Shown here: positions 1 to 64,000 of the stretch, one piece after another | Position numbering within the stretch: position 1 is the stretch's first letter | Layout of the letters: each line of letters starts with the position of its first letter | DNA from: Escherichia coli | GTDB lineage: Bacteria; Pseudomonadota; Gammaproteobacteria; Enterobacterales; Enterobacteriaceae | Length of the DNA stretch: 64,000 nt | Direction: 5' to 3' (one strand) | NCBI RefSeq assembly: GCF_003790525.1 | Contig: NZ_CP033635.1 | The notes under the pieces: model-generated | What the model was told of the DNA's origin: nothing | Databases searched by the model: none | Seen by the model: the letters and a program-made list of their open reading frames with translations, nothing else | Position numbers and translations under genes: made by a program

Positions 1-237
1 TATCTTTTATCCTGATTCGTAAGGGCTAAACAATAAATTCATTATAGTGATAATATTCATGCGATAATTTGTTTGCGGCGAGAGATAATTCGCTTTTAAC
101 ACCGAGCTTCTCCCGATAACCAGGATTAATCAGCGCAATTTTGATCTTAACCTGCCGCAAAACAACCGCGCTTCATGATACAAATGGATTCTCATTATCT
201 GAACAATACGCAGCACGTCTATGACAAAGGGCGAGTT

Positions 238-1008
238 ATGCAAACTGAGCAACAGCGAGCCGTAACACGGCTTTGTATCCAGTGTGGATTATTTCTTTTG
301 CAACATGGTGCGGAAAGCGCGTTGGTTGATGAGCTTTCCTCACGACTGGGTCGGGCGTTGGGAATGGACAGCGTCGAAAGTTCTATCTCTTCGAACGCCA
401 TAGTGCTGACAACTATTAAAGATGGGCAATGCCTGACATCTACACGTAAAAATCACGATCGCGGCATTAATATGCATGTGGTGACTGAAGTCCAGCACAT
501 TGTGATTCTGGCGGAGCACCATCTGCTGGATTACAAAGGCGTAGAGAAACGATTTAGCCAAATTCAGCCATTACGTTACCCAAGATGGCTGGTAGCCTTA
601 ATGGTTGGCCTTTCCTGCGCCTGTTTCTGTAAACTCAATAAAGGTGGCTGGGATGGTGCCGTCATCACCTTCTTTGCCAGTACGGCCGCGATGTATAACC
701 GCCAGCTACTGGCACAACGTCATCTTCATCCACAGATCAACTTTTGCCTCACCGCTTTCGCCGCCACCACCATTTCCGGATTGCTTTTGCAACTTCCCAC
801 TTTCAGCAATACCCCCACCATTGCGATGGCCGCCAGCGTTCTGCTGCTGGTGCCGGGCTTTCCGTTGATAAATGCCGTCGCCGATATGTTTAAAGGCCAC
901 ATCAATACCGGACTGGCACGCTGGGCGATCGCCAGTCTGCTGACACTGGCTACCTGTGTCGGCGTAGTAATGGCACTGACGATTTGGGGGCTACGCGGAT
1001 GGGTGTGA
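238..1008 (+). CDS. yjjP: YjjP, inner membrane protein (DUF1212 family)
   Basis: ORF 175..1008 translation recognised as K-12 YjjP; start placed at internal Met ([12 protein letters not shown]) to give the 256-aa length I recall; gene order matches K-12. Confidence 0.85.
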
Positions 1009-1472
1009 TCGAATTTCTGTTAGCGTTGGCGCAGGATATGATCCTCGCCGCCATTCCAGCGGTCGGCTTTGCAATGGTGTTCAACGTTCCCGTGCGGGCG
1101 TTACGCTGGTGTGCGCTGCTTGGCTCGATAGGTCATGGTTCCCGAATGATCTTAATGACCAGCGGGTTGAATATTGAGTGGTCAACTTTTATGGCTTCTA
1201 TGCTGGTCGGCACCATTGGTATTCAATGGTCGCGCTGGTATCTGGCACATCCGAAAGTGTTTACCGTGGCGGCTGTTATCCCTATGTTCCCTGGCATATC
1301 AGCTTATACCGCAATGATTTCGGCGGTAAAAATCAGCCAGCTAGGTTACAGCGAACCGTTGATGATTACCCTGTTAACCAACTTTCTTACAGCTTCATCG
1401 ATTGTTGGTGCGTTATCCATCGGTCTTTCCATTCCTGGATTATGGTTGTACCGCAAGCGCCCTCGCGTATAA
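999..1472 (+). CDS. yjjB: YjjB, inner membrane protein; overlaps yjjP 3' end
   Basis: ORF 984..1472; start set at [12 protein letters not shown] to give 157 aa; hydrophobic membrane protein; synteny. Confidence 0.85.
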
Positions 1473-1578
1473 AATTGCCTCGCTTAAGCACACGGATGAG
1501 AGACAGCCTCCTCTCCTCCGTGTGTTACTATAAAAGTTATCTCCCTTCTCGTTCATCGTTCCATATTTGAGAAACAGT

Positions 1579-2118
1579 ATGTCTTCCAGAGTTTTGACCC
1601 CGGACGTCGTTGGTATTGACGCCCTGGTACACGATCACCAAACCGTTCTGGCAAAAGCTGAAGGCGGTGTGGTTGCCGTATTTGCTAACAATGCCCCGGC
1701 GTTTTATGCTGTCACGCCTGCACGCCTGGCTGAACTGCTGGCGCTGGAAGAAAAGCTGGCGCGTCCGGGAAGCGATGTCGCTCTGGACGATCAACTCTAT
1801 CAGGAACCGCAAGCCGCTCCCGTTGCTGTACCCATGGGGAAATTCGCCATGTATCCGGACTGGCAACCCGATGCCGACTTTATCCGCCTGGCGGCGCTAT
1901 GGGGCGTGGCGCTAAGAGAGCCGGTGACCACCGAAGAACTGGCCTCATTCATTGCCTACTGGCAGGCGGAAGGTAAAGTCTTTCACCATGTGCAGTGGCA
2001 ACAAAAACTGGCGCGCAGCCTGCAAATCGGCCGTGCCAGCAACGGCGGACTGCCGAAACGAGATGTGAATACGGTCAGTGAACCTGACAGCCAAATTCCA
2101 CCAGGATTCAGAGGGTAA
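1579..2118 (+). CDS. dnaT: Primosomal protein DnaT
   Basis: ORF 1567..2118 (TTG-opened); in-frame ATG at 1579 gives [20 protein letters not shown]..., 179 aa, recognised as DnaT; immediately followed by dnaC. Confidence 0.95.
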
Positions 2119-2120
2119 CG

Positions 2121-2858
2121 ATGAAAAACGTTGGCGACCTGATGCAACGCCTGCAAAAAATGATGCCTGCCCATATCAAACCTGCGTTCAAAACGGGTGA
2201 AGAACTACTGGCCTGGCAGAAAGAACAAGGAGCGATCCGCTCCGCCGCTCTCGAACGTGAAAATCGGGCGATGAAAATGCAGCGCACCTTTAACCGCTCC
2301 GGTATTCGTCCACTGCATCAGAACTGCTCCTTTGAGAACTATCGCGTTGAGTGTGAAGGGCAGATGAATGCGTTAAGCAAAGCGCGCCAGTATGTCGAAG
2401 AATTTGACGGCAACATCGCCAGCTTCATCTTTTCTGGCAAGCCCGGAACCGGCAAAAACCATCTGGCGGCGGCAATCTGCAACGAACTGCTGCTACGCGG
2501 TAAATCCGTATTGATCATCACCGTGGCTGATATTATGTCGGCGATGAAAGATACCTTCAGGAATAGCGGTACCAGCGAAGAACAACTGCTTAGCGATCTG
2601 AGCAACGTTGATCTGCTGGTGATCGATGAGATCGGCGTGCAGACCGAATCGAAATACGAAAAAGTGATCATCAACCAGATCGTCGATCGCCGCTCTTCTT
2701 CCAAACGCCCAACTGGGATGCTGACCAACAGTAATATGGAAGAGATGACCAAGTTGCTGGGCGAACGCGTGATGGACCGTATGCGCCTGGGTAACAGTTT
2801 GTGGGTGATCTTCAACTGGGATAGCTACCGTAGCCGGGTAACGGGTAAAGAGTATTAA
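2121..2858 (+). CDS. dnaC: Helicase loader DnaC (AAA+ ATPase)
   Basis: 245 aa; Walker A GKPGTGKNHLAAAI, Walker B LLVIDEIG; start 2 nt after dnaT stop. Confidence 0.95.
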   Translation: MKNVGDLMQRLQKMMPAHIKPAFKTGEELLAWQKEQGAIRSAALERENRAMKMQRTFNRSGIRPLHQNCSFENYRVECEGQMNALSKARQYVEEFDGNIASFIFSGKPGTGKNHLAAAICNELLLRGKSVLIITVADIMSAMKDTFRNSGTSEEQLLSDLSNVDLLVIDEIGVQTESKYEKVIINQIVDRRSSSKRPTGMLTNSNMEEMTKLLGERVMDRMRLGNSLWVIFNWDSYRSRVTGKEY

Positions 2859-2906
2859 TCCCCGTTTCTGGCGGTATACTGCGACACAATTCCACCTTGA
2901 GTAATG

Positions 2907-3401
2907 ATGATGAAAACTGTTAAACATCTTCTGTGCTGTGCCATTGCCGCCAGCGCATTAATTTCCACCGGGGTGCATGCTGCGTCCTGGAAAGATGCGC
3001 TCTCCAGCGCAGCCAGCGAACTTGGCAACCAAAACAGCACGACACAGGAAGGCGGTTGGTCGCTCGCTTCATTAACTAGCTTGCTTAGCAGCGGGAACCA
3101 GGCCTTAAGCGCAGATAACATGAACAATGCCGCAGGCATACTGCAATACTGCGCGAAGCAGAAGTTGGCTTCGGTAACCGATGCCGAAAACATCAAGAAT
3201 CAGGTACTGGAAAAACTGGGCCTGAACAGTGAAGAGCAAAAAGAAGACACCAACTATCTGGATGGCATTCAGGGTTTGCTGAAAACCAAAGATGGTCAGC
3301 AACTCAATCTGGATAATATTGGAACGACTCCGCTGGCAGAAAAGGTGAAAACCAAAGCCTGCGATCTGGTGTTAAAGCAGGGGCTGAACTTCATTTCCTG
3401 A
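2907..3401 (+). CDS. yjjA: YjjA, secreted DUF2501-family protein
   Basis: ORF 2904..3401; signal-peptide-like N-terminus MKTVKHLLCCAIAASALISTGVHA; synteny. Confidence 0.85.
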   Translation: MMKTVKHLLCCAIAASALISTGVHAASWKDALSSAASELGNQNSTTQEGGWSLASLTSLLSSGNQALSADNMNNAAGILQYCAKQKLASVTDAENIKNQVLEKLGLNSEEQKEDTNYLDGIQGLLKTKDGQQLNLDNIGTTPLAEKVKTKACDLVLKQGLNFIS

Positions 3402-3654
3402 ACCGCGAAACGCCGCGTTTTAGCTGTTACCCGGCTGACGCGGCTCTCTCCTGCCCTTTTCCCTGCTCCTGGACGGTTTTACCCCTGTTACACGGGAAGC
3501 GACCGTAATCAAAAAAGTCTGTTTATAAACTAATTCCTAACAACATCGCATTTTTTTGACACTAGAATTGCAGCAATATGGCGACGCCATTACATTGTGC
3601 TTTTCAAAAAGCTTAAACGTTGGCTAAACGGCCCGGTTTAGTGAGGATCGCCCG

Positions 3655-5946
3655 TTGTCAGAACTACTCTCTTTCGCCCTTTTTCTCGCCTCTGTGCTGA
3701 TTTACGCATGGAAAGCGGGACGTAACACCTGGTGGTTTGCAGCCACGTTAACGGTGCTGGGGCTATTTGTCGTTTTAAATATCACCCTGTTTGCCAGCGA
3801 CTATTTTACTGGCGATGGTATTAACGACGCGGTTCTCTATACCTTAACCAACAGCCTGACCGGTGCTGGCGTCAGCAAATACATTCTGCCGGGTATCGGC
3901 ATTGTGCTGGGGCTGACAGCGGTGTTCGGTGCGCTGGGCTGGATCCTGCGCCGTCGTCGTCATCATCCGCACCATTTTGGTTACAGCCTGCTGGCACTCT
4001 TACTGGCGCTGGGTTCAGTGGATGCCAGCCCGGCATTTCGTCAGATAACGGAACTGGTGAAATCCCAGTCACGCGACGGCGACCCGGACTTTGCGGCTTA
4101 TTATAAAGAGCCGTCGAAAACTATCCCTGACCCGAAACTCAACCTGGTTTATATCTACGGCGAAAGTCTCGAGCGAACCTATTTTGATAACGAAGCTTTC
4201 CCGGATCTCACGCCTGAACTGGGCGCGTTGAAAAATGAAGGCCTGGATTTCAGCCACACGCAGCAGCTGCCAGGAACGGATTACACGATTGCGGGCATGG
4301 TGGCTTCTCAGTGCGGCATACCGCTGTTTGCCCCCTTTGAAGGCAACGCCTCCGCCTCTGTCTCCAGCTTCTTCCCGCAGAACATCTGTCTGGGCGATAT
4401 CCTGAAAAACTCGGGTTATCAGAACTATTTCGTGCAGGGCGCGAATCTGCGTTTTGCCGGTAAAGATGTGTTCCTGAAATCGCACGGCTTCGACCACTTA
4501 TTCGGCTCAGAAGAGCTGAAAAGCGTGGTGGCCGACCCGCACTATCGCAACGACTGGGGATTCTACGACGATACCGTTCTCGATGAAGCGTGGAAAAAGT
4601 TTGAAGAGCTTTCCCGCTCAGGTCAGCGATTCTCACTGTTTACCCTGACAGTCGATACCCATCACCCGGATGGTTTTATCTCGCGTACCTGTAACCGCAA
4701 AAAATATGATTTTGACGGTAAGCCGAATCAGTCATTCAGCGCGGTAAGTTGCAGTCAGGAGAATATCGCGACGTTTATCAACAAAATCAAAGCGTCACCG
4801 TGGTTTAAAGATACTGTTATCGTCGTCTCTTCTGACCATTTAGCGATGAACAACACGGCGTGGAAATACCTTAATAAACAGGATCGCAATAACCTGTTTT
4901 TTGTCATCCGTGGCGACAAGCCGCAGCAAGAGACGCTGGCGGTAAAGCGTAACACGATGGATAACGGCGCGACGGTGCTGGACATTCTCGGTGGCGATAA
5001 CTATCTCGGACTTGGTCGTAGCAGTTTATCCGGGCAGTCGATGTCGGAAATCTTCCTCAATATCAAAGAGAAAACATTGGCGTGGAAGCCGGATATCATC
5101 CGCCTGTGGAAATTCCCTAAAGAGATGAAAGAGTTCACCATCGACCAGCAGAAAAACATGATTGCCTTCTCGGGTAGCCATTTCCGTTTGCCGCTGCTGT
5201 TGCGGGTTTCAGACAAACGCGTGGAACCGCTGCCGGAAAGTGAATACTCAGCACCGCTGCGTTTCCAGCTGGCCGATTTCGCTCCACGCGACAATTTCGT
5301 CTGGGTTGACCGTTGCTACAAGATGGCACAACTTTGGGCTCCGGAACTGGCACTCTCCACCAACTGGTGTGTCTCGCAAGGGCAGCTTGGCGGTCAGCAA
5401 ATTGTCCAGCATGTTGACAAAACAACATGGAAGGGCAAAACGGCATTTAAAGATACGGTCATCGACATGGCGCGTTACAAAGGCAATGTCGATACGCTGA
5501 AGATTGTTGATAACGATATTCGCTACAAAGCCGACAGTTTCATCTTTAACGTCGCCGGTGCGCCGGAAGAGGTGAAACAGTTTAGCGGGATTTCTCGTCC
5601 GGAGTCGTGGGGCCGCTGGTCCAACGCTCAGCTGGGCGATGAAGTAAAAATCGAGTATAAGCATCCGCTGCCGAAGAAATTTGACCTGGTGATTACCGCC
5701 AAAGCATACGGCAATAACGCCAGCCGTCCTATTCCGGTACGCGTAGGCAATGAAGAACAAACCCTTGTACTGGGCAATGAAGTGACCACCACCACGCTGC
5801 ATTTCGATAACCCAACCGATGCCGACACGCTGGTAATTGTGCCGCCGGAACCTGTCTCAACCAACGAAGGGAATATCCTCGGACACTCGCCGCGTAAGCT
5901 CGGGATCGGCATGGTGGAGATTAAAGTGGTAGAACGTGAAGGGTAA
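3655..5946 (+). CDS. opgB: Phosphoglycerol transferase I (OPG biosynthesis), sulfatase-family
   Basis: 763 aa from TTG start; N-terminal TM helices then sulfatase-like domain; recognised as MdoB/OpgB; synteny. Confidence 0.9.
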
Positions 5947-6083
5947 TTCCTGACTGATTTGTAGGTCGCATAAGGTGCGGCCTACACGCCTTCTCCGGCT
6001 TACAACACACTATTAAGAAACAAAAAAAACAGCGCCCAACACTTCCCCGGACGCTGCATGGCAACTTTAATAATCTCGCCTTA

Positions 6084-7106
6084 TCAGAAAGTAATTACAC
6101 CCTTAATCAACTCACGATTGTTAATCACATCACGTTCGTAGGTTTCTGCCAGCGTGGCGAACGGGTAGCGATGGGTTAACATCATGTCGGCAGTGATTTT
6201 CCCTTCCGCCATCAATCGACCGACTTTAGCGAAATCTTCCGGCGTGGCGTTGCGGCTGCCCATCATCGTCGTTTCTTTTTTATGGAATTCCGGATCGGAG
6301 AACTGCAACTCACCTTTAAACAGACCGACAAATACCACCGTGCCGCCGTGACGAATCAGATTTACGGTGTTATTCATCGCATGTTGATTACCTGTCGCGT
6401 CGATCACTTTCTGCGCCAGCGAACCACCAAACTGCGCCCGCAGCTGCGCGTCAAAATCTTCGGCTGACGGGTCCAGTACAGGTAATTCCAGACGCGTTGC
6501 CACATGTTCACGGCGCGCCGGACTGGTATCCGCCACTACCACCTGTGCGCCATCGGCTTTAGCGATTGCCGCCGCGCCCAGACCGATTGGCCCCGCCCCG
6601 ACCACCAGCACCTGCTCGCCGGGAGCAATGGCTGCACGACGCACCGCATGTGCGCTAATAGCGAAAGGTTCAATCAATGCTGCCGCCTGCGGGTCAATAC
6701 CGTCTGCGGGCAAAATGTTCGCCACCGGCACGCTCAAATACTCACTAAAACCACCATCCTGATGCACACCAATAACTGAAATTTTTTCACAGCAATTGGT
6801 ACGACCGCTTTTACATGCAGGGCATTGCTGACAGGCAACATAAGGGATCACAGCAACTTGCTGACCATTTTTAAGATCAGCAATATTTTTACCCAGCCCA
6901 ACAATCTCCCCACATATTTCATGGCCTAAAACACGTGGATAACTAAAAAATGGTTGATTTCCACCCCAGGCATGAATATCGGTACCGCAAATCCCGACAG
7001 ACTTAATTTTTATTAATGCTTCATTGTCACCCGGAATAGGTATCTCGCGTTGTTTCCAGACTAATTCTTTCGGCTGCTGGCAAATTAAATCATTCATCGT
7101 AGACAT
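6084..7106 (-). CDS. lgoD: L-galactonate-5-dehydrogenase, Zn-dependent MDR family
   Basis: ORF 6084..7121; internal start MSTMNDLICQQ gives 340 aa; zinc-ADH motif GHEICGEIVGLG, Rossmann VVGAGPIGLG. Confidence 0.9.
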   Translation of the reverse strand: MSTMNDLICQQPKELVWKQREIPIPGDNEALIKIKSVGICGTDIHAWGGNQPFFSYPRVLGHEICGEIVGLGKNIADLKNGQQVAVIPYVACQQCPACKSGRTNCCEKISVIGVHQDGGFSEYLSVPVANILPADGIDPQAAALIEPFAISAHAVRRAAIAPGEQVLVVGAGPIGLGAAAIAKADGAQVVVADTSPARREHVATRLELPVLDPSAEDFDAQLRAQFGGSLAQKVIDATGNQHAMNNTVNLIRHGGTVVFVGLFKGELQFSDPEFHKKETTMMGSRNATPEDFAKVGRLMAEGKITADMMLTHRYPFATLAETYERDVINNRELIKGVITF

Positions 7107-7244
7107 GATTCGGCTCTCCATTTTTTGTTGCCTTAGATATCAATGAAAATGAAAAATGGCAGCGGAACGGAAAATCTGTTTTGTGAAAACACACGCATAA
7201 AAATGTTTTAAATCGGGTTTTAATGGACTCACAAGGAGGAAAAT

Positions 7245-8159
7245 ATGAGTCGCTCACAAAATTTACGCCACAATGTGATTAACCAGGTCATTGATGATAT
7301 GGCGCGGGGTCATATCCCTTCCCCACTTCCATCGCAAAGTGCGCTGGCGGAAATGTACAACATCAGCCGCACCACAGTGCGTCATATTCTCAGCCACTTA
7401 CGCGAATGCGGCGTCTTGACGCAGGTTGGAAACGATTATGTTATTGCGCGTAAACCTGACCACGATGACGGTTTCGCCTGTACTACCGCTTCAATGAGTG
7501 AACAAAACAAAGTGTTTGAGCAGGCTTTTTTCACGATGATAAACCAGCGTCAGTTACGCCCTGGGGAAACTTTTTCTGAACTGCAACTGGCGCGGGCCGC
7601 GGGTGTCAGCCCGGTGGTTGTAAGAGAATATCTTTTAAAATTCGGCCGTTATAATCTTATTCAAAGCGAAAAGCGCGGCCAGTGGAGCATGAAGCAATTC
7701 GATCAATCCTACGCCGAGCAGCTGTTTGAGCTACGCGAAATGCTCGAAACACATTCACTTCAGCACTTTCTCAACCTGCCTGATCACGATCCCCGCTGGC
7801 TGCAGGCGAAAACCGTGCTCGAACGTCATCGGCTACTGCGTGACAACATCGGCAATAGCTTTCGCATGTTCTCGCAACTTGACAGAGATTTTCACTCCTT
7901 ACTGCTTTCAGCTGCCGACAATATCTTTTTTGATCAATCGCTTGAGATCATCTCAGTCATCTTTCATTTTCACTATCAATGGGACGAAAGCGATCTTAAA
8001 CAGCGCAATATCATTGCCGTCGATGAGCATATGACCATTCTCAGTGCTCTGATTTGCCGCAGTGACCTGGATGCCACCCTTGCGCTCCGTAACCATTTGA
8101 ATTCAGCTAAACAATCAATGATTCGATCCATTAATGAGAACACGCGTTATGCTCATTAA
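7245..8159 (+). CDS. lgoR: GntR/FadR-family transcriptional regulator of L-galactonate operon
   Basis: 304 aa; N-terminal winged HTH; divergent from lgoD; synteny. Confidence 0.85.
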   Translation: MSRSQNLRHNVINQVIDDMARGHIPSPLPSQSALAEMYNISRTTVRHILSHLRECGVLTQVGNDYVIARKPDHDDGFACTTASMSEQNKVFEQAFFTMINQRQLRPGETFSELQLARAAGVSPVVVREYLLKFGRYNLIQSEKRGQWSMKQFDQSYAEQLFELREMLETHSLQHFLNLPDHDPRWLQAKTVLERHRLLRDNIGNSFRMFSQLDRDFHSLLLSAADNIFFDQSLEIISVIFHFHYQWDESDLKQRNIIAVDEHMTILSALICRSDLDATLALRNHLNSAKQSMIRSINENTRYAH

Positions 8160-8373
8160 GTACGGATTAAAAACAGCAAACTATTAGCGGGTGCACGGTT
8201 TTATCAAAAGATAAATACCGGGAAAATCCCGCTTACCTATGCTCACAATCAGTCGACTAAAAATGTTTTTGTGAGCGGTAGTAAAGTCCTAAAACTTTAA
8301 CCTGCCGTTAATGTCAACCTTGCGTAATGCACAATTACGTAAACAATTAAAATTATAAATACAGGAGTCCGGC

Positions 8374-9735
8374 GTGGAAAAAGAAAATATCACCCTCGAT
8401 CCGCGTTCTTCATTTACTCCATCTTCGTCGGCAGATATTCCCGTGCCACCAGATGGATTAGTTCAACGCAGTACCCGAATTAAACGCATTCAAACCACCG
8501 CCATGTTGTTATTATTTTTTGCGGCGGTAATCAATTATCTCGACCGCAGTTCGCTGTCGGTAGCAAATTTAACGATTCGTGAAGAATTGGGATTAAGTGC
8601 CACCGAAATCGGCGCTTTGCTCTCCGTGTTTTCACTCGCTTACGGGATTGCGCAACTTCCTTGCGGCCCACTATTGGATCGTAAAGGCCCGCGCCTGATG
8701 CTGGGACTGGGGATGTTCTTCTGGTCACTGTTCCAGGCCATGTCTGGCATGGTGCACAGCTTTACGCAGTTCGTGTTGGTGCGTATCGGTATGGGGATTG
8801 GTGAAGCGCCGATGAACCCATGCGGTGTAAAAGTCATTAACGACTGGTTCAACATCAAAGAGCGCGGACGCCCGATGGGCTTCTTCAACGCAGCTTCTAC
8901 CATTGGCGTTGCCGTAAGCCCACCGATTCTGGCGGCGATGATGCTGGTGATGGGCTGGCGCGGGATGTTTATTACTATTGGTGTACTGGGGATTTTTCTC
9001 GCCATCGGCTGGTATATGCTCTATCGCAACCGCGAGCACGTAGAACTGACTGCCGTTGAACAAGCTTATCTCAATGCAGGTAGCGTCAATGCCCGCCGAG
9101 ATCCGCTCAGTTTTGCCGAATGGCGCAGCCTGTTCCGTAACCGCACAATGTGGGGAATGATGCTCGGATTCAGTGGCATCAACTACACTGCGTGGCTGTA
9201 TCTGGCCTGGCTTCCTGGTTACCTGCAAACAGCCTATAACCTGGATTTAAAAAGCACAGGGTTGATGGCGGCTATCCCTTTCCTGTTTGGGGCTGCCGGG
9301 ATGCTGGTCAACGGTTACGTTACTGACTGGCTGGTCAAAGGGGGAATGGCTCCGATTAAAAGCCGTAAGATCTGCATTATTGCCGGGATGTTCTGTTCTG
9401 CCGCCTTTACGCTGGTCGTACCGCAAGCGACAACATCCATGACGGCGGTTCTGCTGATTGGTATGGCACTGTTTTGTATTCACTTTGCCGGAACATCCTG
9501 CTGGGGATTGATCCACGTCGCAGTAGCTTCTCGCATGACTGCGTCGGTGGGCAGTATCCAGAACTTTGCCAGCTTCATCTGCGCCTCTTTCGCGCCGATC
9601 ATTACTGGTTTTATTGTTGATACCACCCATTCATTCCGTCTGGCACTAATCATCTGCGGTTGCGTCACTGCGGCGGGTGCACTGGCGTACATCTTCCTGG
9701 TTCGTCAGCCGATCAACGACCCACGGAAAGATTAA
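8374..9735 (+). CDS. lgoT: L-galactonate:H+ symporter (MFS, ACS family)
   Basis: 453 aa polytopic membrane protein; synteny with lgoR/lgoD. Confidence 0.9.
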   Translation: MEKENITLDPRSSFTPSSSADIPVPPDGLVQRSTRIKRIQTTAMLLLFFAAVINYLDRSSLSVANLTIREELGLSATEIGALLSVFSLAYGIAQLPCGPLLDRKGPRLMLGLGMFFWSLFQAMSGMVHSFTQFVLVRIGMGIGEAPMNPCGVKVINDWFNIKERGRPMGFFNAASTIGVAVSPPILAAMMLVMGWRGMFITIGVLGIFLAIGWYMLYRNREHVELTAVEQAYLNAGSVNARRDPLSFAEWRSLFRNRTMWGMMLGFSGINYTAWLYLAWLPGYLQTAYNLDLKSTGLMAAIPFLFGAAGMLVNGYVTDWLVKGGMAPIKSRKICIIAGMFCSAAFTLVVPQATTSMTAVLLIGMALFCIHFAGTSCWGLIHVAVASRMTASVGSIQNFASFICASFAPIITGFIVDTTHSFRLALIICGCVTAAGALAYIFLVRQPINDPRKD

Positions 9736-9744
9736 TCTCCCTAT

Positions 9745-9776
9745 GCCCGATAACATTTTGCTTATCGGGCATTTTT
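9745..9776. terminator. Bidirectional intrinsic terminator between convergent lgoT and tsr
   Basis: Inverted repeat gcccgataa / ttatcgggc with 8-nt loop, followed by T-run atttttat; lies between lgoT stop (9735) and tsr stop (9784). Confidence 0.7.
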
Positions 9777-9783
9777 ATGGCGA

Positions 9784-11448
9784 TTAAAACGTTTCCCAGT
9801 TCTCCCCGCTATCTGCCACGGCCATTTTACGCGGCGCAGCTGGCGTCACGGTTTTTACCACAGCCGATGTTTCACGCTGATGTTGCTGCTGTTGCTGAAT
9901 CCGGAACACTGCCACAGCTTCGGTCAGGCGACTGGCCTGCTCTTCCAGCGCGGCGGCGGCAGCGGCAGATTCTTCCACCAGCGCAGCGTTCTGTTGAGTT
10001 ACCCGGTCCATCTCAGCAACCGCTAATCCAACCTGATCGATACCACGGCTCTGCTCATCAGAAGCAGAAGCTATTTCGCCCATAATGTCCGTCACGCGGG
10101 TCACAGCGCTGACAATCTCTGCCATGGTTTCCCCGGCGCTTTCGACCAGCGTAGAGCCAACATCCACTTTGCCCACCGAGTCTTCAATCAGGCTTTTAAT
10201 TTCGCGAGCCGCCTGAGCGCTACGCTGGGCCAGATTACGCACTTCTCCCGCAACCACCGCAAAACCGCGCCCTTGCTCACCCGCGCGCGCTGCTTCAACC
10301 GCCGCGTTCAAAGCGAGAATATTGGTCTGGAAGGCAATGCCGTCAATTACGCTGATAATATCGGCGATTTTCTGCGAACTGGTGGAGATATCGCGCATGG
10401 TCTGCACCACGTTATCCACCACTTTGCCGCCGCGTTGCGCCGTTTCAGAAGCACTTAACGCCAGGTGGCTGGCCTGGCGCGCATTTTCGGCGTTCTGCTT
10501 CACCGTTGCGGTCAGTTGCTCCATGCTGGCTGCCGTCTCTTCCAGCGAAGCGGCCTGTTGCTCGGTGCGCGAAGAGAGATCGTTATTGCCGGTAGCGATT
10601 TCGCTGGCACCGCTATAGATGGCATTGGCCCCGTTGCGCACATCACCGACGGTACGCATCAGCTCTCCCTGCATATGGCGCAAACTCTCAGCCAGTTGCC
10701 CCATCTCATTAGAGCCATCCACCTCAATCGGTTTCACCAGATCGCCGCCTGCAATATGACGAATGCTGTCAATCAGGCGATTCATTGGCGCTACCAACGA
10801 GGCTTTAATACCGAACCAGACGGCGAAGATGACCGCCAGTACGACGATCATCACGCCCACCAGAATCCACATCGCCTGGCTGTAGGAGGCATTATTATCG
10901 CTGACGGCGATATCATAGAGCCGATCGTTTTGCTCCATGTAAGCCACATACTGCTTCTCGAAACCGTCCTGATATCCCTGGGTTGGCTGATCAAAGAACT
11001 CGTTGATTTTGCCTGCACCTAACAGTTGGATCAGCTCCGCCAGCGCATTGTGATAAATATCGTAATTACGTTTGATCTCTGCCGCTGCGGCGGTGCTCTG
11101 ACGCGGGTCACGCGGCAACGCTTCGTAATCCGCCCAGTTTTTTTCCGCCTGTTTCAGCGAAATACTGGCACTCTGCATCAGCTCAGCAACGGTTGAACCG
11201 CTACCAATATTATTCTGATCCATCATGTAGCGGATACCCGCGCGGTTGAGGGTGTTACGCGTCTGCAACAACGCGACCCAGCTGCCATTCAGCGTGGATT
11301 GCTGCTGGCGAATGGTTTGTAAAACAGTGAAATTTTCTTTGTCATTCTTTAAGGCATTAAAGAACAGACCGCCTGATGTCAGTTGTAAAAGGCCAAAAAC
11401 GGCCAAAACCAGCAGTAAGCTGGTCACGATCTTGATACGTTTTAACAT
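9784..11448 (-). CDS. tsr: Methyl-accepting chemotaxis protein I (serine chemoreceptor)
   Basis: ORF 9784..11463, start placed at MLKRIKIV (ATG at 11448); HAMP and MCP signalling domains, C-terminal NWETF pentapeptide. Confidence 0.95.
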
Positions 11449-11479
11449 GGTTTCTCTTTCCACTAGACAGATACACTGG

Positions 11480-11506
11480 TTGTCGGCCTGGTGGTGGAAA
11501 ACTTTA
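11480..11506 (-). promoter_or_regulatory. Sigma-28 (FliA) class-3 flagellar promoter for tsr
   Basis: Minus strand reads TAAAGTTT-N11-GCCGACAA (consensus TAAAGTTT-N11-GCCGATAA), about 32 nt upstream of tsr ATG. Confidence 0.7.
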
Positions 11507-11587
11507 TGCTGTGGAAAAGCGTCGGCACTGCTTTTGTTGCAGCAAACTTGCGTTTTTTGTGAGGGTCACACTCTATAGCGGCAGTTT

Positions 11588-12493
11588 ATGGTACAAAGTA
11601 TCAATCTTCTTCGAACCAGTGATACTCCTATGGCTTATAGCATCGATATCATCTCCTGCATTACCGAACGGTTTATGGCGTTAACAGCCACTGAAAAGCG
11701 TATCGCACAATTTATTCTTGATGACGTCTCTGCCGCAGTAGAGTTGCCAATTGCTGAGCTGGCACGGTTAACGCAAACCAGTCAGGCGTCGGTGACGCGT
11801 TTTGCCCGTGCACTGGGGTGCAAAGATGTCCGCGAGTTGAAAGTCAAACTGGCGCAGTCACTGGCTGTCGGGCAGCGGTTTATTCTCGATGTACCGGATC
11901 TTGACGGTGTTCAGGGGATCTACGAAGCGATTATTAGCGTGCTGGAGACGCATCGTCGTTCGCTGGATATGAATGCCATCAGCCAGGCTGTAAGCTGGTT
12001 AAGTCAGGCGCGGCAAATTCTTGCGTTAGGAACTGGCGGCGGTTCCACTATCTGTTCACAGGAGATTCAGTACCGTTTATTCCGTCTGGGGCTACCGGTG
12101 GTCAGTCAGAATGATGCCCTGATGATGAGAATGATGTGCTCGGCAGTCATGCCGCAGGATGTGGTGATTGTGCTTTCGCTGGGCGGTTATACACCGGAAA
12201 TCATCGAAAGTGCGGCAATCGCCCGTCAGTATGGCGCGCGTGTTATTGCCATTACGCCAGCACAAACACCGCTGGCGGAACAGGTGGATCTGGTATTGCC
12301 GTTACTGGTTCAGGAAAGTGATTACATCTTTAAGCCCACCCCTTCCCGCTACGCGATGTTAGCCATGGTCGATGTACTGGCAACAGAACTGGCAATGGCA
12401 AATAAAGCGCAGGCGAAAGATCGCCTGCGGCGGATAAAACTCGTGTTAGACAGCCACCGTGGGGGCGCTAACCGCCAGCCACTTGGCGATTAG
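11588..12493 (+). CDS. RpiR/MurR-family transcriptional regulator (HTH + SIS domain)
   Basis: 301-aa ORF; N-terminal HTH (EKRIAQFILDDVSAAVELPIAELARLTQTSQASVTRFARALG) and C-terminal SIS-like region; true start may be an internal Met. Confidence 0.7.
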   Translation: MVQSINLLRTSDTPMAYSIDIISCITERFMALTATEKRIAQFILDDVSAAVELPIAELARLTQTSQASVTRFARALGCKDVRELKVKLAQSLAVGQRFILDVPDLDGVQGIYEAIISVLETHRRSLDMNAISQAVSWLSQARQILALGTGGGSTICSQEIQYRLFRLGLPVVSQNDALMMRMMCSAVMPQDVVIVLSLGGYTPEIIESAAIARQYGARVIAITPAQTPLAEQVDLVLPLLVQESDYIFKPTPSRYAMLAMVDVLATELAMANKAQAKDRLRRIKLVLDSHRGGANRQPLGD

Positions 12494-12502
12494 CATTGTC
12501 GG

Positions 12503-13972
12503 TTATGCTTCTTCAGGTTTGGTGATCACGACACTCTGGTTTTCACGCTCATTGGTGATAATAGCCAAAGCTTCTTCCCGGCTGACCTGACTTGCTGGCG
12601 TTACCAACGTCACCAGTACGCCAGCGACCAGGCTGCCCAGCACTGACGGAATACACGGGTTACCCCAGTAAGCCAGCCAGTCGGCATTCATCAGCACCAC
12701 AATTGACATCACCATACCACTCACTAACGCCGCCAGCGCGCCCTGCCAGTTAAAGCGTAGCCAGAAGCGACCGAGAATCGAGCAGATAAACAACCCGGAC
12801 ATCAGCATCGAAATCATTTTGGTAATGTAGCTGATGATGTCGTTAGAGGTCAGAGCAAAGACCAGCGCCAGGCCAATAACAAAGGTCAACATCCAGCGTG
12901 AGTAAGTGATTGCCTTATCCTCCGGCGGCATTCTGCCGGTAATCATGGTGTAGACGTCGCGCATCATAATCGCCACCGCCGCGATGGCATCGGAGCTGGC
13001 AGAAGACATGGTGGCTGAAAGCCCGGCAATCAGCACCACCAGCCCAAGAATGGCAGGTAAGAAACTGGTCGCGAACAAGAAGGCGTAGTTGCTGTTTTCC
13101 AGATTTGGGTTCATGGTGAACGCCGCCATGCCGATAATGGCAGGCAAAATCGAGAAGAACAGATATAACACCCCAGTAATAACAAACGAACGGCGTACAG
13201 AGGGAACATCTTTACCCGAGTAAATACGCTGGCGATAAGACGGTGTTGCCAGCACACCTACGCCAATAACCAGTGCCAGCGAAAGCGCAGGCAGCACGCC
13301 CATTTTATCAATCGCAAACAGGCTCATCGCTTTTGGGTCCATCGCCTGCTCAATCGCACTCCAGCCGCCAACGTGAACAACGGCAAGAATAGCCATTAAT
13401 ATAAAGCCAAAGAACAGAATTAGGGCCTGAATAGTATCTGTCCACACTACCGCCGAATAACCGCCGATAATAACGTAAATCGCAAAAGCTAAGGCAATAA
13501 TTAATTTTGCCACCGTAAGATCAATACCTGTTGCCCAGGCAAGATACATACTTCCACCTAATATATGCGCCCCCAGCCAGCCAATAGAGGCAATAAATAT
13601 CATCAGGCCGACAATATTTTTAATTAAATGGCTGCCGCCAGTATAATAAGATATTTCTTCACTCATGGTCATAAATCGTAATTTACGTACCGGTGCAAAC
13701 AGCCACGCCACCAGTAATATACCTACGGCCCCACCGACGCCATAAAGCATTCCGGCCCAGCCATTGCTGTAGCCAAAGCCCACTGCGCCCATACTGGAAC
13801 CCGTGCCAACCATCGTGGCAACGGTTGACCCCAGCGTCAGAAACAGCGGCAGCGAACGCCCGCCCAGCAGAAAATCTTCTCCGCTTTTCTGATTACGAGA
13901 AACAAACCAACCAAGCCAAATCATGGCGATGGCATAAATAATAAAGCCGACTAAAAAGATATGACTGTTCAT
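12503..13972 (-). CDS. Sodium:solute symporter (SSS family) transporter
   Basis: 489-aa polytopic membrane protein; first gene of minus-strand unit with RidA and D-aminoacylase. Confidence 0.7.
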   Translation of the reverse strand: MNSHIFLVGFIIYAIAMIWLGWFVSRNQKSGEDFLLGGRSLPLFLTLGSTVATMVGTGSSMGAVGFGYSNGWAGMLYGVGGAVGILLVAWLFAPVRKLRFMTMSEEISYYTGGSHLIKNIVGLMIFIASIGWLGAHILGGSMYLAWATGIDLTVAKLIIALAFAIYVIIGGYSAVVWTDTIQALILFFGFILMAILAVVHVGGWSAIEQAMDPKAMSLFAIDKMGVLPALSLALVIGVGVLATPSYRQRIYSGKDVPSVRRSFVITGVLYLFFSILPAIIGMAAFTMNPNLENSNYAFLFATSFLPAILGLVVLIAGLSATMSSASSDAIAAVAIMMRDVYTMITGRMPPEDKAITYSRWMLTFVIGLALVFALTSNDIISYITKMISMLMSGLFICSILGRFWLRFNWQGALAALVSGMVMSIVVLMNADWLAYWGNPCIPSVLGSLVAGVLVTLVTPASQVSREEALAIITNERENQSVVITKPEEA

Positions 13973-14074
13973 AATTCACATCCTGCCAGTAGAGAGAAAT
14001 TAATGTAAGAGTTCCCGGAGTGCTGAATGTATTCAGCACTCAATTGCGGTCTGTTTTTTTAATTCTTAAATTTA

Positions 14075-14470
14075 TTAGCGGGTCGCGTTATAACAGGTCA
14101 CATCGACTTCGACTTTACAATCGACAACCAGATCAGCCACACAACAAATACGTGCAGGTGGATTCTCGCCAAAAAATTCTCTGAATACTTTATTAAATGA
14201 CTGGAAATAGCGGGCGTCGGTCAGGATCACTTTCACGTGAACCACATCCACCAGGCTATAACCGGCTTCAGTCATGATGTCGACACAGTTTTGAATCGCC
14301 AGTCGTGACTGTTCAACGATTCCGCCTTCTACCACTTCACCGTTTTTCATGGGTGTTTGCCCGGAGACGTACAGCCAGCCGCCCGCCTCAACCGCCCTGG
14401 CAAAAGGCAAATGCTGCCCGCCAGTGCCTGTTCCACCTTCCGTACCGTAACGTTTAATGCTCATATTCAC
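14075..14470 (-). CDS. RidA/YjgF-family reactive enamine/imine deaminase
   Basis: 131 aa, size and sequence typical of RidA/YjgF/TdcF family; 3 nt downstream of the aminoacylase gene. Confidence 0.7.
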   Translation of the reverse strand: MNMSIKRYGTEGGTGTGGQHLPFARAVEAGGWLYVSGQTPMKNGEVVEGGIVEQSRLAIQNCVDIMTEAGYSLVDVVHVKVILTDARYFQSFNKVFREFFGENPPARICCVADLVVDCKVEVDVTCYNATR

Positions 14471-14473
14471 TCC

Positions 14474-15925
14474 TTAATGTGAGGTCTGCCGGCGCAGGAA
14501 GCGTCCCGCACGGCCTGTAATATGTTTATCGGGACCATAGCTCATAACGCCGTTCACCATCACCGCCTCAATGCCATCTGCCGGGCGTTTGGGATCAGAA
14601 AAGCTGGCAACATCACGAATGGTTTGTGGATCGAACAACACCAGGTCCGCAAAATAGCCAACTTTCACCAGCCCACGCTGGGGCAGGCGAAAACGGCTGG
14701 CAGAAAGCCCGGTCATTTTGTGGATAGCCGTGGTCAGTGGGAATAAGCCTTCATCACGGCAATAGTGGCCCAGCACGCGAGGGAAGGCGCCCCATAAACG
14801 TGGATGCGGCATGGGATCATTGGGCAGGCCGTCAGAGCCAATCATACTGACCGGATAACTCAACACTCGGCGGACGTCGCGCTCGTCCATGTTGTAATAG
14901 ATAGCCCCGGCAGGCATTAGCAGCTTCGCGGCCTCCAGCATACTCATCTGCCAGTCGATGGCGATTTGCGCCAGTGTTTTCCCGGCCTGCTGCGGATGTG
15001 TTTGTGACCAGGTGATCACAATATCGAATTCGTCGGTGACTTGTTTGAGATCCAGCGTTGAAGAGCTGGCTGAGTAAGGGTAGACATCGCAGCCAATTTC
15101 CTGGTGTTGACGCATTTGGTCAAAAAAGGCCAACGTTTCTTTTGTCCGCCCCCAGTTTTTCGCCCCGGCGCATTTATGGTGGGAAACCACGACAGGCACT
15201 TTGCCATGACGCCCAATACGAAACGCCTCATCCAGGGCATCGAGAATCGGTTCAAATTCAGAACGCAGATGGGTGGTATAAACGCCCTTCTCACCGGCTA
15301 ATTCTTCCGCCAGCGCCATGACTTCTTCGGTAGTCGCCTGAAATGCCGTTGCATAGGCCAGCCCGGAACTTAACCCCAGCGCCCCCTGACTCAACGCCAG
15401 ACGTAAGTCGGCACGCATAGCGGCAATTTCATCCACCGTCGCCGGGCGAAACAGGTCGTCCATATGGTTATTACGCAGCGCCGTATGACCAATCAGCGTG
15501 CCAACGTTCAGTGACGGCCTGGCTGCTTCCACTGCCTGGGCATAGCTTTCAACGGTAGGATAAATAAAGTGCTCTGCTTCCCCCAACAGATTCATCGGGT
15601 CAGGAACTTCACCTTTCATTTTCGCCGACGCCGCACTAATCCCGCAGTTACCGACAATCACCGTAGTGATCCCCTGGCTGATCTTTGGCAGATATTCCGG
15701 GATGCGAATAACGTTGATATCGTCATGGGTATGAACGTCGATAAACCCTGGTGCCAGCACCCGCCCTTCCCCGTCAATGACCTGCTGCGCCGTAACGTTA
15801 AGCGCAGGGGCAATATCGACAATCCGATCACCTGTTATTGCCACGTCACCGCGAAATTCAGGGCCGCCGCTACCGTCGATAACGGTCACATTTTTGATTA
15901 ACCAGTCAACCTGCATGTTCGTCAC
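14474..15925 (-). CDS. N-acyl-D-amino-acid deacylase (D-aminoacylase), amidohydrolase superfamily
   Basis: 483 aa; metal-binding GFIDVHTHDD, and blocks PKISQGITTVIVGNCGIS, VPVVVSHHK, MIGSDGLP, HPRLWGAFPRVLGHY that match D-aminoacylases as I recall them. Confidence 0.8.
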   Translation of the reverse strand: MTNMQVDWLIKNVTVIDGSGGPEFRGDVAITGDRIVDIAPALNVTAQQVIDGEGRVLAPGFIDVHTHDDINVIRIPEYLPKISQGITTVIVGNCGISAASAKMKGEVPDPMNLLGEAEHFIYPTVESYAQAVEAARPSLNVGTLIGHTALRNNHMDDLFRPATVDEIAAMRADLRLALSQGALGLSSGLAYATAFQATTEEVMALAEELAGEKGVYTTHLRSEFEPILDALDEAFRIGRHGKVPVVVSHHKCAGAKNWGRTKETLAFFDQMRQHQEIGCDVYPYSASSSTLDLKQVTDEFDIVITWSQTHPQQAGKTLAQIAIDWQMSMLEAAKLLMPAGAIYYNMDERDVRRVLSYPVSMIGSDGLPNDPMPHPRLWGAFPRVLGHYCRDEGLFPLTTAIHKMTGLSASRFRLPQRGLVKVGYFADLVLFDPQTIRDVASFSDPKRPADGIEAVMVNGVMSYGPDKHITGRAGRFLRRQTSH

Positions 15926-16116
15926 TCCATTTCTGCAATGGTGACAAGTTAACCATTTACAAGGACGAAAAACAGTGGAAAACTACGCAAAACCCAGATG
16001 ATTTTATGATACTTTTATTCATAAATAATAAGATAAATAAACTAAATATTTATATTTCATTTAGTTACAAATGATACTCACATCCGATACGGTGAAAAAC
16101 TTAAAAGGTAAATGTT

Positions 16117-17337
16117 ATGAAATACCACTCAGAACCTCTGGTTCCCCATAAATCTGCCCTGATGCAAATGCCCGCAAATCTCCTTGCCGAAGATGTCTGT
16201 TTACCTGCCGCGATCATTAAAAAGCAGGCCCTGGAGAACAACATTACGTGGATGCAACGCTACGCTGACGCGCGCGGCGTTTCACTGGCACCGCACGGTA
16301 AAACCACCATGACGCCGTGGATTTTTCAGGCGCAGCAGGCGGCTGGTGCCTGGGCAATAGGTGTCGGTAGCGCATGGCAGGCTGGTGCGGCAATGGCGAG
16401 CGGTATTCAGCGAGTGCTGATGGTTAACCAGCTGGTCGGCAAGGCGAATATGCAGTTGATTGCCCAGTTGCAACGACATTACCCGACGGTCGATTTTATC
16501 AGCTGTATCGACAGCATTGAGAACGCCCGCGCTTTGTCTGCCTTTTTTGCCAGTCAGCAACAGACACTGAACGTGATGATTGAGTTGGGTGTCCCCGGCG
16601 GGCGCTGTGGTTGCCGCTCAAGGGATGCCGCACTGACACTGGCTAAACAGGCAGCCCAATTACCGGGGTTACGCCTGCGGGGGCTTGAGTTATATGAAGG
16701 CGTTTTACACGGTGACGATCCACAACCGCAGGTAGAAGCTCTGCTGCGGGATGCCGCACAACTGGCCTGTGATATGGCAAGTCTGGTTGATGGCGAGTTT
16801 ATTCTCACCGGAGCAGGCACGGTCTGGTATGACGTGGTGTGCAATATCTGGCTGGCGGCAGAAAAGCCTGATAACTGCCGCATTGTTATTCGCCCTGGCT
16901 GCTACATCACTCACGACACCGGGATCTACGACGCGGCACAACAACAGTTGCTTGCCCGTGATCCTGTGGCTTGCGATCTGGCAGGCGATCTCACATCTGC
17001 ACTGGAACTGGTCGCCATGGTGCAATCGGTGCCGGAAGCTGATCGTGCGGTGGTTAATTTTGGTAAGCGTGATTGCGCCTTCGACGCCGGACTGCCGCAA
17101 CCAGTCGCCCACTATCGCAACGGCAAATCACTGGCATTTGATCCACAGGCGATTCGCAGTACAGGCATTATGGATCAGCACTGCATGTTGCAGTTGGGTG
17201 CCGACAGCGACGTGCAAGTGGGGGATATTCTGGTGTTTGGCACATCGCATCCGTGCCTGACCTTCGACAAATGGAAAACGTTGTTATTGACTGATGACGA
17301 CTACAACGTACTGGCAGAATTAGACACTCTCTTCTAA
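16117..17337 (+). CDS. PLP-dependent D-amino-acid dehydratase/aldolase, alanine-racemase-N fold (DSD1-like)
   Basis: 406 aa; candidate PLP lysine in APHGKTTM; divergent from the aminoacylase unit across an AT-rich promoter region. Confidence 0.6.
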   Translation: MKYHSEPLVPHKSALMQMPANLLAEDVCLPAAIIKKQALENNITWMQRYADARGVSLAPHGKTTMTPWIFQAQQAAGAWAIGVGSAWQAGAAMASGIQRVLMVNQLVGKANMQLIAQLQRHYPTVDFISCIDSIENARALSAFFASQQQTLNVMIELGVPGGRCGCRSRDAALTLAKQAAQLPGLRLRGLELYEGVLHGDDPQPQVEALLRDAAQLACDMASLVDGEFILTGAGTVWYDVVCNIWLAAEKPDNCRIVIRPGCYITHDTGIYDAAQQQLLARDPVACDLAGDLTSALELVAMVQSVPEADRAVVNFGKRDCAFDAGLPQPVAHYRNGKSLAFDPQAIRSTGIMDQHCMLQLGADSDVQVGDILVFGTSHPCLTFDKWKTLLLTDDDYNVLAELDTLF

Positions 17338-17604
17338 GAACGCCCCTTCGGTTAATTATCGAAGGGGCATTTTTATTGTGATCTCAATCACATATCCACC
17401 CGACGAATAATTCTTGCCCAACCGCTCACCGCCATTCCTGACCGCTTACATCCCTAAAATAACCACTCAGTTATTTACCTTACTTTACGCGCGCGTAACT
17501 CTGGCAACATCACTGCAGGATAGCGGTCAATTTACCTCCTCAAACGCAACGCAAACCTAGAACGGCTTCGGCCAACTATTAATCAATACATGCCAGGTTT
17601 TACT

Positions 17605-19755
17605 ATGGATACTAAAAAGATATTCAAGCACATACCCTGGGTGATTCTCGGAATCATCGGTGCATTCTGCCTCGCGGTAGTTGCATTACGTCGGGGGGAG
17701 CACGTCAGTGCCCTGTGGATCGTGGTCGCCTCTGTGTCGGTGTATCTGGTGGCTTATCGCTACTACAGTCTGTACATCGCCCAGAAGGTGATGAAACTCG
17801 ACCCCACGCGCGCGACGCCTGCGGTTATTAACAACGACGGTCTGAACTATGTTCCGACCAACCGTTACGTGTTGTTTGGTCACCACTTCGCCGCTATCGC
17901 CGGTGCTGGTCCGCTGGTTGGTCCGGTTCTCGCCGCGCAGATGGGCTACCTGCCTGGCACGCTGTGGCTGCTGGCGGGGGTAGTGCTGGCCGGTGCGGTA
18001 CAGGACTTTATGGTGCTGTTTATCTCCTCTCGCCGTAACGGCGCATCTCTCGGTGAGATGATCAAAGAAGAGATGGGACCAGTACCGGGGACTATCGCGC
18101 TGTTTGGCTGTTTCTTAATCATGATCATCATCCTTGCCGTCCTGGCGCTGATTGTGGTTAAAGCCCTGGCCGAAAGTCCGTGGGGTGTCTTCACCGTTTG
18201 CTCAACCGTACCGATTGCGCTGTTTATGGGTATCTACATGCGCTTTATTCGTCCGGGGCGTGTGGGTGAAGTCTCTGTCATTGGTATCGTGCTGCTGGTT
18301 GCCTCTATCTACTTCGGTGGCGTGATTGCTCACGATCCGTACTGGGGTCCGGCACTGACCTTTAAAGACACCACCATTACCTTCGCGCTGATTGGCTATG
18401 CGTTTGTTTCCGCACTGCTGCCAGTGTGGCTGATCCTCGCACCGCGCGACTATCTGGCAACCTTCCTGAAAATCGGCGTTATCGTCGGCCTGGCGCTGGG
18501 TATCGTGGTGCTGAACCCGGAACTGAAAATGCCTGCGATGACCCAGTACATTGACGGTACTGGCCCGCTGTGGAAAGGCGCTCTGTTCCCGTTCCTGTTC
18601 ATCACCATCGCCTGTGGTGCGGTATCTGGCTTCCACGCGCTGATCTCTTCCGGTACGACGCCGAAACTGCTGGCTAACGAAACCGACGCGCGTTTCATTG
18701 GCTACGGCGCAATGCTGATGGAGTCCTTCGTGGCGATTATGGCGCTGGTTGCTGCGTCCATCATCGAACCGGGTCTTTACTTCGCGATGAACACCCCGCC
18801 TGCTGGCCTTGGCATCACCATGCCTAACCTGCATGAAATGGGTGGCGAGAACGCGCCGATCATCATGGCGCAGCTGAAAGACGTTACCGCACACGCGGCA
18901 GCGACCGTCAGCTCCTGGGGCTTCGTGATTTCGCCAGAGCAGATCCTGCAAACAGCGAAAGATATTGGTGAGCCTTCTGTCCTGAACCGTGCAGGTGGTG
19001 CGCCGACGCTGGCGGTAGGTATCGCTCACGTGTTCCACAAAGTGCTGCCGATGGCTGACATGGGCTTCTGGTATCACTTCGGTATTCTGTTCGAAGCCCT
19101 GTTCATCCTGACCGCGCTGGATGCGGGTACCCGTTCTGGCCGCTTTATGCTGCAAGACCTGCTGGGTAACTTCATCCCGTTCCTGAAAAAAACCGACTCT
19201 CTGGTTGCCGGTATCATCGGTACTGCGGGCTGTGTGGGTCTGTGGGGGTACCTGCTGTATCAGGGCGTGGTCGATCCGCTGGGCGGCGTTAAGAGCCTGT
19301 GGCCGCTGTTCGGTATCTCCAACCAGATGCTGGCAGCCGTAGCGCTGGTACTGGGCACCGTTGTGCTGATTAAGATGAAGCGCACCCAATACATCTGGGT
19401 AACTGTTGTTCCGGCTGTATGGCTGCTTATCTGCACCACCTGGGCGCTGGGCCTGAAACTGTTCAGCACCAACCCGCAGATGGAAGGCTTCTTCTACATG
19501 GCAAGCCAGTACAAAGAGAAGATTGCTAACGGTACTGACCTGACGGCACAGCAGATTGCCAACATGAACCACATCGTTGTGAACAACTACACCAACGCGG
19601 GCCTGAGTATTCTGTTCCTGATTGTGGTGTACAGCATCATCTTCTACGGTTTCAAAACCTGGCTGAAGGTGCGTAACAGCGACAAACGTACTGACAAAGA
19701 AACTCCGTACGTTCCAATCCCGGAAGGCGGCGTGAAGATCTCTTCGCACCACTAA
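17605..19755 (+). CDS. btsT: Pyruvate/H+ symporter BtsT (CstA family)
   Basis: ORF 17590..19755; start set at MDTKKIFKHIPW to give 716 aa; recognised as YjiY/BtsT. Confidence 0.95.
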   Translation: MDTKKIFKHIPWVILGIIGAFCLAVVALRRGEHVSALWIVVASVSVYLVAYRYYSLYIAQKVMKLDPTRATPAVINNDGLNYVPTNRYVLFGHHFAAIAGAGPLVGPVLAAQMGYLPGTLWLLAGVVLAGAVQDFMVLFISSRRNGASLGEMIKEEMGPVPGTIALFGCFLIMIIILAVLALIVVKALAESPWGVFTVCSTVPIALFMGIYMRFIRPGRVGEVSVIGIVLLVASIYFGGVIAHDPYWGPALTFKDTTITFALIGYAFVSALLPVWLILAPRDYLATFLKIGVIVGLALGIVVLNPELKMPAMTQYIDGTGPLWKGALFPFLFITIACGAVSGFHALISSGTTPKLLANETDARFIGYGAMLMESFVAIMALVAASIIEPGLYFAMNTPPAGLGITMPNLHEMGGENAPIIMAQLKDVTAHAAATVSSWGFVISPEQILQTAKDIGEPSVLNRAGGAPTLAVGIAHVFHKVLPMADMGFWYHFGILFEALFILTALDAGTRSGRFMLQDLLGNFIPFLKKTDSLVAGIIGTAGCVGLWGYLLYQGVVDPLGGVKSLWPLFGISNQMLAAVALVLGTVVLIKMKRTQYIWVTVVPAVWLLICTTWALGLKLFSTNPQMEGFFYMASQYKEKIANGTDLTAQQIANMNHIVVNNYTNAGLSILFLIVVYSIIFYGFKTWLKVRNSDKRTDKETPYVPIPEGGVKISSHH

Positions 19756-19763
19756 CCGTGTTT

Positions 19764-19791
19764 AGCCCCGCTTCGGCGGGGCTTTGTTCTT
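19764..19791 (+). terminator. Intrinsic terminator after btsT
   Basis: GC-rich hairpin agccccgc-ttcg-gcggggct followed by ttgttctt. Confidence 0.7.
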
Positions 19792-19804
19792 ATCAGAGTG
19801 AACT

Positions 19805-20008
19805 ATGTTTGGTAACTTAGGACAGGCAAAAAAATATCTCGGCCAGGCGGCGAAGATGTTGATTGGCATTCCAGACTACGACAACTACGTCGAGCATATG
19901 AAGACCAACCATCCCGACAAGCCGTACATGAGCTATGAAGAATTCTTCCGCGAACGCCAGAACGCGCGCTACGGCGGCGATGGTAAAGGCGGTATGCGCT
20001 GTTGTTAA
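19805..20008 (+). CDS. yjiX: YjiX (DUF466-family small protein)
   Basis: 67-aa ORF immediately downstream of btsT, conserved partner in K-12. Confidence 0.85.
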
Positions 20009-20018
20009 TGGAGAGAGC

Positions 20019-20975
20019 ATGAACCCGATTGCAGTTACCCTACTCACCGGTTTTTTAGGCGCGGGCAAAACCACCCTGCTGCGCCATATTCTTAATGAAC
20101 AGCACGGCTACAAAATTGCCGTGATTGAAAACGAATTCGGCGAAGTCTCCGTTGATGATCAACTGATTGGCGATCGCGCCACGCAGATCAAAACGCTGAC
20201 CAACGGCTGCATCTGTTGTTCGCGCTCCAACGAGCTGGAGGACGCGCTACTCGACCTGCTGGATAATCTCGACAAGGGCAATATTCAGTTCGACCGTCTG
20301 GTCATTGAATGCACAGGCATGGCCGATCCCGGCCCGATTATTCAGACCTTTTTCTCCCATGAGATTTTATGCCAGCGTTACCTGCTGGACGGCGTGATTG
20401 CGCTGGTGGATGCGGTACATGCCGATGAGCAGATGAACCAGTTCACCATCGCCCAGTCACAGGTTGGCTACGCCGACCGTATTCTGCTGACTAAAACCGA
20501 CGTCGCAGGTGAAGCAGAAAAACTGCGCGAACGCCTGGCACGCATCAACGCCCGCGCACCGGTCTACACCGTCACCCACGGCGACATCGACCTGGGCCTG
20601 TTGTTCAACACCAACGGTTTTATGCTGGAAGAAAACGTCGTCAGCACCAAACCGCGTTTCCACTTTATCGCGGATAAACAAAACGATATTTCGTCGATTG
20701 TGGTGGAACTGGATTACCCGGTAGATATCAGCGAAGTTTCCCGCGTGATGGAAAACCTGCTGCTGGAATCGGCGGATAAACTGCTGCGTTACAAAGGGAT
20801 GCTGTGGATTGACGGCGAACCTAACCGCCTGCTGTTCCAGGGTGTCCAGCGCCTCTACAGCGCCGACTGGGACAGGCCATGGGGCGATGAAAAACCGCAT
20901 AGCACGATGGTGTTTATCGGGATTCAGCTGCCGGAGGAAGAGATTCGGGCGGCGTTTGCGGGGTTAAGGAAGTAA
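20019..20975 (+). CDS. yjiA: Zn-associated P-loop GTPase YjiA (CobW/COG0523 family)
   Basis: Start at MNPIAVTLLTGFLGAGKTTLL (P-loop), 318 aa; CxCC motif NGCICCS. Confidence 0.9.
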   Translation: MNPIAVTLLTGFLGAGKTTLLRHILNEQHGYKIAVIENEFGEVSVDDQLIGDRATQIKTLTNGCICCSRSNELEDALLDLLDNLDKGNIQFDRLVIECTGMADPGPIIQTFFSHEILCQRYLLDGVIALVDAVHADEQMNQFTIAQSQVGYADRILLTKTDVAGEAEKLRERLARINARAPVYTVTHGDIDLGLLFNTNGFMLEENVVSTKPRFHFIADKQNDISSIVVELDYPVDISEVSRVMENLLLESADKLLRYKGMLWIDGEPNRLLFQGVQRLYSADWDRPWGDEKPHSTMVFIGIQLPEEEIRAAFAGLRK

Positions 20976-21305
20976 TACCCTTAACCTACTAATACGAAGC
21001 GGACGAGGATAAAACCCTATCATTTTCCGTTCGCTTCACTATTTTATTTCGTTCCAACACCCATTAAAATTAAAAATATAATTCTGCCATAATTTCCTGA
21101 ACACAGATGTAATTACATTGCCACCACTCATACTTTTAAAAATAATTTATATGATAGACGTCCTATTGAGGCGTAATAGATGTATTAATTTCCAAATACG
21201 CAAACATTCTGGTACAGTCCAAAAAAGAAAAATCATCAACCAAAACAATCAGCAAATAAATTAACAACGATTGAATCATAATCAACACGAATACAAGAGA
21301 TTAAC

Positions 21306-23156
21306 ATGGCAACAATAATCCCAACAATCAGTAGCTGCAACGATAAAATTACTGCCGGAGAGAAAAGGCTGGCAAGAATTCTGGAAAGAGGACTAGGCGA
21401 AGAGTGCTGCTGTTGGTATGACATTCCCACGGGTGATAAGCATCTTCACCCAGATTTTATGATACTTTCGCCAGAAAAAGGCATTATTTTTCTCGAGGTA
21501 AAAGATTGGTTTATTACAAAAATAAAAAAAGCCAACAAGTCTAATGTGTTGTATGAGACACAAAATGGTATTCAATCTTTAAAGAATCCGATAGAACAAG
21601 TTAGGCGATATGCTTTCGAAGCTGTAAACCAGTTAAAAAAAGACCCCCTATTGTGCCAACAGGATGATCGTTACAATGGCAATCTTCTTTTCCCCTATGG
21701 ATATGGCGTCTACTTTAGTAATATTACACGAGAAGCATTAAATAATAAATTTACTCAAGAAGAGCTGCTCGGGATCTTCCCATCAGATCTCATCATCTGC
21801 AAAGACGAAATAAATGAATTCATGTCAAAAGAGGATGTTTCATCCAAAATACATTCGTTGATTAAATATGACTTCAAATGTCATGCTACACAAGAACAGT
21901 TGAACAGGATTAGATGGCACTTATACCCCGATGTCAGAATAGAAAGGGAAAAGAGAAGTAAAAACCGTGATGAATTTAGTGTCGATGCACCAACCATCAT
22001 TTCTATCCTGGATACTCAACAGGAACAACTTGCCAGAAGTATGAGAGATGGCCACCGGATCATTCATGGTGTTGCAGGTTCAGGGAAGACATTGATCCTC
22101 TATCATCGCTGTCAGGAATTAGCGAAAAAAAATGACAGCGAAAAGCCAATTCTTGTCATTTGCTACAATATTACTTTAGCCAAAAAACTTCGGTCGATGT
22201 TCATCAATCATCCCTTTGCAGAGAAAATAAAGGTTAAAAATTTTCATGCTTGGTGTTTCCAACAAATTAAAGAAAACAAGATCACTATTCCAGAAGGGGA
22301 TAATATTTTTGAAAATATGGAGCTAGCGTTGACTGATGGTTTCAAGACAGGAAAAATAAAACCAGAACAATACAGCGCTGTATTAATTGATGAAGGACAT
22401 GATTTTAAGCCAGAATGGTTAAAAATCCTGGCAAAAATGACTGACTCTCAGGACGAGAATTTGCTATTCCTTTATGATGATGCTCAGTCAATTTACCAAA
22501 AAAAGAAAGCATTAGACTTTACACTGTCCAGCGTAGATATTAAAGCGACAGGACGCACAACCATTCTTAATATAAATTATAGAAACACACAGCAAATCCT
22601 ACACTTTGCCAGTTGCATTGCATTTAATTATCTTAATAGCCATATCGATAGTTCTTTAACCTATCATAAACCTGCTGCGGGAGGAATGAATGGCGATTAT
22701 CCCAACCTTGAACATTTCGACACACAGGACGAAGAAATAGCACGAGCAGTCGAATGGATTACAGAGCAAAATGAACAAGGGATTCCGTGGTCTGAAATTG
22801 CTATACTAAGTCCATCAACTCACACCCTTTCTAACTCTCTAAGCTCTGTACTTGAATCGAAAAACATCCCCTTTAATCTTATTGTAAGCTCTGCAGATAA
22901 AAAGTCCTGGACGCCAGAACAAGAGCGTATTTCTGTTATGCCATTACCCAGCAGTAAAGGACTTGAGTTTCACTCAGTTGTCATTATTGATGCAGCGAGA
23001 ACACGGGATAATAGCGATGATTTGAGTGAGGATATAAAGAGACTCTATGTAGGTTTTACCCGAGCACGTTGCAATCTCTTGGTAACCTTGCACGGTGAAG
23101 GTGCGTTAAATGAGCATCTACTAAAAACCTATGAGCAAAGCCCACAATATATGTAA
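21306..23156 (+). CDS. NERD-domain nuclease fused to SF1 (UvrD-like) helicase; candidate single-gene anti-phage protein (Nhi-like architecture)
   Basis: 616 aa; NERD/PD-(D/E)xK-like N-terminus (HPDFMILSPEKGIIFLEVKDW); Walker A GVAGSGKT; Walker B VLIDEGHDF; UvrD_C-like RLYVGFTRARCNLLV; sits in an AT-rich block in the slot K-12 uses for mrr-hsdRMS. Confidence 0.75.
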   Translation: MATIIPTISSCNDKITAGEKRLARILERGLGEECCCWYDIPTGDKHLHPDFMILSPEKGIIFLEVKDWFITKIKKANKSNVLYETQNGIQSLKNPIEQVRRYAFEAVNQLKKDPLLCQQDDRYNGNLLFPYGYGVYFSNITREALNNKFTQEELLGIFPSDLIICKDEINEFMSKEDVSSKIHSLIKYDFKCHATQEQLNRIRWHLYPDVRIEREKRSKNRDEFSVDAPTIISILDTQQEQLARSMRDGHRIIHGVAGSGKTLILYHRCQELAKKNDSEKPILVICYNITLAKKLRSMFINHPFAEKIKVKNFHAWCFQQIKENKITIPEGDNIFENMELALTDGFKTGKIKPEQYSAVLIDEGHDFKPEWLKILAKMTDSQDENLLFLYDDAQSIYQKKKALDFTLSSVDIKATGRTTILNINYRNTQQILHFASCIAFNYLNSHIDSSLTYHKPAAGGMNGDYPNLEHFDTQDEEIARAVEWITEQNEQGIPWSEIAILSPSTHTLSNSLSSVLESKNIPFNLIVSSADKKSWTPEQERISVMPLPSSKGLEFHSVVIIDAARTRDNSDDLSEDIKRLYVGFTRARCNLLVTLHGEGALNEHLLKTYEQSPQYM

Positions 23157-23173
23157 AAATGATAAATTATCTC

Positions 23174-23205
23174 CATAACGCCCGGTAACGCTGTACCGGG
23201 CGTTA
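23174..23205 (+). terminator. Perfect 13-bp stem-loop downstream of NERD-helicase gene
   Basis: ataacgcccggta-acgctg-taccgggcgttat, 18 nt after stop; no strong T-run, so may be a structural element rather than a classic terminator. Confidence 0.5.
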
Positions 23206-23288
23206 TGAATGTATATCTAAGATATTAGTCACGCCTGATAGCCGCTACCAAAAACGCCATCATCTCCCTCTCATCTTTGCTGTGATAA

Positions 23289-23594
23289 AAGCGTACCATT
23301 TTGCTGTTAAATTCCAGCGCTTTAGCCACTGGAATTAACAAGTTCAAACTTCCGACAACGAAGTTCCAGTTATTACAAAAATTACTGGCAAAAGAGATGA
23401 AAAGCGTAGTTGACAACACATCGAAATATACTGACTGGAGTAAACGCGATGATATTAAAGCGAAACTGAAAGTTGAACTTATTCTGCTTCTACACAAGCA
23501 TAAGTTCCCGCCAGTAGCGAATGATGATGTTTATATGGGTGTGCTGGCACAGGCAGAGAATTTTAAAGAACATCATATGAGTGCTTTAAATTAA
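23289..23594 (+). pseudogene. Frame-closed 3' gene fragment, possibly the C-terminal domain of a type I restriction HsdR subunit
   Basis: Open frame begins straight after a TAA with no ATG or SD (track ORF 23301..23594 opens on TTG); helical, K/E-rich sequence ...VDNTSKYTDWSKRDDIKAKLKVELILLLHKHKFPPV... that I associate with HsdR C-termini (recollection, not verified). Confidence 0.3.
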
Positions 23595-23602
23595 TTATGA
23601 AG

Positions 23603-23628
23603 GCCGGATACACTTTGTTATCCGGCCA
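23603..23628 (+). terminator. Hairpin after the gene fragment
   Basis: ggccggata-cactttgt-tatccggcc, 9-bp stem, 8 nt after the fragment stop. Confidence 0.45.
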
Positions 23629-23713
23629 TTGTGAATTAACGTTAATTTCTCTTCCAGATATTTCCAGTAACGCTTTTATTATTTTCTATTTTTAGCTGGA
23701 CTTTCCCTGTATT

Positions 23714-23733
23714 TACTGATGATATGTCCAGGT
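23714..23733 (+). promoter_or_regulatory. Candidate LexA (SOS) box upstream of symE
   Basis: tactgatgatatgtccaggt contains CTG-N10-CAG about 80 nt upstream of symE ATG; K-12 symE is SOS-inducible. Confidence 0.45.
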
Positions 23734-23769
23734 ATTTAGCGCGGTGCGAATGTGCGCCAACACACCCGC

Positions 23770-23850
23770 ACCGCTCATCACAATCACTATTTATGGAGAA
23801 TAGTAATCATGACTGACACGCATTCTATTGCACAACCGTTCGAAGCAGAA
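23770..23850 (-). ncRNA. symR: SymR antisense sRNA (antitoxin) opposite the symE 5' end; position approximate
   Basis: Inferred from K-12 arrangement, where SymR is encoded antisense across the symE start; not independently visible in sequence. Confidence 0.4.
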
Positions 23851-24150
23851 GTCTCCCCGGCAAATAACCGTCAATTAACCGTGAGTTATGCGAGTCGCTA
23901 CCCGGATTACAGCCGTATTCCCGCCATCACCCTGAAAGGTCAGTGGCTGGAAACCGCCGGTTTTGCTACCGGCACGGCGGTAGATGTCAAAGTGATGGAA
24001 GGCTGTATTGTCCTCACCGCCCAACCACCCACCGCCGAAGAGAGCGAACTGATGCAGTCACTGCGCCAGGTGTGCAAGCTGTCAGCGCGTAAACAAAAGC
24101 AGGTGCGGGAATTTATTGGGGTGATTGCCGGTAAACAGAAAGTCGCCTGA
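23809..24150 (+). CDS. symE: SOS-induced toxin SymE (AbrB/SpoVT-fold endoribonuclease-like)
   Basis: In-frame ATG within ORF 23752..24150 gives [30 protein letters not shown]..., 113 aa, recognised as SymE. Confidence 0.9.
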
Positions 24151-24158
24151 TACATTGA

Positions 24159-24182
24159 CCCGGTAGCGCCAGTGCTACCGGG
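24159..24182. terminator. Bidirectional hairpin between convergent symE and GmrSD-like gene
   Basis: cccggtagc-gccagt-gctaccggg, 9-bp stem, in the 46-bp convergent gap. Confidence 0.6.
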
Positions 24183-24196
24183 TATTATTCGCCGTG

Positions 24197-26290
24197 TTAG
24201 ACCAACGCGCTCTCCATCTGTTTTTCAAATGCCTGACGAATTAATCCCATAACGTAAGGAAGTTGTGCGAGGTCGCTGAAACCAATTTCCACATCACCAT
24301 TGCCCCAGCGCCCAACATTTGTCACATCTTTGGCAATACCTTTCGGATCGACCAGTTCATGAAACTGCATATTAAGCGACAATCGCAGTCGGCTTTTTTG
24401 CGGCACAACATCAACAAAATTCGTTTCCGCTTTAAACGCAATATAGAGCTTCAATACTTCCTGCGTGATCCCTGCGTCCAGGCGCATAACTTCATCGCGA
24501 AGATGATCAAATAACACCCGGCTATGCGAACCATCAGCAAGAAAAGGATAATCACTCAGGCTATAACTGGTTTTGTTTTCAGGCTGCGCCCGATAAACAG
24601 CTAAAACCTCTTCAGGAAGAGCAGGCGCTTGCCAGACCTGAACCGCGAGATCGGCCAGACGATCGGCACGGGCGCGAATGGCGGCTTCATCCCATTTTTC
24701 GCACTGTCCAAGACCGATATTCAAATAAAGCGGGCTATGCTTAAAGCCGTCTTCAATATCGCGTTTTTCCGCGAAAGGTCTGTCACTGTAGCGGGAGTTA
24801 TAGCGCGTTAATGTGAGATTCCCCAACGTATGTAACAGTTCTTTATGCACACGCTGCCAGTCGCTTCCCAGCTCTTCACGCCATTTAGCCGACAAATTTT
24901 CGTTCTGCGGCATAATATGCTCAATCGTAAACTCTTCCACGCGCTCTCTGCGTTTATCGTTTTCCAGTCGTCGTAACCAGTAGCTGCGACTGCGGAAGTT
25001 ATAGAGATCGCGAACTTTTAATTCCCGTTTAAATTCATCATCGTTGGGGAAACGACGATATGAAGGCAGATTCAGAAAATGTACCTGAATACTTTCCAGA
25101 TATTTTTCTTTAATAATGACCTTATAAAAGGTAGCAAACGTCTTGTTAAGAGAATTTGTCGGAATCGCACATACTGCACGGCGGAAAACATAAGATTCAA
25201 TTAAACGAATTATGCTCAGGAAATCTTCGTGAGGCAAATCGCCATTTTTATAGTCATGATAAAGCGCCAGTAAGAAAGGATACGCCACATCGACCTTTAA
25301 CTCGCGCAAATCCTGAAAAGCCGTAGCAAGCGATTTGTCACTTTCTTTACCCAATGCCATTGCACAGTAATACTCCGCGTAGATGTGAATATCTTCAACC
25401 AGGTGATCCACGCCTTTTTCAGCAACACTCTGGCTGCGGGCATGGAGTTTAAATGCCTCATAGACTTCATCTGTACGAGGGATCTCCCCCGTTTTTACCG
25501 TCAGATAATGACGCATAAAGCTGTCAAAATATTCGCTGTAACCTTGCTGACCAAAAGCGACTTCCATTGGACGCCAGTGATCTTCATACAACCGGGTTTG
25601 ATGCTCTGGTTCGAGACCCATCAGAATAAAATTGCGCACCAGATCGGCCTGACTTAACGCCTTACCGGTAGAGTTCATACTTTCAAAAATCAGTTGCGGA
25701 TTATCCTGACCACGATTAAGCGCCACATCGACAATTAATAATTTTGCTAACCCACGACATAAGGGGATCAAGTCATCACCGAGTTTGGCAATTTGCTCAT
25801 CAAAGAAAGTAAAGTTTTCCATTATTCGATGGGAATAGTTTTCTGGCATTGGTCTTTGTTTTATTAACGCCAGCAAACTGTCTTTATCAGTCTCGGTCAG
25901 CAGTAATTTAAATCCTTTCTCGCCGGACTCATAAGGATTGAGTAAATAATAATTACGCAATTTCATTGCTGAAAAGCCATCAAAAACTTCGTCTTCGCCA
26001 AGATGACGCGATAAAGCCTCAATCAGCAACATTGCGGTCGTCAGCCTTTGTTGACCATCAATGACCAGTAACGGAGAAATACCAGAAACCTGATACAACC
26101 CCTGCTCAATATAAACAACCGAACCGATAAAATGCGCTGATATATCGTCACGCTTTCCGGCACGAATGATGTCGTCCCAAAGTTGCCGACATTGTTGTTC
26201 TGTCCATGAATAAGTCCGTTGATAAATGGGAATCACAAACTGCTGCGAACGTTTTAAAAAATCGAGTAGGCGGGCTTCTGTAGCTTTCAT
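24197..26290 (-). CDS. DUF262 (ParB-like NTPase) + DUF1524 (His-Me finger nuclease) protein: GmrSD-family type IV restriction-type enzyme
   Basis: 697 aa; DUF262 signature LVIDGQQRLTT near N-terminus; C-terminal HNH-like block EHIMPQN ... LHTLGNLTL; occupies the mcrBC side of the immigration control region. Confidence 0.8.
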   Translation of the reverse strand: MKATEARLLDFLKRSQQFVIPIYQRTYSWTEQQCRQLWDDIIRAGKRDDISAHFIGSVVYIEQGLYQVSGISPLLVIDGQQRLTTAMLLIEALSRHLGEDEVFDGFSAMKLRNYYLLNPYESGEKGFKLLLTETDKDSLLALIKQRPMPENYSHRIMENFTFFDEQIAKLGDDLIPLCRGLAKLLIVDVALNRGQDNPQLIFESMNSTGKALSQADLVRNFILMGLEPEHQTRLYEDHWRPMEVAFGQQGYSEYFDSFMRHYLTVKTGEIPRTDEVYEAFKLHARSQSVAEKGVDHLVEDIHIYAEYYCAMALGKESDKSLATAFQDLRELKVDVAYPFLLALYHDYKNGDLPHEDFLSIIRLIESYVFRRAVCAIPTNSLNKTFATFYKVIIKEKYLESIQVHFLNLPSYRRFPNDDEFKRELKVRDLYNFRSRSYWLRRLENDKRRERVEEFTIEHIMPQNENLSAKWREELGSDWQRVHKELLHTLGNLTLTRYNSRYSDRPFAEKRDIEDGFKHSPLYLNIGLGQCEKWDEAAIRARADRLADLAVQVWQAPALPEEVLAVYRAQPENKTSYSLSDYPFLADGSHSRVLFDHLRDEVMRLDAGITQEVLKLYIAFKAETNFVDVVPQKSRLRLSLNMQFHELVDPKGIAKDVTNVGRWGNGDVEIGFSDLAQLPYVMGLIRQAFEKQMESALV

Positions 26291-26386
26291 TCTGACGTCT
26301 TTCCGTGAAGCGATGATTTCGCAATAATAACCACTTCCTTGTGGAGGTTATAGAGAAATCCTGTTTATCCGCGACGAACTGCCCCA

Positions 26387-26551
26387 TCACTCCACATCCT
26401 CCCTGCGTAACCCAATATCCCTCAACCGCTCATCACTCATCTGCTGTAACACCCGCCGGGCCTGCATTTGCCGCCGCCAACGCCTCACTGCCTGCCAGAG
26501 TTGCACAAGTCCAATAAACGGTGCTTTAGCTTTGTTTTCGTGAAATTCCAT
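26387..26551 (-). CDS. yjiS: YjiS, DUF1127 small protein
   Basis: Hand-translated 54-aa ORF (below the track cutoff): MEFHENKAKAPFIGLVQLWQAVRRWRRQMQARRVLQQMSDERLRDIGLRREDVE; recognised as K-12 YjiS. Confidence 0.8.
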   Translation of the reverse strand: MEFHENKAKAPFIGLVQLWQAVRRWRRQMQARRVLQQMSDERLRDIGLRREDVE

Positions 26552-26727
26552 CTGCTGCCTCCTCATCTTTCAGAGGCTTCATCATCCGCCTTCTGGCAGT
26601 TCACAATACAGATGCAAATATTAGTTTTATTTAACATACAGACAGGTTAAAACAGCATCTGCATCCGGTTTTTTAGCCTCATCTGTACCGGTTTTTCTCT
26701 CTGTATGGTCCAAATAAGGAATACAGC

Positions 26728-28140
26728 ATGACGCGTTATCAACATCTGGCGACTTTGCTTGCCGAGCGGATTGAGCAAGGGCTGTATCGTCACGGGGAGA
26801 AATTGCCGTCGGTGCGCAGCTTAAGTCAGGAGCACGGCGTCAGCATCAGTACCGTGCAGCAGGCGTACCAGACGCTGGAAACGATGAAGCTCATCACTCC
26901 GCAGCCGCGTTCGGGTTATTTTGTCGCACAACGTAAAGCCCAGCCGCCAGTACCGCCGATGACGCGTCCGGTGCAGCGCCCGGTGGAAATTACCCAGTGG
27001 GATCAGGTGCTGGATATGCTGGAGGCGCATAGCGACAGTTCCATTGTTCCGTTAAGTAAAAGCACGCCGGATGTCGAAACGCCCAGCCTGAAACCGCTGT
27101 GGCGGGAGCTAAGCCGGGTGGTGCAGCATAATCTGCAAACCGTTCTCGGTTATGACTTGTTAGCCGGCCAGCGGGTATTGCGCGAGCAGATTGCCCGCCT
27201 GATGCTCGACAGCGGCTCGGTGGTCACCGCCGATGACATCATCATCACCAGCGGCTGCCATAACTCGATGTCGCTGGCGTTGATGGCAGTGTGTAAACCG
27301 GGCGATATTGTCGCGGTCGAATCCCCCTGTTATTACGGTTCGATGCAGATGCTGCGCGGCATGGGCGTGAAAGTGATTGAAATCCCCACCGATCCAGAAA
27401 CAGGCATCAGCGTTGAAGCGCTGGAACTGGCGCTGGAGCAGTGGCCGATTAAAGGCATCATTCTGGTGCCAAACTGTAATAATCCGCTGGGATTTATTAT
27501 GCCGGACGCGCGCAAACGGGCCGTTCTCTCTCTCGCTCAGCGTCATGATATTGTGATTTTTGAAGATGATGTCTACGGCGAACTGGCGACGGAGTATCCG
27601 CGCCCGCGGACCATTCATTCCTGGGATATCGACGGGCGAGTGCTGTTGTGCAGCTCGTTCAGTAAAAGTATTGCTCCAGGCCTGCGCGTGGGTTGGGTCG
27701 CACCGGGGCGCTATCACGATAAACTGCTGCATATGAAATATGCCATCAGCAGCTTTAATGTGCCGTCCACGCAAATGGCGGCGGCAACGTTTGTGCTGGA
27801 AGGTCACTATCATCGCCATATCCGGCGGATGCGGCAGATCTATCAGCGCAATTTGGCGCTTTATACCTGCTGGATACGGGAATATTTTCCCTGCGAAATC
27901 TGTATTACGCGCCCGAAAGGCGGATTTTTACTGTGGATCGAATTGCCTGAACAGGTCGATATGGTTTGCGTTGCGCGGCAGCTATACCGCATGAAAATCC
28001 AGGTGGCGGCAGGCTCGATTTTCTCAGCTTCCGGCAAATACCGTAATTGTCTGCGCATCAACTGCGCTTTGCCGCTCAGCGAAACCTATCGCGAAGCACT
28101 GAAGCAAATTGGCGAAGCCGTGTATCGGGCAATGGAATGA
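26728..28140 (+). CDS. yjiR: MocR-family regulator (GntR HTH fused to aminotransferase-like domain)
   Basis: 470 aa; N-terminal GntR HTH, large PLP-fold C-terminal domain; synteny. Confidence 0.9.
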   Translation: MTRYQHLATLLAERIEQGLYRHGEKLPSVRSLSQEHGVSISTVQQAYQTLETMKLITPQPRSGYFVAQRKAQPPVPPMTRPVQRPVEITQWDQVLDMLEAHSDSSIVPLSKSTPDVETPSLKPLWRELSRVVQHNLQTVLGYDLLAGQRVLREQIARLMLDSGSVVTADDIIITSGCHNSMSLALMAVCKPGDIVAVESPCYYGSMQMLRGMGVKVIEIPTDPETGISVEALELALEQWPIKGIILVPNCNNPLGFIMPDARKRAVLSLAQRHDIVIFEDDVYGELATEYPRPRTIHSWDIDGRVLLCSSFSKSIAPGLRVGWVAPGRYHDKLLHMKYAISSFNVPSTQMAAATFVLEGHYHRHIRRMRQIYQRNLALYTCWIREYFPCEICITRPKGGFLLWIELPEQVDMVCVARQLYRMKIQVAAGSIFSASGKYRNCLRINCALPLSETYREALKQIGEAVYRAME

Positions 28141-28326
28141 ATTCGAAATAGTGGCGAGCCCCCTGATTTCCTCTCACGAATAGCGTGTGACTCGTTTTAT
28201 CTTTGCAGGGTCATCTCCACGTTCCAGCATGGCTTAGGCAAAATGCGCTTCGTTCATGCCGGATGCCATGTGAACACCTTACCAGGTCTACAAAATCTTT
28301 AAAATTCAATATATTTAATGGGTTAT

Positions 28327-28355
28327 GTAGACCTGATAAGCGTAGCGCATCAGGC
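28327..28355. repeat. REP (repetitive extragenic palindromic) element
   Basis: gtagacctgataagcgtagcgcatcaggc resembles the REP consensus (...GCCTGATGCG...CTTATCAGGCCTAC); a partial second copy (caggtctaca) lies about 35 nt upstream. Confidence 0.6.
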
Positions 28356-28382
28356 TGCTTTGCGTTTGTCATCAGTCTCTGA

Positions 28383-29339
28383 TTAGTACTCGATCCATGG
28401 ATCGCGCTTGCTTTCAGGCAAGGGCTGCTCTAATGCCTGCATTTGCTCTGCCGAAAGTCCGGTATATCGTTGTATCCATTCAGGATCCGCCCCATTCTGC
28501 AACAACAATCGGAGGAGGCTCTTTTCCCCTTCTTCTTTCCCTTCTTTCCTCCCCCTCTCCCTTCCCAACAGCCATCCATCATTATGAATTCGCTCTGCAA
28601 TCGTCATTATTCGCTCCCTGTGTTGTGGCATTCGACGGATAAGTTCGCTGATAAACTCATTAAAACGCGCTTCATCGCCAGTCAGTAAAATGTAATTTAA
28701 CAGCGCGGTTATCTGGCTGTCATTAGCGCACCCTGTAACCAGTAATACTGCCAGTTGATCAATAAGCCCCATTAGATCGCGCTGGCGAATATGCTTTTGG
28801 ATCAACTCCAGCAGGGCGACTCTGCGATGCTGCACAATCTCGTCGTCTGGCACGACAGTGACATCCACCAGCGGGAACGCTGCGGTATAAAGCTTCCGCG
28901 CGGTAGCCGGGTCGGCAAATTCATCCAGCCAGCACAAAGACCAGGGGTAAGGACTACGGCTACTGTGATAAAACAGCATCGGGATGACCAGCGGTAGCGG
29001 CCGGCGTTTATCATGCTCGATATGGCGCTGCATCACCGCCATGGAATATCGCATCAGGCGAAAGGCCATATGGATATCCTCGCGGCTCTGATGTTCAATC
29101 ACCACATAAATATAGCCATCTCCTTCGCGGGTCTTTACCGACCACAGAATATCGGAATGTAGCGCCCGCAATTTTTCATCGACAAAGCTGGCGTATTCCA
29201 GTTTTAAGCTGTCGAGATCGCACAGTTCACGTAAATCTTTGGGTAAGTGGATCTCCATAAAATCCCGCGCGGTGTCAGGGTGGGTGAGAAAAGATTTAAA
29301 TAATGCGTCATGCGGCGTGCTGGTCGTGAAGTTTGTCAT
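28383..29339 (-). CDS. rpnD: Rpn-family recombination-promoting nuclease (PD-(D/E)xK, YhgA-like), intact
   Basis: 318-aa uninterrupted ORF recognised as YjiP/YjiQ (RpnD); acidic/lysine-rich C-terminal tail. Confidence 0.8.
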
Positions 29340-29805
29340 GGCGATCCGTCACCTGTAGATAAGATGGCCCGACTGTAGCGACTAACAAAACCATTCTCAC
29401 CCGGCAATTTCTCGTTCCCCGAGGTGCTTTCCAGGCTATTTTTGTTCCTCTGCAAACGATACATTTTTCCGGAAACAGGCTCGCGTTTTACATTTCCTGT
29501 ACCCGGCAGATATTCCCCTTTCCACCGCACTCTTTTGATTAACCGCAAATTTTAATTACACTTAAGGTGTATATTTTCTATGCAACCCATCAATTCAAGA
29601 GGTGTAATGTGCTGATGACTATTTGTAATCGTTATACATTCTGACCTGGAGTCAGAAGGTATTTCTCTGTCTGTGTGTTCACAGGCAGTGTGGTTGATTA
29701 CATGAAATTCAGTACATTTGCCCTTCTCGCCTGCCTTTCGTCATTACCGACGGTATTGAATTTCGTTTTCCCCATTGGGGTTCTCCGGACAAGGAGTTGT
29801 TTGTT

Positions 29806-42500: not shown

Positions 42501-44754
42501 AAGTAGTGAGACCGCCCGCACCGATGCAAACGGTGATGCCGTGGTTACATTGCGAGGCACAAAAGCGGGTGAGTTTACAGTTACGGCGACGCTGACCAGA
42601 AATAACACCGTTGCTCATCAGCAAGTCACTTTTATTGGGGATACAAACAGTGCGCAGCTCCAGCCGCTGACTGCCTCATTAAATACCATTGTTGCGGGTG
42701 ACAGTACGGGGAGTACCCTGACGGCAACGATCCTGGACGCTTACCAAAATCCGCTTAAAGACCAGCTGGTCACTTTCCAGAGTAACGATGTCACTCTAAG
42801 TGGAACAGAAGTCACCACCAATACGCTGGGTCAGGCGACGGTAACAATGACCAGCAATATTGCCGGGCAACATAACGTCGTGGTGAGCCGGAAAGCGCAA
42901 GTCTCCGATAATAAAACGTTTAGTTTATCAGTGCTGCCGGATGAAAGTTCGGCGAAGGTAATAAGTATAACCGGAGCCGAAAAAACGATAACGGTTGGCG
43001 AAAACATCACGCTACGGATACTCGTCCAGGACGCGTTTAACAATGTAATATCAGGTCAACGCGTCAGATTAAGTGCGCAGCCAACAGCTAACATTACGAT
43101 AGGCGATACGGCTTACACCGATAATAACGGTTATGCATACGTTAACCTTATTAGCACCCAGCCTGGGGTTTATCAGGTGACGGCAACGCTGGACAATAAC
43201 AGTAGTAGTAAGGTTGACGTGAATGTGGCAAATGGCAAGCTCGAGTTAACATCATCGAAGCCAGAAACCACGGTCCATAACAGTGAAGGTATTACGCTTA
43301 CCGCAACGGCGAGAAATGCGCGGGATGAATTGATGCCTGGGCAAATTATCACCTTTAGCGTAACGCCTGAAGGTGCAACGCTAAGCAATACAGGGGAAAT
43401 CCTTACTGACCAGTCTGGTCAGGCCAAAGTGACGCTGACCAGTAACAAAGTGAATGTCTATACCGTTACGGCCACAATGGGCAAAGATGTTCCCGTTCAG
43501 AGCCAGGTAACGGTTGCGGTTAAGGCAGATGCTAAAACGGCACATGTTGTGAGCGTCGTGGCTTCTCCTGACACCATAACCGCCGACGGCGTTGATAGCA
43601 GCACCATCACGTCACGAGTAGAAGATGATTACGGATTCCCGGTTGAAGGTGTCGATGTTAGTTATGCCTTAGACACCAAAGGCAGCCCGGTAGTTAATAT
43701 TCCAACTACGCGTACCGATCAGTCCGGGCAAGTCACGGCGACAATAACCAGTACATTGGCAGAAACCTTAATAGTCAATGTGCAAGTTCCTGGTACAGCC
43801 AACCAATCCGCAACCATTACATTGGTTGCCGGCACGGCCGATGAAAGTAAGTCAATTTTGAAATCCGACGTTGACACTCTGAAGGCTGACTACCAGCAGA
43901 GCGCAAAACTTACGCTAACATTGCAAGACAAGTACGGTAACCCGATAGTGACGTCTGATCATCTGGAATTTGTCCAGTCAGGCCCCTTCGTGAACTTTCT
44001 CAAGTTGAGCGATATTGATTACAGCCAAAGAAATTATGGCGAGTACACCGTGACTGTCACTGGCGGAAAAGAGGGAACAGCGACTCTCATTCCCATGCTG
44101 AACGGGGTTCATCAGGCAAACTTAAGCGTATCGCTGAATCTCATCCGCTCGATAAAAGAAATGTCCGGTCATGTCACTGCAAACAACCATACCTTCTCCA
44201 CGGCTAAATTCCCGAGCGAAGGTTTTGCAGGAGCGTATTACACACTCAACAATGATAACTTTGAAGCGGGTAAAACCGTTGATGATTATATGTTTTCAAG
44301 TTCACAGAGTTGGGTGTCGGTCGATGCGTCAGGTAAGGTTTCTTTCGCAAATATCGGCGATCAAACGTCAGTCACAATAAGCGCTGTTCCCCGACAAGGA
44401 GGTACAACCTACCAGACCTTAATTAAGCTGAAAGGCTGGTGGGTGAATAATGGAAATCATACCAATATCTGGCTAGCTGCCAATGCGCTCTGTCATGCTA
44501 AAAATGATGGATATACTCTTCCTGCCATCACACATTTGACGTCTGGAGAAAACCAACGCACACAGGGATCGCTATATGGTGAATGGGGGAACGTTGGAGC
44601 GTTTTCCAGTAATTCGCAATTTACACAAGGTGCTTACTGGACAAGTGAATCTGATGATTACAATCGGCACTACTATGTGCAGATGCTAACGGGTATGACC
44701 GGAAGCGACGCTGATTCCAGCCCCCAACTGACCGCCTGCCGTAAATCACTTTAA
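39514..44754 (+). CDS. Inverse autotransporter adhesin (intimin/invasin family): LysM, beta-barrel, tandem Big_1 repeats, C-type-lectin-like tip
   Basis: 1746 aa; signal/LysM-like N-terminus, intimin/invasin-like beta-domain (about aa 150-440), roughly a dozen 90-100-aa Ig-like repeats, C-terminal lectin-like domain ending ...CRKSL; absent from this position in K-12. Confidence 0.85.
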   Translation: MASTNAHQIKNNDQNSLCGLGDKIRRLTAGVCLFTQIFFPVMATAQNVVHAKPQTTVSSPSPLIENNTVPYTLGALESAQSVADRFGISLEELRRLNQFRTFARGFDNVRQGEELDVPATTLQKSHEQQNAVPPANGENTLENQIASTSQRVGPLLSQDMNSEQASGMARGWASSEASGAMTDWLNNFGTAKISLGVDEDFSLKNSQFDFLHPWYDTPDYLLFSQHTLHRTDDRTQINTGLGWRHFTPSWMSGINLFFDHDLSRYHSRAGLGAEYWRDYLKLSSNAYIGLTGWRSAPELDNDYEARPANGWDLRAEGWLPAWPQLGGKLVYEQYYGDEVALFDKNDRQSNPHAITAGLNYTPFPLLTLSAEQRQGKQGENDTRFAVDLTWQPSSSMQKQLNPDEVAGRRSLAGSRYDLIDRNNNIVLEYRKKELIHLSLQDPVKGKSGEIKPLVSSIQTKYALKGYNIEAAALEAAGGKVRTSGKDITVTLPGYRFTNTPETDNTWSIDVTAEDVKGNLSRHEQSMVVIQAPTLSQKDSLLSVNPLTVAADKKSTTTLTVTAHDSDGTPVPGLALQTRSEGVQDITLSDWTDNGDGSYTQMLTAGTTSGSVTLTPQINGESAVKESIVVNIVPVVSSRDHSSITIDNVSYYAGDDIKVRVELKDDSNQPVAYQKEELVKAVTVENSKPGATIVWHEEQPGVYAANYPAHKQGTALRAQLSLHNWNAPLQSHIYNIEANQNKARVATLSATNNDVYADKKTFNTLTINVTDESDNPLTNHQVTFKNEKGSAEFVEPPQQNTDAYGVATINMVSQVAEENTISATLPNGFSQRIIAKFVSDSSTPKFKQLVADPDTIIAGNSQGSTLTATVTDFHNNPLKDMKVNFVAPGGSQLDNTTATTDQSGIVRVHLTSSKAGSYSVDASLEADKNIHQSVTITVVPNREQSVMTLNAGSGSAIANNTNTVILTASVKDVYGHPLPDEDVKFTLPASMTGNFTLSSETARTDANGDAVVTLRGTKAGEFTVTATLTRNNTVAHQQVTFIGDTNSAQLQPLTASLNTIVAGDSTGSTLTATILDAYQNPLKDQLVTFQSNDVTLSGTEVTTNTLGQATVTMTSNIAGQHNVVVSRKAQVSDNKTFSLSVLPDESSAKVISITGAEKTITVGENITLRILVQDAFNNVISGQRVRLSAQPTANITIGDTAYTDNNGYAYVNLISTQPGVYQVTATLDNNSSSKVDVNVANGKLELTSSKPETTVHNSEGITLTATARNARDELMPGQIITFSVTPEGATLSNTGEILTDQSGQAKVTLTSNKVNVYTVTATMGKDVPVQSQVTVAVKADAKTAHVVSVVASPDTITADGVDSSTITSRVEDDYGFPVEGVDVSYALDTKGSPVVNIPTTRTDQSGQVTATITSTLAETLIVNVQVPGTANQSATITLVAGTADESKSILKSDVDTLKADYQQSAKLTLTLQDKYGNPIVTSDHLEFVQSGPFVNFLKLSDIDYSQRNYGEYTVTVTGGKEGTATLIPMLNGVHQANLSVSLNLIRSIKEMSGHVTANNHTFSTAKFPSEGFAGAYYTLNNDNFEAGKTVDDYMFSSSQSWVSVDASGKVSFANIGDQTSVTISAVPRQGGTTYQTLIKLKGWWVNNGNHTNIWLAANALCHAKNDGYTLPAITHLTSGENQRTQGSLYGEWGNVGAFSSNSQFTQGAYWTSESDDYNRHYYVQMLTGMTGSDADSSPQLTACRKSL

Positions 44755-44770
44755 TTTCAGCAGGTTATTA

Positions 44771-44798
44771 AGGATACCCTTGTGCGAGGGTATCCTTT
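44771..44798 (+). terminator. Hairpin downstream of adhesin gene
   Basis: aggataccc-ttgtgcga-gggtatcct followed by tt; 17 nt after stop. Confidence 0.55.
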
Positions 44799-44874
44799 CC
44801 GACTGATAACAAACGCTACATTGCCTGATCCGCTGCGCTTATCAGTCCTATATAACCCCTGCAATATCTTGAAT

Positions 44875-45459
44875 TTATTGTTTTTGTAACCCAGCCGGCA
44901 TGAACGGCCACTCAAGAAACTCAACAGCAACCGTTGATGTCAGCCAGACCCCGTTTTCCGCTTGCCAGAAAGGGAGGCCTCGTTTCGCCATTTCCTGTGC
45001 TTTGACGGTTAAAATAACCGGCGATCCGTGTCTTGCTCCCACTTTGCGTGCCGTTGCTTCATCAGCAGAGAGATGTACGTAGTGACGCTCACCTGCAATC
45101 AGCCCCTGTTTTTTTATCTCGTCAAGGAAACGGCTTGCCGTACCGTGGTAGAGAAACTGTGGCGGTGTTTTTTCGGCAAAGGAAATAGCGACCTGCGAAG
45201 TCGAATGCCCCTGAACCGCGCGGATGCACCTACCATCACTGGAATAACTAAAACGCTTTTTATCGCTGGTGGCGACAACGGTATCCAGCAATGCACGGGT
45301 TAACCGCTTGCCCGCTTTTTGGGCACAAAGTATGAGCTTATCGATATCCGCCCATCCTTCACGGTCCAGTACGATACCAATCGACTCCGGTTTGTGTCGG
45401 AGGACAAAACTTAAAAACTTGCTCGTATCCGCCAGCTCTTTTTCGTTGTACTTTGCCAT
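44875..45459 (-). CDS. kptA: RNA 2'-phosphotransferase (Tpt1 family)
   Basis: 194-aa [28 protein letters not shown]... recognised as KptA; synteny. Confidence 0.85.
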
Positions 45460-45708
45460 CTCGTTTTCGTCCCTGGATTTTCTGTTTTTATTTACTTATG
45501 TCATTGTCACTGGGTTTATGAATTTACTGCAATTCAATCCAGCGCAGAACCTTTTCCCTATAGCGTAATTTTTCCGCTATGCAAAAAACGCATAGCCAGA
45601 AACATACTTGCATTTTCCCCATACCCACATGGCTGATAAGGCTTTTCAGCTCCAGGAATTTTCCTGGCTCAAGCAACACACAAACACAAAAAAACAATGG
45701 GGATTGTT

Positions 45709-46392
45709 ATGACACAACAAGGGGATGCTGTAGCCGGGGAGCTGGCGACAGAAAAAGTGGGTATTAAAGGGTATCTGGCTTTTTTTCTCACCATAATCTT
45801 TTTTTCCGGTGTTTTTTCCGGAACAGACAGCTGGTGGCGCGTTTTTGATTTTTCCGTTCTGAACGGATCGTTTGGGCAACTGCCTGGTGCGAACGGAGCC
45901 ACCACCTCGTTTCGCGGGGCGGGTGGCGCGGGGGCTAAAGATGGCTTTCTCTTTGCGCTGGAGCTGGCACCGTCAGTCATTCTCTCTCTGGGAATTATCT
46001 CGATTACCGATGGTCTTGGCGGATTGCGCGCCGCGCAGCAGTTAATGACGCCCGTGCTAAAACCGTTGTTGGGCATTCCAGGGATCTGCTCGCTGGCGCT
46101 GATCGCTAACCTGCAAAACACCGATGCCGCCGCCGGTATGACCAAAGAGCTGGCGCAGGAAGGTGAAATTACCGAACGTGATAAAGTGATATTCGCCGCA
46201 TATCAAACCAGCGGTAGCGCCATTATCACCAACTACTTCTCTTCCGGCGTCGCGGTGTTTGCCTTTCTGGGCACGTCCGTAATCGTACCTTTAGCCGTCA
46301 TCCTGGTGTTTAAATTTGTCGGAGCCAACATTTTGCGCGTCTGGCTTAACTTCGAAGAACGTCGCAACCCAACGCAAGGAGCGCAAGCATGA
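45709..46392 (+). CDS. yjiH: YjiH, nucleoside-recognition-domain membrane protein
   Basis: ORF 45697..46392; start set at MTQQGD with SD GGGGA upstream, giving 227 aa. Confidence 0.85.
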   Translation: MTQQGDAVAGELATEKVGIKGYLAFFLTIIFFSGVFSGTDSWWRVFDFSVLNGSFGQLPGANGATTSFRGAGGAGAKDGFLFALELAPSVILSLGIISITDGLGGLRAAQQLMTPVLKPLLGIPGICSLALIANLQNTDAAAGMTKELAQEGEITERDKVIFAAYQTSGSAIITNYFSSGVAVFAFLGTSVIVPLAVILVFKFVGANILRVWLNFEERRNPTQGAQA

Positions 46393-46850
46393 CAACTCAG
46401 GTCCGCAAAAACGTCATGGATATGTTTATCGATGGCGCGCGCCGTGGCTTTACTATCGCCACCACCAACCTGCTGCCAAACGTGGTGATGGCGTTTGTCA
46501 TCATTCAGGCGCTGAAAATTACCGGCCTGCTCGACTGGGTGGGGCATATCTGTGAACCGGTAATGGCGCTGTGGGGATTGCCAGGTGAAGCGGCAACCGT
46601 CCTTTTAGCCGCATTAATGAGTATGGGCGGCGCAGTCGGTGTTGCCGCCAGTCTGGCGACCGCTGGCGCATTAACCGGCCACGATGTCACCGTTTTACTG
46701 CCCGCGATGTATTTAATGGGCAACCCGGTGCAAAATGTCGGTCGCTGCCTGGGGACAGCCGAAGTGAATGCCAAATATTACCCGCATATCATTACGGTCT
46801 GCGTGATTAACGCATTGCTGTCGATCTGGGTTATGCAGCTTATTGTTTAA
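46389..46850 (+). CDS. yjiG: YjiG, SpmB-like membrane protein
   Basis: 153 aa, 4-nt overlap with yjiH. Confidence 0.85.
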   Translation: MTTQVRKNVMDMFIDGARRGFTIATTNLLPNVVMAFVIIQALKITGLLDWVGHICEPVMALWGLPGEAATVLLAALMSMGGAVGVAASLATAGALTGHDVTVLLPAMYLMGNPVQNVGRCLGTAEVNAKYYPHIITVCVINALLSIWVMQLIV

Positions 46851-46862
46851 CAAGGAGTTACC

Positions 46863-48035
46863 ATGATTGATTATACCGCAGCCGGTTTTACCCTGCTGCA
46901 GGGAGCGCATTTGTATGCGCCGGAAGATCGGGGAGTTTGCGATGTCCTCGTCGCTAACGGCAAAATTATCGCCGTTGCCAGTAATATCCCTTCTGACATT
47001 GTACCGGACTGCACGGTTGTCGATCTCAGCGGGCAGATCCTCTGCCCAGGTTTTATTGATCAACACGTTCATTTGATTGGCGGTGGCGGTGAAGCAGGTC
47101 CCACGACGCGCACGCCGGAAGTGGCGTTAAGTCGCCTGACGGAAGCGGGCGTCACGTCAGTGGTTGGTCTGCTGGGCACCGACTCTATCTCTCGCCACCC
47201 GGAATCCCTGCTCGCCAAGACCCGTGCGCTCAATGAAGAAGGCATCAGCGCCTGGATGCTGACCGGCGCTTATCATGTCCCTTCCCGCACTATTACGGGT
47301 TCCGTGGAAAAAGACGTGGCGATTATCGATCGCGTGATTGGTGTGAAATGCGCCATCTCTGATCACCGTTCTGCCGCACCGGACGTTTATCACCTGGCTA
47401 ATATGGCGGCGGAATCCCGCGTTGGCGGTTTGCTTGGCGGTAAACCTGGCGTCACCGTGTTCCACATGGGCGACAGTAAAAAGGCGTTACAGCCTGTCTA
47501 TGACCTGCTGGAAAACTGCGATGTGCCGATCAGCAAGCTGCTGCCGACCCACGTTAACCGCAACGTTCCGTTGTTTGAGCAGGCGCTGGAGTTTGCGCAC
47601 AAAGGCGGCACTATCGACATCACCAGCAGCATTGACGAACCGGTCGCCCCTGCCGAAGGTATTGCCCGCGCCGTTCAGGCGGGTATTCCGCTGGCACGCG
47701 TCACCCTCAGCTCCGACGGCAACGGTAGCCAGCCGTTCTTCGATGACGAAGGGAATTTAACCCATATCGGTGTTGCCGGTTTTGAAACGTTGCTGGAAAC
47801 CGTGCAGGTGCTGGTCAAAGACTATGATTTCAGTATCAGCGATGCCCTGCGCCCGCTCACCAGTAGCGTAGCCGGTTTCCTTAACCTGACCGGGAAAGGC
47901 GAAATTCTGCCAGGCAATGATGCAGACTTACTGGTCATGACGCCAGAATTGCGCATTGAGCAGGTATACGCTCGCGGCAAACTGATGGTCAAAGACGGCA
48001 AAGCCTGCGTGAAAGGAACGTTTGAAACGGCTTAA
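46863..48035 (+). CDS. iadA: Isoaspartyl dipeptidase (amidohydrolase superfamily)
   Basis: 390 aa; metal-binding HxH (DQHVHLIGGGGE); synteny. Confidence 0.9.
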   Translation: MIDYTAAGFTLLQGAHLYAPEDRGVCDVLVANGKIIAVASNIPSDIVPDCTVVDLSGQILCPGFIDQHVHLIGGGGEAGPTTRTPEVALSRLTEAGVTSVVGLLGTDSISRHPESLLAKTRALNEEGISAWMLTGAYHVPSRTITGSVEKDVAIIDRVIGVKCAISDHRSAAPDVYHLANMAAESRVGGLLGGKPGVTVFHMGDSKKALQPVYDLLENCDVPISKLLPTHVNRNVPLFEQALEFAHKGGTIDITSSIDEPVAPAEGIARAVQAGIPLARVTLSSDGNGSQPFFDDEGNLTHIGVAGFETLLETVQVLVKDYDFSISDALRPLTSSVAGFLNLTGKGEILPGNDADLLVMTPELRIEQVYARGKLMVKDGKACVKGTFETA

Positions 48036-48099
48036 ACGGTTGTCAGCCGCCCGAATGGACGTAGAATGCCCGCAAGGGCGGCTGACAGAGTAAAACGTA

Positions 48100-49011
48100 A
48101 TGGATGGCTGTGGTGCGGTTTTGCATAATATTGAAACAAAATGGCTTTATGATTTTCTGACCCTGGAAAAATGCCGCAACTTTTCCCAGGCGGCAGTCAG
48201 TCGCAACGTCTCGCAACCGGCATTCAGCCGCCGCATCCGTGCACTGGAACAGGCGATTGGCGTTGAATTGTTTAACCGCCAGGTGACGCCGCTGCAACTC
48301 TCGGAACAAGGGAAAATCTTTCATTCGCAGATCCGCCATCTGTTGCAACAGTTAGAAAGCAACCTGGCAGAGCTGCGTGGCGGCAGCGATTACGCGCAAC
48401 GTAAAATCAAGATAGCCGCTGCACACTCTCTTTCCCTCGGTCTGTTACCGTCCATTATCAGCCAGATGCCGCCGCTCTTTACCTGGGCGATTGAAGCCAT
48501 TGATGTCGATGAAGCGGTCGATAAACTGCGTGAAGGGCAAAGTGACTGTATTTTTTCCTTTCACGACGAAGATTTGCTGGAAGCACCATTTGACCACATT
48601 CGCTTATTTGAATCTCAATTGTTCCCCGTCTGCGCCAGTGACGAACACGGAGAAGCACTTTTTAACCTCGCGCAGCCACACTTTCCGTTACTGAATTACA
48701 GCCGCAATTCCTACATGGGGCGATTGATTAATCGCACCCTGACGCGCCACAGTGAGTTAAGTTTCAGCACCTTTTTTGTCTCTTCGATGAGCGAGCTTTT
48801 AAAGCAGGTTGCCCTCGACGGCTGTGGGATTGCCTGGCTACCGGAGTACGCCATACAACAAGAAATTCGCAGCGGGCAGCTCGTTGTGCTTAATCGGGAC
48901 GAACTGGTGATCCCGATTCAGGCTTACGCATACAGGATGAACACCCGTATGAATCCCGTTGCCGAACGCTTCTGGCGTGAACTGCGCGAGCTGGAGATTG
49001 TGCTTAGCTGA
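48100..49011 (+). CDS. hypT: LysR-family hypochlorite-responsive regulator
   Basis: 303 aa; N-terminal LysR HTH (KWLYDFLTLEKCRNFSQAAVSRNVSQPAFSRRIRALE). Confidence 0.85.
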   Translation: MDGCGAVLHNIETKWLYDFLTLEKCRNFSQAAVSRNVSQPAFSRRIRALEQAIGVELFNRQVTPLQLSEQGKIFHSQIRHLLQQLESNLAELRGGSDYAQRKIKIAAAHSLSLGLLPSIISQMPPLFTWAIEAIDVDEAVDKLREGQSDCIFSFHDEDLLEAPFDHIRLFESQLFPVCASDEHGEALFNLAQPHFPLLNYSRNSYMGRLINRTLTRHSELSFSTFFVSSMSELLKQVALDGCGIAWLPEYAIQQEIRSGQLVVLNRDELVIPIQAYAYRMNTRMNPVAERFWRELRELEIVLS

Positions 49012-49097
49012 CATTATTCTGCAGAACATGGAATTTTGACATTAACGCCGGATGGAGATTAATCCATCCGGCAAACGCATTTATTATCTTGAATAAC

Positions 49098-50501
49098 TCA
49101 GGCCTTTGCTTCGTTGAAGCGCAGTAAACGGAAACCTGTAGAAGCATAGATCAACGCAAATATCATCGAGCAGAAACAGAATACACAGTACGGCAAGTAA
49201 CTAAACGTCGGCACGCCTAGTGTTGTCGCCATATACAATCCGGCAGCTGACCACGGAATAATTGGCGCGCTCATGGTGCCAAAATCTTCCAGCGTTCGGG
49301 CTAAGACTAACGGTGATAAATTAAGATCTTCGAATTTCTTCATCATCAATTCAGATATAACAATCTTATTCAAACCATCAGAACCGGTAAGTAAGTTAAT
49401 GATGATCGCTAAAACACCGCTTGCCAGAATAGCGCCAAAGGCACTTTTTATTTTGTTTGCCGCACTTTGTAATGTGACATCCATCATTCCTGTTCCCGTC
49501 AGGATGCCAGCAAACATCATGGCGCAGATAATAAATGACAGGAATCCGCCCTGATTATTCAGGCCGCCTTGTTCAAGCAGTTCTTTCACAGAAGGTAACA
49601 GCGTCGTTGAATCAGTGATCATCGTCAGACGGAAACCACTCATTGTGGCCTTAATACCTTCGGCCAGCGGGAAACCTTGATACAGCCATCCAACCAATAC
49701 GGCCACGAACGCACTGCTTAATAATGCCGGTACTGTAGGCAAACGCAAAAAGGTAAAGCACAGAACAATAAGCATAGGCAGTAGCGGTAACAGACCAAAC
49801 TTATATAACTCTTTGAGCTGTACCAGCATCTGCATGCTTTCTGGTGAAATAGAGCCCGTAGAAGTATGAATCATTCCCAGCCAGGTAAAAAACAGCAGGC
49901 TAATAATCGTTGATGGGATGGTCGTCCAGAGTAGATATTTAATCAGATCATAAAGTTTAGTTTTGGTTACCGCTGAAGTCAGGTTAGTGGTATCACTTAA
50001 CGGTGAAAGTTTGTCGCCAAAATAAGCCCCGGTAACAATGGCTGCCGCCAGAATTGGAAGATCGGCATGTAAGCCGGAACCGATGCCCATTAATGCAACA
50101 CCAATAGAAGCGACAGATCCCCATGATGCCCCGGAAACATAGGACAATACTGCGTTCAGAAAAAACGCTATAGCATAAAGCCATGCGGGCGCAACCAGTA
50201 ACATACCGTAATAAACCAGCATCGGCAGTGTACCTGCATAGCTCCATGTCGCGACCATAAAGCCAACGAAAATAACGATAAGTACCGGTGCCATCACCGC
50301 CGAAATCTTATCGATAATAAACCCCTGGATTTCATCCCAGGTATATTTCAGCTTAGCCATTGCAATAATGCAGGAAAACGCCGCTGAAATTAATAAACAG
50401 ACGCTGGCAGGCCAGCCCATAACACCGATGCCAACAACCAACACGATCATCATAAAAATGATCGGTGTAAGCGCGACATAAAAACTGGGTTTTTCTCTCA
50501 T
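49098..50501 (-). CDS. NhaC-family Na+/H+ antiporter-type transporter
   Basis: 467-aa polytopic membrane protein; 14 nt downstream of FAD oxidoreductase (50516..51886). Confidence 0.65.
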   Translation of the reverse strand: MREKPSFYVALTPIIFMMIVLVVGIGVMGWPASVCLLISAAFSCIIAMAKLKYTWDEIQGFIIDKISAVMAPVLIVIFVGFMVATWSYAGTLPMLVYYGMLLVAPAWLYAIAFFLNAVLSYVSGASWGSVASIGVALMGIGSGLHADLPILAAAIVTGAYFGDKLSPLSDTTNLTSAVTKTKLYDLIKYLLWTTIPSTIISLLFFTWLGMIHTSTGSISPESMQMLVQLKELYKFGLLPLLPMLIVLCFTFLRLPTVPALLSSAFVAVLVGWLYQGFPLAEGIKATMSGFRLTMITDSTTLLPSVKELLEQGGLNNQGGFLSFIICAMMFAGILTGTGMMDVTLQSAANKIKSAFGAILASGVLAIIINLLTGSDGLNKIVISELMMKKFEDLNLSPLVLARTLEDFGTMSAPIIPWSAAGLYMATTLGVPTFSYLPYCVFCFCSMIFALIYASTGFRLLRFNEAKA

Positions 50502-50515
50502 AACTTTATTCCCTG

Positions 50516-51886
50516 TTAAAAGACTTTTACGCCATTTTGCTGTAAGCGTTCCTGTACCGTCTGAATATCTACCTGTGAAACGGTAGTGTTATTTTTAATG
50601 GCAATAGCAGCGGCAGTCCCTGCACCTTCTCCAGTGACAATACAACACCCCATATTACGGATTGTCGCATAGGCGAAATTATCTGCATCGATTGCCCGTC
50701 CGCAAACCAACAGGTTTTCAACTTGCTGCGGAATCATTACGCCATAAGGGATTTGAAAATAGTTCGCTTCAAGAGGTAATTTAAGATGACCATTTCCATC
50801 TATAAACTCAGGGAATACCCCTATTGAATCCGCATGACGTCCCTCATTACAAATATCATTTTCCGTAAGCTGGACTCGCCCAATAATATGTCTTGATTCT
50901 CTTGTTCCCACCGTCATACCGAAATTTTTTAATTGTGCCTGTTCAAATCCTGGCTGGAATTGACGCAACGCTTCAATCGCCTGCATGGCTTGCTTGCGGC
51001 CTTCTATTTCTGCACGCGTCAGGTCAAAAACATCCGTACAATCGACGGCAGGGATGCTGACAACGTTCAAGTAATTCGCATCACCATACTCGGTGACCGT
51101 ACTCCAGGAACCGCCTAACGTCACATCTTTTGGAATAATTCCTGCCGACTTTCCTTTCGCAAAGACTTTACCCAGATAAGGGCTAAACATATCGCGACAA
51201 GATTCATGAACATCATAAGACCAGTTTTTATTTTCTTCATCCGCCCCCCAGTCTCCATATTTAGGTTCCGTGCTCTTAATATTTTGCATGAACGCGTTTT
51301 TATTTATATTTGCGCAACTAAAAACGGTTGTCATACACATTAGCTCTTCGCGTTCACGCTTAATAAATGGTGCTCCGGCAAACCATGCAATATCGGCATC
51401 GCCAGTACAGTCAATAATGACATTCGCCAAAATAGCCTGACGACCAGATTTACTCTCTGTTATTACGCCGAGTAAATTATTGCCCTGCTTAATAACATCA
51501 ACGGCGGTAATGTGTAGTACGCGGCGCACACCTGCCTGTTCAAGCATTGCATCCGCAACCAGTTTGAAACGCTCGGCGTTAATAGCCTGACTATTCGATT
51601 GCGGCTCAGGGCTGGACGCCCCCATTGATTTTGCCGTTTCTTCTATTTCGCGTGCCAGTCCACCTGACTCTACCGTATTTTCATGACGCCACCAGGCAAT
51701 TGACTCGACGCCAGCCGTTGTCATCATTCCGCCAAAACAACCGAAACGTTCAATCAGCATAGTAGCTGCGCCTTCACGAGCGGCACTCATTGCTGCGGCA
51801 ATACCCGATGGACCACCACCAACAACTAACACTTCCGTGGTTGCCAGTACAGGTATATTACGAGCGGGTTCCAGATAAAATTCCAT
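50516..51886 (-). CDS. FAD-dependent oxidoreductase (paralog 1)
   Basis: 456 aa; N-terminal dinucleotide-binding VVGGGPSGIAAAMSAAREG; shares many blocks with 61055..62449 (e.g. DCTGDADIA, FDCTDVFDLTKAEI / VDCTDVFDLTRAEI, GIFPEFIDG, MRNM.CC.VTGE). Confidence 0.7.
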   Translation of the reverse strand: MEFYLEPARNIPVLATTEVLVVGGGPSGIAAAMSAAREGAATMLIERFGCFGGMMTTAGVESIAWWRHENTVESGGLAREIEETAKSMGASSPEPQSNSQAINAERFKLVADAMLEQAGVRRVLHITAVDVIKQGNNLLGVITESKSGRQAILANVIIDCTGDADIAWFAGAPFIKREREELMCMTTVFSCANINKNAFMQNIKSTEPKYGDWGADEENKNWSYDVHESCRDMFSPYLGKVFAKGKSAGIIPKDVTLGGSWSTVTEYGDANYLNVVSIPAVDCTDVFDLTRAEIEGRKQAMQAIEALRQFQPGFEQAQLKNFGMTVGTRESRHIIGRVQLTENDICNEGRHADSIGVFPEFIDGNGHLKLPLEANYFQIPYGVMIPQQVENLLVCGRAIDADNFAYATIRNMGCCIVTGEGAGTAAAIAIKNNTTVSQVDIQTVQERLQQNGVKVF

Positions 51887-52172
51887 ACTTTATCTCCGTA
51901 TTCAATAATTGAGTAAAACAATCCCCCGCGCTTATATAAGCGCGTTGATATTTTTAATTATTAACAAGCAACATCATGCTAATACAGACATACAAGGAGA
52001 TCATCTCTCTTTGCCTGTTTTTTATTATTTCAGGAGTGTAAACACATTTTCCGTCTCCCTGGCTAATAACCACATTGGCATTTATGGAGCACATCACAAT
52101 ATTTCAATACCATTAAAGCACTGCATCAAAATGAAACACTGCGATATTAAAATTCTTTCAATTTGAAAAGCA

Positions 52173-54122
52173 TCAATCTGCATGCTCAACATTTGGATAG
52201 AGATTATAGATTTTAAGCTTGCGCCATAATGTTGTACGACCAATTTTTAATACTTCAGCTGCTTTAGTTAGATTCCATTCGCAGACACGACATGTATGCT
52301 CAATAGCTTGCATCTCCAATTCTGCCAGTGAAGTAAGATGAGGGATATCATCGTCGCCACTACTGTTATTTTGTCGGATATCCAGAGGAATATTCTCTAA
52401 TCCGAGGACAAGCCGATTGCAGTTAATAAATACCTTCTCCATTCGATTTTTGAACTCGGAGATGTTTCCAGGCCAACGGTACTCAAGCAGAACTGAATTT
52501 GCGTCAGGCGTGATTGTCATTTTTTTTCGAGTGCGCTCCTGATACTTATCAATAATATCGTCAATCATTTGCTTGAGATCTTCACGACGTTTGCGCAATG
52601 GCGGAATTTCAATTTCATTCATGGAGATCTCATAATATAGCTGTCGGCTAAAAGCCCCTTGTTGCACGTACTCACGTAAAGAACTACTGGTACATGTAAT
52701 CAGGCGAAAGCGTACGGGGATCAAACGATGACTGTCTGAGCGAGTAACAAGCCCCGTTTTCAATACTTTCAATAAAACACTCTGAACTTCCCCTGATAGA
52801 TATTCGACTTTATCCAGATATAAGGTGCCATTATGAGCCAGTTCAAATTTCGATGGCGAAGGACCAACATCAGAGCCAAGAAGTTCGTGTAAGATATTTT
52901 CTGGTGATAGCATCTGACAATCTACAGAAATAAATGGCCCATCACGTTGCTCGCTCTCATTATGTATTGCCATCGCCAAACTCAATTTTCCCACACCTTC
53001 TTCGCCATTGATCAAAATCGGAGAGATGGATTTAATTGCCCGGCGAGCGATAAGTAATACCTGCTTCATACCACCTGAAGCCGCATGTAAACTGTCAAAG
53101 GTAAAATTTGCATTAGTGCTTATTTGCTGTTGGGCTATTTTCCTGATTTTGTCTAATGGATGAAGAAAAAGCAAAAACGAACCATCGCTTAACGGGCGAA
53201 GGGTAACCATAAGTTCAATAAATTCGCCACGGCATTCGAGGACAATTTGCTTTTGCGATAGTTTGTTCCGTTGTGTAATTGCCTCATTCAAAATCGGCGG
53301 AAATACGAATCCTTTTCGGATGTTCTGACCAATTAAACTTTCTTTATCAATATTCAGTAGTGTTTGTGCTTGAGAATTAACCATCGTAATTAAAGAATGA
53401 CTATTCCAACAAATAAAACCGTCATCCATGCATTCAATCACAGCATTATGCTGGCAAAGTACTTTGTTTATTAACTTTTGTTCATTCTCAATATAGATAT
53501 AATTAGCGATTTCTGTTGCACATGAATATGATGTTTTTAATTTAACAAGCTCGGCGGTAGTTTCAATTATACATACAATGTATCCATGGATATTACCATA
53601 ATAATCAATGACCGGAGCAGCGCTCATCGCATAACAATGTAGCTGTTCACTAAAATGTTCTGCTCCTTCCAGTTGTGTATATAAATTTGTTTCCCGACAA
53701 AGACTATATACATTGGTTCCAATGCCATCTTCGGCCCATGACATACCAGATTCAATTCCTAACTCTCGCAATTGACTGGAATAATCGCCTGCTGCATTCA
53801 ACGATAGAACCCAGCCGTGTGGGTCAATGATCAAAAATGCCAACCGGTCGTCACCAGCCAGGGTGAAATGGTCTTCAACAACTCTTTGTGAAATTCTAAT
53901 AAACTCTTCGTTACGAGAAAAAATCGTCTGCAATGTTTGCCCGGAAGCTTTGACAGGCGTGTTCCAGTGGCGAGGGTCACAATGCTTGAGACATTTTTGC
54001 CATGACCTCAGCATCACATGATTAGTCGAATTTGTCGCGACCCAACCATGCTTAACAAACATTTTCCATTTATTTTTTAGATCATTATGATACGACTCTT
54101 TATTCATTATAATAATATCCAT
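52173..54122 (-). CDS. Enhancer-binding-protein-like AAA+ transcriptional regulator with degenerate sigma-54 contact and Walker B motifs, C-terminal Fis-type HTH
   Basis: 649 aa; sensory N-terminal domain; Walker A-like GEEGVGKLS; GAFTGA position reads LGSDVGPSPS; Walker B reads TLYLDKV (not ..DE..); C-terminal HTH ...LTKAAEVLKIGRTTLWRKLK; AT-rich gene. Confidence 0.7.
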   Translation of the reverse strand: MDIIIMNKESYHNDLKNKWKMFVKHGWVATNSTNHVMLRSWQKCLKHCDPRHWNTPVKASGQTLQTIFSRNEEFIRISQRVVEDHFTLAGDDRLAFLIIDPHGWVLSLNAAGDYSSQLRELGIESGMSWAEDGIGTNVYSLCRETNLYTQLEGAEHFSEQLHCYAMSAAPVIDYYGNIHGYIVCIIETTAELVKLKTSYSCATEIANYIYIENEQKLINKVLCQHNAVIECMDDGFICWNSHSLITMVNSQAQTLLNIDKESLIGQNIRKGFVFPPILNEAITQRNKLSQKQIVLECRGEFIELMVTLRPLSDGSFLLFLHPLDKIRKIAQQQISTNANFTFDSLHAASGGMKQVLLIARRAIKSISPILINGEEGVGKLSLAMAIHNESEQRDGPFISVDCQMLSPENILHELLGSDVGPSPSKFELAHNGTLYLDKVEYLSGEVQSVLLKVLKTGLVTRSDSHRLIPVRFRLITCTSSSLREYVQQGAFSRQLYYEISMNEIEIPPLRKRREDLKQMIDDIIDKYQERTRKKMTITPDANSVLLEYRWPGNISEFKNRMEKVFINCNRLVLGLENIPLDIRQNNSSGDDDIPHLTSLAELEMQAIEHTCRVCEWNLTKAAEVLKIGRTTLWRKLKIYNLYPNVEHAD

Positions 54123-54500
54123 TCAAGTCATTTTCAGAACTTGTATCAGAATGCTATGCCAGTAAGCTTGATCAAACGCAATAATATCTAGTCTGGATCA
54201 TTACAAAAACAGACCTTATCAACAATGTAACCATACATACATTAGAAAGAATAACCGTTAAAGCAATAAAAAACGAATAATACATTAGATAAATTTTAAA
54301 AATGCCAACAACATCTGAAATCTTTGCGTTTGATATTTATCATTATTCAAACTGAAACAACACAGGCATACGAGTTGTTTCACTGTGAAACAGTGCAGCG
54401 AAATTTGTTCTGCCCTTTTATTTCCTCAAAGATATTTCGTCGTTAAATTCCAAAATTGACTGACTATTCAACTCAGCGTAAATATCAGGAGAAATAATGT

Positions 54501-56240
54501 ATGGCGAGGATGCGTGCAATCGAAGCTGCAGTAGAAATACTGAAAAAAGAAGGCATTAGCGTTGCTTTTGGTGTACCCGGCGCAGCAATCAACCCACTCT
54601 ATGCCGCGATGAAAAAATCAGGCGGTATTGATCATATTCTGGCCCGTCATGTTGAGGGCGCCTCGCATATGGCTGAAGGTTACACCCGCAGTCAGAATGG
54701 CAATATTGGCGTGTGTATTGGCACATCAGGCCCTGCGGGCACTGATATGATTACGGGGCTTTATTCCGCCTCCGCGGATTCCATTCCTATTCTCTGCATT
54801 ACTGGTCAAGCTCCCGTAGGAAAACTTCATAAAGAAGATTTCCAGGCCGTCGATATTGAGGCTATCGCCACGCCAGTAACCAAAATGGCTCGCACAATTC
54901 TCGAAGCGGGTCAGTTGCCGGGGATATTCCAGAAAGCCTTCTGGGAAATGCGTTCAGGCCGCCCTGGCCCGGTTCTTTTAGATCTCCCTTTTGATGTTCA
55001 GATGACCGAAATTGAGTTTGATATCGATCTCTATCAGCCACTAACCCCCTGGCAACCTCAGGCAACACGGGCCCAGGCCGTACGCGCATTAGAAATGCTA
55101 AATGGCGCCGAAAAGCCCGTCATCATCGCTGGCGGTGGCATTATTAACGCCAAAGCGAGTGAATTGTTGCGTGAGTTTGTCGAGTTAACTGGCGTTCCCG
55201 TCATTCAAACCTTACGCGGTTGGGGCGCATTATCAGATGATCATCCCCTAATGATTGGTCGCATGGGATGTCAGGCGGGTCATCGCTATGGTAACGCCAG
55301 TTATCTGGCCTCCGATTTTGTTTTTGGTATCGGTAACCGTTGGGCAAACCGTCATACCGGAGCCATTGAGACCTACACCGAAGGCCGCAAATTCATTCAT
55401 GTTGATATCGAACCTGCACAAATTGGCCGGATATTTGCGCCGGATCTGGGCATTGTTTCTGATGCTGAAAGCGCCTTAACGCTATTTATTCAGGTCGCCC
55501 GTGATATGAAGTCACGTGGAGAACTGAAAGACCGCAGTCGCTGGATTGCCGAATGTGCCGAGCGTAAACGCACAATGCTTCGTCGTTCAGACTTTGACTG
55601 CAATCCAATTAAACCGCAGCGCGTGTATCACGAAATGAATAAGGTTTTCGGACCGGAGACACGCTATATTTCGACAATTGGTCTGGCGCAAATCGCCGCA
55701 AACCAATTTTTACATGTTTACCGCCCACGCCACTGGATTAATGCCTGTCAGGCTGGGCCGCTAGGCTGGACAATGCCCGCAGCACTGGGCGCGGTAAAAG
55801 CTGATCCATCTGTTCCCGTTGTGGCAATATCCGGTGATTACGATTTTCAATTCTTGATTGAAGAATTAGCCGTCGGCGCACAATTTAATCTTCCGTATAT
55901 CCATATTTTACTTAACAACGCTTATCTTGGTTTGATTCGTCAATCACAACGTGCATTTGATATTGATTATTGCGTTCAACTGTCATTTGAAAATATTAAT
56001 GCTCCAGAAATTAATGGTTATGGCGTTGATCATAAAGCTGTGGTTGAAGGATTAGGATGTAAAGCGATTCGCGTATTCGCATCACAGGATATTGCGCCTG
56101 CACTGCAAGAAGCCCAGCGTTTGCGTGACGAATTTCACGTACCTGTTGTTGTGGAAATTATTGCTGAACGCGTGACTAATATCGCTATGGGACCTGACAT
56201 TAATAAAGTCACAGAATTTGAAGAAATTCTCGATTTATAA
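54501..56240 (+). CDS. Glyoxylate carboligase-like ThDP enzyme (second gcl-type gene)
   Basis: 579 aa; extended N-terminal similarity to Gcl as I recall it (MAxMRAxxAAxxxLx[14 protein letters not shown]...[39 protein letters not shown]); SD AGGAG upstream. Confidence 0.8.
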
Positions 56241-56252
56241 GGAAACAGGATT

Positions 56253-57035
56253 ATGGCAAAGTTTGCAGCAAATTTATCTATGCTCTTTACCGAGTATCCA
56301 TTTATTGAACGTTTTGCACAGGCAAGTCACGCAGGATTCCACGGCGTTGAGTATCTTTTCCCCTATGACTTTTCTGCAGATGAGTTGGTTTCGCAACTGC
56401 ATCAACATAATCTGACGCAGGTTCTGTTTAATCTTCCTGCGGGTAACTGGCAAGAGGGTGAACGGGGTATTGCATGTCATCCTGGTCGGGCAAAAGAATT
56501 TCAGGAGAGCGTTTCCAGGGCAATAGAGTATGCATTGGCCCTTAATTGTTCACAAGTTAATTGCCTTGCAGGAAAACATCCAGGTGGTTATTCGCATGAA
56601 CAATGTCATGAAACACTGGTCGAAAATTTGCGCTATGCGGTAGATAAATTGGCTTCTCATGGGATAAAGTTAGTTCTGGAAGCCATTAATACAAAAGATA
56701 TTCCCGGTTTTTTTGTTAACAATACCAGACAAGCTCTCAATATTATTCATGATGTAAAACATCCTGATTTGCGCTACCAATACGATATTTATCATATGCA
56801 AATCATGGAAGGGAATATTGCTACAACAATCAAAAACAACCTGAATAACATTGGACATATTCAATTAGCCGATAACCCTGGGCGTCATGAACCAGGGACG
56901 GGAGAAATTAATTACCCGTGGTTGTTAAATTATATAGACCAGATTGGTTATCAGGGATGGATTGGTTGCGAATATATTCCATCTACGACAACGACTGAAA
57001 GTCTACGCTGGCTAAAAAACGAGACTCAATTTTAA
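56253..57035 (+). CDS. Hydroxypyruvate isomerase-like (TIM-barrel)
   Basis: 260 aa; FAANLSMLFTEYPF..., NLPAGNW..GERGIA, IGH.QLADNPGRHEPGTGEINY, matching the Hyi pattern as I recall it. Confidence 0.8.
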   Translation: MAKFAANLSMLFTEYPFIERFAQASHAGFHGVEYLFPYDFSADELVSQLHQHNLTQVLFNLPAGNWQEGERGIACHPGRAKEFQESVSRAIEYALALNCSQVNCLAGKHPGGYSHEQCHETLVENLRYAVDKLASHGIKLVLEAINTKDIPGFFVNNTRQALNIIHDVKHPDLRYQYDIYHMQIMEGNIATTIKNNLNNIGHIQLADNPGRHEPGTGEINYPWLLNYIDQIGYQGWIGCEYIPSTTTTESLRWLKNETQF

Positions 57036-57052
57036 TCCCTGAGGTATTTATC

Positions 57053-57940
57053 ATGAATATTGGATTTATCGGCACCGGCATAATGGGTAAGCCGATGGCT
57101 TATAATTTACAACAAGCCGGACATACTCTTTATTTTTCAGCGCATTTTGAACCTGCACCGCAAGAGCTTATTGGTGAACGTGGCATTGTTTGCTCTACAC
57201 CGCGTGAAGTCGCGCAGGAGTGTGAGGTCATCATCACCATGCTCCCTGATACCCCACATGTTGAGGATGTTCTTTTTCATCCCAACTATGGCGTAATACA
57301 CGGTTTAAGCCACGGGAAAATTGTCATTGATATGAGTTCAATTTCCCCGGTTGCCACCAAAGCATTTGCACAACGTATTATCGCGGGAGGCGCGGAATAT
57401 ATCGATGCGCCCGTCTCTGGCGGTGAAGTTGGCGCGAAAGCCGGGACGCTTTCCATTATGGTTGGCGGATGTGAAGAGGTTTATTTACAGATCAAACCGA
57501 TTCTGGAATTGATGGGTAAAAATATCACTCTGGTCGGGAACGTCGGTGATGGTCAAACGTGCAAAGTCGCTAACCAAATTATTGTTGCACTGAATATTGA
57601 AGCGGTGGCTGAAGCCCTGCTCTTTGCCAGTAAATCAGGTGCCGATCCCGCCCGCGTACGTGAAGCTCTGATGGGGGGTTTTGCTTCCTCTCGTGTATTG
57701 GAAGTTCATGGCGAACGGATGATCAAAGGGACATTCGCCCCTGGTTTTCGAATTAGCCTGCATCAAAAAGATCTGAATCTGGCACTGGAGAATGCTCGCC
57801 TGTTGAATACCCCGCTTCCTAACACGGCTATGACGCAACAATTATTTAGCGCCTGCGCCGCGCTCGGTGGTAAAGAGTGGGATCATTCTGCGTTAATTCG
57901 GGCGCTTGAAACACAAGCCAATTTCACTATCCGTAAATAA
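57053..57940 (+). CDS. Tartronate-semialdehyde (2-hydroxy-3-oxopropionate) reductase-like, beta-hydroxyacid dehydrogenase family
   Basis: 295 aa; N-terminal Rossmann IGFIGTGIMGKPMAYNL; order gcl-hyi-reductase mirrors the K-12 gcl-hyi-glxR arrangement. Confidence 0.8.
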   Translation: MNIGFIGTGIMGKPMAYNLQQAGHTLYFSAHFEPAPQELIGERGIVCSTPREVAQECEVIITMLPDTPHVEDVLFHPNYGVIHGLSHGKIVIDMSSISPVATKAFAQRIIAGGAEYIDAPVSGGEVGAKAGTLSIMVGGCEEVYLQIKPILELMGKNITLVGNVGDGQTCKVANQIIVALNIEAVAEALLFASKSGADPARVREALMGGFASSRVLEVHGERMIKGTFAPGFRISLHQKDLNLALENARLLNTPLPNTAMTQQLFSACAALGGKEWDHSALIRALETQANFTIRK

Positions 57941-58014
57941 TGAATTAAGGGAACCACCGGTTCCCTTCGTTCACTCGTTGCCCTGCCCCATTCCCCTATT
58001 TTGAGAGACCTGCT

Positions 58015-59157
58015 ATGAAGATAGTTATCTCCCCCGACTCCTTTAAAGAATGCCTTCCCGCATGGAAAGTCGCCGAAGCGCTGGCAACCGGCTGGCGCAA
58101 GGTCCTGCCTGGCAGCCAACTGGTGTGTTTGCCCGTGGCTGACGGCGGCGAAGGCACGCTCGAAACACTCATTCATGCGACTGACGGTACGTTTTACACT
58201 AAAAAAGTCACCGGACCGCTTGGCGAATCAATACATGCGCAATACGGTATTTTAGGCAACCAAACCACCGCAGTGATAGAACTGGCACAAGCTTCAGGGC
58301 TGGAACTGGTTTCTCCTGTCCAGCGTTCTCCCCTTTATACGACGTCGTTTGGCACTGGCGAACTTATTCTCGCCGCCCTGGAACACAATATTGATACCGT
58401 TATTCTATGCCTGGGTGGCAGTGCTACAAATGATGGCGGTATTGGGTTGATGTCGGCACTTGGCGCATCGTTTACAGACGCCGAAGGGCTATCAGTCTCT
58501 GTTAATGGGATGGGGCTGGCGGCAATTCACCACATTGACTTACAGCACCTCGATCCACGATTGAAAAATGTGAAATTTATTGCAGCCTGTGATGTCACCA
58601 ACCCACTAACCGGCGATAACGGCGCGACTCGGGTTTTTGCTCAACAAAAAGGGGCCAGTGCTGACAACCTTGAGCAACTGGAACAGGGAATGAAAAACTA
58701 TGCCCGTTGCATCTACCGTTGTTGTGGTAAAGAAGTCGATACGATACCCGGTTCTGGGGCGGCTGGCGGCGTTGGCGCGGCCTTGATGGCTTTTCTCGAT
58801 GCTCGCTTACAACCGGGTATTTCGCTCGTGCTGGAAGCGATTCAATATACCCAACATTTAAAATATGCAGCATTGGCGATTGTCGGTGAAGGTAAATTAG
58901 ACCGTCAAAGCCTGAATGGCAAAGCACCTGTGGGGGCGGCCAAAATCGCCCAGATGATGGGCGTTCCGGTTATCGCAATTGCCGGGTATATCGATGATCA
59001 ACTTGATTTGAATGAGTTACGCCAGTGTGGAATCGAAGCCTGTTTTTCCGTCGTCAATGGTCCTTGTGATTTACCCACCGCGCTGAGTCAGGGGGAAAAT
59101 AATTTAATTCGTCTCGGAGAAAATTTGGCAGGGTATTTTCATGCAGTCCTGAGTTAA
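58015..59157 (+). CDS. Glycerate kinase (GarK/GlxK family)
   Basis: 380 aa; MKIVISPDSFKECL... N-terminus typical of glycerate kinases. Confidence 0.8.
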   Translation: MKIVISPDSFKECLPAWKVAEALATGWRKVLPGSQLVCLPVADGGEGTLETLIHATDGTFYTKKVTGPLGESIHAQYGILGNQTTAVIELAQASGLELVSPVQRSPLYTTSFGTGELILAALEHNIDTVILCLGGSATNDGGIGLMSALGASFTDAEGLSVSVNGMGLAAIHHIDLQHLDPRLKNVKFIAACDVTNPLTGDNGATRVFAQQKGASADNLEQLEQGMKNYARCIYRCCGKEVDTIPGSGAAGGVGAALMAFLDARLQPGISLVLEAIQYTQHLKYAALAIVGEGKLDRQSLNGKAPVGAAKIAQMMGVPVIAIAGYIDDQLDLNELRQCGIEACFSVVNGPCDLPTALSQGENNLIRLGENLAGYFHAVLS

Positions 59158-59212
59158 TTCCCGTTCGGTAAAATGCCCGATAATGCAAATTACCGGGCAT
59201 TCCTGAACATCA

Positions 59213-60754
59213 TTATTCATCTCTCGCGGTTTTCTCTTCAGCCGCAAGCTGTGTCAAAAAACTCTTCAATAAAATAAACACTACGCCGCAAAGCGGTAGT
59301 CCGGCCAGGATAGAGACCGTTTGTAGCGGTTGCAGACTTTGCGCATCAAGAAGATAGAGTGTGATTGCGACGATTCCGGTCATAATCAACCAAAATGCCA
59401 CGTTCCAGAATGCCGGTTCACTCTCACTATCTGCCCGTTTTTGCGTCGCAAAACCGAGGGCATAACCCACAGTACAGTGTCCGGTAATATATGAAATTAA
59501 TGCTATAGCCCCAAAAGCAACCAAAAACACCTGACTTGCGGGTAGCTGCTCCAGTAAACGAGAAACGACAACGCCTCGCCCTTGTTCGTTAAGTATGGGA
59601 ACAAAATCGATGACATGAGTTGTCTGCAACGATAAGCCGAAATTAGCCAGTACCATGTAAAAAACCATGCATCCCAATGAACCTGCCAGAGTTCCACATA
59701 CAATCAATTGCCGGATCGTCCTTCCTTTTGAAATACGGGCGATAAATAAACCGAATGGGATGGCATACACGACCCACCATGAAAAATAAAATACGGTCCA
59801 CATCTGTGGAAATCCGCTACGACCAATAGCATCGGTACTTAAACTCATCGCTACAAAATTTTGCAGCATCAGGCCGAAACCATCAATTGATTGGTTAAGT
59901 ATAAAAGCTGTCGGTCCACAAATCAGTATTGCCAGTAGCATAAAAATATCGGCACGAATATTCCAGTTACTGGCCCATGCCACACCTTTTTTAAGTCCAA
60001 AAAAGAGAATTAATAATGGCACTAGCGTCCAGATAAAAATAACCATGACATTGATAAACTGCCCGGCAGGATCCAGATGGAACACATGGCAAAATACGGC
60101 AGAAATCATCGGCGTTCCCAGCGCCAGAGACGTTACCGCGCCGCCGAGCAAACCAAACATGTAGAAAAAATTCACACAATGCCCGCAAAAACCATCAGCA
60201 CGTGCCCCCAGACACCCACGGCATAAATCACTGACCTTTAATGAGTTCGTTTTCTTAACATGCATAAACCAACCAATGGGAACGGCACAAATCAGATACC
60301 ATGCCCATGCGGACGGCCCCCAATGGAACATGCCATAAGCAGAGGCCCAACGAGCAGCCTGAGCGCTTCCTGCTGTCGCGCCAAAAGGCGGTTGCTGAAT
60401 GATCCAAATCCACTCTACAGAGGCCAGATATAACAAGCTGCCCCCCGTTCCAGAAGTAAAAATAAGTCCAAGCCAGGTTAACAAGCTGAAGTCAGGCTTT
60501 TCTCCCGACTGACCTAACAAGATATCGCCATAACGTGAGAAGGCCAGCCACAGACAACAAAGTACAACCAGAAAAGTCATGACCAGAAAAATCCCGCCCA
60601 TTTCCCAGGTTAAAAAATGATGTATTTTATTTATATACCGGCTGGTATCTTGTGGATATATCGTCAAACACAGAATGATTACCGCAATAAATAATATTGC
60701 TGGGATAAACACATTCAGTTCAATCAAAGAAAAGCGTTTTTTTAAATATTGCAT
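59213..60754 (-). CDS. BCCT-family (betaine/carnitine/choline-type) transporter
   Basis: ORF 59213..60898 opens on GTG; likely start is in-frame ATG (MQYLKKRFSL...), about 513 aa; polytopic with Trp-rich segments. Confidence 0.6.
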   Translation of the reverse strand: MQYLKKRFSLIELNVFIPAILFIAVIILCLTIYPQDTSRYINKIHHFLTWEMGGIFLVMTFLVVLCCLWLAFSRYGDILLGQSGEKPDFSLLTWLGLIFTSGTGGSLLYLASVEWIWIIQQPPFGATAGSAQAARWASAYGMFHWGPSAWAWYLICAVPIGWFMHVKKTNSLKVSDLCRGCLGARADGFCGHCVNFFYMFGLLGGAVTSLALGTPMISAVFCHVFHLDPAGQFINVMVIFIWTLVPLLILFFGLKKGVAWASNWNIRADIFMLLAILICGPTAFILNQSIDGFGLMLQNFVAMSLSTDAIGRSGFPQMWTVFYFSWWVVYAIPFGLFIARISKGRTIRQLIVCGTLAGSLGCMVFYMVLANFGLSLQTTHVIDFVPILNEQGRGVVVSRLLEQLPASQVFLVAFGAIALISYITGHCTVGYALGFATQKRADSESEPAFWNVAFWLIMTGIVAITLYLLDAQSLQPLQTVSILAGLPLCGVVFILLKSFLTQLAAEEKTARDE

Positions 60755-60777
60755 TTCAGTCTCCTGAATGTTTTCAT

Positions 60778-61002
60778 TCAATGAGGACGAATATTTCGCC
60801 GTTCCTTTTTCATGTGTTGCAATTGTCGGGAAAGGCGTAAAGAAAAAAAGGCGCAAATAAGTGAAAGTACCGCAATACAATACAGAGCTAAACCACACTG
60901 ATGCTGTTGCAGCATGAACAGGAATATCCCCAAAAAGAGGCCGCAGAGAACTGTGGTTATCCAGTAATTGGCACTTAAGTGCTCCAGGTCATCATCCCTC
61001 AT
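60778..61002 (-). CDS. Small two-helix membrane protein (hypothetical)
   Basis: In-frame ATG at 61002 inside ORF 60778..61182, preceded by SD AGGAG (caggagaaagaccATG); 74 aa with two hydrophobic segments; between FAD oxidoreductase and BCCT genes. Confidence 0.5.
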   Translation of the reverse strand: MRDDDLEHLSANYWITTVLCGLFLGIFLFMLQQHQCGLALYCIAVLSLICAFFSLRLSRQLQHMKKERRNIRPH

Positions 61003-61054
61003 GGTCTTTCTCCTGCAAGGCGCAGAGAGGCTTTCAGCTCTCTGCGCCTTGTTG

Positions 61055-62449
61055 TTATGCCAGACGTACGCCCTGCTGTTGCAGCGTGTTTTGCAAATCA
61101 GGAATAGCAACCTGACGCACGGTGCAATGTTGCTGTAGCGAAACCACGGCGGCAGTGCCTGCGGCCTCACCGGTAACGGCACAACACATCATGTTGCGCA
61201 TAGAAGTATGTGCAACTACGCCTGCGGAAATACAGCGACCGGCGACCAAAAGGTTCTCCACTTTTTGTGGCACCAGACAGCCATAGGGGATCTGAAAGAA
61301 ACGCCCGGTCGTTGGCAAAATGAGATAACCGGAACCATCAATAAATTCCGGGAAAATCCCTACACTGTCCGAACAACGCCCCTGATTAAGGACGTAATCA
61401 TCAGCAATACGTATTTCCCCCTCAATAAGCCGTGATTCGCGTGTACCCAGCGTGGCGCCAAAATTGCGTAACCGTACATTTTCAAAGCCCGGAACATAAT
61501 GGCGTAGAGCGTCAATTGCCCATAATGCTTGCTGCCTTCCGGCGATTTCTGCTTTGGTTAAATCGAAGACATCGGTACAGTCAAAACCAAAGGCGTACAC
61601 CATATTCATCTGAAACGCTTCGCCGCTTTCAGAAAAGGTTGACCAGGTTCCGGCAATCGCCTGGGCGTCGCCTGGAATCACACCATCCTGCTGCGCCCGG
61701 GTAAAAATATCCTCCATATAAGGGCTAAACATCTGGTCTTCTTTGCCCGTGGTTTGAATCGTCCAGTTTTTTCCCCAATCCGCGTAGGTCGGCTTAAGTT
61801 CTTCCGCAACAAAACGGTTAAAGCGCGCCACATCGACACCTGCGCAACTGAACATCACGGTGACGCCCATCAGTTGGTCCTTTCCCCGTTTCGTCCAGGG
61901 CGCGCCTGCACGAGCAGCAATATCAGCATCCCCCGTGCAATCGACGATTCTTTTCGCCAGAATTGCCCCTCGTCCTGATTTGTTCTCGACAATAACACCG
62001 CATAACGTATCCCCTTCCTTGATCACATCCACAACCCAGGAGTGATATAACGGCTCAACGCCAGCTTCCGTTATCATCTGATCGGCAACAACTTTAAATC
62101 CTTCAGTATCTATAACTTCGCTAATTGACTGAGGTTCTGGTCGCGTGAAGCCCAATGCTCGCGCGCGGCCTTCATATTCACGACAAATCCCTTCACAATC
62201 TTCCGTCCCCGGATGGCGATACCAGGCAAAACTTTCCACACCAACCTGCGTCAATACGCCGCCTAGTGAGCCGTAACGCTCAACAATCATGGTTCTGGCA
62301 CCTAGCCGCCCCGCCGCTATCGCCGCCGTTAATCCTGCCGGACCGCCCCCGATAACCAGAACGTCCGTTTGTGCAATGACTGGCGTTTGCCGTGCACTTT
62401 CATTAATCATGTCCACCATTGGTTCCCCCATCAGATTCAGGATGCGCAA
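61055..62449 (-). CDS. FAD-dependent oxidoreductase (paralog 2)
   Basis: 464-aa ORF (start may be internal MINESARQ); VIGGGPAGLTAAIAAGRLG dinucleotide-binding motif; paralog of 50516..51886; 13-nt overlap with upstream MFS gene. Confidence 0.7.
   Translation of the reverse strand: MRILNLMGEPMVDMINESARQTPVIAQTDVLVIGGGPAGLTAAIAAGRLGARTMIVERYGSLGGVLTQVGVESFAWYRHPGTEDCEGICREYEGRARALGFTRPEPQSISEVIDTEGFKVVADQMITEAGVEPLYHSWVVDVIKEGDTLCGVIVENKSGRGAILAKRIVDCTGDADIAARAGAPWTKRGKDQLMGVTVMFSCAGVDVARFNRFVAEELKPTYADWGKNWTIQTTGKEDQMFSPYMEDIFTRAQQDGVIPGDAQAIAGTWSTFSESGEAFQMNMVYAFGFDCTDVFDLTKAEIAGRQQALWAIDALRHYVPGFENVRLRNFGATLGTRESRLIEGEIRIADDYVLNQGRCSDSVGIFPEFIDGSGYLILPTTGRFFQIPYGCLVPQKVENLLVAGRCISAGVVAHTSMRNMMCCAVTGEAAGTAAVVSLQQHCTVRQVAIPDLQNTLQQQGVRLA

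Positions 62450-64000: not shown

Follow-up and report, generated by a model that had tools for sequence, protein, structure and literature searches.

An in-frame 9-bp tandem repeat of variable copy number at the start of the Tsr tether of Escherichia coli, with K-12 as a probable contracted variant

The C-terminal tail of Tsr, the serine chemoreceptor of Escherichia coli, begins in a short tandem repeat with a 9-bp unit, which different strains carry in one to four whole copies, always in frame. We analyzed this repeat in a stretch of 64,000 nucleotides from E. coli (RefSeq assembly GCF_003790525.1, contig NZ_CP033635.1; hereafter the window), whose strain is referred to here by the name SMS-3-5. 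The window allele has two units, which is the common and evidently also the ancestral length, while the 551-residue Tsr of K-12 is a minority form that appears to have lost one unit. What sets the window allele apart is a histidine codon that interrupts the repeat, and not its length. As a whole, the explanation developed below, which covers the anatomy of the repeat, slippage, contraction in K-12, the histidine codon as a relic and a small functional effect, strikes us as highly probable.

The identification of the gene as tsr in an earlier note, made from the sequence alone, holds. The window gene (Table 1) is 100% identical to the annotated tsr of E. coli SMS-3-5 (NC_010498.1; 1665 nt, WP_000919560.1), and over its full length it shares 97.5% nucleotide identity with the tsr of K-12 (b4355). 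Its orthology to the latter is established by this near-identity and by the retained position adjoining lgoT, with lgoT-lgoR-lgoD lying downstream in both genomes alike. The list of open reading frames started the gene at an upstream GTG, giving 559 residues, whereas the start in RefSeq, at the methionine of MLKRIK, gives 554. Pfam recovers TarH (residues 1-176, E 9e-55), HAMP (217-263) and MCPsignal (327-484, E 1e-62), i.e. the order of a Tar-type four-helix ligand-binding domain, HAMP and an MCP signaling domain found in Tsr orthologues, and the translation terminates in SGENWETF with the docking pentapeptide intact. Given the near-identity to K-12 Tsr, the window allele would be expected to sense serine and to dock CheR and CheB.

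The genomic neighborhood of tsr differs between strains. In SMS-3-5 five genes lie between tsr and btsT (window 11630-17337; NC_010498.1 5014092-5019799), encoding a MurR/RpiR regulator, a sodium:solute symporter, RidA, an N-acyl-D-amino-acid deacylase and an amino acid deaminase, a set which looks like a small D-amino-acid catabolic island; in K-12, btsT directly adjoins tsr. In HS, hpaR is found immediately upstream of tsr (positions 1-63 of the extract). Downstream of tsr, LF82, BEN2908, CFT073 and N24 have TRAP transporter permease genes (about 1850-3400 of the extracts), and K-12 and SMS-3-5 have lgoT there.

Table 1. Location of tsr and of the tether features in the window
Feature	Position	Strand	Basis
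tsr, serine chemoreceptor (methyl-accepting chemotaxis protein I)	9784..11448	minus	554 codons plus stop; RefSeq annotation has the same start and end
NWETF pentapeptide codons, CheR/CheB docking site	9787..9801	minus	translation; function from the literature
Non-conserved C-terminal tether, I517 to E549, 33 residues versus 30 in K-12	9802..9900	minus	count from I517 as in PMC10561060
9-bp tandem repeat array: CAGCAACAG, then CAGCAACAT, then CAG; QQQQQHQ, residues 518-524	9877..9897	minus	sequence reading, Tandem Repeats Finder, codon display against other strains
Second repeat unit CAGCAACAT, 9 nt absent from K-12	9880..9888	minus	pairwise alignment with MG1655 tsr
CAT codon (His523), interrupting the otherwise perfect repeat	9880..9882	minus	most two-copy alleles have CAG here

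In codons, the window array reads (CAG CAA CAG)(CAG CAA CAT) CAG, with RE encoded next, as against (CAG CAA CAG) CAG in K-12; on the plus strand, positions 9877-9897 are ctgatgttgctgctgttgctg. Tandem Repeats Finder detects an array of period 9 at 9876-9898 (2.6 copies, score 39, 85% matches). The units lie head to tail as direct repeats, and in most other strains the array is perfect. The start of the tether is encoded by an in-frame tandem repeat of the unit CAGCAACAG, always with one further CAG after it. Any two of the lengths seen are separated by 9 nt or a multiple of it, so that the unit that slips is this 9-mer rather than a single CAG or CAA triplet.

The tsr of MG1655 is 1656 nt long and encodes 551 residues. 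In a global alignment with it, the only indel is one of 9 nt, located at gene positions 1561-1569 (about 9880-9888 of the window); the placement of this gap inside the array is arbitrary. The two genes are further separated by 32 substitutions, through which three residues differ (Q92E, Y178H and G548E in the window numbering). The residues that K-12 lacks are QQH, at the receptor-proximal end of the tether. The earlier note had given Tsr 554 residues against 551 in K-12, had read QQQQQHQRE ahead of the C-terminal tail, and had placed the three-residue difference inside a CAG/CAA-type repeat of the flexible tether with NWETF; the sequence and the alignment bear it out on each count, and the plus-strand string it quoted, gttgctgctgttgctg, is located at 9882-9897. 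Its suggestion of in-frame slippage is strengthened by the series of one-, two-, three- and four-unit alleles on unrelated haplotypes described below, but the unit of what it called a CAG/CAA-type repeat is 9 bp and not a triplet.

Variation in the array takes the form of whole units (Table 2). No intermediate length was seen in the 19 aligned genes or in about 300 matches listed; the glutamine runs seen were Q4, Q7, Q10 and Q13 only. We surveyed 5,426 complete E. coli genomes, in 39 of which a tsr match is absent; one strain, a7, keeps only the first 212 nt of the gene, and three plasmid records in the E. coli genome search carry a tsr match of 80-90% identity. Copy number was counted with asymmetric queries that have a short left flank (E ≤ 1e-10), for which coverage reports copy number directly. 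The two-unit length accounts for about 76% of genomes: the 90-nt window query aligned end to end without a gap in 4,130 of 5,332, a count which includes a few three-unit places joined from two pieces. One unit is found in 1,212 of 5,290 genomes (22.9%), a figure inflated by laboratory derivatives of K-12, to which, or to other laboratory strains, 4 of 14 sampled one-unit entries belong; since such derivatives are numerous in the collection, the K-12 allele has a natural frequency below 23%. Three or more units occur in 71 genomes. Two other queries were set aside for this purpose. The 81-nt K-12 query was unable to separate the alleles, for its shortened alignments, at 80.2% query coverage, passed the 80% line. 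Counts from a symmetric 97-nt three-unit query were misleading, as one-unit genomes appeared as two joined pieces with 100% identity and over 80% coverage; it was used solely to establish that at least 60 genomes, HS and LF82 among them, have three units. Our literature searches found no description of this polymorphism of the tsr tether repeat.

Table 2. Copy-number alleles of the 9-bp repeat
Units	Glutamine run	Tsr length	Strains
1	Q4	551 aa	K-12, E92, BEN2908; also 3R, whose tsr is frameshifted
2 (perfect)	Q7	554 aa	CFT073, an ST131 strain, an O157 strain, many others
3	Q10	557 aa	HS, LF82, N24
4	Q13	560 aa	Z1323HEC0355 (1683 nt)

Elsewhere in tsr there is a second short repeat, GCGGCA on the plus strand with a period of 6 (window 9950-9968), which encodes an Ala6 run, A495-A500, situated between the methylation sites E493 and E502. 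In OkiPb01695, 6 nt of this repeat are missing, resulting in Ala4 and a Tsr of 552 residues (WP_060773897.1); such a two-residue deletion would shift the helix register between the two methylation sites and may impair the receptor.

The peculiarity of the window allele, its CAT codon, is best considered against a divergent Escherichia genome (labeled E. coli SCPM-O-B-8794, L034), whose tsr differs by about 10% in nucleotides while retaining 95% amino-acid identity. At the repeat site this outgroup has CAG CAA GCG CAA CAG CGT CAG (QQAQQRQ), without a gap relative to the window. The sixth codon of the run is accordingly CGT in the outgroup, CGC in the allele typified by RMDEC465, CAT in the window and CAG in the majority, whose third position is G where the window and the outgroup have T. 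The exact 90-nt window allele with CAT was found in 196 genomes. In the tree described below, the CAT carriers branch just inside the RMDEC465 allele, and the perfect-repeat alleles are brought together at a node with only 60% bootstrap support. Because its T matches the CGT of the outgroup, the histidine codon is probably, though with only modest confidence, a relic that predates the perfect repeat, with the window preserving the stage just before it. The path would then run from CGT through CAT to CAG, the final T-to-G change creating a perfect array that later contracted and expanded. This reading draws on one congeneric outgroup, one codon and one weakly supported node. Its competitor is a recent CAG-to-CAT mutation within the SMS-3-5 group, which would have interrupted the repeat and thereby stabilized it. 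The small number of genomes with CAT and the low bootstrap value of that same node speak for such a mutation, and it would be just one step less parsimonious, as CGT to CAG followed by CAG to CAT takes one step more than the direct path; against it stand this extra step, the T common to the outgroup, and the 26 sites at which the tsr genes of the two CAT carriers compared, SMS-3-5 and 23CRST009, differ, which mean that CAT is not confined to one young clone. On balance, we regard the recent mutation as a tentative possibility and continue with the histidine as a probable relic.

The RMDEC465-type tsr (L092, 51-1715) has QQEQQRQ instead of the repeat and shows 37-57 differences from other E. 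coli alleles; about 40 genomes share it. We considered it as the basal state in E. coli, and dropped this view as its carriers include O6:H16 strains. We keep it as an ancestral-like allele, which may have been imported from another Escherichia lineage rather than being an old E. coli state.

To place the length alleles, we built a neighbor-joining tree of 18 E. coli tsr genes and the outgroup, with the repeat masked and 300 bootstrap replicates. Monophyly of the four one-unit alleles was recovered in none of the 300. A single clade with 100% support (CFT073, TUM1223, BEN2908, N24, Z1323HEC0355 and LF82) holds alleles with one, two, three and four units. Within it, BEN2908, with one unit, differs from TUM1223, with two, at 2 of 1,629 sites, as opposed to 26 sites from K-12, and it keeps the GCA codon of its clade 6 nt downstream of the repeat. 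The three-unit alleles likewise sit on two backgrounds, with HS differing from LF82 and N24 at 25-32 sites. In all, one-unit alleles are found on at least three tsr backgrounds and three-unit alleles on at least two. The presence of the same lengths on unrelated haplotypes means that length changes have recurred, the pattern expected of in-frame slippage; as to mechanism, whole 9-bp units were most likely gained and lost by slipped-strand mispairing during replication.

Alternatively, each length allele might have arisen once and been spread by homologous recombination, the array being no more mutable than other sequence. E. coli tsr variation is indeed mosaic, the flanking genes vary by lineage (with lgoT or the TRAP transporter downstream), and copy number is constant within clonal groups, namely the K-12 derivatives, four sequenced assemblies of HS, and O157:H7. 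This constancy also indicates that copy number does not change fast. Yet on either side of the repeat BEN2908 is nearly identical to two-unit alleles from its own clade, down to the clade-specific SNP, and a recombination tract would therefore have to be confined to the repeat itself; the two distant backgrounds of the three-unit alleles tell in the same direction. Tracts of this kind are a less economical alternative to repeated slippage. Hence, while recombination between strains could be behind part of the allele distribution, we consider it unlikely as a full account and retain recurrent slippage.

What the repeat varies is the length of a segment known from the K-12 receptors Tsr and Tar, namely the C-terminal linker with its NWETF tether (Hazelbauer, Weis and Parkinson, as cited in PMC7390727, PMC10561060 and PMC4692393). 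The conserved part of Tsr ends at residue 517 (PMC4692393), and beyond it an unstructured tether of some 30-35 residues offers NWETF to CheR (Kd about 2 uM) as well as to CheB (PMC7390727). The window tail corresponds to this in gene and segment: past residue 517 it is non-conserved and unstructured, within the range of about 30-35 residues, and its NWETF end would dock CheR and phospho-CheB. Counted from I517, the tether has 30 residues in K-12 Tsr and 34 in Tar (PMC10561060). The survey of tether length among E. coli tsr alleles that the earlier note had called for yields a natural range of 30-39 residues in Tsr, which is unmentioned in the K-12 literature that we searched.

With each 9-bp unit, the flexible tether by which CheR and phospho-CheB are kept close to the methylation sites becomes three residues longer. 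In engineered Tar constructs with tethers of 22, 29, 34 and 46 residues, the position fitted for tethered CheR shifts by 0.128 nm with each residue, or by 0.233 nm in an alternative fit, and the methylation sites of Tsr are spread over 2.1-7.05 nm (PMC10561060). Those constructs resemble the natural alleles in changing length with the pentapeptide intact, but their changes are larger and made at the distal end, whereas the natural Tsr steps are of three residues, at the proximal end and in glutamine. For three extra residues, this scaling predicts about 1.1 nm of contour length and a CheR shift of about 0.4-0.7 nm, which is small relative to the spread of the sites, so that a slight or negligible effect on adaptation is to be expected. 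To judge from this literature, the effect of an extra unit on adaptation kinetics is probably small and close to neutral; our literature searches found no experiments on these natural tether-length alleles. One could instead see the array as an evolvable tuning knob, in which tethers of 30, 33, 36 and 39 residues alter the methylation sites and neighboring receptors reached by tethered CheR and CheB, with lineages selected for different adaptation kinetics. Were this true, the K-12 Tsr of nearly all quantitative chemotaxis work would be an atypical short-tether variant. We find it improbable, and near-neutral variation remains our preferred reading.

The polarity of the length difference comes from the outgroups. 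Within Escherichia it rests on the one divergent genome, whose gap-free alignment gives it the window length. Beyond the genus, a scan of species-representative genomes covered the Enterobacterales among the matches listed, a set without E. albertii, E. fergusonii and Salmonella. Among these matches, Tsr orthologues from Leclercia, Enterobacter, Citrobacter, Pseudescherichia and others have 553-557 residues, with QQDQQKA, QQEQQKA or QHDQQRA at the repeat site, and 18 orthologues from other genera align with the window allele without a gap and at equal or greater length. The agreement of the window length with that of the outgroup and of other genera argues that it is ancestral and that the 551-residue Tsr of K-12 is contracted. 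The repeat itself seems to have formed through point mutations in an ancestral stretch that was equally long but not repetitive, of the form QQ[A/E/D]QQ[R/K]x. The earlier note was right that the window Tsr is longer than that of K-12, but the polarity is opposite to what such wording implies, for the window has the majority and outgroup length. A lineage-specific 9-bp insertion in the window, i.e. a duplication in SMS-3-5 on an ancestral K-12-like Tsr of 551 residues, is suggested by the resemblance of the array to a duplicated unit with one mismatch and by the use of K-12 as the reference; it is already contradicted by the prevalence of the window length and by the divergent Escherichia and other-genus orthologues of equal or greater length among the matches listed, and is very improbable. 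An error of sequencing or assembly in either genome as the source of the 9-nt difference has nothing in its favor beyond the general fragility of short repeats, and is refuted by the presence of each allele in thousands of independent complete genomes.

Among known types of repeat loci, the tsr array is an ordinary VNTR, in frame and situated in a disordered linker. It shares with the bacterial coding VNTRs used in MLVA typing a short direct repeat with a unit that is a multiple of 3, integral alleles and recurrence on different backgrounds; unlike these, it has very few copies (1-4), changes slowly by all appearances, and was apparently made by point mutations at unchanged length rather than by duplication. 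Repeat-mediated length change within a gene is also a property of phase-variable contingency loci, from which the tsr array differs in its 9-bp unit, in always keeping the frame and in being without on/off switching or any sign of high-frequency change. Phase variation was considered and rejected on the grounds that the unit is divisible by three and every array allele seen keeps the frame. The sole frameshifted tsr, that of 3R, owes its state to an unrelated 10-nt tandem duplication, GCTGGTTTTG, near codon 12 (about 135-145 of the extract), which is a separate slippage event in the gene; it is annotated as a frameshifted pseudogene.

The locus offers a small and clean example of a tandem repeat that seems to have been born by point mutations at constant length and then to have become variable in copy number, with the histidine allele of the window resembling an intermediate stage of that origin. 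It leaves the understanding of chemotaxis unchanged. Nonetheless, the Tsr of K-12, which has long served, over decades, as the standard in quantitative studies of chemotaxis and in models of tethered CheR and CheB action, has the shortest natural tether and is encoded by a minority allele; most E. coli have three more glutamines than K-12 Tsr, and some six or nine more. The natural range of tether lengths is therefore relevant when assistance neighborhoods are modeled or the tethers of Tsr and Tar are compared.

Follow-up and report, generated by a model that had tools for sequence, protein, structure and literature searches.

The five genes lying between tsr and btsT in the E. coli window (the whole stretch of 64,000 nucleotides that was analysed) would form a minimal catabolic module of the ong type for an N-acetyl-2-amino-2-deoxy-D-aldonic acid, either N-acetyl-D-glucosaminate (GlcNAc1A), N-acetyl-D-galactosaminate (GalNAc1A) or both. 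By analogy with the characterised cluster, we give this reading a probability of roughly 80%. The ong cluster was described in the oxidative chitin utilisation of Pseudoalteromonas prydzensis ACAM 620, where GlcNAc1A is taken up, deacetylated and deaminated by a PLP enzyme to 2-keto-3-deoxygluconate, the steps being backed by knockouts or enzyme assays for each gene (Jiang et al. 2022, PMC9537276). The Supplementary Data of that study already cover the form with five genes: E. fergusonii and 13 strains of E. coli are listed as 'ong cluster +' with ongC, ongR, ongB, ongD and ongIT only, and kdgK, ongA, ongOT-1 and lpmo are all '-' in the E. coli strains (PMC9537276). The pathway is one known from marine chitin degraders, which would make the cluster a putative further case of an established type and not a new D-amino-acid system. 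If the reading is true, the module equips a small share of E. coli strains to take up and degrade an oxidised amino sugar.

The gene coordinates were taken from the RefSeq annotation of E. coli SMS-3-5 (NC_010498.1) and converted to window coordinates; the two sequences are 100% identical across 6126 bp. All five SMS-3-5 ORFs between tsr and btsT are intact, and the set named in the original prediction (RpiR/SIS regulator, SSS transporter, RidA protein, D-aminoacylase-fold enzyme and a divergent DSD1-like PLP enzyme) was found where it had been placed (Table 1). The adjacency of the flanking genes in K-12, claimed there as well, was confirmed in C600, in which tsr and btsT are divergent neighbours 377 bp apart and a 135-bp K-12-specific segment occupies the place of window positions 11509-17421. 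In SMS-3-5 the ongC-like gene stands alone, beside and divergent from the ongB-like gene, which is followed by ongD and ongIT in one operon; ongR is convergent with ongIT, their stop codons being 9 bp apart. ORFs, annotation and comparison of clusters revealed no kinase ORF between tsr and btsT, and the five-gene cluster contains no OngA GH20 hexosaminidase, TonB-dependent OngOT-1 or AA10 LPMO.

Table 1. Features of the tsr-btsT region, in window coordinates.
Feature	Position	Strand	Basis or details
tsr	9784-11448	-	RefSeq annotation
MurR/RpiR regulator, ongR-like	11630-12493	+	RefSeq CDS
Sodium:solute symporter, ongIT-like	12503-13972	-	RefSeq CDS
Perfect 11-bp inverted repeat (hairpin), ongD-ongIT spacer	14018-14041	-	
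RidA family protein, ongD-like	14075-14464	-	RefSeq CDS
D-aminoacylase-fold metal-dependent amidohydrolase, ongB-like; predicted N-acetyl-hexosaminate deacetylase	14474-15916	-	phmmer against PDB
Three blocks, divergent ongB-ongC intergenic region	15946-15963, 15971-15992, 16007-16021		alignment
RefSeq 'amino acid deaminase', ongC-like; predicted fold-type III PLP hexosaminate deaminase (dehydratase type)	16117-17337	+	
Predicted intrinsic terminator past ongC	17342-17368	+	11-bp stem, 7 GC pairs, then T-run
btsT	17605-19755	+	RefSeq annotation

The deacylase was compared with the PDB by phmmer, and its matches were KleDacyl of Klebsiella (9G5M, E=1e-281), PpOngB of P. prydzensis (9KB1, 4e-167) and D-aminoacylase (1M7J, 4e-136), with identities of 84% to KleDacyl and 54% to PpOngB. 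PfOngB, which was assayed and is GlcNAc1A-specific, is 57% identical to PpOngB, and the similar value of the E. coli enzyme was counted in favour of a GlcNAc1A-type function. The crystal structure of PpOngB is available (Wang et al. 2025, PMC12017989). The hallmarks of the OngB type are a Cys/His/His metal site, a catalytic Asp, the sugar-hydroxyl ligands E226, S290, S292 and Q298, and small or polar residues at A193, A256 and G348. The E. coli deacylase has the same residue at 17 of the 18 metal, catalytic and substrate-binding positions of the PpOngB cavity, among them C97, H222, H252, D368, Y194, E226, K254, Y285, S290-292, Q298, R379, A193 and A256; the exception is Gly348, replaced by Asn, and apart from this position the active site is of the OngB type. 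The pocket of a true D-aminoacylase, AfDam, is built of Phe191, Met254, Thr292 and Met346 with a hydrophobic Leu at 298. This hydrophobic pocket is absent from the E. coli enzyme, which has Ala, Ala, Ser and Asn at the first four of these positions and, like PpOngB, Gln at 298; in the numbering of the ORF, the Phe, Met, Thr, Leu, Met pocket of D-aminoacylase is replaced by the polar set Ala190, Ala253, Ser289, Gln295 and Asn345. AfDam does not act on GlcNAc1A, nor does PpOngB act on N-acetyl-D-amino acids. Since the PpOngB cavity is kept and the hydrophobic pocket is missing, the substrate is probably a sugar acid.

In the reading of the original prediction, N-acyl-D-amino acids would be salvaged, the D-amino acid being set free by the deacylase and broken down by the PLP enzyme together with RidA; ordinary substrates such as N-acetyl-D-Ser, -Thr or -Met, or peptidoglycan-derived ones, would be examples. 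This is unlikely, although the 84%-identical KleDacyl, published as a D-acylase, cleaves N-acetyl-D-Met, -D-Phe, -D,L-Trp and -D,L-ABA and no L-isomers (PMC12149444), and PpOngC also deaminates D-Ser and D-Thr. KleDacyl, the nearest enzyme that has been characterised, was assayed on N-acetyl-D-amino acids only, and the D-specific hydrolysis was weak, with Km values of 19 to >50 mM and kcat/Km of 1.5-2.8 min-1 mM-1, or ~47 M-1 s-1 (PMC12149444). This is ~34-fold below the value of PpOngB on GlcNAc1A (1.6 mM-1 s-1), a very poor performance at the level of a side activity. The replaced pocket residues and Gln298 described above also speak against such salvage. D-Met, D-Phe and D-Trp lack a leaving group at the beta carbon and would be unsuited to a dehydratase-type PLP enzyme. 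The salvage would leave without a role the keto-deoxy-sugar-acid kinase and aldolase encoded in the orthologous operons, and it does not fit with Pseudomonas, where ongR-ongB is paired with a GntP-family permease even without ongC.

The PLP enzyme carries the Pfam domains Ala_racemase_N and D-ser_dehydrat of the DSD1-like fold-type III group, and its top PDB match was 3GWQ, a 'D-serine deaminase' (E=7e-105). The predicted PLP lysine, K62 in a PHGK motif, aligns with the lysine of D-threonine aldolase, and an HPC motif was read from the sequence at H378/C380; we take these residues, 378-380, to be the C-terminal His/Cys metal-ligand motif of the DSD1-like family. Thus the two domains, the PLP lysine and the C-terminal motif which characterise the DSD1-like class are all present in the enzyme. 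D-serine dehydratase, D-threonine aldolase, D-threo-3-hydroxyaspartate dehydratase and BhcC share this domain architecture and lysine but are only distant kin (E=1e-14 to 1e-28 for the PDB members), and the score with the BhcC model, 103 bits, stayed below its cut-off of 690. The OngC clade differs from these enzymes in its substrates, which are amino-aldonic acids; PpOngC deaminates GlcN1A directly, as well as D-Ser and D-Thr (Jiang et al. 2022, PMC9537276). Nothing supports the aldolase role considered in the original prediction; the activity known for its homologue OngC is that of a deaminase. The identity is 82% to the Leclercia enzyme and 44-46% to the in-cluster OngC of Vibrio. The OngC assignment was made by comparison with Vibrio OngC rather than with that of P. 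prydzensis, and the value of 44-46% was counted against the N-acetyl-aldonic acid reading.

The regulator has HTH_6 and SIS domains of the MurR/RpiR type; its top NCBIfam matches were HexR, MurR and RpiR models, every one under the curated cut-off. Its identity is 51-55% with the OngR proteins encoded in the Vibrio clusters and 78-86% with the orthologues of Enterobacterales. By analogy with PpOngR, whose repressor role was demonstrated in P. prydzensis, it is probably a repressor. The SIS domain had earlier been read as a hint of a sugar-related substrate, a good guess given the sugar-acid reading. The symporter matches TIGR00813 (sss superfamily) and is 68-69% identical to the SSS proteins of the Vibrio ong clusters; PpOngIT is specific for GlcNAc1A and essential in P. 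prydzensis. The RidA protein matches the Rid family model TIGR00004 and shares 84-86% identity with the OngD encoded in the Vibrio clusters; when it is aligned with RidA homologues of the PDB, its residue 105 corresponds to the conserved 'PAR' arginine. PpOngD is indispensable in vivo.

Across 14 aligned intergenic regions of Enterobacterales, the three non-coding blocks between ongB and ongC show little or no variation; the 64-kb window contains each of them a single time, and in the orthologous loci they stand at this position only. They are candidate promoter and OngR operator elements. The repeat of the ongD-ongIT spacer forms a hairpin in the mRNA orientation. The stem recurs in Citrobacter with one pair altered in a compensatory manner, T/A to C/G; the hairpins at this position in other genera are unrelated.

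Seven-gene clusters syntenic with the E. coli five were found in 8 sampled Enterobacterales genomes as well as in Klebsiella, in Citrobacter and in a record labelled Salmonella. The clusters of K. pneumoniae, Citrobacter freundii, Leclercia and Rahnella have the same order and orthologues 73-95% identical, KleDacyl being encoded in this type of cluster, but in contrast to E. coli they carry a DGOK-family kinase and a DgoA-type aldolase behind the transporter gene; no such pair was present at this locus in the E. coli genomes examined. The Leclercia aldolase aligns without gaps to E. coli DgoA (PDB 2V81) with roughly 68% identity. Every close orthologous cluster has the galactonate-type DgoK and DgoA instead of KdgK and Eda, and their presence tracks the cavity change from Gly/Cys348 to the Asn which is also found in E. 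coli. Because of these two features the enterobacterial substrate may be the C4 epimer, GalNAc1A. In the Vibrio clusters all five genes are syntenic and are accompanied by KdgK, Eda and a lactonase, and by a large downstream gene whose position corresponds to that of a GH20 hexosaminidase in a related metagenomic cluster.

All steps proposed for E. coli are drawn by homology, and the experiments in P. prydzensis cover deacetylation, deamination and the need for every gene. The free sugar acid would pass the outer membrane through general porins and be taken up by OngIT. OngB, a mononuclear Cys/His/His metallo-amidohydrolase, would remove the acetyl group to give acetate and a D-configured 2-amino-aldonate, from which OngC would eliminate the C3 hydroxyl and release an enamine/imine. 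OngD presumably accelerates the hydrolysis of the imine to 2-keto-3-deoxy-hexonate and NH3. Neither a kinase nor an aldolase is encoded in the cluster, so this product would have to be processed by core enzymes, which would be KdgK/Eda for the gluco and DgoK/DgoA for the galacto configuration, yielding pyruvate and glyceraldehyde-3-P. OngR would keep the divergent ongC and ongB-ongD-ongIT units off until the substrate or a metabolite appears. The succession of import, deacylation of a D-configured N-acyl alpha-amino acid, PLP-dependent elimination and RidA action in the original prediction agrees in its logic with that shown for the homologous ong cluster, but the substrate class was not supported. 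No growth, induction or OngB-activity data with GlcNAc1A were found in the literature for E. coli or enterobacterial clusters.

Of 5426 E. coli genomes, 5021 have a dgoA-like match, and kdgK and eda belong to the core genome; the pathway could therefore be completed in trans. The dgoRKADT and kdgK/eda pathways supply the phosphorylation and aldol cleavage of 2-keto-3-deoxy-hexonate, but they are encoded elsewhere and controlled by DgoR or KdgR, outside the cluster. DgoR responds to D-galactonate, thus induction of dgo would not be assured if the product is 2-keto-3-deoxygalactonate.

The cluster is near full length in 193 of 5426 complete E. coli genomes (3.6%), always on the chromosome. Between two E. 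coli lineages the dN/dS of its genes is 0.02-0.11, which indicates purifying selection within the species. These values are against the view, which we regard as quite improbable, that the cluster is a decaying remnant, useless for growth since the loss of its kinase and aldolase and vanishing lineage by lineage. The DgoK-like and DgoA-like genes of Citrobacter, Leclercia and Klebsiella are indeed missing, with the stops of ongIT and ongR close together, the cluster is retained by few genomes, and the copy of strain HH45 is broken (ongB truncated, ongC frameshifted, ongR, ongIT and ongD gone). However, only 1 of the 194 matches is visibly degraded, the SMS-3-5 ORFs are intact and completion in trans is possible.

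The region had been described as inserted, but a horizontally acquired genomic island was not supported. At the cluster borders there are no integrase, transposase or tRNA genes, no direct repeats flanking the cluster were found, and its GC content (0.43-0.58) is not atypical but like that of the flanks. The same cluster occupies the same site in Citrobacter freundii, lies beside tsr-lgoT in Leclercia, and appears to hold this site in Klebsiella too, without marks of mobility. Between the two E. coli lineages the dS of the cluster, 0.03-0.10, is near that of the flanking tsr and lgoT (0.12-0.13). It is more likely that the cluster is ancestral in the tsr-btsT locus of Enterobacteriaceae and was lost from K-12 and most E. 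coli.

That the physiological substrates are free D-glucosaminate, D-galactosaminate or D-serine/D-threonine, with the deacylase dispensable or unrelated, is very improbable: OngC works directly on GlcN1A, D-Ser and D-Thr and Salmonella uses D-glucosaminate through a different (PTS) route, but ongB stands in all sampled lineages at the head of the conserved operon with ongD and ongIT, is essential for the growth of P. prydzensis on GlcNAc1A, and accompanies ongR and a permease in Pseudomonas despite the lack of ongC.

The N-acetyl-aldonic acid module proposed here can also be compared with known systems as a whole. The ong cluster of P. prydzensis agrees with it in all five core functions (RpiR repressor OngR, SSS transporter OngIT, RidA protein OngD, deacetylase OngB, PLP deaminase OngC) and differs in gene order, ongCRBD plus ongIT-kdgK-ongA. 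Its TonB-dependent receptor, GH20 OngA, kdgK and LPMO have no counterpart in the E. coli cluster, which is thus not the full published system and would allow only the scavenging of monomers. In the D-glucosaminate pathway of Salmonella, dgaABCDEF, an amino-aldonic acid likewise ends up as the phosphate of a keto-deoxy sugar acid, but by a route different from that proposed for E. coli: PTS uptake with phosphorylation comes first, the ammonia-lyase is unrelated, and the pathway operates without a deacetylase.

The presence of five intact genes between tsr and btsT was borne out by the ORF listing and by the RefSeq annotation, which concurred, and the 6126 bases concerned were 100% identical to E. 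coli SMS-3-5 (NC_010498.1). The direct adjacency of tsr and btsT in K-12, as stated in the original prediction, was seen in strain C600, where a 377-bp gap separates the two genes; 135 bp of K-12-specific sequence are swapped for window positions 11509-17421 in SMS-3-5. The stop codons of ongIT and ongR lie 9 bp apart in E. coli. The boundaries used earlier were taken from mechanical ORF starts, which precede the RefSeq start codons by 6-42 nt, thus the OngB residue numbers in the PDB alignments are offset by 3 from RefSeq. Since none of the five proteins reached the curated cut-off of any NCBIfam model, their RefSeq names are to be read at the family level only.

Genes and predicted regulatory features of the tsr-btsT region (window coordinates)
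Feature	Coordinates	Strand	Mechanical ORF start/RefSeq start	Source or remark
tsr	9784-11448	-	11463/11448	RefSeq
ongR, MurR/RpiR regulator	11630-12493	+	11588/11630	RefSeq
ongIT, sodium:solute symporter	12503-13972	-		RefSeq
Hairpin, perfect 11-bp stem	14018-14041	- (mRNA)		ongD-ongIT spacer
ongD, RidA-family protein	14075-14464	-	14470/14464	RefSeq
ongB, deacylase	14474-15916	-	15925/15916	
Conserved block 1	15946-15963			200-bp divergent ongB-ongC spacer; kept across 14 Enterobacterales loci
Conserved block 2	15971-15992			as block 1
Conserved block 3	16007-16021			as block 1
ongC, 'amino acid deaminase'	16117-17337	+		RefSeq; divergent from the deacylase gene
Strong terminator	17342-17368			after ongC
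btsT	17605-19755	+	17590/17605	RefSeq

The cluster had been interpreted as a route for N-acyl-D-amino acids, comprising import, deacylation, PLP-dependent elimination and quenching by RidA. It is indeed real and coherent, and its reaction logic was deduced rightly, but as to the class of substrate the best explanation is the published ong pathway for an oxidised N-acetylhexosamine, which follows the same logic. In Pseudoalteromonas prydzensis, 2-acetamido-2-deoxy-D-gluconate (GlcNAc1A) derived from LPMO-oxidised chitin is imported by the SSS transporter OngIT and deacetylated by OngB (PpOngB), the first cytoplasmic enzyme of the pathway; the PLP enzyme OngC carries out the deamination to 2-keto-3-deoxygluconate and NH3, and this product is phosphorylated by KdgK (Jiang et al. 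2022, PMC9537276). The RidA protein OngD is essential in vivo and the operon is controlled by the RpiR repressor OngR (PMC9537276). We estimate the probability of an ong-type mechanism for the E. coli cluster at about 80%.

In order to place the amidohydrolase, it was compared with the PDB sequences by phmmer, and the matches fell into three tiers: 9G5M/9GV8 (E=1e-281), 9KB1 'PpOngB' together with 9KB3 'carbohydrate de-N-acetylated protein' (about 1e-166), and the classical D-aminoacylases (1M7J, 4e-136). The residues binding GlcNAc1A and those discriminating OngB from D-aminoacylases have been defined by Wang et al. 2025 (PMC12017989). When 83 OngB-like sequences were aligned with PpOngB, the Klebsiella enzyme of 9G5M (KleDacyl) and the A. 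faecalis D-aminoacylase AfDam, the E. coli protein was identical to PpOngB at 17 of the 18 positions. These are the metal ligands C97, H222 and H252, the catalytic D368, the acetamido and carboxylate ligands L116, Y194, K254, Y285, S291, L370 and R379, the hydroxyl ligands E226, S290, S292 and Q298, and the small pocket residues A193 and A256; the sole departure was Asn in place of Gly348. At the discriminating positions AfDam shows Phe, Met, Gly, Thr, Arg (as aligned here) and Met. Over its whole length E. coli OngB is 54% identical to PpOngB and 84% to KleDacyl, while PfOngB, a homologue with 57% identity to PpOngB, is GlcNAc1A-specific by experiment (PMC12017989).

The closest structural match, KleDacyl, was published as a 'D-acylase' for biocatalysis, which would speak for the D-amino acid reading. 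Its Km values are 32 mM for N-acetyl-D-Met and 19 mM for N-acetyl-D-Phe, and its kcat/Km is 1.5-2.8 min-1 mM-1, at best about 47 M-1 s-1 (PMC12149444); PpOngB reaches 1.6 mM-1 s-1 on GlcNAc1A (PMC12017989). The published KleDacyl assays included no sugar acids (PMC12149444). The exact 479-residue sequence (the PDB-derived one has 480 residues, the last His coming from the tag) is encoded inside an ong-like cluster of K. pneumoniae, and was found in 50,880 blocks of the index of the collection. In view of the poor kinetics, the range of the assays and the location of the gene, the D-acylase activity is best read as a side activity, and the physiological substrate of KleDacyl is probably a sugar acid outside the published assays, because the enzyme is encoded in an ong-like operon. 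This operon (6580-13844 in the K. pneumoniae loci L087/L088) also has RidA, SSS, DGOK kinase and aldolase genes.

The OngC-like protein showed the Pfam architecture of the DSD1-like fold-type III PLP enzymes (Ala_racemase_N and D-ser_dehydrat). Its PLP lysine is K62, within PHGK, and coincided in the alignment with that of D-threonine aldolases; an HPC motif, which may have the metal-ligand role familiar from this family, was read from the sequence at 378-380. The best structural relative was the Burkholderia 'D-serine deaminase' 3GWQ (E=7e-105). In OngD the active-site arginine is kept at position 105. Identities to the proteins of the Vibrio clusters, which carry KdgK, Eda, a large downstream gene and a lactonase-like gene, were 61-62% for OngB, 84-86% for OngD, 68-69% for OngIT, 51-55% for OngR and 44-46% for OngC. 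The published operon order was seen on a marine metagenomic contig (OngC-OngR-OngB-OngD-OngIT-PfkB kinase-GH20-lactonase). Neighbour-joining trees placed E. coli OngB, OngC and OngD inside the Enterobacterales clade, beside Leclercia.

The E. coli cluster has no kinase or aldolase gene of any kind. The closest orthologous clusters carry two extra genes 3' of ongIT, co-directional with the transporter gene and abutting or overlapping it. The sample comprised Leclercia, Enterobacteriaceae bacterium RIT691, Cedecea, three Rahnella, Enterobacter sp. R1, Buttiauxella, Klebsiella pneumoniae, Citrobacter freundii and a record named Salmonella, and wherever a kinase and an aldolase were present these were a DGOK-family kinase and a DgoA aldolase, neither KdgK nor Eda. 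The kinase matched the 2-oxo-3-deoxygalactonate kinase 3R1X (E=2.9e-92) and Pfam PF05035; no NCBIfam model, hence no KdgK model, matched it at E ≤ 1e-10. The aldolase matched the E. coli KDPGal aldolase 2V81 with E=1.4e-85 versus 6e-12 for Eda (1EUA), scored 302 bits against NF006600 (cut-off 207) and, in Leclercia, was roughly 68% identical to 2V81 in an ungapped alignment. The DgoK/DgoA pairing also occurs in Paraburkholderia clusters, and a PfkB KdgK, with or without Eda, in Vibrio, a marine metagenome cluster, Pseudomonas entomophila and Andreprevotia. These extra DgoK/DgoA genes are a feature unnoted in the literature.

Since OngC does not alter C4 and C5 in its elimination step, the presence of DgoK/DgoA for the last steps implies a galacto-configured intermediate, thus the substrate may be N-acetyl-D-galactosaminate (oxidised GalNAc), the C4 epimer, instead of GlcNAc1A. 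Asn occupies position 348 of OngB in 13/13 DgoK/DgoA loci, and likewise in the E. coli protein, KleDacyl and each of the 120 nearest homologues in the database; PpOngB and every KdgK locus have Gly or Cys. This column is one of only three in the alignment separating the two groups, and it splits them without exception; the DgoK/DgoA side comprises only two independent clades. Wider sampling yielded only three 50%-identity representatives with the OngB signature. One of these, on a marine contig, is of the KdgK type and agrees with the correlation; another, on a planctomycete-like metagenome contig, has Asn348 and no kinase or ongC nearby.

Specialisation of the enterobacterial branch, including the E. 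coli cluster, for the galacto epimer is a possibility to which we give slightly less than even odds. N-acetyl-D-galactosaminate would be converted to D-galactosaminate and then to 2-keto-3-deoxy-D-galactonate, and the core dgoK and dgoA would complete the route in E. coli. None of the 5426 E. coli genomes had the kinase and aldolase pair within the cluster; a dgoA-like match was present in 5021 of them, thus E. coli may be able to finish either route in trans. A plausible, though speculative, source is mucin-released GalNAc that undergoes chemical or enzymatic oxidation in the gut. Neither a published route for the catabolism of N-acetyl-D-galactosaminate nor any literature on galactosaminate catabolism was found. 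If the galacto reading is true, it would represent a previously undescribed route for oxidised GalNAc, and residue 348 (Gly/Cys to Asn) would be a single-residue switch of specificity open to direct testing.

The three blocks in the ongB-ongC spacer are invariant or nearly so in the 14 Enterobacterales intergenic regions and may be considered as candidate promoter or OngR operator sites. They are unique in the window, with no copy upstream of ongR or ongIT, and absent from the Vibrio, Pseudomonas and Burkholderia loci; no clear palindrome could be delimited in them, and no OngR operator was defined. An AT-rich palindrome at 16034-16067 was rejected as OngR operator, being unconserved across genera. 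A promoter scan returned fewer sites than in shuffled controls. The stem of the ongD-ongIT hairpin recurs in Citrobacter with a compensatory base-pair change, and unrelated stable hairpins occupy the same place in other genera; the element may serve intra-operon processing, attenuation or mRNA stabilisation.

The original prediction regarded the cluster as inserted, and this was not borne out. There were no integrase, transposase or tRNA genes, flanking direct repeats or Rfam matches at the cluster, and its GC content resembles that of the flanks. Citrobacter freundii has the genes at the same site in the order btsT, ongC, ongB-ongD-ongIT-kinase-aldolase, ongR, tsr, lgoT; in Leclercia the hpa genes are followed by ongC, and further on by ongR, tsr and lgoT, and the K. 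pneumoniae cluster is flanked by lgoT/lgoR on one side and by a hydroxyproline or hpa cluster on the other. Between SMS-3-5 and FMU073332 the dS of the ong genes was 0.03-0.10, close to the 0.12-0.13 of the flanking tsr and lgoT, and their dN/dS was 0.02-0.11. The locus is thus probably ancestral, and the results are most simply read as an old catabolic locus of composite nature, trimmed differently by the lineages. Neither the cluster nor the hpa strain nor Leclercia contains a match to the 135-bp K-12-specific segment; the K-12 junction by itself cannot tell loss from gain, and it carries no scar that would prove such trimming.

The cluster was detected in 193 of the 5426 complete E. coli genomes, always on the chromosome and with 97.8-100% identity; many poultry and human extraintestinal isolates are among the carriers in the matches listed. 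The tsr-btsT gap (window 11449-17604) is a variable catabolic hotspot in E. coli, as compared in five loci (L002, L083-L086). In K-12 and 536 no module occupies it; NCTC9087 has the hpa cluster there (the site was checked in that strain only; hpaBC occurs in 2072/5426 genomes), SMS-3-5 has ong as the only module, and FMU073332 has ong together with a hydroxyproline-catabolism cluster of roughly 10 kb (the latter cluster in 35/5426 genomes). In HH45 a decayed remnant (L085, 4989-7282) has a truncated and frameshifted ongB, a frameshifted ongC, and ongR, ongIT and ongD deleted, which shows ongoing loss of the cluster by deletion. The gap is a clear example of one site with alternative catabolic modules (hpa, hydroxyproline, ong) as a result of differential loss. 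E. coli relies on sugar acids in the gut, and the cluster, as judged from its gene content, may offer an additional sugar-acid niche to a minority of lineages, in line with this reliance. Several such modules stand side by side in Klebsiella and Leclercia. Another variable junction was noted downstream of yjiA (SMS-3-5 locus L001, 13843-14126; window about 21306 onward), where SMS-3-5 has an annotated '3'-5' exonuclease' gene; the place is taken by mrr in HH45 and FMU073332, and in HH45 hsdR follows.

Variant loci were observed in other bacteria. Most Pseudomonas genomes (loci within L015-L079) have only ongR-ongB, 61-64% identical and with Gly348, and no ongC, ongD or SSS gene nearby; in the single locus checked (L023, 1571-5309) a GntP-family permease gene lies upstream. 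Four-gene variants without SSS (ongC, ongB-ongD, ongR) were found in Enterobacter sp. Ag1, Cedecea neteri and Enterobacteriaceae RIT693 (L011, L012 and L020), and L020 is neighboured by a GH1 beta-glucosidase, a cellobiose-type PTS IIC component and a metal ABC transporter. A metagenome scaffold with planctomycete-like neighbours (L091, 5999-13244) encodes a distant OngB (52% identical, Asn348) with RidA and SSS genes, without ongC or kinase, adjoining a GDSL-lipase/BNR (sialidase-like) protein and a TRAP transporter; this may represent a different use of the deacetylase.

No literature on this cluster in E. coli was found. The sole real novelty lies in the comparison of clusters, which gives evidence for a possible action of the enterobacterial branch on the galacto epimer. 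The five-gene form is tabulated for 13 E. coli strains, E. fergusonii ECD227 and one Escherichia sp., with '-' for lpmo, ongOT-1, kdgK and ongA, and SMS-3-5 is absent from the names in that table (Supplementary Data, PMC9537276). Compared with the P. prydzensis ong system, the E. coli region encodes exactly OngR, OngIT, OngD, OngB and OngC. The E. coli cluster belongs to a known kind, of which it is a truncated and uncharacterised member, and its form in E. coli is already tabulated in that supplement.

Follow-up and report, generated by a model that had tools for sequence, protein, structure and literature searches.

When accessory genes lie directly upstream of a core gene, one may ask where the accessory sequence ends and on which side of that limit the promoter of the core gene falls. 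We studied this question for the serine chemoreceptor gene tsr in a stretch of 64,000 nucleotides of Escherichia coli DNA (hereafter, the window), in which tsr lies next to, and divergent from, a cluster of five genes. An earlier note on this DNA had described a sigma-28 promoter of tsr, close to the consensus and with one mismatch, at positions 11480-11506 of the minus strand, and had proposed that the cluster was inserted upstream of it and left it intact. We searched both strands of the 64 kb with the published sigma-28 consensus, TAAAGTTT-n11-GCCGATAA (PMC2859248). The only match with at most two mismatches was the site at 11480-11506 on the minus strand, with one mismatch, which reproduces both the coordinates and the quality of the match. 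The expected number of such matches by chance is 0.05 per window, and 5 of 100 shuffled sequences yielded one. Read on the minus strand from 11506 to 11480, the site is TAAAGTTTTCCACCACCAGGCCGACAA, i.e., TAAAGTTT TCCACCACCAG GCCGACAA, and the features from the promoter to the gene are as follows.

11499 to 11506, minus strand: -35 element TAAAGTTT, 8/8 to the consensus, the orthologue of the -35 box in the FliA ChIP-seq motif of K-12
11488 to 11498, minus strand: spacer TCCACCACCAG of 11 nt, the consensus length, in an allele specific to the cluster haplotype
11480 to 11487, minus strand: -10 element GCCGACAA, 7/8 to GCCGATAA
11472 to 11475, minus strand: predicted transcription start of tsr, transferred from K-12 by alignment
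11462 to 11479, minus strand: diverged part of the 5' UTR and last stretch of the cluster-linked haplotype (CCAGTGTATCTGTCTAGT, against TC-TTGCATCGGTCCACA in K-12)
11449 to 11461, minus strand: ribosome-binding region GGAAAGAGAAACC, the same in every E. coli allele
9784 to 11448, minus strand: coding sequence of tsr, the serine chemoreceptor, 554 aa (RefSeq annotation of strain 2016C-3878)

Strain 2016C-3878 is 100% identical over the query, and RefSeq calls the gene tsr there; the product carries the Pfam domains TarH, HAMP, and MCPsignal. The orthologous position in K-12 holds TAAAGTTT TTCCTTTCCAG GCCGAAAA, equally far from the tsr ATG: 32 nt separate the end of the -10 box from the ATG (11448, minus strand) in both. 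The window motif aligns base for base with TAAAGTTTTTCCTTTCCAGGCCGAAAAT, the motif under a K-12 FliA ChIP-seq peak with a score of 94, and tsr expression is 630 in motile MG1655 against 9 in a fliA deletion (PMC4183435 Table 2). The site thus combines a -35 match, a -10 match, a spacing of 11 nt, a gene of the FliA regulon downstream, and a ChIP-bound orthologue. On these sequence grounds we identify 11480-11506 (minus strand) as the class-3 flagellar promoter of tsr, with a FliA dependence presumed from orthology, and the assignment of the motif to tsr in the earlier note stands. The promoter itself is ordinary and already known, because it is the orthologue of the well-characterised tsr promoter of K-12. 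A scan of 11350-11750 for sigma-70 promoters and terminators found none, so this interval offers neither an alternative promoter for tsr nor a recognisable one for the divergent regulator gene, and an Rfam scan of 9000-18000 found no RNA family.

The one mismatch lies in the -10 box, where the GCCGA core is intact and GCCG is invariant across genera; position 6 is C in the window, T in the consensus, and A in K-12. The same C is present in the validated and functional promoter of aer (PMC2859248), TAAAGATA-N11-GCCGACAT, which is likewise a sigma-28 promoter of a chemoreceptor-type gene. The -35 box of aer is weaker, and the aer promoter requires CRP bound at -49.5; the -35 box of tsr is perfect, and its promoter lacks a CRP site in an activating position. 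In K-12, the only CRP site of the tsr regulatory region lies at -132.5; it is tightly bound by CRP in vitro and has no detectable effect on tsr (Hollands et al., PMC2859248). Its centre falls at 2902.5 of our K-12 locus, and setting this point to -132.5 puts the K-12 transcription start about 6 nt past the -10 box. By alignment, we infer that transcription of tsr in the window would start near 11474, also some 6 nt past the -10 box, with a leader of roughly 25 nt. We also considered a second CRP-like sequence of the K-12 filler, TGTGAATAAAATTCAC, as an activator site of tsr and rejected it: the published site is the one at -132.5, without effect on tsr (PMC2859248). In the window, the cluster moves the CRP site about 5.9 kb away from the tsr promoter.

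Away from its boxes, the promoter of the window is not that of K-12. The two agree in the -35 box, in the ribosome-binding site, in how long the spacer is, and in how far the promoter lies from the ATG, but differ by the C for A in the -10 box, by 5 of the 11 spacer bases (TCCACCACCAG against TTCCTTTCCAG), and by most of the leader, which has one extra base. Upstream, the neighbour is an RpiR-family regulator gene in the window and, in K-12, a filler of 90 bp followed by the control region of btsT. When the window was compared with the K-12 locus by blastn, two colinear blocks emerged: 11508-8291 matches tsr-lgoT at 97.6%, and 20286-17422 matches yjiA-btsT at 98.5%. Alignable K-12 homology therefore starts at 11508, 2 bp upstream of the -35 box, and not 80-100 bp away from the promoter, as was implied when the left boundary was delimited to within about 100 bp. 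From this point, identity is 84% over 11409-11508 and 100% across the next 200 bp. The promoter core is identical to K-12 at 21 of 27 positions and to Escherichia sp. E1V33 at 26 of 27, the spacer of the latter differing at 1 of 11 bases. Between the -10 box and the ribosome-binding site, the leader is barely alignable to K-12. Strong divergence spans 11462-11498, the last difference from K-12 that is specific to the window is at 11462, and K-12-level identity returns only at the ribosome-binding site; from the Shine-Dalgarno sequence through the ATG, 16 of 16 columns are invariant (alignment A1). The identity profile and the base comparison together place the boundary of neutral sequence in the leader, downstream of the promoter. 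Read in this way, the breakpoint to ordinary E. coli sequence is at about 11462, just before the ribosome-binding site, and the promoter boxes are conserved islets within diverged DNA. The sharpness of such boundaries could in part reflect where aligners stop rather than true recombination endpoints.

The earlier note was thus right to see a promoter with intact recognition elements at the edge of an accessory segment. Its claim that the insertion left the promoter intact holds for the boxes and breaks down for the rest, since 6 of 27 positions differ from K-12 and the leader is largely unalignable. The alignment with K-12 that it had itself proposed as a check found a different promoter in K-12, the outcome it had named as contrary to its reading, and the simple insertion picture therefore fails.

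The tsr gene downstream also departs from that of K-12, with 554 aa here against 551. Per 100 bp, identity to K-12 is 91-94% in its 3' part (9809-9908 and 10209-10308) and 99-100% in its 5' part, which suggests, at the sequence level, a mosaic allele.

On the other side of the promoter, the segment with no counterpart in K-12 has the following content.

11509 to 17376, no strand given: variable segment of 5,868 bp with the five-gene cluster, where K-12 has 90 unrelated bp
11630 to 12493, plus strand: MurR/RpiR-family regulator, divergent from tsr (RefSeq; Pfam HTH_6 and SIS)
12503 to 13972, minus strand: sodium:solute symporter family transporter (annotation)
14075 to 14464, minus strand: RidA-family protein (annotation)
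14474 to 15916, minus strand: N-acyl-D-amino-acid deacylase family amidohydrolase (RefSeq name; Pfam Amidohydro_3)
16117 to 17337, plus strand: putative D-amino-acid deaminase/aldolase (Ala_racemase_N and D-ser_dehydrat domains, alanine-racemase-like fold)

The label of a D-amino-acid cluster is a putative one, taken from annotation. The regulator start at 11630 is conserved across genera, is the one annotated in RefSeq, and lies 124 bp beyond the motif. The ATG of the longest open reading frame, at 11588, was rejected as a start: neither codon nor frame is conserved across genera, the ATG being lost in Pluralibacter, and an indel breaks the frame. The distance of about 80 bp that the earlier note had given between promoter and cluster is correct if counted to 11588, but becomes 124 bp with the conserved start.

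Several sequence features accompany these genes. A near-palindrome, TGATACTTTGTACCA, lies at 11589-11603, 27-41 bp upstream of the conserved regulator start, and is a candidate operator. E1V33, Leclercia, and Pluralibacter have GGTACTTTGTACC at this place, and the form of the window, GATACTTTGTACC, recurs in a contig (CACSKA010000015.1, hereafter L057) labelled Chryseobacterium sp. 18061. The second divergent promoter region of the cluster holds a weak related copy (16007-16025). Directly past the stop codon of the deaminase gene, a GC-rich hairpin (AACGCCCCTTCG...CGAAGGGGCATTTTTA, 17335-17375) stops 1 bp short of the btsT CRP site and is likely an intrinsic terminator.

To which haplotype the diverged promoter belongs can be read from its distribution. 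Among 5,426 complete E. coli genomes, a query of 62 bp for promoter and leader (11449-11510) has a match in 193, of which 188 reach an identity of 99% or more; the remaining genomes have no match. The junction between regulator and tsr, used as a query of 501 bp, is covered over at least 80% of its length in 193 of the 5,426 genomes. Because the counts are equal and the longer query contains the shorter one, we infer, at the level of sets, that the same 193 genomes carry both. The cluster is present in 3.6% of E. coli genomes and absent from K-12 and 96% of them. The equal counts and the near-identity to the E1V33 promoter argue that the promoter allele travels with the cluster: judged by sequence, promoter and 5' UTR are a separate allele inherited with the cluster, not a K-12 promoter spared by an insertion. 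E1V33 has the same cluster beside tsr and is colinear with the window over 4615-17318, at 89.8% overall. Identity is 93-100% in the interior of the cluster (about 12,500-15,500) and mostly 77-91% across lgoR-lgoT-tsr, a difference which suggests that the cluster block was exchanged between lineages relatively recently.

We then considered how the cluster came to be at this place. Of the features of a mobile island, it shows only a presence/absence polymorphism (193 of 5,426 genomes). None of the five genes is an integrase, a transposase, or another mobility gene, and a scan of 5000-24000 found no tRNA. Across the segment there are no target-site duplications or terminal inverted repeats, the only repeats being short matches at chance level and the hairpin at 17335-17375. 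The GC profile has no compositional break, with 0.47-0.55 inside the segment against 0.52-0.56 in tsr and btsT. The 90-135 bp specific to K-12 gave no alignment with the segment (blastn, word size 7), hence no scar of the cluster ends.

The five-gene cluster is widespread in Enterobacterales, and it also occurs in Pseudoalteromonas, Colwellia, and related marine genera, with a different gene order. It is divergent beside tsr in E1V33, Leclercia adecarboxylata, Pluralibacter gergoviae, and L057, and L057 shares with the window a btsT gene that follows the cluster. In the Klebsiella oxytoca group it adjoins lgoR-lgoT, with two small open reading frames (278 and 178 aa) in the place of tsr, and in most genera bearing the cluster, tsr is not beside it. 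The synteny on the tsr/lgoT side in other genera indicates that the position of the cluster is old. That the cluster was "inserted", as the earlier note had it, is consequently doubtful, given the lack of a mobility signature and the same chromosomal position in other genera. We propose that cluster and promoter are not a mobile island but form an old syntenic block, which homologous recombination has exchanged or removed, and that the cluster in E. coli would be a minority allele, retained or regained by such recombination. Among other named Escherichia species, the GTDB representative genomes had no match to the regulator, so that horizontal re-acquisition is as possible as ancestral retention.

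Two observations concern the comparison genomes. The contig L057 has an enterobacterial arrangement of tsr, cluster, and btsT, 75-91% similar to the E. coli genes, and probably reflects contamination or mislabelling. In many genera, among them Leclercia, Klebsiella, and Raoultella (L010-L013 and further loci, at about 7860-9360), about 1.5 kb of additional sequence separates regulator and symporter; the version of the cluster in E. coli and E1V33 lacks it.

The cluster is one of four contents of the gap between btsT and tsr. A match to tsr was found in 5,384 genomes, and the four contents together account for 5,375 of them.

K-12-type filler of 90 bp ("empty"): 2,752 genomes
hpa cluster, with hpaR beside tsr: 2,071 of 5,426 genomes
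single hypothetical gene, O157:H7 type: 359 genomes
five-gene cluster of the window: 193 genomes

The hpa (4-hydroxyphenylacetate) cluster resembles that of the window in occupying the same gap as a presence/absence polymorphism between core genes, with no mobility genes; the window holds a different cluster, of five genes. Hot spots of accessory content in the core genome are a general feature of E. coli genomes. A search of one literature library found no published description of this arrangement of hpa, tsr, and yjiY.

On the tsr side, similarity among all four contents begins in the alignment at [C/T]ATAAAGTTT. Mean column identity is 0.46 over the 30 nt that precede the -35 box, the box itself is invariant at 8 of 8 positions, and spacer and leader are variable; the same contrast between a conserved -35 box and variable upstream sequence is found across genera. 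In all, the box is unchanged in six E. coli alleles or strains and in five taxa of other genera. Past the box, the contents diverge from K-12 to different extents: the hpa type by one base of the spacer, the O157 type through the spacer, and the window through the leader. The other limit is a regulatory site as well.

17377 to 17392, minus strand: CRP-type site TGTGATTGAGATCACA, aligned with TGTGATTCATATCACA of K-12, at the far boundary of the variable segment

Its K-12 counterpart is the site at -132.5 from tsr that CRP binds tightly (PMC2859248), and its core, ATGTGAT-N6-ATCACA, is invariant in all five aligned sequences. On the btsT side, the filler, single-gene, and five-gene contents and L057 share their sequence through the CRP site and diverge immediately after it. 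All contents thus part from one another exactly in the interval from the distal btsT CRP site to the tsr -35 box, a statement that on the btsT side covers the contents other than hpa. Transcription of btsT (yjiY) has been reported to be regulated by cAMP/CRP (PMC5431176).

The surroundings of the gap show further variation. Between the CRP site and btsT are two repeats on the plus strand, ACCGCTCA (17421-17428) and ACCGCTTA (17441-17448), which we take to resemble the reported recognition repeats of BtsR/YehT. These repeats are separated from the CRP site by roughly 45 bp that exist in two versions (within 17393-17448), and strain DA33137 is a mosaic of both. In E. coli CUVET20-416 (locus L005, 3060-3140), IS1 interrupts tsr after about codon 9 and tsr-lgoT-lgoR is missing, such that the intact sigma-28 promoter now points into IS1. 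At the other end of tsr, in the convergent gap with lgoT, a second FliA-type motif, AAAGATTAATCTCCCTATGCCCGATAAC (9727-9754, plus strand), points away from tsr into lgoT. It is one mismatch away from a weak K-12 FliA ChIP-seq site, "tsr/yjiZ convergent", with a score of 3 (PMC4183435).

The explanation that we favour, and consider highly probable, is that the known tsr promoter is present here as a cluster-linked allele in an old, recombining syntenic block. The motif, its orthology with K-12, the breakpoints, the matching genome counts, and the synteny are observed, and from them we reconstruct the recombination history and selection as the presumed cause of the sharp boundaries. RNA polymerase with sigma-28 (FliA) would read TAAAGTTT at -35 and GCCGACAA at -10 over the spacer of 11 nt; transcription would begin at about 11474, and the leader would carry GGAAAGAG as its ribosome-binding site, ahead of the start codon at 11448. 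Such a promoter would require nothing upstream of its -35 box, and because of this the DNA between btsT and tsr would be freely replaceable up to that box. Variable DNA would then reach exactly as far as the outermost element that each of the two divergent promoters requires, and rearrangements going beyond these elements would be removed by selection.

A chance match devoid of promoter function is extremely improbable. It can draw on the general caveat that a match to a consensus is not a proof, and it has against it the low chance expectation given above, the orthology to a promoter validated by ChIP and expression, and boxes that are invariant across genera between flanks that vary. That a foreign D-amino-acid island was inserted some 80-100 bp upstream of an unchanged K-12-like promoter would fit the intact -35 and -10 boxes, the first ORF-like ATG of the cluster at 82 bp, and the rarity of the cluster in the species. 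We find it quite improbable nonetheless: K-12 similarity ends 2 bp from the -35 box; spacer, -10 box, and leader all differ from K-12; the allele is as frequent as the cluster and matches E1V33; and the segment bears no signature of mobility while other genera share its synteny. The common breakpoint at CATAAAGTTT might instead be a hot spot of recombination or integration, i.e., a site-specific target and not a product of selection on the promoter. Four unrelated contents indeed lose similarity within 0-3 bp of one position, but we found no recombinase, repeats, or att-like duplication, and the opposite boundary falls at another regulatory site, the CRP site. The divergence past the -35 box also varies in length among the contents; what they have in common is thus the functional boxes and not the endpoints, and a hot spot is very unlikely.

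A further reading gives the context of the cluster, or the variant -10 box, spacer, and leader, a material effect on tsr expression. Such an effect might be mediated by the divergent RpiR-family regulator, or by the regulator's promoter 20-120 bp upstream, and serine chemoreception might be linked to use of the cluster's substrate. The regulator gene is only 124 bp from the -35 box, the palindrome at 11589-11603 is conserved, the adjacency of tsr and cluster recurs in four other taxa, and the promoter allele is specific to the cluster. However, over 80 bp separate the palindrome from the -35 box downstream of it; sigma-28 promoters of this kind work without activators; the upstream CRP site of K-12 has no effect (PMC2859248); and most genera bearing the cluster have no adjacent tsr. 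We regard such an effect as unlikely.

With the known promoter as a cluster-linked allele, the locus provides a precise map, in which the variable segment 11509-17376 lies between the -35 box of tsr and the CRP site of btsT, and a case of a core-gene promoter that belongs to an accessory haplotype. It is also a natural experiment: in 5,375 genomes, four unrelated upstream sequences abut the same -35 box, which suggests that nothing upstream of it is required. What is added here is modest, namely, the exact boundaries, the linkage between allele and cluster, and the population counts of a locus with four states, and it is of modest interest for the annotation of island boundaries and the architecture of sigma-28 promoters. 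There is a small probability that more is at stake: that the btsT CRP site and the tsr -35 box fix the ends of the slot with single-base precision, that one allele takes its promoter and leader along when the cluster moves between Escherichia lineages, and that tsr is perhaps retuned. If the allele did alter tsr expression, or if the adjacency reflected chemotaxis to the substrate of the cluster, gain of the cluster would retune a core chemoreceptor.

Follow-up and report, generated by a model that had tools for sequence, protein, structure and literature searches.

The interval between yjiA and yjiS in Escherichia coli SMS-3-5 raises the question of whether its two long open reading frames (ORFs), encoding proteins of 616 and 697 aa, constitute a single anti-phage system. 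In the window, the stretch of 64,000 nucleotides of contig NZ_CP033635.1 (assembly GCF_003790525.1) analysed here, this interval is an allele of the immigration control region (ICR) found in enterobacteria, comprising a gene for a NERD and UvrD-like helicase protein, the C-terminal remains of hsdR, the symE/symR pair and a GmrSD-family gene in convergent orientation (Table 1). The K-12 order is yjiA, mrr, hsdR, hsdM, hsdS, symE, mcrB, mcrC, the yjiV/yjiT pseudogenes and yjiS, and in DNA sequence the two strains have nothing but symE and its antisense symR in common within the ICR. The initial annotation had placed a NERD-helicase and a GmrSD-like gene in the slot of hsdRMS-mrr-mcrBC, in a hypervariable defence hotspot and with symE as the gene shared with K-12; ORF calls, Pfam domains, the K-12 comparison and the documentation of the ICR as a hypervariable defence island (hotspot 36; PMC12707154) bear this out, with symR joining the shared portion. 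The AT-rich block reported around the helicase is likewise evident (GC 0.35–0.41 across approximately 21000–23750, with flanks at 0.52 or above), with GC contents of 0.382 for the helicase coding sequence, 0.443 for the GmrSD-like gene and 0.541 for yjiA. Considering their length and HMM E-values of 1e-140 to 1e-222, neither long ORF is a chance occurrence. As a locus, the ICR also harbours non-defence genes, for example those encoding penicillin amidase and aldehyde dehydrogenase. On the basis of the observed gene content, domains, catalytic motifs, distribution, gene independence, reappearance of the helicase at this hotspot in other genera and purifying selection, the SMS-3-5 allele probably carries two unrelated, independently acquired nucleic-acid-targeting single-gene modules, next to which lie the symE/symR toxin-antitoxin genes and what is left of a dead hsdR.

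Table 1. Features of the SMS-3-5 ICR and its flanks, in positions of the window
Feature	Position	Strand	Basis
yjiA (GTPase), conserved left ICR anchor	20019..20975	+	NCBIfam NF008578, 683 bits vs cutoff 361; RefSeq annotation
AT-rich spacer 3' of yjiA	20976..21109		GC 0.351; common to at least one other ICR variant
Single-gene low-GC cassette (GC 0.378)	21110..23331	+	Comparison with the ICR of strain SW07163
616-aa NERD (PD-(D/E)xK) nuclease with minimal SF1A UvrD-like helicase	21306..23156	+	RefSeq WP_000190966.1, named '3'-5' exonuclease'
GC-rich hairpin, 16-bp stem, just 3' of the helicase stop codon	23172..23209		Consensus scan
hsdR remnant, C-terminal end of type I restriction subunit	23332..23594	+	PADLOC; RefSeq pseudogene; blastn vs SW07163 hsdR
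symR, antisense antitoxin RNA	23738..23814	-	Rfam RF01809, 92.8 bits vs gathering score 61
symE, SOS-induced endoribonuclease toxin, also in K-12	23809..24150	+	NCBIfam NF010128, 227 bits vs cutoff 132
697-aa single-chain GmrSD-family protein, intact ORF (EcSMS35_4888, cluster CLS_001)	24197..26290	-	Pfam; PADLOC; literature
yjiS (DUF1127), conserved right-hand neighbour	26387..26551	-	RefSeq annotation

The cassette stands where the parent-type ICR of strain SW07163 has brnTA, an mrr-like gene, hsdM, hsdS and most of hsdR. Strain WB61 matches only query positions 1–134 (99.3 % identity), and since this spacer is common to another ICR variant, the left cassette junction lies near position 21110. 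The sequence of the hairpin suggests that it is likely a terminator or the cassette end. The fragment 3' of the helicase, initially noted as frame-closed, could be identified through its RefSeq pseudogene entry and PADLOC REase_I match (model positions 963–1027 of 1029; E 1.5e-25) as the last ~65 codons of hsdR, built from two pieces (23332–23398 and 23384–23594) which overlap by 15 bp. Cassette, hsdR remnant and symE occur as one block in 100 genomes. A 2.2-kb low-GC cassette with the helicase as its sole gene probably displaced the parental brnTA, mrr-like gene, hsdM and hsdS together with the bulk of hsdR, after which the block would have spread across E. coli lineages through recombination in the conserved flanks.

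The helicase represents the fresher part of the locus, its family having been catalogued bioinformatically (PADLOC PDLC01087; Shah et al. 2018). Pfam assigns NERD (residues 17–110), AAA_19, UvrD-helicase and UvrD_C domains, while PADLOC PDLC01087 ('C3a187 NERD+UvrD') is matched over residues 1–599 (E 1.3e-140; model positions 1–547 of 559). PADLOC thus recognises the protein, but files the family under CRISPR accessory HMMs alone and does not treat it as a system. The Walker A, DE, arginine fingers and motifs III–VI, as well as the nuclease residues E19, D50, E64 and K66, are invariant in the protein and 30–56 homologues (27–64 % identity). In the predicted model a nuclease, a small alpha/beta linker and a helicase part of only ~385 aa, which lacks the large 2B domain, make up the whole protein, and the N-terminal domain most closely matches the folds of immune PD-(D/E)xK nucleases (Cdn1, Can2, Card1, SLFN11/12, Shedu SduA and McrC). 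No characterised E. coli counterpart was found, in agreement with the initial annotation, and the searchable literature yielded no experimental test of the NERD-UvrD family. The gene is present in 101/5,426 complete E. coli genomes (1.9 %), uninterrupted in all but one, where it is broken by IS903B, and pN/pS between its alleles is 0.10–0.21. Taken together, the gene is uncommon, was gained by horizontal transfer, evolves under purifying selection and retains every nuclease and helicase motif.

Homologues with 52–64 % identity are found in the ICR of Leclercia (after yjiA), Salmonella Enteritidis (between brnTA and an hsdS fragment), Klebsiella aerogenes (adjoining yjiR) and Atlantibacter (adjoining yjiN and a different GmrSD), and the DNA-level similarity among these loci is limited to the coding sequence. 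Further homologues adjoin genes for a PLD-SNF2 helicase, an HNH nuclease, integrases or, on a conjugative plasmid, a restriction-modification methylase. Across the ~14 contexts examined, neither a conserved partner gene nor cas genes were found beside the helicase, and no homologue was found in phage genomes, which is neutral evidence. The helicase, which recurs in this hotspot in further enteric bacteria, is a sensible if unproven anti-phage candidate. Some distant homologues have non-defence surroundings, within a T6SS cluster or between xseA and guaB, and the association with defence islands is therefore not universal.

The housekeeping surroundings of some distant homologues, together with a copy near partition and umuDC genes on an E. 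coli IncK2/Z plasmid, the non-defence ICR cargo and the repair and recombination motors among the closest folds (Rep, AdnB, AddB, RecB and UvrD1), are what could be expected if the protein served host or plasmid DNA repair, recombination or replication restart, with the ICR merely tolerating insertions. This is unlikely, as the gene occurs in so small a fraction of E. coli genomes and its NCBIfam scores never exceed 6 % of a curated repair-helicase cutoff (helicase II: 57.7 bits against 965), showing that it is not the conserved housekeeping helicase that the initial annotation had left open. Furthermore, the helicase has arrived repeatedly among restriction-modification remnants in the same hotspot of five genera, its N-terminal fold groups with immune nucleases, and the family was first noticed beside type III CRISPR and defence-associated reverse transcriptase loci.

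The 697-aa protein contains GmrSD_N (DUF262; residues 9–222), GmrSD_C (DUF1524; 415–547) and an additional DUF5655 (591–690). Its best PADLOC model is Orf5 (1.7e-222) rather than mREase_IV, and the HEC-06 models are matched full-length (3e-67). The protein resembles the GmrSD-family type IV restriction enzymes (GmrSD of CT596, Eco94GmrSD, BrxU, HEC-06 and SspE) in having DUF262 with DGQQR (78–82) and DUF1524 with the His-Me-finger motif (D/E)HxxP (EHIMP, 457–461), here within a single chain, and differs from them in the additional C-terminal DUF5655. Both DGQQR and E-H-x-x-P are essential to the defence function of HEC-06, a relative that has been validated experimentally. The substitution of a GmrSD gene for mcrBC in SMS-3-5 is not new, EcSMS35_4888 having been listed as such a homologue by He et al. 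2015 (PMC4437046; Fig. 8), who put the identity of their ICR-type example, APECO1_2080, to Eco94GmrSD at 24 %. According to a 2025 study (PMC12373910), CLS_001 is the commonest enterobacterial GmrSD cluster (3,852 members, the 697-aa form being the common one), with yjiS-CLS_001-symE synteny given in its Suppl. Data 6. The gene is found in thousands of E. coli genomes, and pN/pS between its alleles is 0.03–0.08. RefSeq wrongly splits the ORF. A single-chain GmrSD-family protein, it occupies the mcrBC slot, probably as a type IV enzyme, and by homology it would act as an NTP-dependent His-Me-finger nuclease on DNA with modified bases, such as the hmC or glucosyl-hmC of T-even phages.

The O157:H7 allele of this gene is frameshifted by a 1-bp deletion, so that a successful lineage can do without it. 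Along with the IS903B-disrupted helicase copy and the reduction of the neighbouring hsdR to a stub, this could indicate that one or both genes are decaying passengers without current function. Such decay is improbable, however, in light of the intact SMS-3-5 ORFs with complete catalytic motifs, the pN/pS of 0.03–0.21 between alleles, the 100/101 uninterrupted helicase copies and the 697-aa form that is usual in its large cluster.

The initial annotation considered the two genes a plausible anti-phage configuration. Comparison of yjiA-yjiS intervals does recover the full cargo in 40 complete E. coli genomes, but the genes vary independently: ~60 helicase-positive genomes lack the full cargo, a derivative of EPEC E2348/69 contains the helicase and no GmrSD-like gene, and the latter occurs with symE and yjiS, and no helicase, in thousands of genomes. 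The helicase and GmrSD-like gene are not a two-gene unit; they are unrelated single-gene modules, independently inherited. Cooperation as one defence system, for which the 40 genomes and a same-strand GmrSD-family gene 57 bp downstream of the Atlantibacter NERD-helicase homologue could be cited, is highly improbable, given that the SMS-3-5 genes are convergent with the hsdR stub and symE/symR between them, that the Atlantibacter GmrSD belongs to a different clade (24 % identical), and that no GmrSD gene adjoins the helicase in Leclercia, Salmonella or Klebsiella.

To our knowledge, E. coli CRISPR-Cas systems are of type I only, which counts against taking the C3a187 label literally. Least probable of all is a role of the helicase as an accessory effector of type III CRISPR under cyclic-oligoadenylate control, as the full-length C3a187 match and the Cdn1, Can2 and Card1 folds might suggest, since Pfam finds no CARF or SAVED sensor domain, the model comprises only the nuclease, linker and helicase, the ~14 contexts have no flanking cas genes, and the family owes its definition solely to neighbouring type III cas cassettes at only three loci (Shah et al. 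2018).

The 616-aa protein is best read, by analogy, as a stand-alone nuclease-helicase defence candidate comparable to Nhi (SERP2475) of Staphylococcus epidermidis, although outside the Nhi family. Nhi degrades phage replication intermediates, and both its nuclease and helicase activities are needed for immunity (Bari et al., bioRxiv 10.1101/776245). Nhi is a single polypeptide of ~600 aa that works independently of any partner gene and in which an N-terminal nuclease of PD-(D/E)xK type (~230 aa) precedes an SF1 helicase; the 616-aa protein has modules of the same order and size. The analogy is architectural only: the Nhi helicase is DUF2075/Dda-like, and the match to the PADLOC Nhi model is confined to the Walker A region (34 bits). 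An ATP-driven SF1A UvrD-like motor, lacking large accessory domains, might load on invader ssDNA, DNA ends or replication and recombination intermediates, and would feed DNA to, or position, the N-terminal NERD nuclease, which would degrade it, in parallel with what biochemistry has established for Nhi. We infer this substrate, as we do the restriction of phages or plasmids by either gene and any discrimination of self from non-self. The NERD-helicase associated with UG34 defence reverse transcriptases (cluster 485, Mestre et al. 2022; PADLOC 'RTasNERD-Hel') has the same order of NERD and C-terminal helicase and a weak full-length HMM match (3.6e-22, residues 1–594), much weaker than that of C3a187, whereas no reverse transcriptase gene adjoins the 616-aa gene. 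GajB (Gabija), ArmD (ARMADA) and DarH depend on the partners GajA, ArmABC and DarTG, and the nuclease of the 616-aa protein is NERD rather than RelE or TOPRIM. All three share its UvrD-family motor; many GajB models match it locally (up to 1e-20), ArmD, too, has its UvrD helicase fused behind an N-terminal nuclease, and DarH also lacks the large 2B domain.

The window is 100 % identical to the reverse strand of the E. coli SMS-3-5 chromosome (NC_010498.1), and its immigration control region (ICR) between yjiA and yjiS is laid out as shown in the table. A K-12 genome carries, in order, yjiA, mrr, hsdR, hsdM, hsdS, symE, mcrB, mcrC, the yjiV/yjiT pseudogenes and yjiS, and blastn comparison bore out the contrast drawn in the initial annotation, with symE/symR (symR lying antisense to the symE start; Rfam) alone common to both loci at the DNA level. 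The other features it had described were also recovered, namely a 616-aa ORF combining a NERD domain (Pfam NERD, residues 17-110) with a UvrD-like helicase (AAA_19, UvrD-helicase and UvrD_C), its location in an AT-rich block, with GC falling to 0.35-0.41 over ~21000-23750 against at least 0.52 in both flanks, and a convergent 697-aa DUF262/DUF1524 protein. By coding sequence, the GC content is 0.382 for the helicase, 0.541 for yjiA and 0.443 for the GmrSD-like gene. The fragment following the helicase gene is real: it aligned with positions 963-1027 of 1029 of the PADLOC REase_I model, which makes it the end of a type I hsdR gene (final ~65 codons), and RefSeq tags it as a pseudogene. The description of the ICR as a hypervariable locus agrees with the 2025 EcoSal review, which treats it as defence hotspot 36 (PMC12707154). 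Elsewhere in the window, N-acyl-D-amino-acid deacylase and amino-acid deaminase genes lie upstream of btsT, where K-12 has tsr directly, and an Rpn-family recombination-promoting nuclease gene is found just past yjiR, as in other ICRs.

Features of the window and of the compared loci. L numbers denote extracted loci; positions with no L number are those of the window.
Feature	Position	Strand	Source or setting
Deacylase and deaminase genes	~15000-17337		upstream of btsT
yjiA	ends 20975		ORF listing, RefSeq
Cassette	~21110-23331
616-aa ORF	21306-23156	+	ORF listing, RefSeq
Short open frame	23301-23594	+	ORF listing
hsdR stub	23332-23594
symE	23809-24150	+	ORF listing, RefSeq
697-aa ORF, convergent	24197-26290	-	ORF listing, RefSeq
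yjiS	26387-26551	-	ORF listing, RefSeq
Rpn-family nuclease gene	28383-29339		just past yjiR
Parent pieces of the hsdR stub, SW07163	L004 11652-11718; L004 12001 onward
GmrSD-like frame, TUM18780	L003 12213-14306
GmrSD-like frame, SW07163	L004 12814-14907
GmrSD-like allele, O157:H7 NE122	L014 9522-11614
CLS_005 gene, O157:H7	L014 1262-2913		adjoins yjiA
Helicase, hsdR stub and symE, E2348/69 derivative	L002 9331-12869
Leclercia homologue			directly 3' of yjiA; 60-bp yjiA 3' end duplicated beyond gene
yjiA 3'-end copy, Leclercia	L005 10166-10225; L006 9972-10442		downstream of NERD-helicase
Salmonella Enteritidis homologue			between brnTA and hsdS fragment
Klebsiella aerogenes homologue			adjoins yjiR and yjiS
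Atlantibacter subterranea homologue and GmrSD	L021 8001-11773		then different GmrSD (24 % identical), then yjiN
Photobacterium homologue			near smpB, beside PLD-SNF2 helicase and methyltransferase
Vibrio homologue			beside methyltransferase and HNH nuclease
Vibrionaceae methyltransferases	L011 7245-7820; L012 7236-7820; L023 7076-7684; L024 7103-7684
Budvicia homologue			in integrase/transposase islet
Vibrio harveyi homologue			conjugative plasmid, between restriction-modification methylase genes
E. coli IncK2/Z plasmid homologues			39 % identity
Distant members (36-40 % identity)	L017 8001-9812; L018 8001-9827		inside T6SS cluster; between xseA and guaB
Microbulbifer member			uninformative or non-defence setting

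Comparison against the PADLOC models aligned residues 1-599 of the 616-aa protein with positions 1-547 of 559 of PDLC01087 ('C3a187 NERD+UvrD'; E 1.3e-140), while the reverse-transcriptase-associated 'RTasNERD-Hel' model gave a weak but full-length match and the GajB, AbiO and Nhi models local matches only. Sequence searches of solved structures yielded matches at the UvrD/PcrA level only. A housekeeping helicase of the UvrD/Rep/PcrA/HelD/RecB type, which the initial annotation had named as the finding that would overturn a defence role, can be rejected, given a best NCBIfam score of 57.7 bits against a cut-off of 965 and the rarity of the gene, whose segment (20976-23300) occurs in 101/5,426 complete E. 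coli genomes, in every case on the chromosome and in single copy. The C3a187 family includes 508 representatives at 50 % identity (E <= 1e-30), nearly all of about 600-630 aa, from Gammaproteobacteria, Ralstonia and cyanobacterial plasmids. Two alignments, one of 56 members (identity down to 27 %) and the other of 30 N-terminal regions, showed helicase motifs (Q239, GSGKT 258-262, D362/E363, DDAQ 391-394, R417, NYRN 424-427, KG 551-552 and TR 585-586) and the nuclease residues E19, D50, E64 and K66 (E...PD...ExK) to be invariant or nearly so, and the catalytic residues of the window protein are intact. Its AlphaFold2 model is confident (pLDDT 89.8) and begins with an alpha/beta nuclease at residues 1-110, followed by a small, conserved alpha/beta region at 125-210, a disordered linker at 215-226 and a helicase part of ~385 aa, which is too short to accommodate the large 2B domain. 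The E. coli alleles are under purifying selection, with pN/pS values of 0.10-0.21.

By analogy, the closest mechanistic precedent would be the nuclease-helicase immunity protein (Nhi) of Staphylococcus epidermidis, a single protein of 606 aa in which both activities are needed and which blocks phage DNA accumulation (Bari et al., bioRxiv 10.1101/776245). Both Nhi and the window protein join an N-terminal PD-(D/E)xK nuclease to a downstream SF1 helicase in a single chain of ~600 aa, and both lack a partner. However, the window helicase falls outside the Nhi family, since DUF2075 (PF09848) was matched only at E 2.6e-4, the PADLOC Nhi model only across residues 235-295 (34 bits), and the predicted fold resembles Rep and UvrD more closely than Dda, whereas Nhi is defined by a Dda-like helicase. 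The C3a187 cluster was defined bioinformatically by Shah et al. (2018) from three loci in which it lies beside type III cas cassettes. The window protein matches its HMM over the full length, but it is flanked by yjiA on one side and by the hsdR stub and symE on the other, and no cas genes occur at the window locus or at any homologue locus examined. Assignment to Gabija is contradicted by the purely local GajB matches and the lack of a GajA-like (OLD/TOPRIM ATPase) neighbour, and assignment to UG34 DRT by the lack of a reverse transcriptase gene in the window ICR. The searchable literature contained no validated NERD+UvrD system, with only ZwsA, a NERD RNA endonuclease of different architecture, general domain surveys and TALON/ARMADA surfacing, and Hochhauser et al. 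(2023) make no mention of a NERD-UvrD gene. Within the searchable literature, NERD-UvrD proteins are undescribed as ICR cargo, the family itself being catalogued and its architectural class familiar.

The helicase gene was acquired horizontally. An ICR of the parent type is found in strain SW07163, with yjiA, brnTA, a 388-aa restriction endonuclease gene, hsdM, hsdS, hsdR, symE, the GmrSD gene and yjiS. Relative to this locus, SMS-3-5 has kept yjiA and diverges thereafter, with homology resuming at 23332, within hsdR. As the first 134 bp 3' of yjiA are common to at least one other ICR variant, these two limits provide the cassette bounds in the table. The cassette comprises a single gene and ends in a hairpin with a 16-bp stem, 3' of the helicase stop, which is the sole standout of promoter and terminator scans that were otherwise at chance level. 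The hsdR stub is made up of two non-contiguous pieces of the parent gene with a 15-bp overlap at their join, which suggests a microhomology-mediated internal deletion of hsdR besides the replacement by the cassette. Cassette, stub and symE travel as a block in 100 genomes. The alleles form two groups, one with an identity of at least 99.3 % and the other of about 96.4-96.8 %, a pattern that fits one ancestral replacement which then spread through flanking homologous recombination. A prophage or phage origin is rejected, as tblastn searches of 50,697 phage records returned no helicase homologue at E <= 1e-10 and the PHROGs matches were to generic helicases only. Matches to LexA boxes, sought as a sign of co-regulation with the SOS gene symE, were at chance level, with none near the cassette.

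Homologues with 52-64 % identity reside in the same ICR hotspot of four other genera, so that residence among restriction genes is recurrent. No common flanks or repeats of a mobile element were detected by blastn among the loci of E. coli, Leclercia, Salmonella and Klebsiella, and their similarity is restricted to the coding sequences, so that they represent separate, old cassette arrivals. The copied yjiA 3' end in Leclercia forms an ORF encoding a CobW_C fragment, and the cassette there apparently integrated at the 3' end of yjiA and brought about a duplication. Further homologues occur in varied chromosomal and plasmid settings, and the distant members within a T6SS cluster and between xseA and guaB indicate that the family is not confined to recognisable defence islands. 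Across the contexts examined no conserved partner gene of the helicase was observed, the exception being a methyltransferase in the Vibrionaceae, which may be either a partner or a neighbouring module. All Vibrio and Photobacterium homologues examined have a divergent gene for a class I SAM-methyltransferase (~190-200 aa) about 180-320 bp upstream, followed by variable nuclease genes (PLD-SNF2 helicase, or HNH_2). These methyltransferases share 29 % identity with one another, and the adjacent helicases 64 %.

The initial annotation had proposed that the helicase and GmrSD-like genes form a two-gene anti-phage configuration, a proposal which the distribution of the genes contradicts. At least 80 % of the 20976-26400 interval is present in only 40 complete E. 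coli genomes, against the 101 with the helicase segment, and the GmrSD gene has been lost from the ICR allele of an E2348/69 derivative that keeps the helicase, hsdR stub and symE. This distribution, the convergent orientation of the genes and the unrelated elements between them rule out a single functional unit. In the same E2348/69 derivative, yjiS and yjiR are also truncated. A second, independent pairing in an ICR is that of Atlantibacter subterranea, where 57 bp separate the NERD-helicase homologue from a same-strand gene for a 618-aa GmrSD-family protein of a different clade.

The balance tips modestly towards a defence role for the 616-aa protein, whereas a specifically Nhi-like mechanism, drawn by analogy, is distinctly less probable. 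On the reading favoured here, the helicase would act alone as a nuclease-helicase immune effector, with its SF1A motor engaging ssDNA, DNA ends or replication/recombination intermediates of invading DNA and translocation being coupled to cleavage by the NERD domain; a protective phenotype, the substrate and the discrimination of self from non-self are what we infer for it. A broader reading would have the C3a187 NERD-UvrD proteins constitute a new stand-alone anti-phage/anti-plasmid family, Nhi/Hna-like on a minimal SF1A core, which has repeatedly displaced type I restriction-modification in the enterobacterial ICR and is missed by defence-annotation tools because it is listed only as a CRISPR accessory; its prospects fall a little short of even. 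Should the helicase restrict phages or plasmids, a compact one-gene nuclease-helicase system would join the E. coli pan-immune repertoire, the bioinformatic label C3a187 would become a defined system, and the ICR allele of EPEC E2348/69 and of ~2 % of E. coli would be explained. With ~500 clusters and a wide taxonomic spread, the gains for annotation would then be broad.

The 697-aa protein incorporates GmrSD_N (DUF262; residues 9-222, E 9e-35) with a DGQQR motif at 78-82, GmrSD_C (DUF1524; residues 415-547, E 1e-26) with EHIMP at 457-461, which fits (D/E)HxxP, and an extra DUF5655 at residues 591-690 (Pfam). With a predicted ParB-like NTPase domain and His-Me-finger nuclease fused in one open chain, it belongs by sequence to the GmrSD family of type IV modification-dependent restriction enzymes, as such a candidate for NTP-stimulated cleavage of hmC or glucosyl-hmC DNA and for restriction of T-even phages. 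It aligned with the HEC-06 models over the full length of the models (3e-67; PADLOC) and has both the DGQQR and (D/E)HxxP motifs, whose mutation abolishes defence by the related HEC-06. In sequence searches of solved structures, the N-terminus matched only the uncharacterised DUF262 protein 9jfl and SspE, and the DUF5655 tail had no match; the meaning of the PADLOC label 'Orf5' was looked for and not found. The alleles vary chiefly at synonymous sites (pN/pS 0.03-0.08), the 90 %-identity cluster of the protein has 3,852 members, and many of the 3,146 genomes that gave any match, a large proportion of them, carry the symE-GmrSD-yjiS segment. Strains of O157:H7 are 96.2 % identical to the GmrSD-like segment of the window, with the same gene order in strain NE122. 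The gmrSD homologues of the ICR have their own section and Fig. 8 in He et al. 2015 (PMC4437046), and GmrSD is reported in 12 % of 8,424 enterobacterial ICRs (PMC12707154). The location between yjiS and symE, in the mcrBC slot, is that of the CLS_001/EcSMS35_4888 group, the largest enterobacterial GmrSD cluster according to Supplementary Dataset 6 of PMC12373910. In that study, the 20 commonest clusters (CLS_001-020) fall into 15 GmrSD groups, and synthetic representatives of all of these groups, that of CLS_001 included, were tested by T-even phage challenge, with five variants newly active overall. Both the ICR locus type and the exchange of mcrBC for GmrSD are thus already known, and the GmrSD half of the locus adds nothing new.

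The main value of the NERD-UvrD cargo lies in a well-defined, cheap experimental target and in pointing to two problems in RefSeq annotation, which together hide both genes from domain-based defence surveys. In most genomes the helicase bears the name '3'-5' exonuclease', which no domain found here supports; elsewhere it is called 'nuclease-related domain-containing DEAD/DEAH box helicase'. The 2,094-nt frame of the GmrSD-like gene is open in all three of SMS-3-5, TUM18780 and SW07163, where RefSeq/PGAP divides it into a 388-aa CDS and a 'DUF262 pseudogene'. The O157:H7 NE122 allele, of 2,093 nt, has a true frameshift after ~codon 293, and it is apparently from frameshifted alleles of this O157:H7 type that the divided annotation spread. 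Surveys of RefSeq proteins based on DUF262 would therefore under-count the ICR GmrSD family. A second GmrSD-family gene, CLS_005, adjoins yjiA in the ICRs of O157:H7 and CFT073 according to Supplementary Data 6 of PMC12373910, so that some ICRs hold two GmrSD-type genes, and in O157:H7 this gene is likewise annotated as two pieces (285 + 1,359 nt).

Follow-up and report, generated by a model that had tools for sequence, protein, structure and literature searches.

[quoted passage not shown]

The window that we analysed, a stretch of 64,000 nucleotides of Escherichia coli DNA (contig NZ_CP033635.1), contains an intact open reading frame (ORF) of 616 amino acids with an ATG start at positions 21306 to 23156 of the plus strand. 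The product of this ORF, here termed the NERD-UvrD protein, is identical to WP_000190966.1 of E. coli SMS-3-5, for which RefSeq gives the uninformative name '3'-5' exonuclease'. Alignment with homologues shows that they keep the N-terminus (M1 A2 .. I5 P6), which supports the ATG start assignment. The gene lies in a low-GC cassette within the Immigration Control Region (ICR), an established defence island (PMC12707154). The features of the locus, in window coordinates, are the following:

20977..23383, no strand: low-GC cassette of 2,407 bp, 37.5% GC, delimited by megablast breakpoints
21118..21146, plus strand: candidate sigma-70-like promoter (TTGCCA-17-AATAAT, 10/12), the best upstream match in a consensus scan
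21306..23156, plus strand: NERD-UvrD ORF, 616 aa, WP_000190966.1
21306..21923, plus strand: N-terminal nuclease domain, aa 1-206
21927..22010, plus strand: variable linker, predicted to be disordered, aa 208-235 (pLDDT <50; mostly without a majority consensus residue)
22011..23153, plus strand: compact SF1A UvrD/Rep/PcrA-like helicase core, aa 236-616, as predicted from Pfam, PDB sequence matches, Foldseek and invariant motifs
23174..23207, plus strand: perfect hairpin with a 14-bp stem, starting 18 nt past the stop codon
23385..23594, plus strand: HsdR C-terminal remnant, 210 bp (PADLOC REase_I positions 963-1027 of 1029, E 1.5e-25)

Cassette edges were placed by comparing the sequence with 5,426 E. 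coli genomes by megablast, with those that lack the gene as the reference. In query coordinates, homology to these genomes breaks off at 176/177, which is window 20975/6, and is found again from 2585 onward (window 23384). The cassette is bounded on the left by the yjiA stop codon and on the right by a point within a type I hsdR gene, of which a piece that RefSeq annotates as a pseudogene is left. This remnant shares 96-99% identity with the 3' terminus of the intact hsdR genes of ST131 and other strains and is the scar of a replacement event. In ST131, BrnTA, a restriction endonuclease gene and hsdM-hsdS-hsdR occupy this slot. Salmonella has a 63%-identical homologue in the same region with other boundaries: it follows BrnTA and precedes an hsdS fragment. 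The homologue in Klebsiella aerogenes adjoins yjiR. The neighbours of the gene in SMS-3-5, whose sequence is identical to the window over this part, including ~8 kb to either side, are yjiA, the hsdR remnant, symE and a GmrSD-like gene for a type IV enzyme.

An earlier, sequence-only reading had taken AT-rich composition and a hairpin at the 3' end as signs of horizontal acquisition. The composition is as described (38.2% GC in the gene, 54.3% in yjiA and 48.5% over the whole window), and acquisition is supported by the sharp edges of the 2.4-kb low-GC block and by its replacement of a restriction-modification (R-M) cluster in the ICR. The hairpin is equally real (-27 kcal/mol, z = -5.8 versus shuffles; no U-run on the plus strand), but it does not serve as a sign of acquisition. 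Hairpins occur after many homologues, but they share no common sequence, which marks them as ordinary hairpins rather than evidence of mobility; we therefore rejected a role as a mobility or boundary signal. The hairpin is probably a terminator or an mRNA-stabilising structure. Upstream, promoter-like sites are no commoner than in shuffled sequence, and the promoter listed above is thus only a candidate. An Rfam search of the cassette for hidden RNA genes returned only SymR, at 23738-23814.

The protein joins a nuclease and a helicase in one polypeptide, as the sequence-only reading had stated, and all of the strings it quoted are in the ORF: HPDF (48-51), LEVKDW (63-68), GSGKT (258-262), DEGHDF (362-367) and VGFTRAR (582-588). 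Pfam recovers both of the domains that it had named, NERD (PF08378; residues 17-110, E 3.8e-8) and UvrD_C (residues 421-526 and 537-596, E ~1e-8), together with AAA_19 (residues 238-398, E 1.1e-9, 39 bits) and UvrD-helicase (residues 236-325). The N-terminal domain has the features of a NERD nuclease, namely the Pfam match, conserved E, D and ExK residues (putative catalytic residues E19, D50, E64 and K66) and a restriction-endonuclease-like fold. Beyond the Pfam match, it continues in a conserved extension (aa 111-206) and includes a conserved RIRWHLxPE motif (aa 201-209). No match to this domain was found among solved structures by sequence. A profile search across 1.84 billion representative proteins yielded 200 matches at E<=1e-30; those listed are ~590-650 aa long or shorter, the shorter ones being taken as fragments of the same protein, and no other fusion partner is evident among them.

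The remainder of the protein carries the UvrD-type motifs Q, I, Ia, II, III, IV, V and VI of SF1A helicases as well as UvrD Pfam domains. The Q-motif region lies at 236-244, Walker A at 255-262, Walker B at 362-365, motif III at 390-397, IV at 424-427, V at 549-555 and VI at 581-587; motifs III (DDAQSIY) and IV (NYRN) are both of UvrD type. PDB sequence matches of this core are PcrA and UvrD, and the top Foldseek matches of the modelled helicase are UvrD, PcrA and Rep (E ~1e-15), with TM-scores versus UvrD of only 0.41-0.47. The helicase part is ~380 aa long, versus ~650-720 aa in UvrD and PcrA. The AF2 model lacks the large 1B and 2B accessory subdomains found in UvrD, Rep and PcrA, with only short insertions in their place (approximately aa 313-354 and 429-466). 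As modelled, this part is a compact variant of the SF1A UvrD/Rep/PcrA-like type. Residues E19, D50, E64 and K66, Walker A, Walker B and motifs III to VI show no variation across 74 homologues that are 41-65% identical, and both active sites look functional and under selection.

The best family match is to the PADLOC model PDLC01087, C3a187 'NERD+UvrD' (E 1.3e-140, 468 bits), aligned over its full length (residues 1-599 versus model positions 1-547 of 559). By this match and its shared domain architecture, the protein belongs to the C3a187 family. That family was described by Shah et al. (2018) as a predicted accessory of type III CRISPR systems, and its defining trait is a position beside type III cas cassettes (PMC6546367); the E. 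coli ICR gene, by contrast, stands alone, with no cas genes nearby. A second PADLOC model, RTasNERD-Hel, also matches over its full length (1-594 versus 1-510 of 519, E 3.6e-22) but is far more distant, at 77 bits versus 468. It describes the NERD-helicase associated with UG34 defence reverse transcriptases (RTs), with a similar N-terminal NERD domain and C-terminal helicase; this NERD-helicase accompanies 7 of the 17 UG34 RTs (PMC9226505), whereas the E. coli locus has no RT gene. NERD and UvrD are also listed as auxiliary genes of CRISPR systems (PMC10910872), and NERD nucleases are at work in HEC-02, a validated defence system (10.1101/2024.01.29.577857).

These relationships raise the question of whether the protein is an effector or accessory that is recruited or activated by type III CRISPR-Cas or a defence RT, and that in E. 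coli is an orphan, either weak alone or served by an unlinked partner. The definition of C3a187, the auxiliary-gene lists and the UG34 association all point that way. On the other hand, no cas or RT genes are annotated within ~8 kb on either side in SMS-3-5 and none were seen beside the homologues inspected. When ORFs within 6 kb were clustered across ~90 loci from several phyla, no conserved partner gene emerged, and domain searches found no CARF or SAVED sensor domain in the protein. In many phyla, moreover, the gene stands alone and is kept intact, and its catalytic residues do not vary. We consider this explanation improbable, and the least probable of those weighed here.

Two candidate partners were rejected. 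A small divergent SAM methyltransferase occurs at five loci, in Vibrionaceae only, and is absent from the window. HNH_2-type proteins recur at seven or eight loci, at distances of 0.1-6 kb and in varying orientation, which we read as co-residence in islands, not partnership.

The same architecture had also been likened to Nhi, and here the family claim has to be separated from the analogy. As an analogy, the comparison is apt. Nhi (Staphylococcus epidermidis SERP2475) and the Nhi-like proteins of Millman et al. (2022) are, like the NERD-UvrD protein, single polypeptides of ~600 aa in which an N-terminal D...ExK nuclease is followed by a spacer of ~100 aa and an SF1 helicase, encoded by solo genes in defence islands or on plasmids; the order within a single ORF, a PD-(D/E)xK-type nuclease and then an SF1 helicase, is the same. 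Nhi and Nhi-like proteins are, however, defined by an N-terminal nuclease with a DUF2075/PF09848 (Schlafen group 3) helicase, which has been described as SF1B-like (10.1101/776245; 10.1101/2022.05.11.491447). In the E. coli protein PF09848 scores only 20.8 bits (E 2.6e-4, aa 252-401) and is overlapped by stronger AAA_19, UvrD-helicase and UvrD_C matches. The PADLOC Nhi model PDLC02372 aligns over residues 235-295 only (34 bits, versus model positions 183-244 of 470), and BLASTP against Nhi finds the Walker A region only (E 3e-5), not collinear homology. In an hhalign profile comparison, the C-terminal helicase half (Walker B through motif VI) aligns with 98% probability and the N-terminal domains with 0.25%; the Nhi alignment used has only nine sequences and may miss very remote homology of the N-terminal domains. 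Homology of the two nucleases, considered because EFDLL..NIELK and PDFMIL..FLEVK look alike by eye, was rejected on this value. The NERD-UvrD protein further differs from Nhi in its UvrD-type motifs III and IV and UvrD_C domain, in having no glyoxalase-like C-terminal domain and in the taxonomic range of its family, mostly Proteobacteria and Cyanobacteria. Judged from sequence comparison, it is not a member of the Nhi family, and the likeness is one of architecture only.

The gene is present in 100 of 5,426 complete E. coli genomes (1.8%), among them EPEC E2348/69, with one chromosomal copy in each, a patchy distribution as for accessory genes. Homologues form more than 7,000 clusters at 90% identity, spread over Proteobacteria, Cyanobacteria, Verrucomicrobia and others, and the C3a187 'NERD+UvrD' family is mostly found in Gram-negative bacteria and cyanobacteria. 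More distant relatives are carried on conjugative and IncF plasmids, where they lie near partition, SOS (umuDC) and recombinase genes. By tblastn, no family member was detected in 50,697 phage records, and PHROGs gave generic helicase families only. Among immediate neighbours of the homologues, 9 of 30 have PADLOC matches (including a type II restriction endonuclease, PD-Lambda-1, PDC-S09, HamA and HEC-01A), versus 3 of 29 genes at 7-10 kb; this enrichment is suggestive but not significant (Fisher p = 0.10), the 7-10 kb set is not a true background, and the ORF calling was crude. Several homologues sit amid ordinary metabolic genes without an obvious defence neighbour, for example in Microbulbifer, and the surroundings of the Vibrio coralliilyticus homologue are metabolic except for the small methyltransferase.

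Homologues without defence neighbours, like the plasmid relatives beside maintenance and recombination genes, would suit a transferred helicase-nuclease for repair, recombination or replicon maintenance, that is, a RecB/AddA- or Dna2-like processor of ends or forks working for the host or for a mobile element, and not an immunity factor. An SF1A helicase with a PD-(D/E)xK nuclease is the RecB/AddA design, and NCBIfam recB and addA models match weakly. Yet all matches to repair helicases are far below curated cut-offs (UvrD models score 49-58 bits versus cut-offs of 965-1144). RecB and AddA have a C-terminal nuclease, are about twice as long and act in complexes, whereas the nuclease here is N-terminal and of NERD type. 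The rarity of the gene in E. coli, its replacement of an R-M cluster in the ICR and the absence of family members from the phage records searched also argue against this reading, which we regard as quite unlikely. Gabija offers a related comparison, since GajB, like RecB/AddA, places a UvrD-like SF1A motor alongside a nuclease for DNA degradation. PADLOC GajB models match in part (E to 1e-20; best 72 bits, over aa 355-524), but GajB has no nuclease domain and requires GajA, and no GajA-like neighbour (an OLD-family ATPase-TOPRIM) is present at the E. coli locus.

What we observe, then, is a set of intact domains with conserved catalytic residues, organised as a solo gene in a cassette swapped in at a restriction hotspot. 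With somewhat better than even confidence, we infer that the gene encodes a self-contained, ATP-driven nuclease-helicase that acts as a single-protein defence against incoming phage or plasmid DNA. The compact UvrD-type (SF1A) motor would load on single-stranded or forked DNA and translocate with ATP, with 3'->5' polarity expected from the helicase class. It would feed or position DNA for the N-terminal NERD PD-(D/E)xK nuclease, tethered by a flexible linker of ~28 residues, which would cleave by metal-ion catalysis. The full-length AF2 model has a pTM of 0.59 and a linker pLDDT below 50 and does not reliably predict the mutual arrangement of nuclease and helicase; given this and the disordered linker, the coupling of unwinding to cleavage is an assumption. 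Nhi offers a precedent, since its immunity requires both nuclease and helicase activities; for comparison of polarity, Nhi was reported to be bipolar (10.1101/776245). We found no experimental test of the NERD-UvrD family in the literature searched.

Because the gene comes with no methyltransferase, immunity protein or sensor partner, discrimination between foreign and host DNA must be intrinsic to the protein, although nothing in the sequence accounts for the sparing of self DNA. Discrimination could follow from a preference for replication intermediates, free ends or SSB-coated ssDNA (reported for Nhi), or alternatively from DNA modification or a phage-supplied trigger. A rival reading is type IV-like, modification-dependent restriction, in which the motor scans and the NERD nuclease cuts only foreign-modified DNA; this would account for its independence from a methyltransferase partner. 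Several observations are consistent with it: the slot holds a stand-alone restriction endonuclease gene and type I R-M in ST131, the gene in SMS-3-5 adjoins a GmrSD-type type IV enzyme, the N-terminal domain has its conserved extension without an assigned function, and loss of a DNA methylase lets phages escape the analogous Nhi-like protein (10.1101/2022.08.27.505566). We nevertheless judge such restriction to be unlikely, and a defence nuclease-helicase in the general sense above remains our preferred reading.

More speculatively, NERD-SF1A proteins may represent a family of portable 'motorised nuclease' effectors that work solo on plasmids and in hotspots like the enterobacterial ICR and that could also be combined with type III CRISPR-Cas and UG34 RT systems. 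Together with Nhi, the family might form a bacterial counterpart of the Schlafen 11 type, recognising as non-self, intrinsically and independently of modification, an intermediate in the replication or recombination of the invader. Schlafen 11 and the group III Schlafens are eukaryotic antiviral nuclease-helicases and among the closest known systems. We regard this broader proposal as doubtful and offer it tentatively.

PADLOC v2 models the family solely as a CRISPR accessory protein, and solo copies may therefore escape reporting as defence genes. The gene is carried by well-studied strains, EPEC E2348/69 and SMS-3-5, and its replacement of a type I R-M cluster at the classic E. coli restriction hotspot is a clean natural experiment on the exchange of defence cassettes. 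It also bears on the question of how partner-less nuclease-helicases spare host DNA. If active, the NERD-UvrD proteins would stand beside Nhi as a second family of one-protein immunity by nuclease-helicases, non-orthologous to it and built around a UvrD-type motor.

The NERD-UvrD gene is real, well formed and probably functional. RefSeq names its product '3'-5' exonuclease' (WP_000190966.1). The sequence-only reading had proposed a NERD nuclease joined to a UvrD-like helicase, and the Pfam scan recovers both, with further SF1 helicase domains. All of the motif strings that it named (HPDF, LEVKDW, GSGKT, DEGHDF and VGFTRAR) are present in the frame.

21306-23156, + strand: NERD-UvrD reading frame, intact, 616 aa
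aa 17-110: NERD (PF08378; Pfam, E 3.8e-8)
aa 238-398: AAA_19 (Pfam)
aa 236-325: UvrD-helicase (Pfam)
aa 421-526 and 537-596: UvrD_C (Pfam)
23174-23207: perfect 14-bp hairpin, beginning 18 nt past the NERD-UvrD stop codon, z = -5.8
23738-23814, - strand: SymR (Rfam, 92.8 bits)

The gene is AT-rich, as had been claimed, with 38.2% GC against 54.3% in neighbouring yjiA and 48.5% in the entire window. The 3' hairpin also exists, without a U-run on the + strand. Because homologues carry hairpins of unrelated sequence at the equivalent place, we read it as an ordinary 3' structure and not as a sign of horizontal acquisition.

We find that the locus is the Immigration Control Region (ICR), a classic enterobacterial defence island limited by yjiA and yjiN (PMC12707154). 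The gene order is btsT, yjiX, yjiA, NERD-UvrD, an hsdR C-terminal remnant, SymR/symE, a GmrSD-like gene, yjiS and yjiR, and window positions 13000-31700 match E. coli SMS-3-5 without a difference. Set against 5,426 complete E. coli genomes, the gene proves to lie in a strain-specific cassette (20977-23383; 2,407 bp, 37.5% GC). On its left, homology to other E. coli strains ends at the yjiA stop codon; on its right, homology returns 210 bp short of the end of type I hsdR. The same interval in ST131 holds BrnTA, a restriction endonuclease, hsdM, hsdS and hsdR (~8.3 kb in total), which implies that the cassette took the place of a toxin-antitoxin pair and a restriction cluster, with the hsdR remnant as a scar. 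The gene occurs in 100 of the 5,426 genomes, as a single chromosomal copy with 98-100% identity. Among the carriers, EPEC E2348/69 has the same cassette, hsdR scar and symE, and lacks the GmrSD-like gene. The 210-bp remnant (23385-23594) and the toxin-antitoxin pair SymR/symE (23738-24150) lie downstream in all three E. coli carriers inspected (SMS-3-5, E2348/69 and TUM18780). The sole disrupted copy noticed among carriers with listed annotation is in LR-62-2 (NZ_AP027576.1; genome match H19), where an IS903B insertion splits the gene.

Other genes in the window were also noted. The GmrSD-like gene (DUF262/DUF1524; 24197-26290, - strand) adjoins symE and has an intact 697-aa frame matching PADLOC Orf5 (E 1.7e-222) and also HEC-06. 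RefSeq splits the identical SMS-3-5 sequence into a 387-aa CDS and a 'DUF262 pseudogene', and likewise in TUM18780, which looks like an annotation artefact. It may be Eco94GmrSD, a GmrSD homologue that some E. coli carry in their ICR (EcoSal review, PMC12707154). A second low-GC reading frame (34987-36960, + strand; ~35% GC, 657 aa) has pentapeptide repeats in its C-terminal half; its matches to HetL and to the type III secretion effectors PipB2, PipB and SopA stay below threshold. An inverse autotransporter adhesin of 1,746 aa (39514-44754, + strand) matches IatC over residues 12-839 of its N-terminal part, at 1118 bits, under the 2400-bit cut-off.

The family is broad. Searching 5.8 billion proteins gave over 7,000 clusters of homologues; the best 120, which belong to Enterobacterales, Vibrionaceae and a wide range of other bacteria, are nearly all full-length (~605-635 aa, a few shorter or longer) with the same NERD and UvrD architecture. 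When a single genome was scanned for each species, at least 561 relatives came up, and the 80 loci retained cover Gamma- and Betaproteobacteria, Cyanobacteria, Verrucomicrobia, Nitrospirae and others. Relatives of ~39-42% identity are plasmid-borne (E. coli IncF, Vibrio harveyi conjugative and Nostoc plasmids, and Ralstonia megaplasmids); none was present in the 50,697 phage records searched. Across 74 homologues (41-65% identity), the nuclease residues E19, D50, E64 and K66 are invariant, as are Walker A (G258-T262), Walker B (D362, E363) and motifs III (Y390 D391 D392. Q394. I396 Y397), IV (N424 Y425 R426 N427), V (K551 G552 L553 E554 F555) and VI (Y581 V582.. T585 R586 A587). This invariance argues that both predicted activities are under purifying selection. 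An HMM built from just the N-domain matched 200 representative clusters (E<=1e-30; 1.84 billion proteins); the matches listed are of ~590-650 aa or less, the shorter ones presumably fragments. Since no other fusion partner was evident among these listed matches, the N-domain seems linked to this one architecture.

The full-length structural model (pLDDT 81.8, pTM 0.59) places an N-domain at aa 17-206, a disordered linker at 208-235 and a compact helicase at 236-616, with only short insertions predicted at the sites of the UvrD 1B and 2B domains. At this pTM the orientation of nuclease and helicase is unreliable, including any facing of the nuclease towards the helicase channel. Foldseek against the PDB ranks UvrD, PcrA and Rep top (E ~1e-15), SLFN11 fourth, then Upf1/Ighmbp2. 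A possible rival reading is a repair or maintenance enzyme; the NCBIfam models for UvrD, PcrA, Rep, RecB, AddA and HelD all score far under their cut-offs.

Among defence systems, the top PADLOC model is PDLC01087, 'C3a187 NERD+UvrD' (E 1.3e-140, full length), a family that was defined in 2018 among candidate accessories to type III CRISPR-Cas cassettes (PMC6546367); in PMC10910872, CRISPR auxiliary genes include NERD and UvrD. The second full-length match is the NERD-helicase accompanying UG34 defence reverse transcriptases (E 3.6e-22; PMC9226505). These two matches bear on a second possible rival, an effector requiring a CRISPR or RT partner. GajB models cover helicase parts only. When ORFs within 6 kb of the gene were clustered across about 90 loci, no broadly shared neighbour family emerged. 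In Klebsiella aerogenes the homologue stands alone, adjoining yjiR. In the Salmonella enterica ICR (GCA_024258635.1, 8987-13030; L002), a homologue with 63% identity is preceded by BrnTA and followed by a 191-aa HsdS fragment; these boundaries are unlike the E. coli ones and suggest that the cassette was swapped in independently. A divergent class-I SAM methyltransferase (~190-200 aa; Methyltransf_11/23/25), ~180-320 bp upstream of the homologue, occurs only in Vibrionaceae (loci L006, L007, L011, L012 and L015; Photobacterium, Vibrio, Aliivibrio) and is absent in E. coli; it may be either a partner confined to that lineage or a system in its own right. Beyond it, genes vary, with a PLD-SNF2 helicase at one locus and an HNH_2 protein at another. 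HNH_2 (PF13391)-type endonuclease genes recur at 7-8 loci in distant phyla (L011/L012, L015, L021, L063, L069, L072), 0.1-6 kb from the homologue in variable orientation and distance. At 15 loci, 9 of 30 immediate neighbours match PADLOC models at E<=1e-6 (type II REase, HNH REase, PD-Lambda-1, PDC-S09 and a type III MTase fragment among them), versus 3 of 29 genes 7-10 kb off (HamA, HEC-01A, WYL). The pattern fits a location within defence islands, with an enrichment that is not significant (p = 0.10). The setting in Alcanivorax quisquiliarum (L028, 2120-2974 and 8335-9384) is clearly a defence island: the homologue adjoins a gene for a type II restriction endonuclease (E 3e-155), and Hachiman HamA lies 7 kb off (E 1.5e-123).

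The gene had also been called Nhi-like. The design is indeed alike, but family membership is rejected. Nhi and Nhi-like proteins are defined by an N-terminal nuclease and DUF2075/PF09848 (10.1101/776245; 10.1101/2022.05.11.491447). Here PF09848 scores 20.8 bits, beneath stronger UvrD-type matches; the PADLOC Nhi model aligns residues 235-295 only; and BLASTP against Nhi (from the preprint's supplement) aligns the Walker A region only. A profile of nine Nhi homologues matches the helicase C-terminal half at 98% probability and the N-domain at 0.25%. By these comparisons, the protein falls outside the Nhi family.

The sequence data show two intact, conserved, predicted catalytic modules in one chain, encoded by a solo gene whose cassette entered a restriction hotspot by replacement, with plasmid carriage among relatives. 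By SF1A precedent, the helicase would translocate on ssDNA using ATP, with 3'->5' polarity expected; as in PD-(D/E)xK enzymes, the tethered nuclease would make metal-dependent cuts coupled to that movement. By analogy with Nhi, the protein may act, independently of sequence, on the replication intermediates that incoming DNA forms; a possible rival here is a type IV-like enzyme that depends on modification. HEC-02 (10.1101/2024.01.29.577857) and ZwsA (10.64898/2026.04.06.716636) are defence settings in which NERD nucleases have been validated. The NERD-UvrD family itself is known from bioinformatics and uncharacterised, and we found no experimental test of it in the literature searched. Single-protein nuclease-helicase defence is a known kind, which this gene would represent with a different domain lineage. 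The gene will not surprise specialists, and is a good, cheap candidate for testing.

Follow-up and report, generated by a model that had tools for sequence, protein, structure and literature searches.

An hsdR 3'-end remnant of a lost type I restriction-modification system upstream of symE in the Escherichia coli immigration control region

An open reading frame of about one hundred codons at positions 23289-23594 of a 64,000-nucleotide stretch of Escherichia coli DNA (contig NZ_CP033635.1 of assembly GCF_003790525.1; hereafter the window) raises the question of whether it represents a small gene, the remains of a larger one or a chance frame, and which events left it directly upstream of symE. 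The initial annotation had read it as a possible remnant of the C-terminal part of HsdR, which would have been left behind when the arrival of a NERD-helicase gene removed most of a type I restriction-modification system. Over a 651-nt query spanning the feature, the identity with E. coli SMS-3-5 (NC_010498.1) is 100%, and the order of the genes in RefSeq is btsT - yjiX - yjiA - '3'-5' exonuclease' (616 aa) - partial pseudogene - symE - GmrSD - yjiS - yjiR - rpn - mdtM - yjiN. The segment between the anchors yjiA and yjiN is the immigration control region (ICR), a hypervariable defence island that houses alternative hsd genes of type IA, IB or ID, type IV enzymes and the toxin-antitoxin modules brnAT, symE/symR and rpn (PMC12707154, PMC3874165, PMC2481252). 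The SMS-3-5 locus shares its anchors, yjiA at the left end and symE, yjiS and yjiN at the right, with other ICRs, including the 'empty' one of E. coli C, but differs from them in that its type I system is reduced to a scar of 88 codons and that a NERD-UvrD helicase cassette occupies its left part.

The Pfam model PF11867 (T1RH-like_C, formerly DUF3387), which had been proposed as a check, matches the 101-aa translation with E=1.1e-16, residues 32-94 being aligned with positions 267-328 of the 329 of the model, and a second, weak match places residues 6-41 on model positions 151-185; the NCBIfam scan of the same translation returned no family. At the DNA level, 23384-23594 shares 97.6-99% identity with the final 69 codons of an intact, syntenic hsdR gene encoding a protein of 1087 aa, and the alignments with two loci carrying this gene, those of strains JJ1887/ST131 (L004) and Z0117EC0056 (L002), run from 23384 onward, the latter covering the hsdR 3' end plus symE (23384-24126, 97.6% DNA identity over 743 nt). 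The last 210 nt together with the intergenic tail are 95-99% identical to the intact hsdR loci of both strains, and about 1000 complete E. coli genomes carry the same DNA as the 3' end of an intact gene for a 'type I restriction endonuclease subunit R'. In RefSeq/PGAP, 23385-23594 is listed as a partial pseudogene ('type I restriction enzyme endonuclease domain-containing protein; incomplete; missing N-terminus'). The domain match and the identity to the syntenic intact gene bear out the assignment to the C-terminus of HsdR; neither of the objections named beforehand, a match to an unrelated gene or an intact small gene with its own start in other strains, was borne out. It is therefore very probable that 23289-23594 is a non-functional pseudogene scar of the hsdR 3' end of a type I restriction-modification system. 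As such the remnant is already known, being an annotated pseudogene and an ordinary scar in a well-studied variable locus.

The intact counterpart lies in the order yjiA - brnA(T) - Mrr-like restriction endonuclease - hsdM - hsdS - hsdR - symE in JJ1887/ST131 and Z0117EC0056, and in these two loci and about 1000 other genomes the intact hsdR occupies the same position directly upstream of symE as the remnant does in SMS-3-5. The encoded HsdR (WP_000058884.1 / WP_001534836.1) scores 1717 bits against PADLOC REase_I and carries the Pfam domains HSDR_N (5-234), SWI2_SNF2 (297-527), T1R_D3-like (585-729) and T1RH-like_C (748-1080). The remnant retains 88 of the 1087 codons (about 8%; 19 + 69), whereas codons 1-901 and 921-1018 are missing, and with them the N-terminal PD-(D/E)xK nuclease domain (HSDR_N), both SF2 motor domains (SWI2_SNF2/ResIII and T1R_D3-like), neither of which was found in the 101-aa translation, and most of T1RH-like_C. 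The partners hsdM and hsdS are also missing between yjiA (end at 20975) and symE, where the NERD-helicase gene is the only one present. The PDB sequence search returned a single solved relative of the intact HsdR, that of EcoR124I (type IC; PDB 2W00), which shares the overall architecture (phmmer E ~2e-24, in the motor region) but belongs to a different family, and its match covers residues 142-510, not the C-terminal part surviving here.

As to the family of the lost system, the type IA locus examined (L003) has the gene order hsdR-M-S and an HsdR of 1170 aa, with homology to the window starting only at 23677, and the locus of the EcoAI/type IB family (L009) encodes an HsdR of 810 aa, with homology from 23679. 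The type I families are defined by subunit complementation or antibody cross-reaction within a family (PMC2481252, PMC12707154), and in a survey covering 9,040 genomes of enterobacteria the type I systems of the ICR were of types IA, IB and ID only (PMC12707154). Since the intact relative is neither IA nor IB, the lost system was most probably of type ID, the family of StySBLI, EcoR9I and KpnAI, an assignment made by elimination. A different arrangement was observed in E. coli EcPF15 and 729_141114_1_15 (L005/L010), whose ICR reads yjiA - brnA - fic - GmrSD (699 aa) - hsdM (781 aa, long) - hsdS - hsdR (1087 aa) and lacks symE. It was considered as the ancestral arrangement and rejected, its hsdR having no DNA match to the remnant; the system may add another type I lineage to the three usually listed for the ICR.

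The segments of the scar (Table 1) were resolved by pairwise BLAST and by comparison of the register with the intact hsdR of L004 and L002, whereby the breakpoints, as had been suggested from the outset, could be mapped to the base through alignment with strains carrying the intact genes. An earlier view that everything upstream of 23384 is unrelated to hsdR, based on an alignment to the last 500 nt only, was abandoned when a more sensitive blastn search turned up another stretch of hsdR and one of fic there. The fic piece shares 90.2% identity with the 3' end of fic in L003 (102 nt) and 84.5% with that in L005/L010 (97 nt), and its peptide IPVAKALEFNSKMVRFYHSKDEREMMAFLV matches IPAAKALEFNSKMVRFYHSKDATEMMAFLV of intact Fic. 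This remnant, which separates the NERD-helicase gene from what is left of hsdR, was previously unannotated, and RefSeq has no feature at its place. The antisense of fic accounts for the first 14 codons of the open frame and for the TGA TAA bounding it on the 5' side, so that of the fragment claimed initially 23332-23594 is indeed derived from hsdR and 23289-23331 is not.

Table 1. Features of the scar and its surroundings, with positions in the window.
Feature	Position	Strand	Remarks
NERD + UvrD-like helicase gene, 616 aa	21306..23156	+	Pfam NERD, AAA_19, UvrD_C; a neighbour outside the remnant
GC-rich hairpin, 16-bp stem	23172..23209	-	between the convergent stops of the NERD gene and the fic remnant
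fic 3' remnant, last ~35 codons	23225..23335	-	1-nt deletion near the end alters the C-terminus
Reported open frame	23289..23594	+	composite: antisense fic remnant + hsdR piece A + hsdR piece B
GAAT microhomology, fic/hsdR deletion junction	23332..23335		fic homology to 23335, hsdR from 23332
hsdR piece A, codons 902-920 of 1087	23332..23388	+	corresponds to L004 9001-9057
Junction of the in-frame 297-bp (99-codon) deletion	23384..23394		imperfect direct repeat ACTGGnAAAAG
hsdR piece B, codons 1019-1087 plus stop	23384..23594	+	includes the RefSeq pseudogene 23385-23594
Intergenic tail specific to the parent hsdR family	23595..23676		homology to type IA/IB loci starts only at 23677-23679
symR antitoxin RNA	23738..23814	-	Rfam RF01809, 92.8 bits, E=4.4e-18; intact
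symE CDS	23809-24150	+	from the annotation; 5' end overlapped by symR

The region of piece A is 92.5-94.7% identical to L004 9001-9067, to L002 11652-11718 and to about 1000 genomes, and 4 of its 57 nt differ from the intact hsdR, all four altering an amino acid (GINKFKLPTTKFQLLQKLL versus RINKIKLPATKIQLLQKLL). Piece A is followed by the 297-bp deletion, for which the repeat sites of the intact gene read ACTGGAAAAAGCGAT and ACTGGCAAAAGAGAT, the window holding one hybrid copy; the same deletion accounts for the jump of the PF11867 alignment from model position ~185 to 267, the weak match at 151-185 corresponding to piece A. Piece B differs from L002 in 2 of 210 nt and from L004 in 5 of 210. Further downstream, the sequence common to all ICR variants starts at about 23677, just upstream of symR/symE. 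Direct reading of the tail revealed a 9-bp inverted repeat GGCCGGATA/TATCCGGCC at ~23604-23629, which was not called by the terminator scan because it has no T-run. On the other side of the scar, the hairpin at 23172-23209 was scored as a terminator on the minus strand only; it may be the orphaned terminator of the minus-strand fic or may act bidirectionally.

The scar is best explained by the following history. The ancestral system would have had the order hsdM-hsdS-hsdR and an HsdR of 1087 aa, and was probably of type ID. At the 4-nt GAAT, an illegitimate deletion in a progenitor of SMS-3-5 would have joined the inside of the minus-strand fic to codon 902 of hsdR and removed all that lay between, hsdM, hsdS and the HsdR nuclease and motor domains included. 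A further deletion, of 297 bp and running between the imperfect ACTGGnAAAAG repeats, would have taken out codons 921-1018 in frame, leaving 19 + 69 codons, the native stop and the intergenic tail upstream of symE/symR. What is directly shown are the junctions, the homologies and the absence of the domains; the succession of the events is an inference. The 3' end may have survived because deletions reaching symE/symR would be harmful, or because it would offer right-flank homology for cassette exchange.

The distribution was assessed in 5426 complete E. coli genomes and in 8 further loci (L011-L018) with an identical NERD protein. The NERD gene was found in 100 of the 5426 genomes, EPEC E2348/69 included, and always in this slot of the ICR; the complete scar accompanies it in all 100 as well as in the 8 further loci. 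Among the 5426 genomes there was no intermediate, whether with NERD and an intact fic or hsdR or with the fic-hsdR junction without the 297-bp deletion. The block NERD - fic' - 'hsdR - symE keeps an invariant spacing in L011-L018, while the NERD-bearing loci were observed to vary downstream of symE (GmrSD present or absent, yjiR intact or truncated, one transposase (IS) insertion), and the block thus constitutes the conserved unit. In the DETEC-C31 haplotype (L006), whose locus shares 94-97% identity with the window, the fic/hsdR junction and the 297-bp deletion are the same and the A-site base at 23389 is kept, and an extra T (+1) at 23379 shifts pieces A and B into different frames. The occurrence of the same scar with a +1 frameshift in this sister lineage indicates that it is under neutral decay, and the amino acid-altering character of all the substitutions in piece A is counted as evidence of decay too. 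Independent decay of this hsdR family was seen at other loci as well: SX48 (L007) carries an hsdM'-'hsdR fusion pseudogene in which 223 codons are kept and fused to the start of hsdM, and 29A20CPO013 (L008) has, in another island, an IS911-truncated 'DUF3387 domain-containing protein' pseudogene with an internal stop. These differ from the SMS-3-5 scar in breakpoints and mechanisms, and neither has the 297-bp internal deletion.

The constant company of the NERD gene and the remnant, in 100 of 100 genomes and 8 of 8 further loci, would be expected if the incoming NERD-helicase cassette had overwritten the hsd genes in a single replacement and left the hsdR tail at its right border. Such a replacement would also suit the low GC content of the whole block 20976-23650 (34-42% versus 50-56% in the flanks) and the absence, among the 5426 complete genomes, of an E. 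coli intermediate with NERD plus intact hsdR or fic. However, a fic 3' remnant of 111 nt separates the cassette from the hsdR pieces, and the GAAT junction joins fic to hsdR, not NERD to hsdR. Homology to other E. coli breaks off exactly at the yjiA stop (20975/20976) and starts again with the 3' end of fic (23225-23235), which places the cassette in the slot between yjiA and fic, and in other strains this slot independently holds brnA or only a short spacer. Since the hsd deletion has its left breakpoint within fic and not at the border of the cassette, the scars do not tie the loss of hsd to the arrival of NERD, and the ICR arrangement needs at least three junction-forming events, namely the NERD cassette, the fic truncation and the internal deletion in hsdR. 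A single replacement is accordingly an unlikely explanation, and the claim of hsd loss upon NERD-helicase arrival finds no support as one event; of the deletion or replacement claimed with it, the removal of hsdM, hsdS and most of hsdR stands. The NERD-helicase itself matches the PADLOC candidate defence gene C3a187 'NERD+UvrD' with E=1.3e-140. PGAP gives it the name '3'-5' exonuclease', and in strain THO-010 the gene bears an IS1 insertion.

Retention of the hsdR tail by selection, either as a helical peptide of 65-97 aa that would titrate type I methyltransferase cores or as a 3' end/hairpin that would insulate symE/symR, is very improbable. If true, the peptide would provide restriction alleviation by titration of the methyltransferase cores, and the insulator would shield the SOS-controlled symE/symR from NERD-helicase read-through. 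The Rfam scan of 20900-24400 matched symR alone, with no known RNA overlapping the hsdR remnant.

Also very improbable is a real small gene, with a product of 97 aa from TTG 23301 or 65 aa from ATG 23397, whose helical peptide from the HsdR C-terminus would have acquired a new role, such as that of a decoy binding type I methyltransferase cores. The HsdR C-terminal region would, by analogy with EcoR124I, make contact with the methyltransferase, which would suit such a role. The translation comprises 101 codons plus stop, in agreement with the ~100 aa estimated at first, and of the 10 loci examined 9 keep the frame open; these 9 are, however, at least 99% identical and therefore do not provide independent evidence. 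Some gene callers predict an ORF of 62-97 aa here, but the automatic calls disagree (97, 65 or 62 aa, or no call), and PGAP calls a pseudogene. The frame begins directly after TGA TAA at 23283-23288, and TTG 23301 is its only start in the mechanical ORF list, with no Shine-Dalgarno-like motif upstream of it on direct reading; the sole in-frame ATG, at 23397, is abutted by AAGAG with zero spacing. As had been remarked initially, there is no plausible start, a properly spaced Shine-Dalgarno motif being absent at both codons. Furthermore, the promoter/terminator scan, which yielded no more sites than shuffled sequences did, gave no plus-strand promoter-like site in 23100-23850. Against a small gene stand also the N-terminal 14 codons, which are antisense fic, the break of the frame by the +1 insertion in the L006 lineage and the piece A substitutions, every one of them non-synonymous. 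The length of the open frame is better regarded as an accident, since the internal deletion was in frame and reading goes on through the antisense of fic until TGA TAA. A chance ORF in AT-rich intergenic DNA unrelated to hsdR, to which the GC content of 37-42%, at which open frames of 100 codons are not rare, and the lack of an NCBIfam match might point, is refuted by the Pfam match and by the nucleotide identity to the intact hsdR in syntenic position, and retains practically no probability.

Read as a pseudogene scar, the remnant records a past type I system of the hsdM-S-R kind in the ICR of the SMS-3-5 / E2348/69 type, lost by short-microhomology deletions, and gives an example of defence-island turnover in which the present arrangement was assembled through at least three separate junctions. 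The remnant is also a warning that an extended open frame within a scar of this kind can be an in-frame accident. It reveals no new system or mechanism and matters little beyond book-keeping.

Beyond symE, the GmrSD-type ORF at 24197-26290 on the minus strand was observed to form one uninterrupted frame of 697 aa (DUF262 + DUF1524 + DUF5655) that matches PADLOC 'Orf5' end to end. In RefSeq it is split into a CDS of 388 aa and a pseudogene 'DUF262, missing C-terminus', as it is in the O157-like locus L009, and this split looks like an annotation artefact; under the original locus tag EcSMS35_4888 it has been given as a GmrSD homolog of the ICR (PMC4437046).

Follow-up and report, generated by a model that had tools for sequence, protein, structure and literature searches.

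Three questions attach to this locus: whether the toxin gene symE, which here lies between two defence genes that are not those of Escherichia coli K-12, has been kept as a complete module together with the gene for its antisense RNA, symR; whether the LexA-like box upstream of symE is a genuine operator; and whether the new neighbours have altered the control of the gene. The stretch of E. coli DNA analysed, referred to here as the window, is 64,000 nt long, and the 601 bases around symE are a 100% match to E. coli SMS-3-5 (NC_010498.1). RefSeq annotation of SMS-3-5 gives the left flank as btsT, yjiX, yjiA, a gene called ‘3'-5' exonuclease’, and an incomplete type I restriction endonuclease gene, and continues with symE, a GmrSD-domain gene, yjiS, yjiR, and an Rpn-family gene. 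By RefSeq annotation, and in comparison with eight other strains, the yjiA and yjiS/yjiR…yjiN anchors enclose variable restriction genes; the locus thus belongs to the immigration control region (ICR), the defence island that reaches from yjiA to yjiN and has long been studied (PMC12707154). The literature on the ICR already lists symE-symR among its resident toxin–antitoxin systems and describes a GmrSD homologue in the place of McrBC, beside an ‘endoribonuclease’ gene (PMC4437046, PMC12707154), and the cassette-like variation of the region has also been published (Sibley and Raleigh 2004, as represented in citing papers; He et al. 2015, PMC4437046; EcoSal Plus 2025, PMC12707154). The window resembles the published ICR in its variable type I and type IV restriction genes and in having yjiA and yjiS/yjiR/yjiN as bounds, and differs from it on the left side, which holds no working type I system, just an hsdR stub and a NERD-UvrD helicase gene. 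In the same interval, K-12 has mrr, hsdR, hsdM, hsdS, symE, mcrB, mcrC, and helicase pseudogenes. The preliminary description of this DNA, made from its letters only, had called symE the sole conserved gene inside the replaced interval, and this proved correct: K-12 strains match only 23684–24146 within the interval 20976–26386. Features of the interval are collected in Table 1.

Table 1. Features in and around the symE interval, in order along the window (position 1 is the first base of the window)
Feature	Position	Strand	Description and basis
NERD + UvrD-like helicase gene, candidate defence gene	21306-23156	+	616 aa; Pfam NERD, UvrD-helicase, UvrD_C
Hairpin just after the helicase gene	23174-23207		14-bp stem; -25.9 kcal/mol, z = -5.9
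hsdR 3'-end remnant	23385-23594	+	Pseudogene without N-terminus; Pfam T1RH-like_C positions 267-328 of 329
REP-like hairpin after the hsdR remnant	23602-23627		9-bp stem, GGCCGGATA / TATCCGGCC; -19 kcal/mol, z = -4.75
Conserved symER module	~23678-24146	+	Sole segment common to all cassette combinations; match boundaries, sliding identity
Candidate symE -35, TGGACT	23697-23702	+	Probable, from the conserved block cTGGAcTT
Predicted LexA operator (SOS box)	23714-23733		TACTGATGATATGTCCAGGT; CTG 23716-23718, CAG 23729-23731; orthology and conservation
symR	23814→23738	-	77 nt; Rfam RF01809, model positions 1-77 of 77
symE CDS	23809-24150	+	113 codons plus TGA; Pfam, NCBIfam, K-12 alignment
symR -10, TAGAAT	23822-23827	-	Within symE codons 5-7, 7 nt upstream of the symR 5' end
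symR -35, TTCTGC	23845-23850	-	Inside symE
Hairpin between symE and the GmrSD-like gene	24158-24183		Stem of 10 bp, one pair A-U and nine G/C-rich; loop of 6 nt
GmrSD-family type IV restriction homologue, single-chain	24197-26290	-	697 aa, intact frame; Pfam GmrSD_N, GmrSD_C, DUF5655; PADLOC matches

Both genes of the module are complete. The symE frame is intact and full length, and its product is identical to K-12 SymE at 106 of 113 residues (94%) in an ungapped alignment; it scores 74.8 bits against Pfam SymE_toxin (PF08845; cut-off 29) and 227.2 bits against the NCBIfam equivalog NF010128 (cut-off 132), which covers residues 1–112 of the 113, so that the original gene call is secure. SymE is an AbrB/MazE-fold protein of 113 aa (PMC1891008, PMC11894785). 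The antisense gene symR, likewise proposed at the outset, is found on the minus strand as a full-length match to RF01809 (covariance-model score 92.8 bits, gathering threshold 61, E = 1e-17) that overlaps the 5' end of symE, spanning its leader, its Shine-Dalgarno sequence GGAG (23795–23798), and its start codon ATG (23809–23811). The RNA folds into two stem-loops (−40.9 kcal/mol, z = −6.7), and 10 of its 28 pairs are preserved by compensatory change among 24 distinct sequences from several genera. Its promoter can be recognised by comparison with K-12, where mutation of CATTCT to CACTCC abolished SymR (Kawano et al. 2007, PMC1891008): this hexamer is found at 23821–23826 and corresponds on the minus strand to the TAGAAT −10. 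The −10 region is invariant in 11 E. coli loci, and a TA(G/C)AAT −10 and a TTCTG(C/G) −35 are conserved over 38 loci of different genera (alignment described later) despite lying in symE coding sequence. A simple consensus scan for sigma-70 promoters missed the symR promoter, which is a known one, and called none for symE; it is uninformative here.

A LexA-like CTG-N10-CAG box had been placed about 80 nt upstream of symE. The motif is present at 23716–23731, and the 20-mer around it stops 77 nt short of the symE ATG. The bare pattern says little, as it occurs 28 times in the 64-kb window against ~15 expected and is uninformative. Scoring against a LexA weight matrix had been suggested as a check, and we derived one from 18 E. 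coli sites published in PMC3009722 (Table 4). The 20-mer obtains 7.9 bits, the fifth-best score in the window; a shuffled 64-kb sequence holds on average ~2.8 sites at least as good. Taken alone, the score is no better than chance. We therefore rejected the matrix score as a sufficient test of the box and used orthology and a phylogenetic footprint instead.

By orthology, the 20-mer is 18/20 identical to the box of K-12 yjiW (TACTGATGATATATACAGGT) and stands at the same place and distance from symR. The two share the CTG, the CAG, both flanks (TA…GT), and 8 of the 10 spacer bases; the window differs by A-to-G at 23726 and A-to-C at 23728, which turn ATA into GTC. In K-12, a LexA site and mitomycin C induction have been reported for symE (PMC1891008), and its expression was LexA-dependent in RNA-seq, with a modest induction (1.5-fold after AZT, 2.5-fold lexA dependence; PMC11228462). 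For the footprint we used as anchor a pattern within symR that is free of box bases, and retrieved and aligned 38 loci (Enterobacter, Citrobacter, Klebsiella, Raoultella, Kluyvera, Leclercia, Lelliottia, Kosakonia, Pantoea, and others). In 37 loci from ~15 other enterobacterial genera, the CTG and the CAG keep a fixed distance from symR and are 95–100% conserved; conservation of the spacer positions in the same alignment ranges from 39% to 100%. It is thus the position of the box and its conservation, toward K-12 and across genera, and not its score, that mark it as non-random. The 28 motifs in the window, the rank of the score, and the number of equally good sites expected would all be compatible with a chance motif that has no regulatory role. 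That reading is nevertheless already contradicted, at the level of sequence comparison, by orthology to an experimentally verified K-12 LexA site and by core triplets held in a fixed position across genera while the spacer turns over, and we consider it extremely improbable.

How strong an operator the box may be is a separate matter. E. coli has three alleles of it, which score 13.6 bits (K-12), 12.3 bits (majority), and 7.9 bits (window) with our matrix, the window allele being the weakest of the three. The heterology index (HI) computed from the same 18 sites is 7.94 for the K-12 box (the published index is 7.9, among the Courcelle et al. 2001 values as tabulated in PMC11228462), 9.4 for the commonest allele (…ATC), and 11.8 for the window allele (…GTC) in its better orientation. 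A 33-nt box probe matched exactly in 322 complete E. coli genomes, with a single mismatch in 2013, and with two mismatches, which is the K-12 type, in 522; the GTC allele of the window is accordingly the rarest, carried by 322 of 2857 symE-bearing genomes. These figures bear on the main rival to a K-12-like module, namely that the operator has decayed, or is materially weaker, through the A-to-G change at 23726, which would leave symE weakly or not at all LexA-repressed, with SymR and Lon alone in control, or would make its induction earlier and leakier than in K-12. The drop in matrix score from both other alleles, the rise in HI from 7.9 to 11.8, and the minority status of the allele are what one would expect of decay, and the change strikes the better, right-hand half-site, converting CTGTAT of K-12 to CTGGAC. 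Yet both CTG and CAG triplets are intact, and an HI of 11.8 is still under that of the functional polB and yoaA boxes (~13; PMC11228462), while a training set of 18 sites over-penalises rare bases. Moreover, orthologous boxes in Citrobacter, Klebsiella, Kluyvera, Kosakonia, and Pantoea commonly have the G of the window allele (…ATGTACAGG). Many boxes of other genera fit the consensus far better than that of the window, with scores of up to 20.8 bits. Judged by its sequence, the window box is weaker than that of K-12 yet inside the range of functional boxes (HI below ~13–15), and we regard a decayed operator as unlikely.

The footprint also suggests where the symE promoter may lie. A block, cTGGAcTT, stands 13–14 nt upstream of the box in the 38 aligned loci, and this conservation makes its TGGACT probably the symE −35. 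With a −35 at that position, the symE −10 would fall inside the box, in agreement with the overlap of LexA site and symE promoter published for K-12 (PMC3874152). The sequence TATTTAG (23733–23739) was considered as a −10 partner of TGGACT and rejected, as the two are 30 nt apart and the distance of TATTTAG from the box varies by 0–6 nt among genera.

On the left of the module, the helicase gene scores 468 bits with the PADLOC model C3a187 (‘NERD+UvrD’) and is the one that RefSeq names ‘3'-5' exonuclease’. The hsdR remnant that follows, ‘incomplete’ in RefSeq, consists of the same DNA that ends an intact 3264-nt hsdR in strains JCH767, 4/0, and A33. An ORF of 97 aa at 23301–23594 was rejected as a gene of its own: just its final ~69 codons are hsdR-derived, and they constitute the remnant. 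In a pattern scan, the hairpin just after the helicase gene is terminator-like on the minus strand only; it is a possible terminator or insulator. A U-tract is absent on the + strand after this hairpin and after the REP-like one. The absence of + strand U-tracts, together with the shared orientation of helicase gene, hsdR stub, and symE, is consistent with read-through from either of the first two into symE, which would produce a symE mRNA independent of the SOS response; in CFT073, moreover, deletion of hsdSMR altered expression of the flanking yjiW, an outcome called a polar effect (PMC8287963). Against this, such a transcript would meet two very stable hairpins and 650 nt of non-coding or pseudogene DNA between the helicase stop codon and symE. 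It would also keep the full SymR target, and its translation would therefore stay blocked. Since the hsdR-end/symE junction is found in 967 genomes, nothing about this junction is new to the window strain. On balance, read-through of any consequence seems to us rather unlikely.

The right neighbour of symE is convergent with it, and the two stop codons (24150 and 24197) are 46 nt apart. RefSeq splits the GmrSD gene, a split rejected by our frame analysis, as the window sequence gives no support for it. Shared SOS control of symE and its neighbours, which had been raised earlier as an open possibility, is unsupported: the LexA matrix detected no LexA-like site upstream of either neighbouring gene, the best scores being 2.8 bits for the helicase gene and −4.3 bits for the GmrSD gene. 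The preliminary description had further noted a 9-bp hairpin between symE and the convergent gene; the hairpin exists, and its stem is corrected here to 10 bp. Its stability is −21 kcal/mol (z = −3.3 in its 53-nt context), and −19.6 kcal/mol on the other strand. Instead of a U-run, the stem is followed by AUUAUUCG on the + strand and by CAAUGUAU on the − strand, and the terminator scan was silent. We therefore rejected the hairpin as a bidirectional intrinsic terminator: its G+C-rich stem qualifies, but the U-tract is missing and the scan made no call. It accompanies the GmrSD junction wherever this is found and is absent from K-12, and is thus part of the GmrSD-side junction rather than of the module shared with K-12.

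This geometry allows a second form of coupling, in which a GmrSD transcript would pass the hairpin and run antisense through symE, causing transcriptional interference or supplying an extra antisense RNA. The short distance between the stop codons and the lack of a minus-strand U-tract, with the hairpin uncalled as an intrinsic terminator, would permit it; yet the hairpin is stable on both strands, and the arrangement is common to 1337 genomes, including O157:H7, with no effect reported. We think it very unlikely. Neither this reading nor read-through from the left excludes LexA and SymR control of symE; both are compatible with it.

The early account presented symE as a module ‘retained’ between replaced genes. 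Conservation of the module stands, but the window strain is in no way special in this, for the module is a standard ICR linker, carried by 53% of complete E. coli genomes (2872 of 5426). Its homology boundaries, ~23678 and 24146, are the same in every cassette combination compared, whereas what lies on either side changes. K-12 has mrr and an EcoKI-type hsdRMS to the left of symE and mcrBC to the right; IR53017 has hsdM and hsdS to the left and GmrSD to the right; O157:H7 and F11 also have GmrSD to the right, with M and S subunits and, in O157:H7, an EcoAI-family hsdR to the left. In JCH767, 4/0, and A33, nothing intervenes between the module and yjiS on the right, while on the left all three have a 3264-nt R-subunit gene, which in JCH767 belongs to an M-S-R-ordered type I system. 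Strain 2A has the NERD-UvrD helicase gene and hsdR stub on the left and, again, nothing before yjiS. The left/right combinations seen are IA/McrBC, IA/GmrSD, IB/GmrSD, ID/none, and stub/GmrSD.

In SMS-3-5, the left side is that of strain 2A and the right side is of the GmrSD class. By sliding identity it is identical to a type-ID-like lineage left of ~23710 and to the GmrSD lineage from 24127, which, on these sequences, puts the crossover between lineages inside the symER module. Among complete genomes, the left (hsdR-end/symE) junction occurs in the 967 already mentioned and the right (GmrSD) junction in 1337, about a quarter, each of these 1337 pairing a symE module with a GmrSD homologue; the whole SMS-3-5 arrangement is uncommon, found in 40 of 5426 (coverage of at least 80%). 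Identical boundaries together with discrete left and right classes indicate that the module acts as shared homology for cassette exchange. The module would then be ‘retained’ as a homology block between left cassettes (type I restriction–modification families) and right cassettes (McrBC, GmrSD, or none).

Taken together, the window locus is very probably, judging from its sequence, a canonical symE/symR toxin–antitoxin module under LexA control, much like that of K-12. The cis elements and the SymE protein are present, intact, and conserved, with the geometry known from K-12. Homology to K-12 leads one to expect that in the window strain, too, LexA binds, the SOS response induces symE, SymR is expressed, and SymE is toxic. 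LexA bound at its predicted operator, overlapping the symE core promoter, would keep symE off until damage triggers LexA cleavage. A constitutive 77-nt SymR, starting at 23814 and able to pair without a mismatch with the leader, Shine-Dalgarno sequence, and start codon of symE, would block translation, and Lon would degrade residual SymE protein; SymE that accumulates after prolonged SOS would then inhibit growth. In K-12, repression by SymR, degradation of SymE by Lon, and growth inhibition by SymE have all been reported (PMC1891008). The activity of SymE was first described as RNA cleavage, whereas later work ascribes to it a sequence-independent binding to DNA that condenses the nucleoid (Thompson 2022, as cited in PMC11894785); its biochemical activity is disputed in the literature.

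Compared with K-12 symE/symR (yjiW/ryjC; PMC1891008), the window module is alike in gene order, overlap geometry, symR −10, position of the LexA box, and location between yjiA and yjiS. It differs by seven amino acid substitutions in SymE and by several G-U and compensatory changes in stem 1 of SymR. The flanks differ more visibly, the window having an hsdR stub and NERD-UvrD helicase gene where K-12 has mrr-hsdRMS, and a convergent GmrSD gene where K-12 has a co-oriented mcrBC. The systems tisB/istR-1 and dinQ/agrB (PMC4147584) share with symE/symR the combination of a LexA-repressed toxin and a constitutive antisense RNA that blocks translation; their toxins are small hydrophobic membrane peptides, whereas SymE is a 113-aa AbrB/MazE-fold protein, and SymR differs in being a true cis-antisense RNA that overlaps the 5' end of its target gene.

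A bolder reading would wire symER to the restriction cassettes that flank it: DNA breaks inflicted on the cell itself by the neighbouring type I or type IV nucleases would trigger the SOS response and thereby SymE, which condenses the nucleoid, as a fail-safe or abortive response, and the three box alleles (HI ~7.9, 9.4, and 11.8) would be thresholds matched to the cassettes. The constant physical linkage and the allele series are all that speaks for this; we give it very little credence.

The locus itself and its place among exchangeable restriction cassettes are already published, as are its antisense RNA and its control by LexA, and the significance of the present analysis beyond correct annotation is slight. 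The three natural alleles of the symE LexA operator nonetheless form a series suited to a simple comparison of binding and induction, and the quantitative view of symER as a shared homology block for cassette exchange is a useful by-product. More broadly, the cross-genus footprint, which takes in the operator, the probable symE −35, and the symR promoter, indicates that the regulatory design of this module is conserved well beyond E. coli.

Judged by sequence comparison with symE loci of other strains (L002-L011), SMS-3-5 is a mosaic at window positions 23678-24150: the left flank of its symE module comes from a lineage carrying a type I system in M-S-R order and the right flank from the GmrSD lineage, with the changeover between the two falling within the symE module itself. 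The right-hand neighbour is a GmrSD-like gene for which the RefSeq entry of SMS-3-5 gives a 387-aa CDS together with a "DUF262 pseudogene missing its C-terminus", despite the intact 697-aa frame; the orthologues in F11 and IR53017 are likewise intact, and that of O157:H7 F8952 has lost one nucleotide, at position 801 of the gene, and is genuinely broken into two ORFs as a result. On the left stands a NERD and UvrD-like helicase gene, whose product also resembles GajB, Nhi and DRT-associated helicases, more weakly than it does the PADLOC candidate defence family given in the table. A further gene, rpn, is counted as one of three toxin–antitoxin systems of the immigration control region in a 2025 review (PMC12707154).

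Features in and around the symE region, with window positions
Feature	Position	Strand	Remarks
NERD + UvrD-like helicase gene	21306-23156	+	PADLOC candidate defence family C3a187, 468 bits
TATTTAG element	23733-23739		directly downstream of LexA box; strongly conserved across genera
GmrSD-like gene	24197-26290	-	single unbroken reading frame, 697 aa
Rpn-family (YhgA-like) recombination-promoting nuclease gene	28383-29339	-	borders island
Inverse autotransporter / invasin-like ORF	39514-44754	+	1746 aa; IAT_beta domain, many Big_1 and Invasin_D3 repeats
LexA-like 20-mer TACTGCAATTCAATCCAGCG	45525-45544		intergenic, 66 nt upstream of kptA homologue; 10.5 bits

The TATTTAG element adjoins the 3' end of symR, the antisense RNA gene of the module, and its spacing from the LexA box varies by 0-6 nt among genera. 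Elsewhere in the window, the top-scoring LexA-like 20-mer (at 42633) is intragenic, inside the invasin-like ORF, and the intergenic 20-mer also outscores the symE LexA box. The latter site precedes the homologue of kptA, an RNA 2'-phosphotransferase gene, and we regard it as probably a chance match.

Two variants of the module were seen in other loci. Some strains and genera, among them strain 4/0 (L008:3041-3261) and the loci L012, L032 and L036, carry an inversion of six bases at the tip of stem-loop 2 of SymR, which read TTGGCG in place of CGCCAA; on sequence grounds, the change looks like the flip of a palindromic hairpin tip that keeps the stem intact. In strain LST200A (L006:5001-5200), symE is interrupted by IS1 a few codons past its start, so that the LexA box, promoter and symR remain and the toxin gene is gone. 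Because the insertion leaves symR without a toxin gene, the antitoxin RNA of this strain is orphaned.
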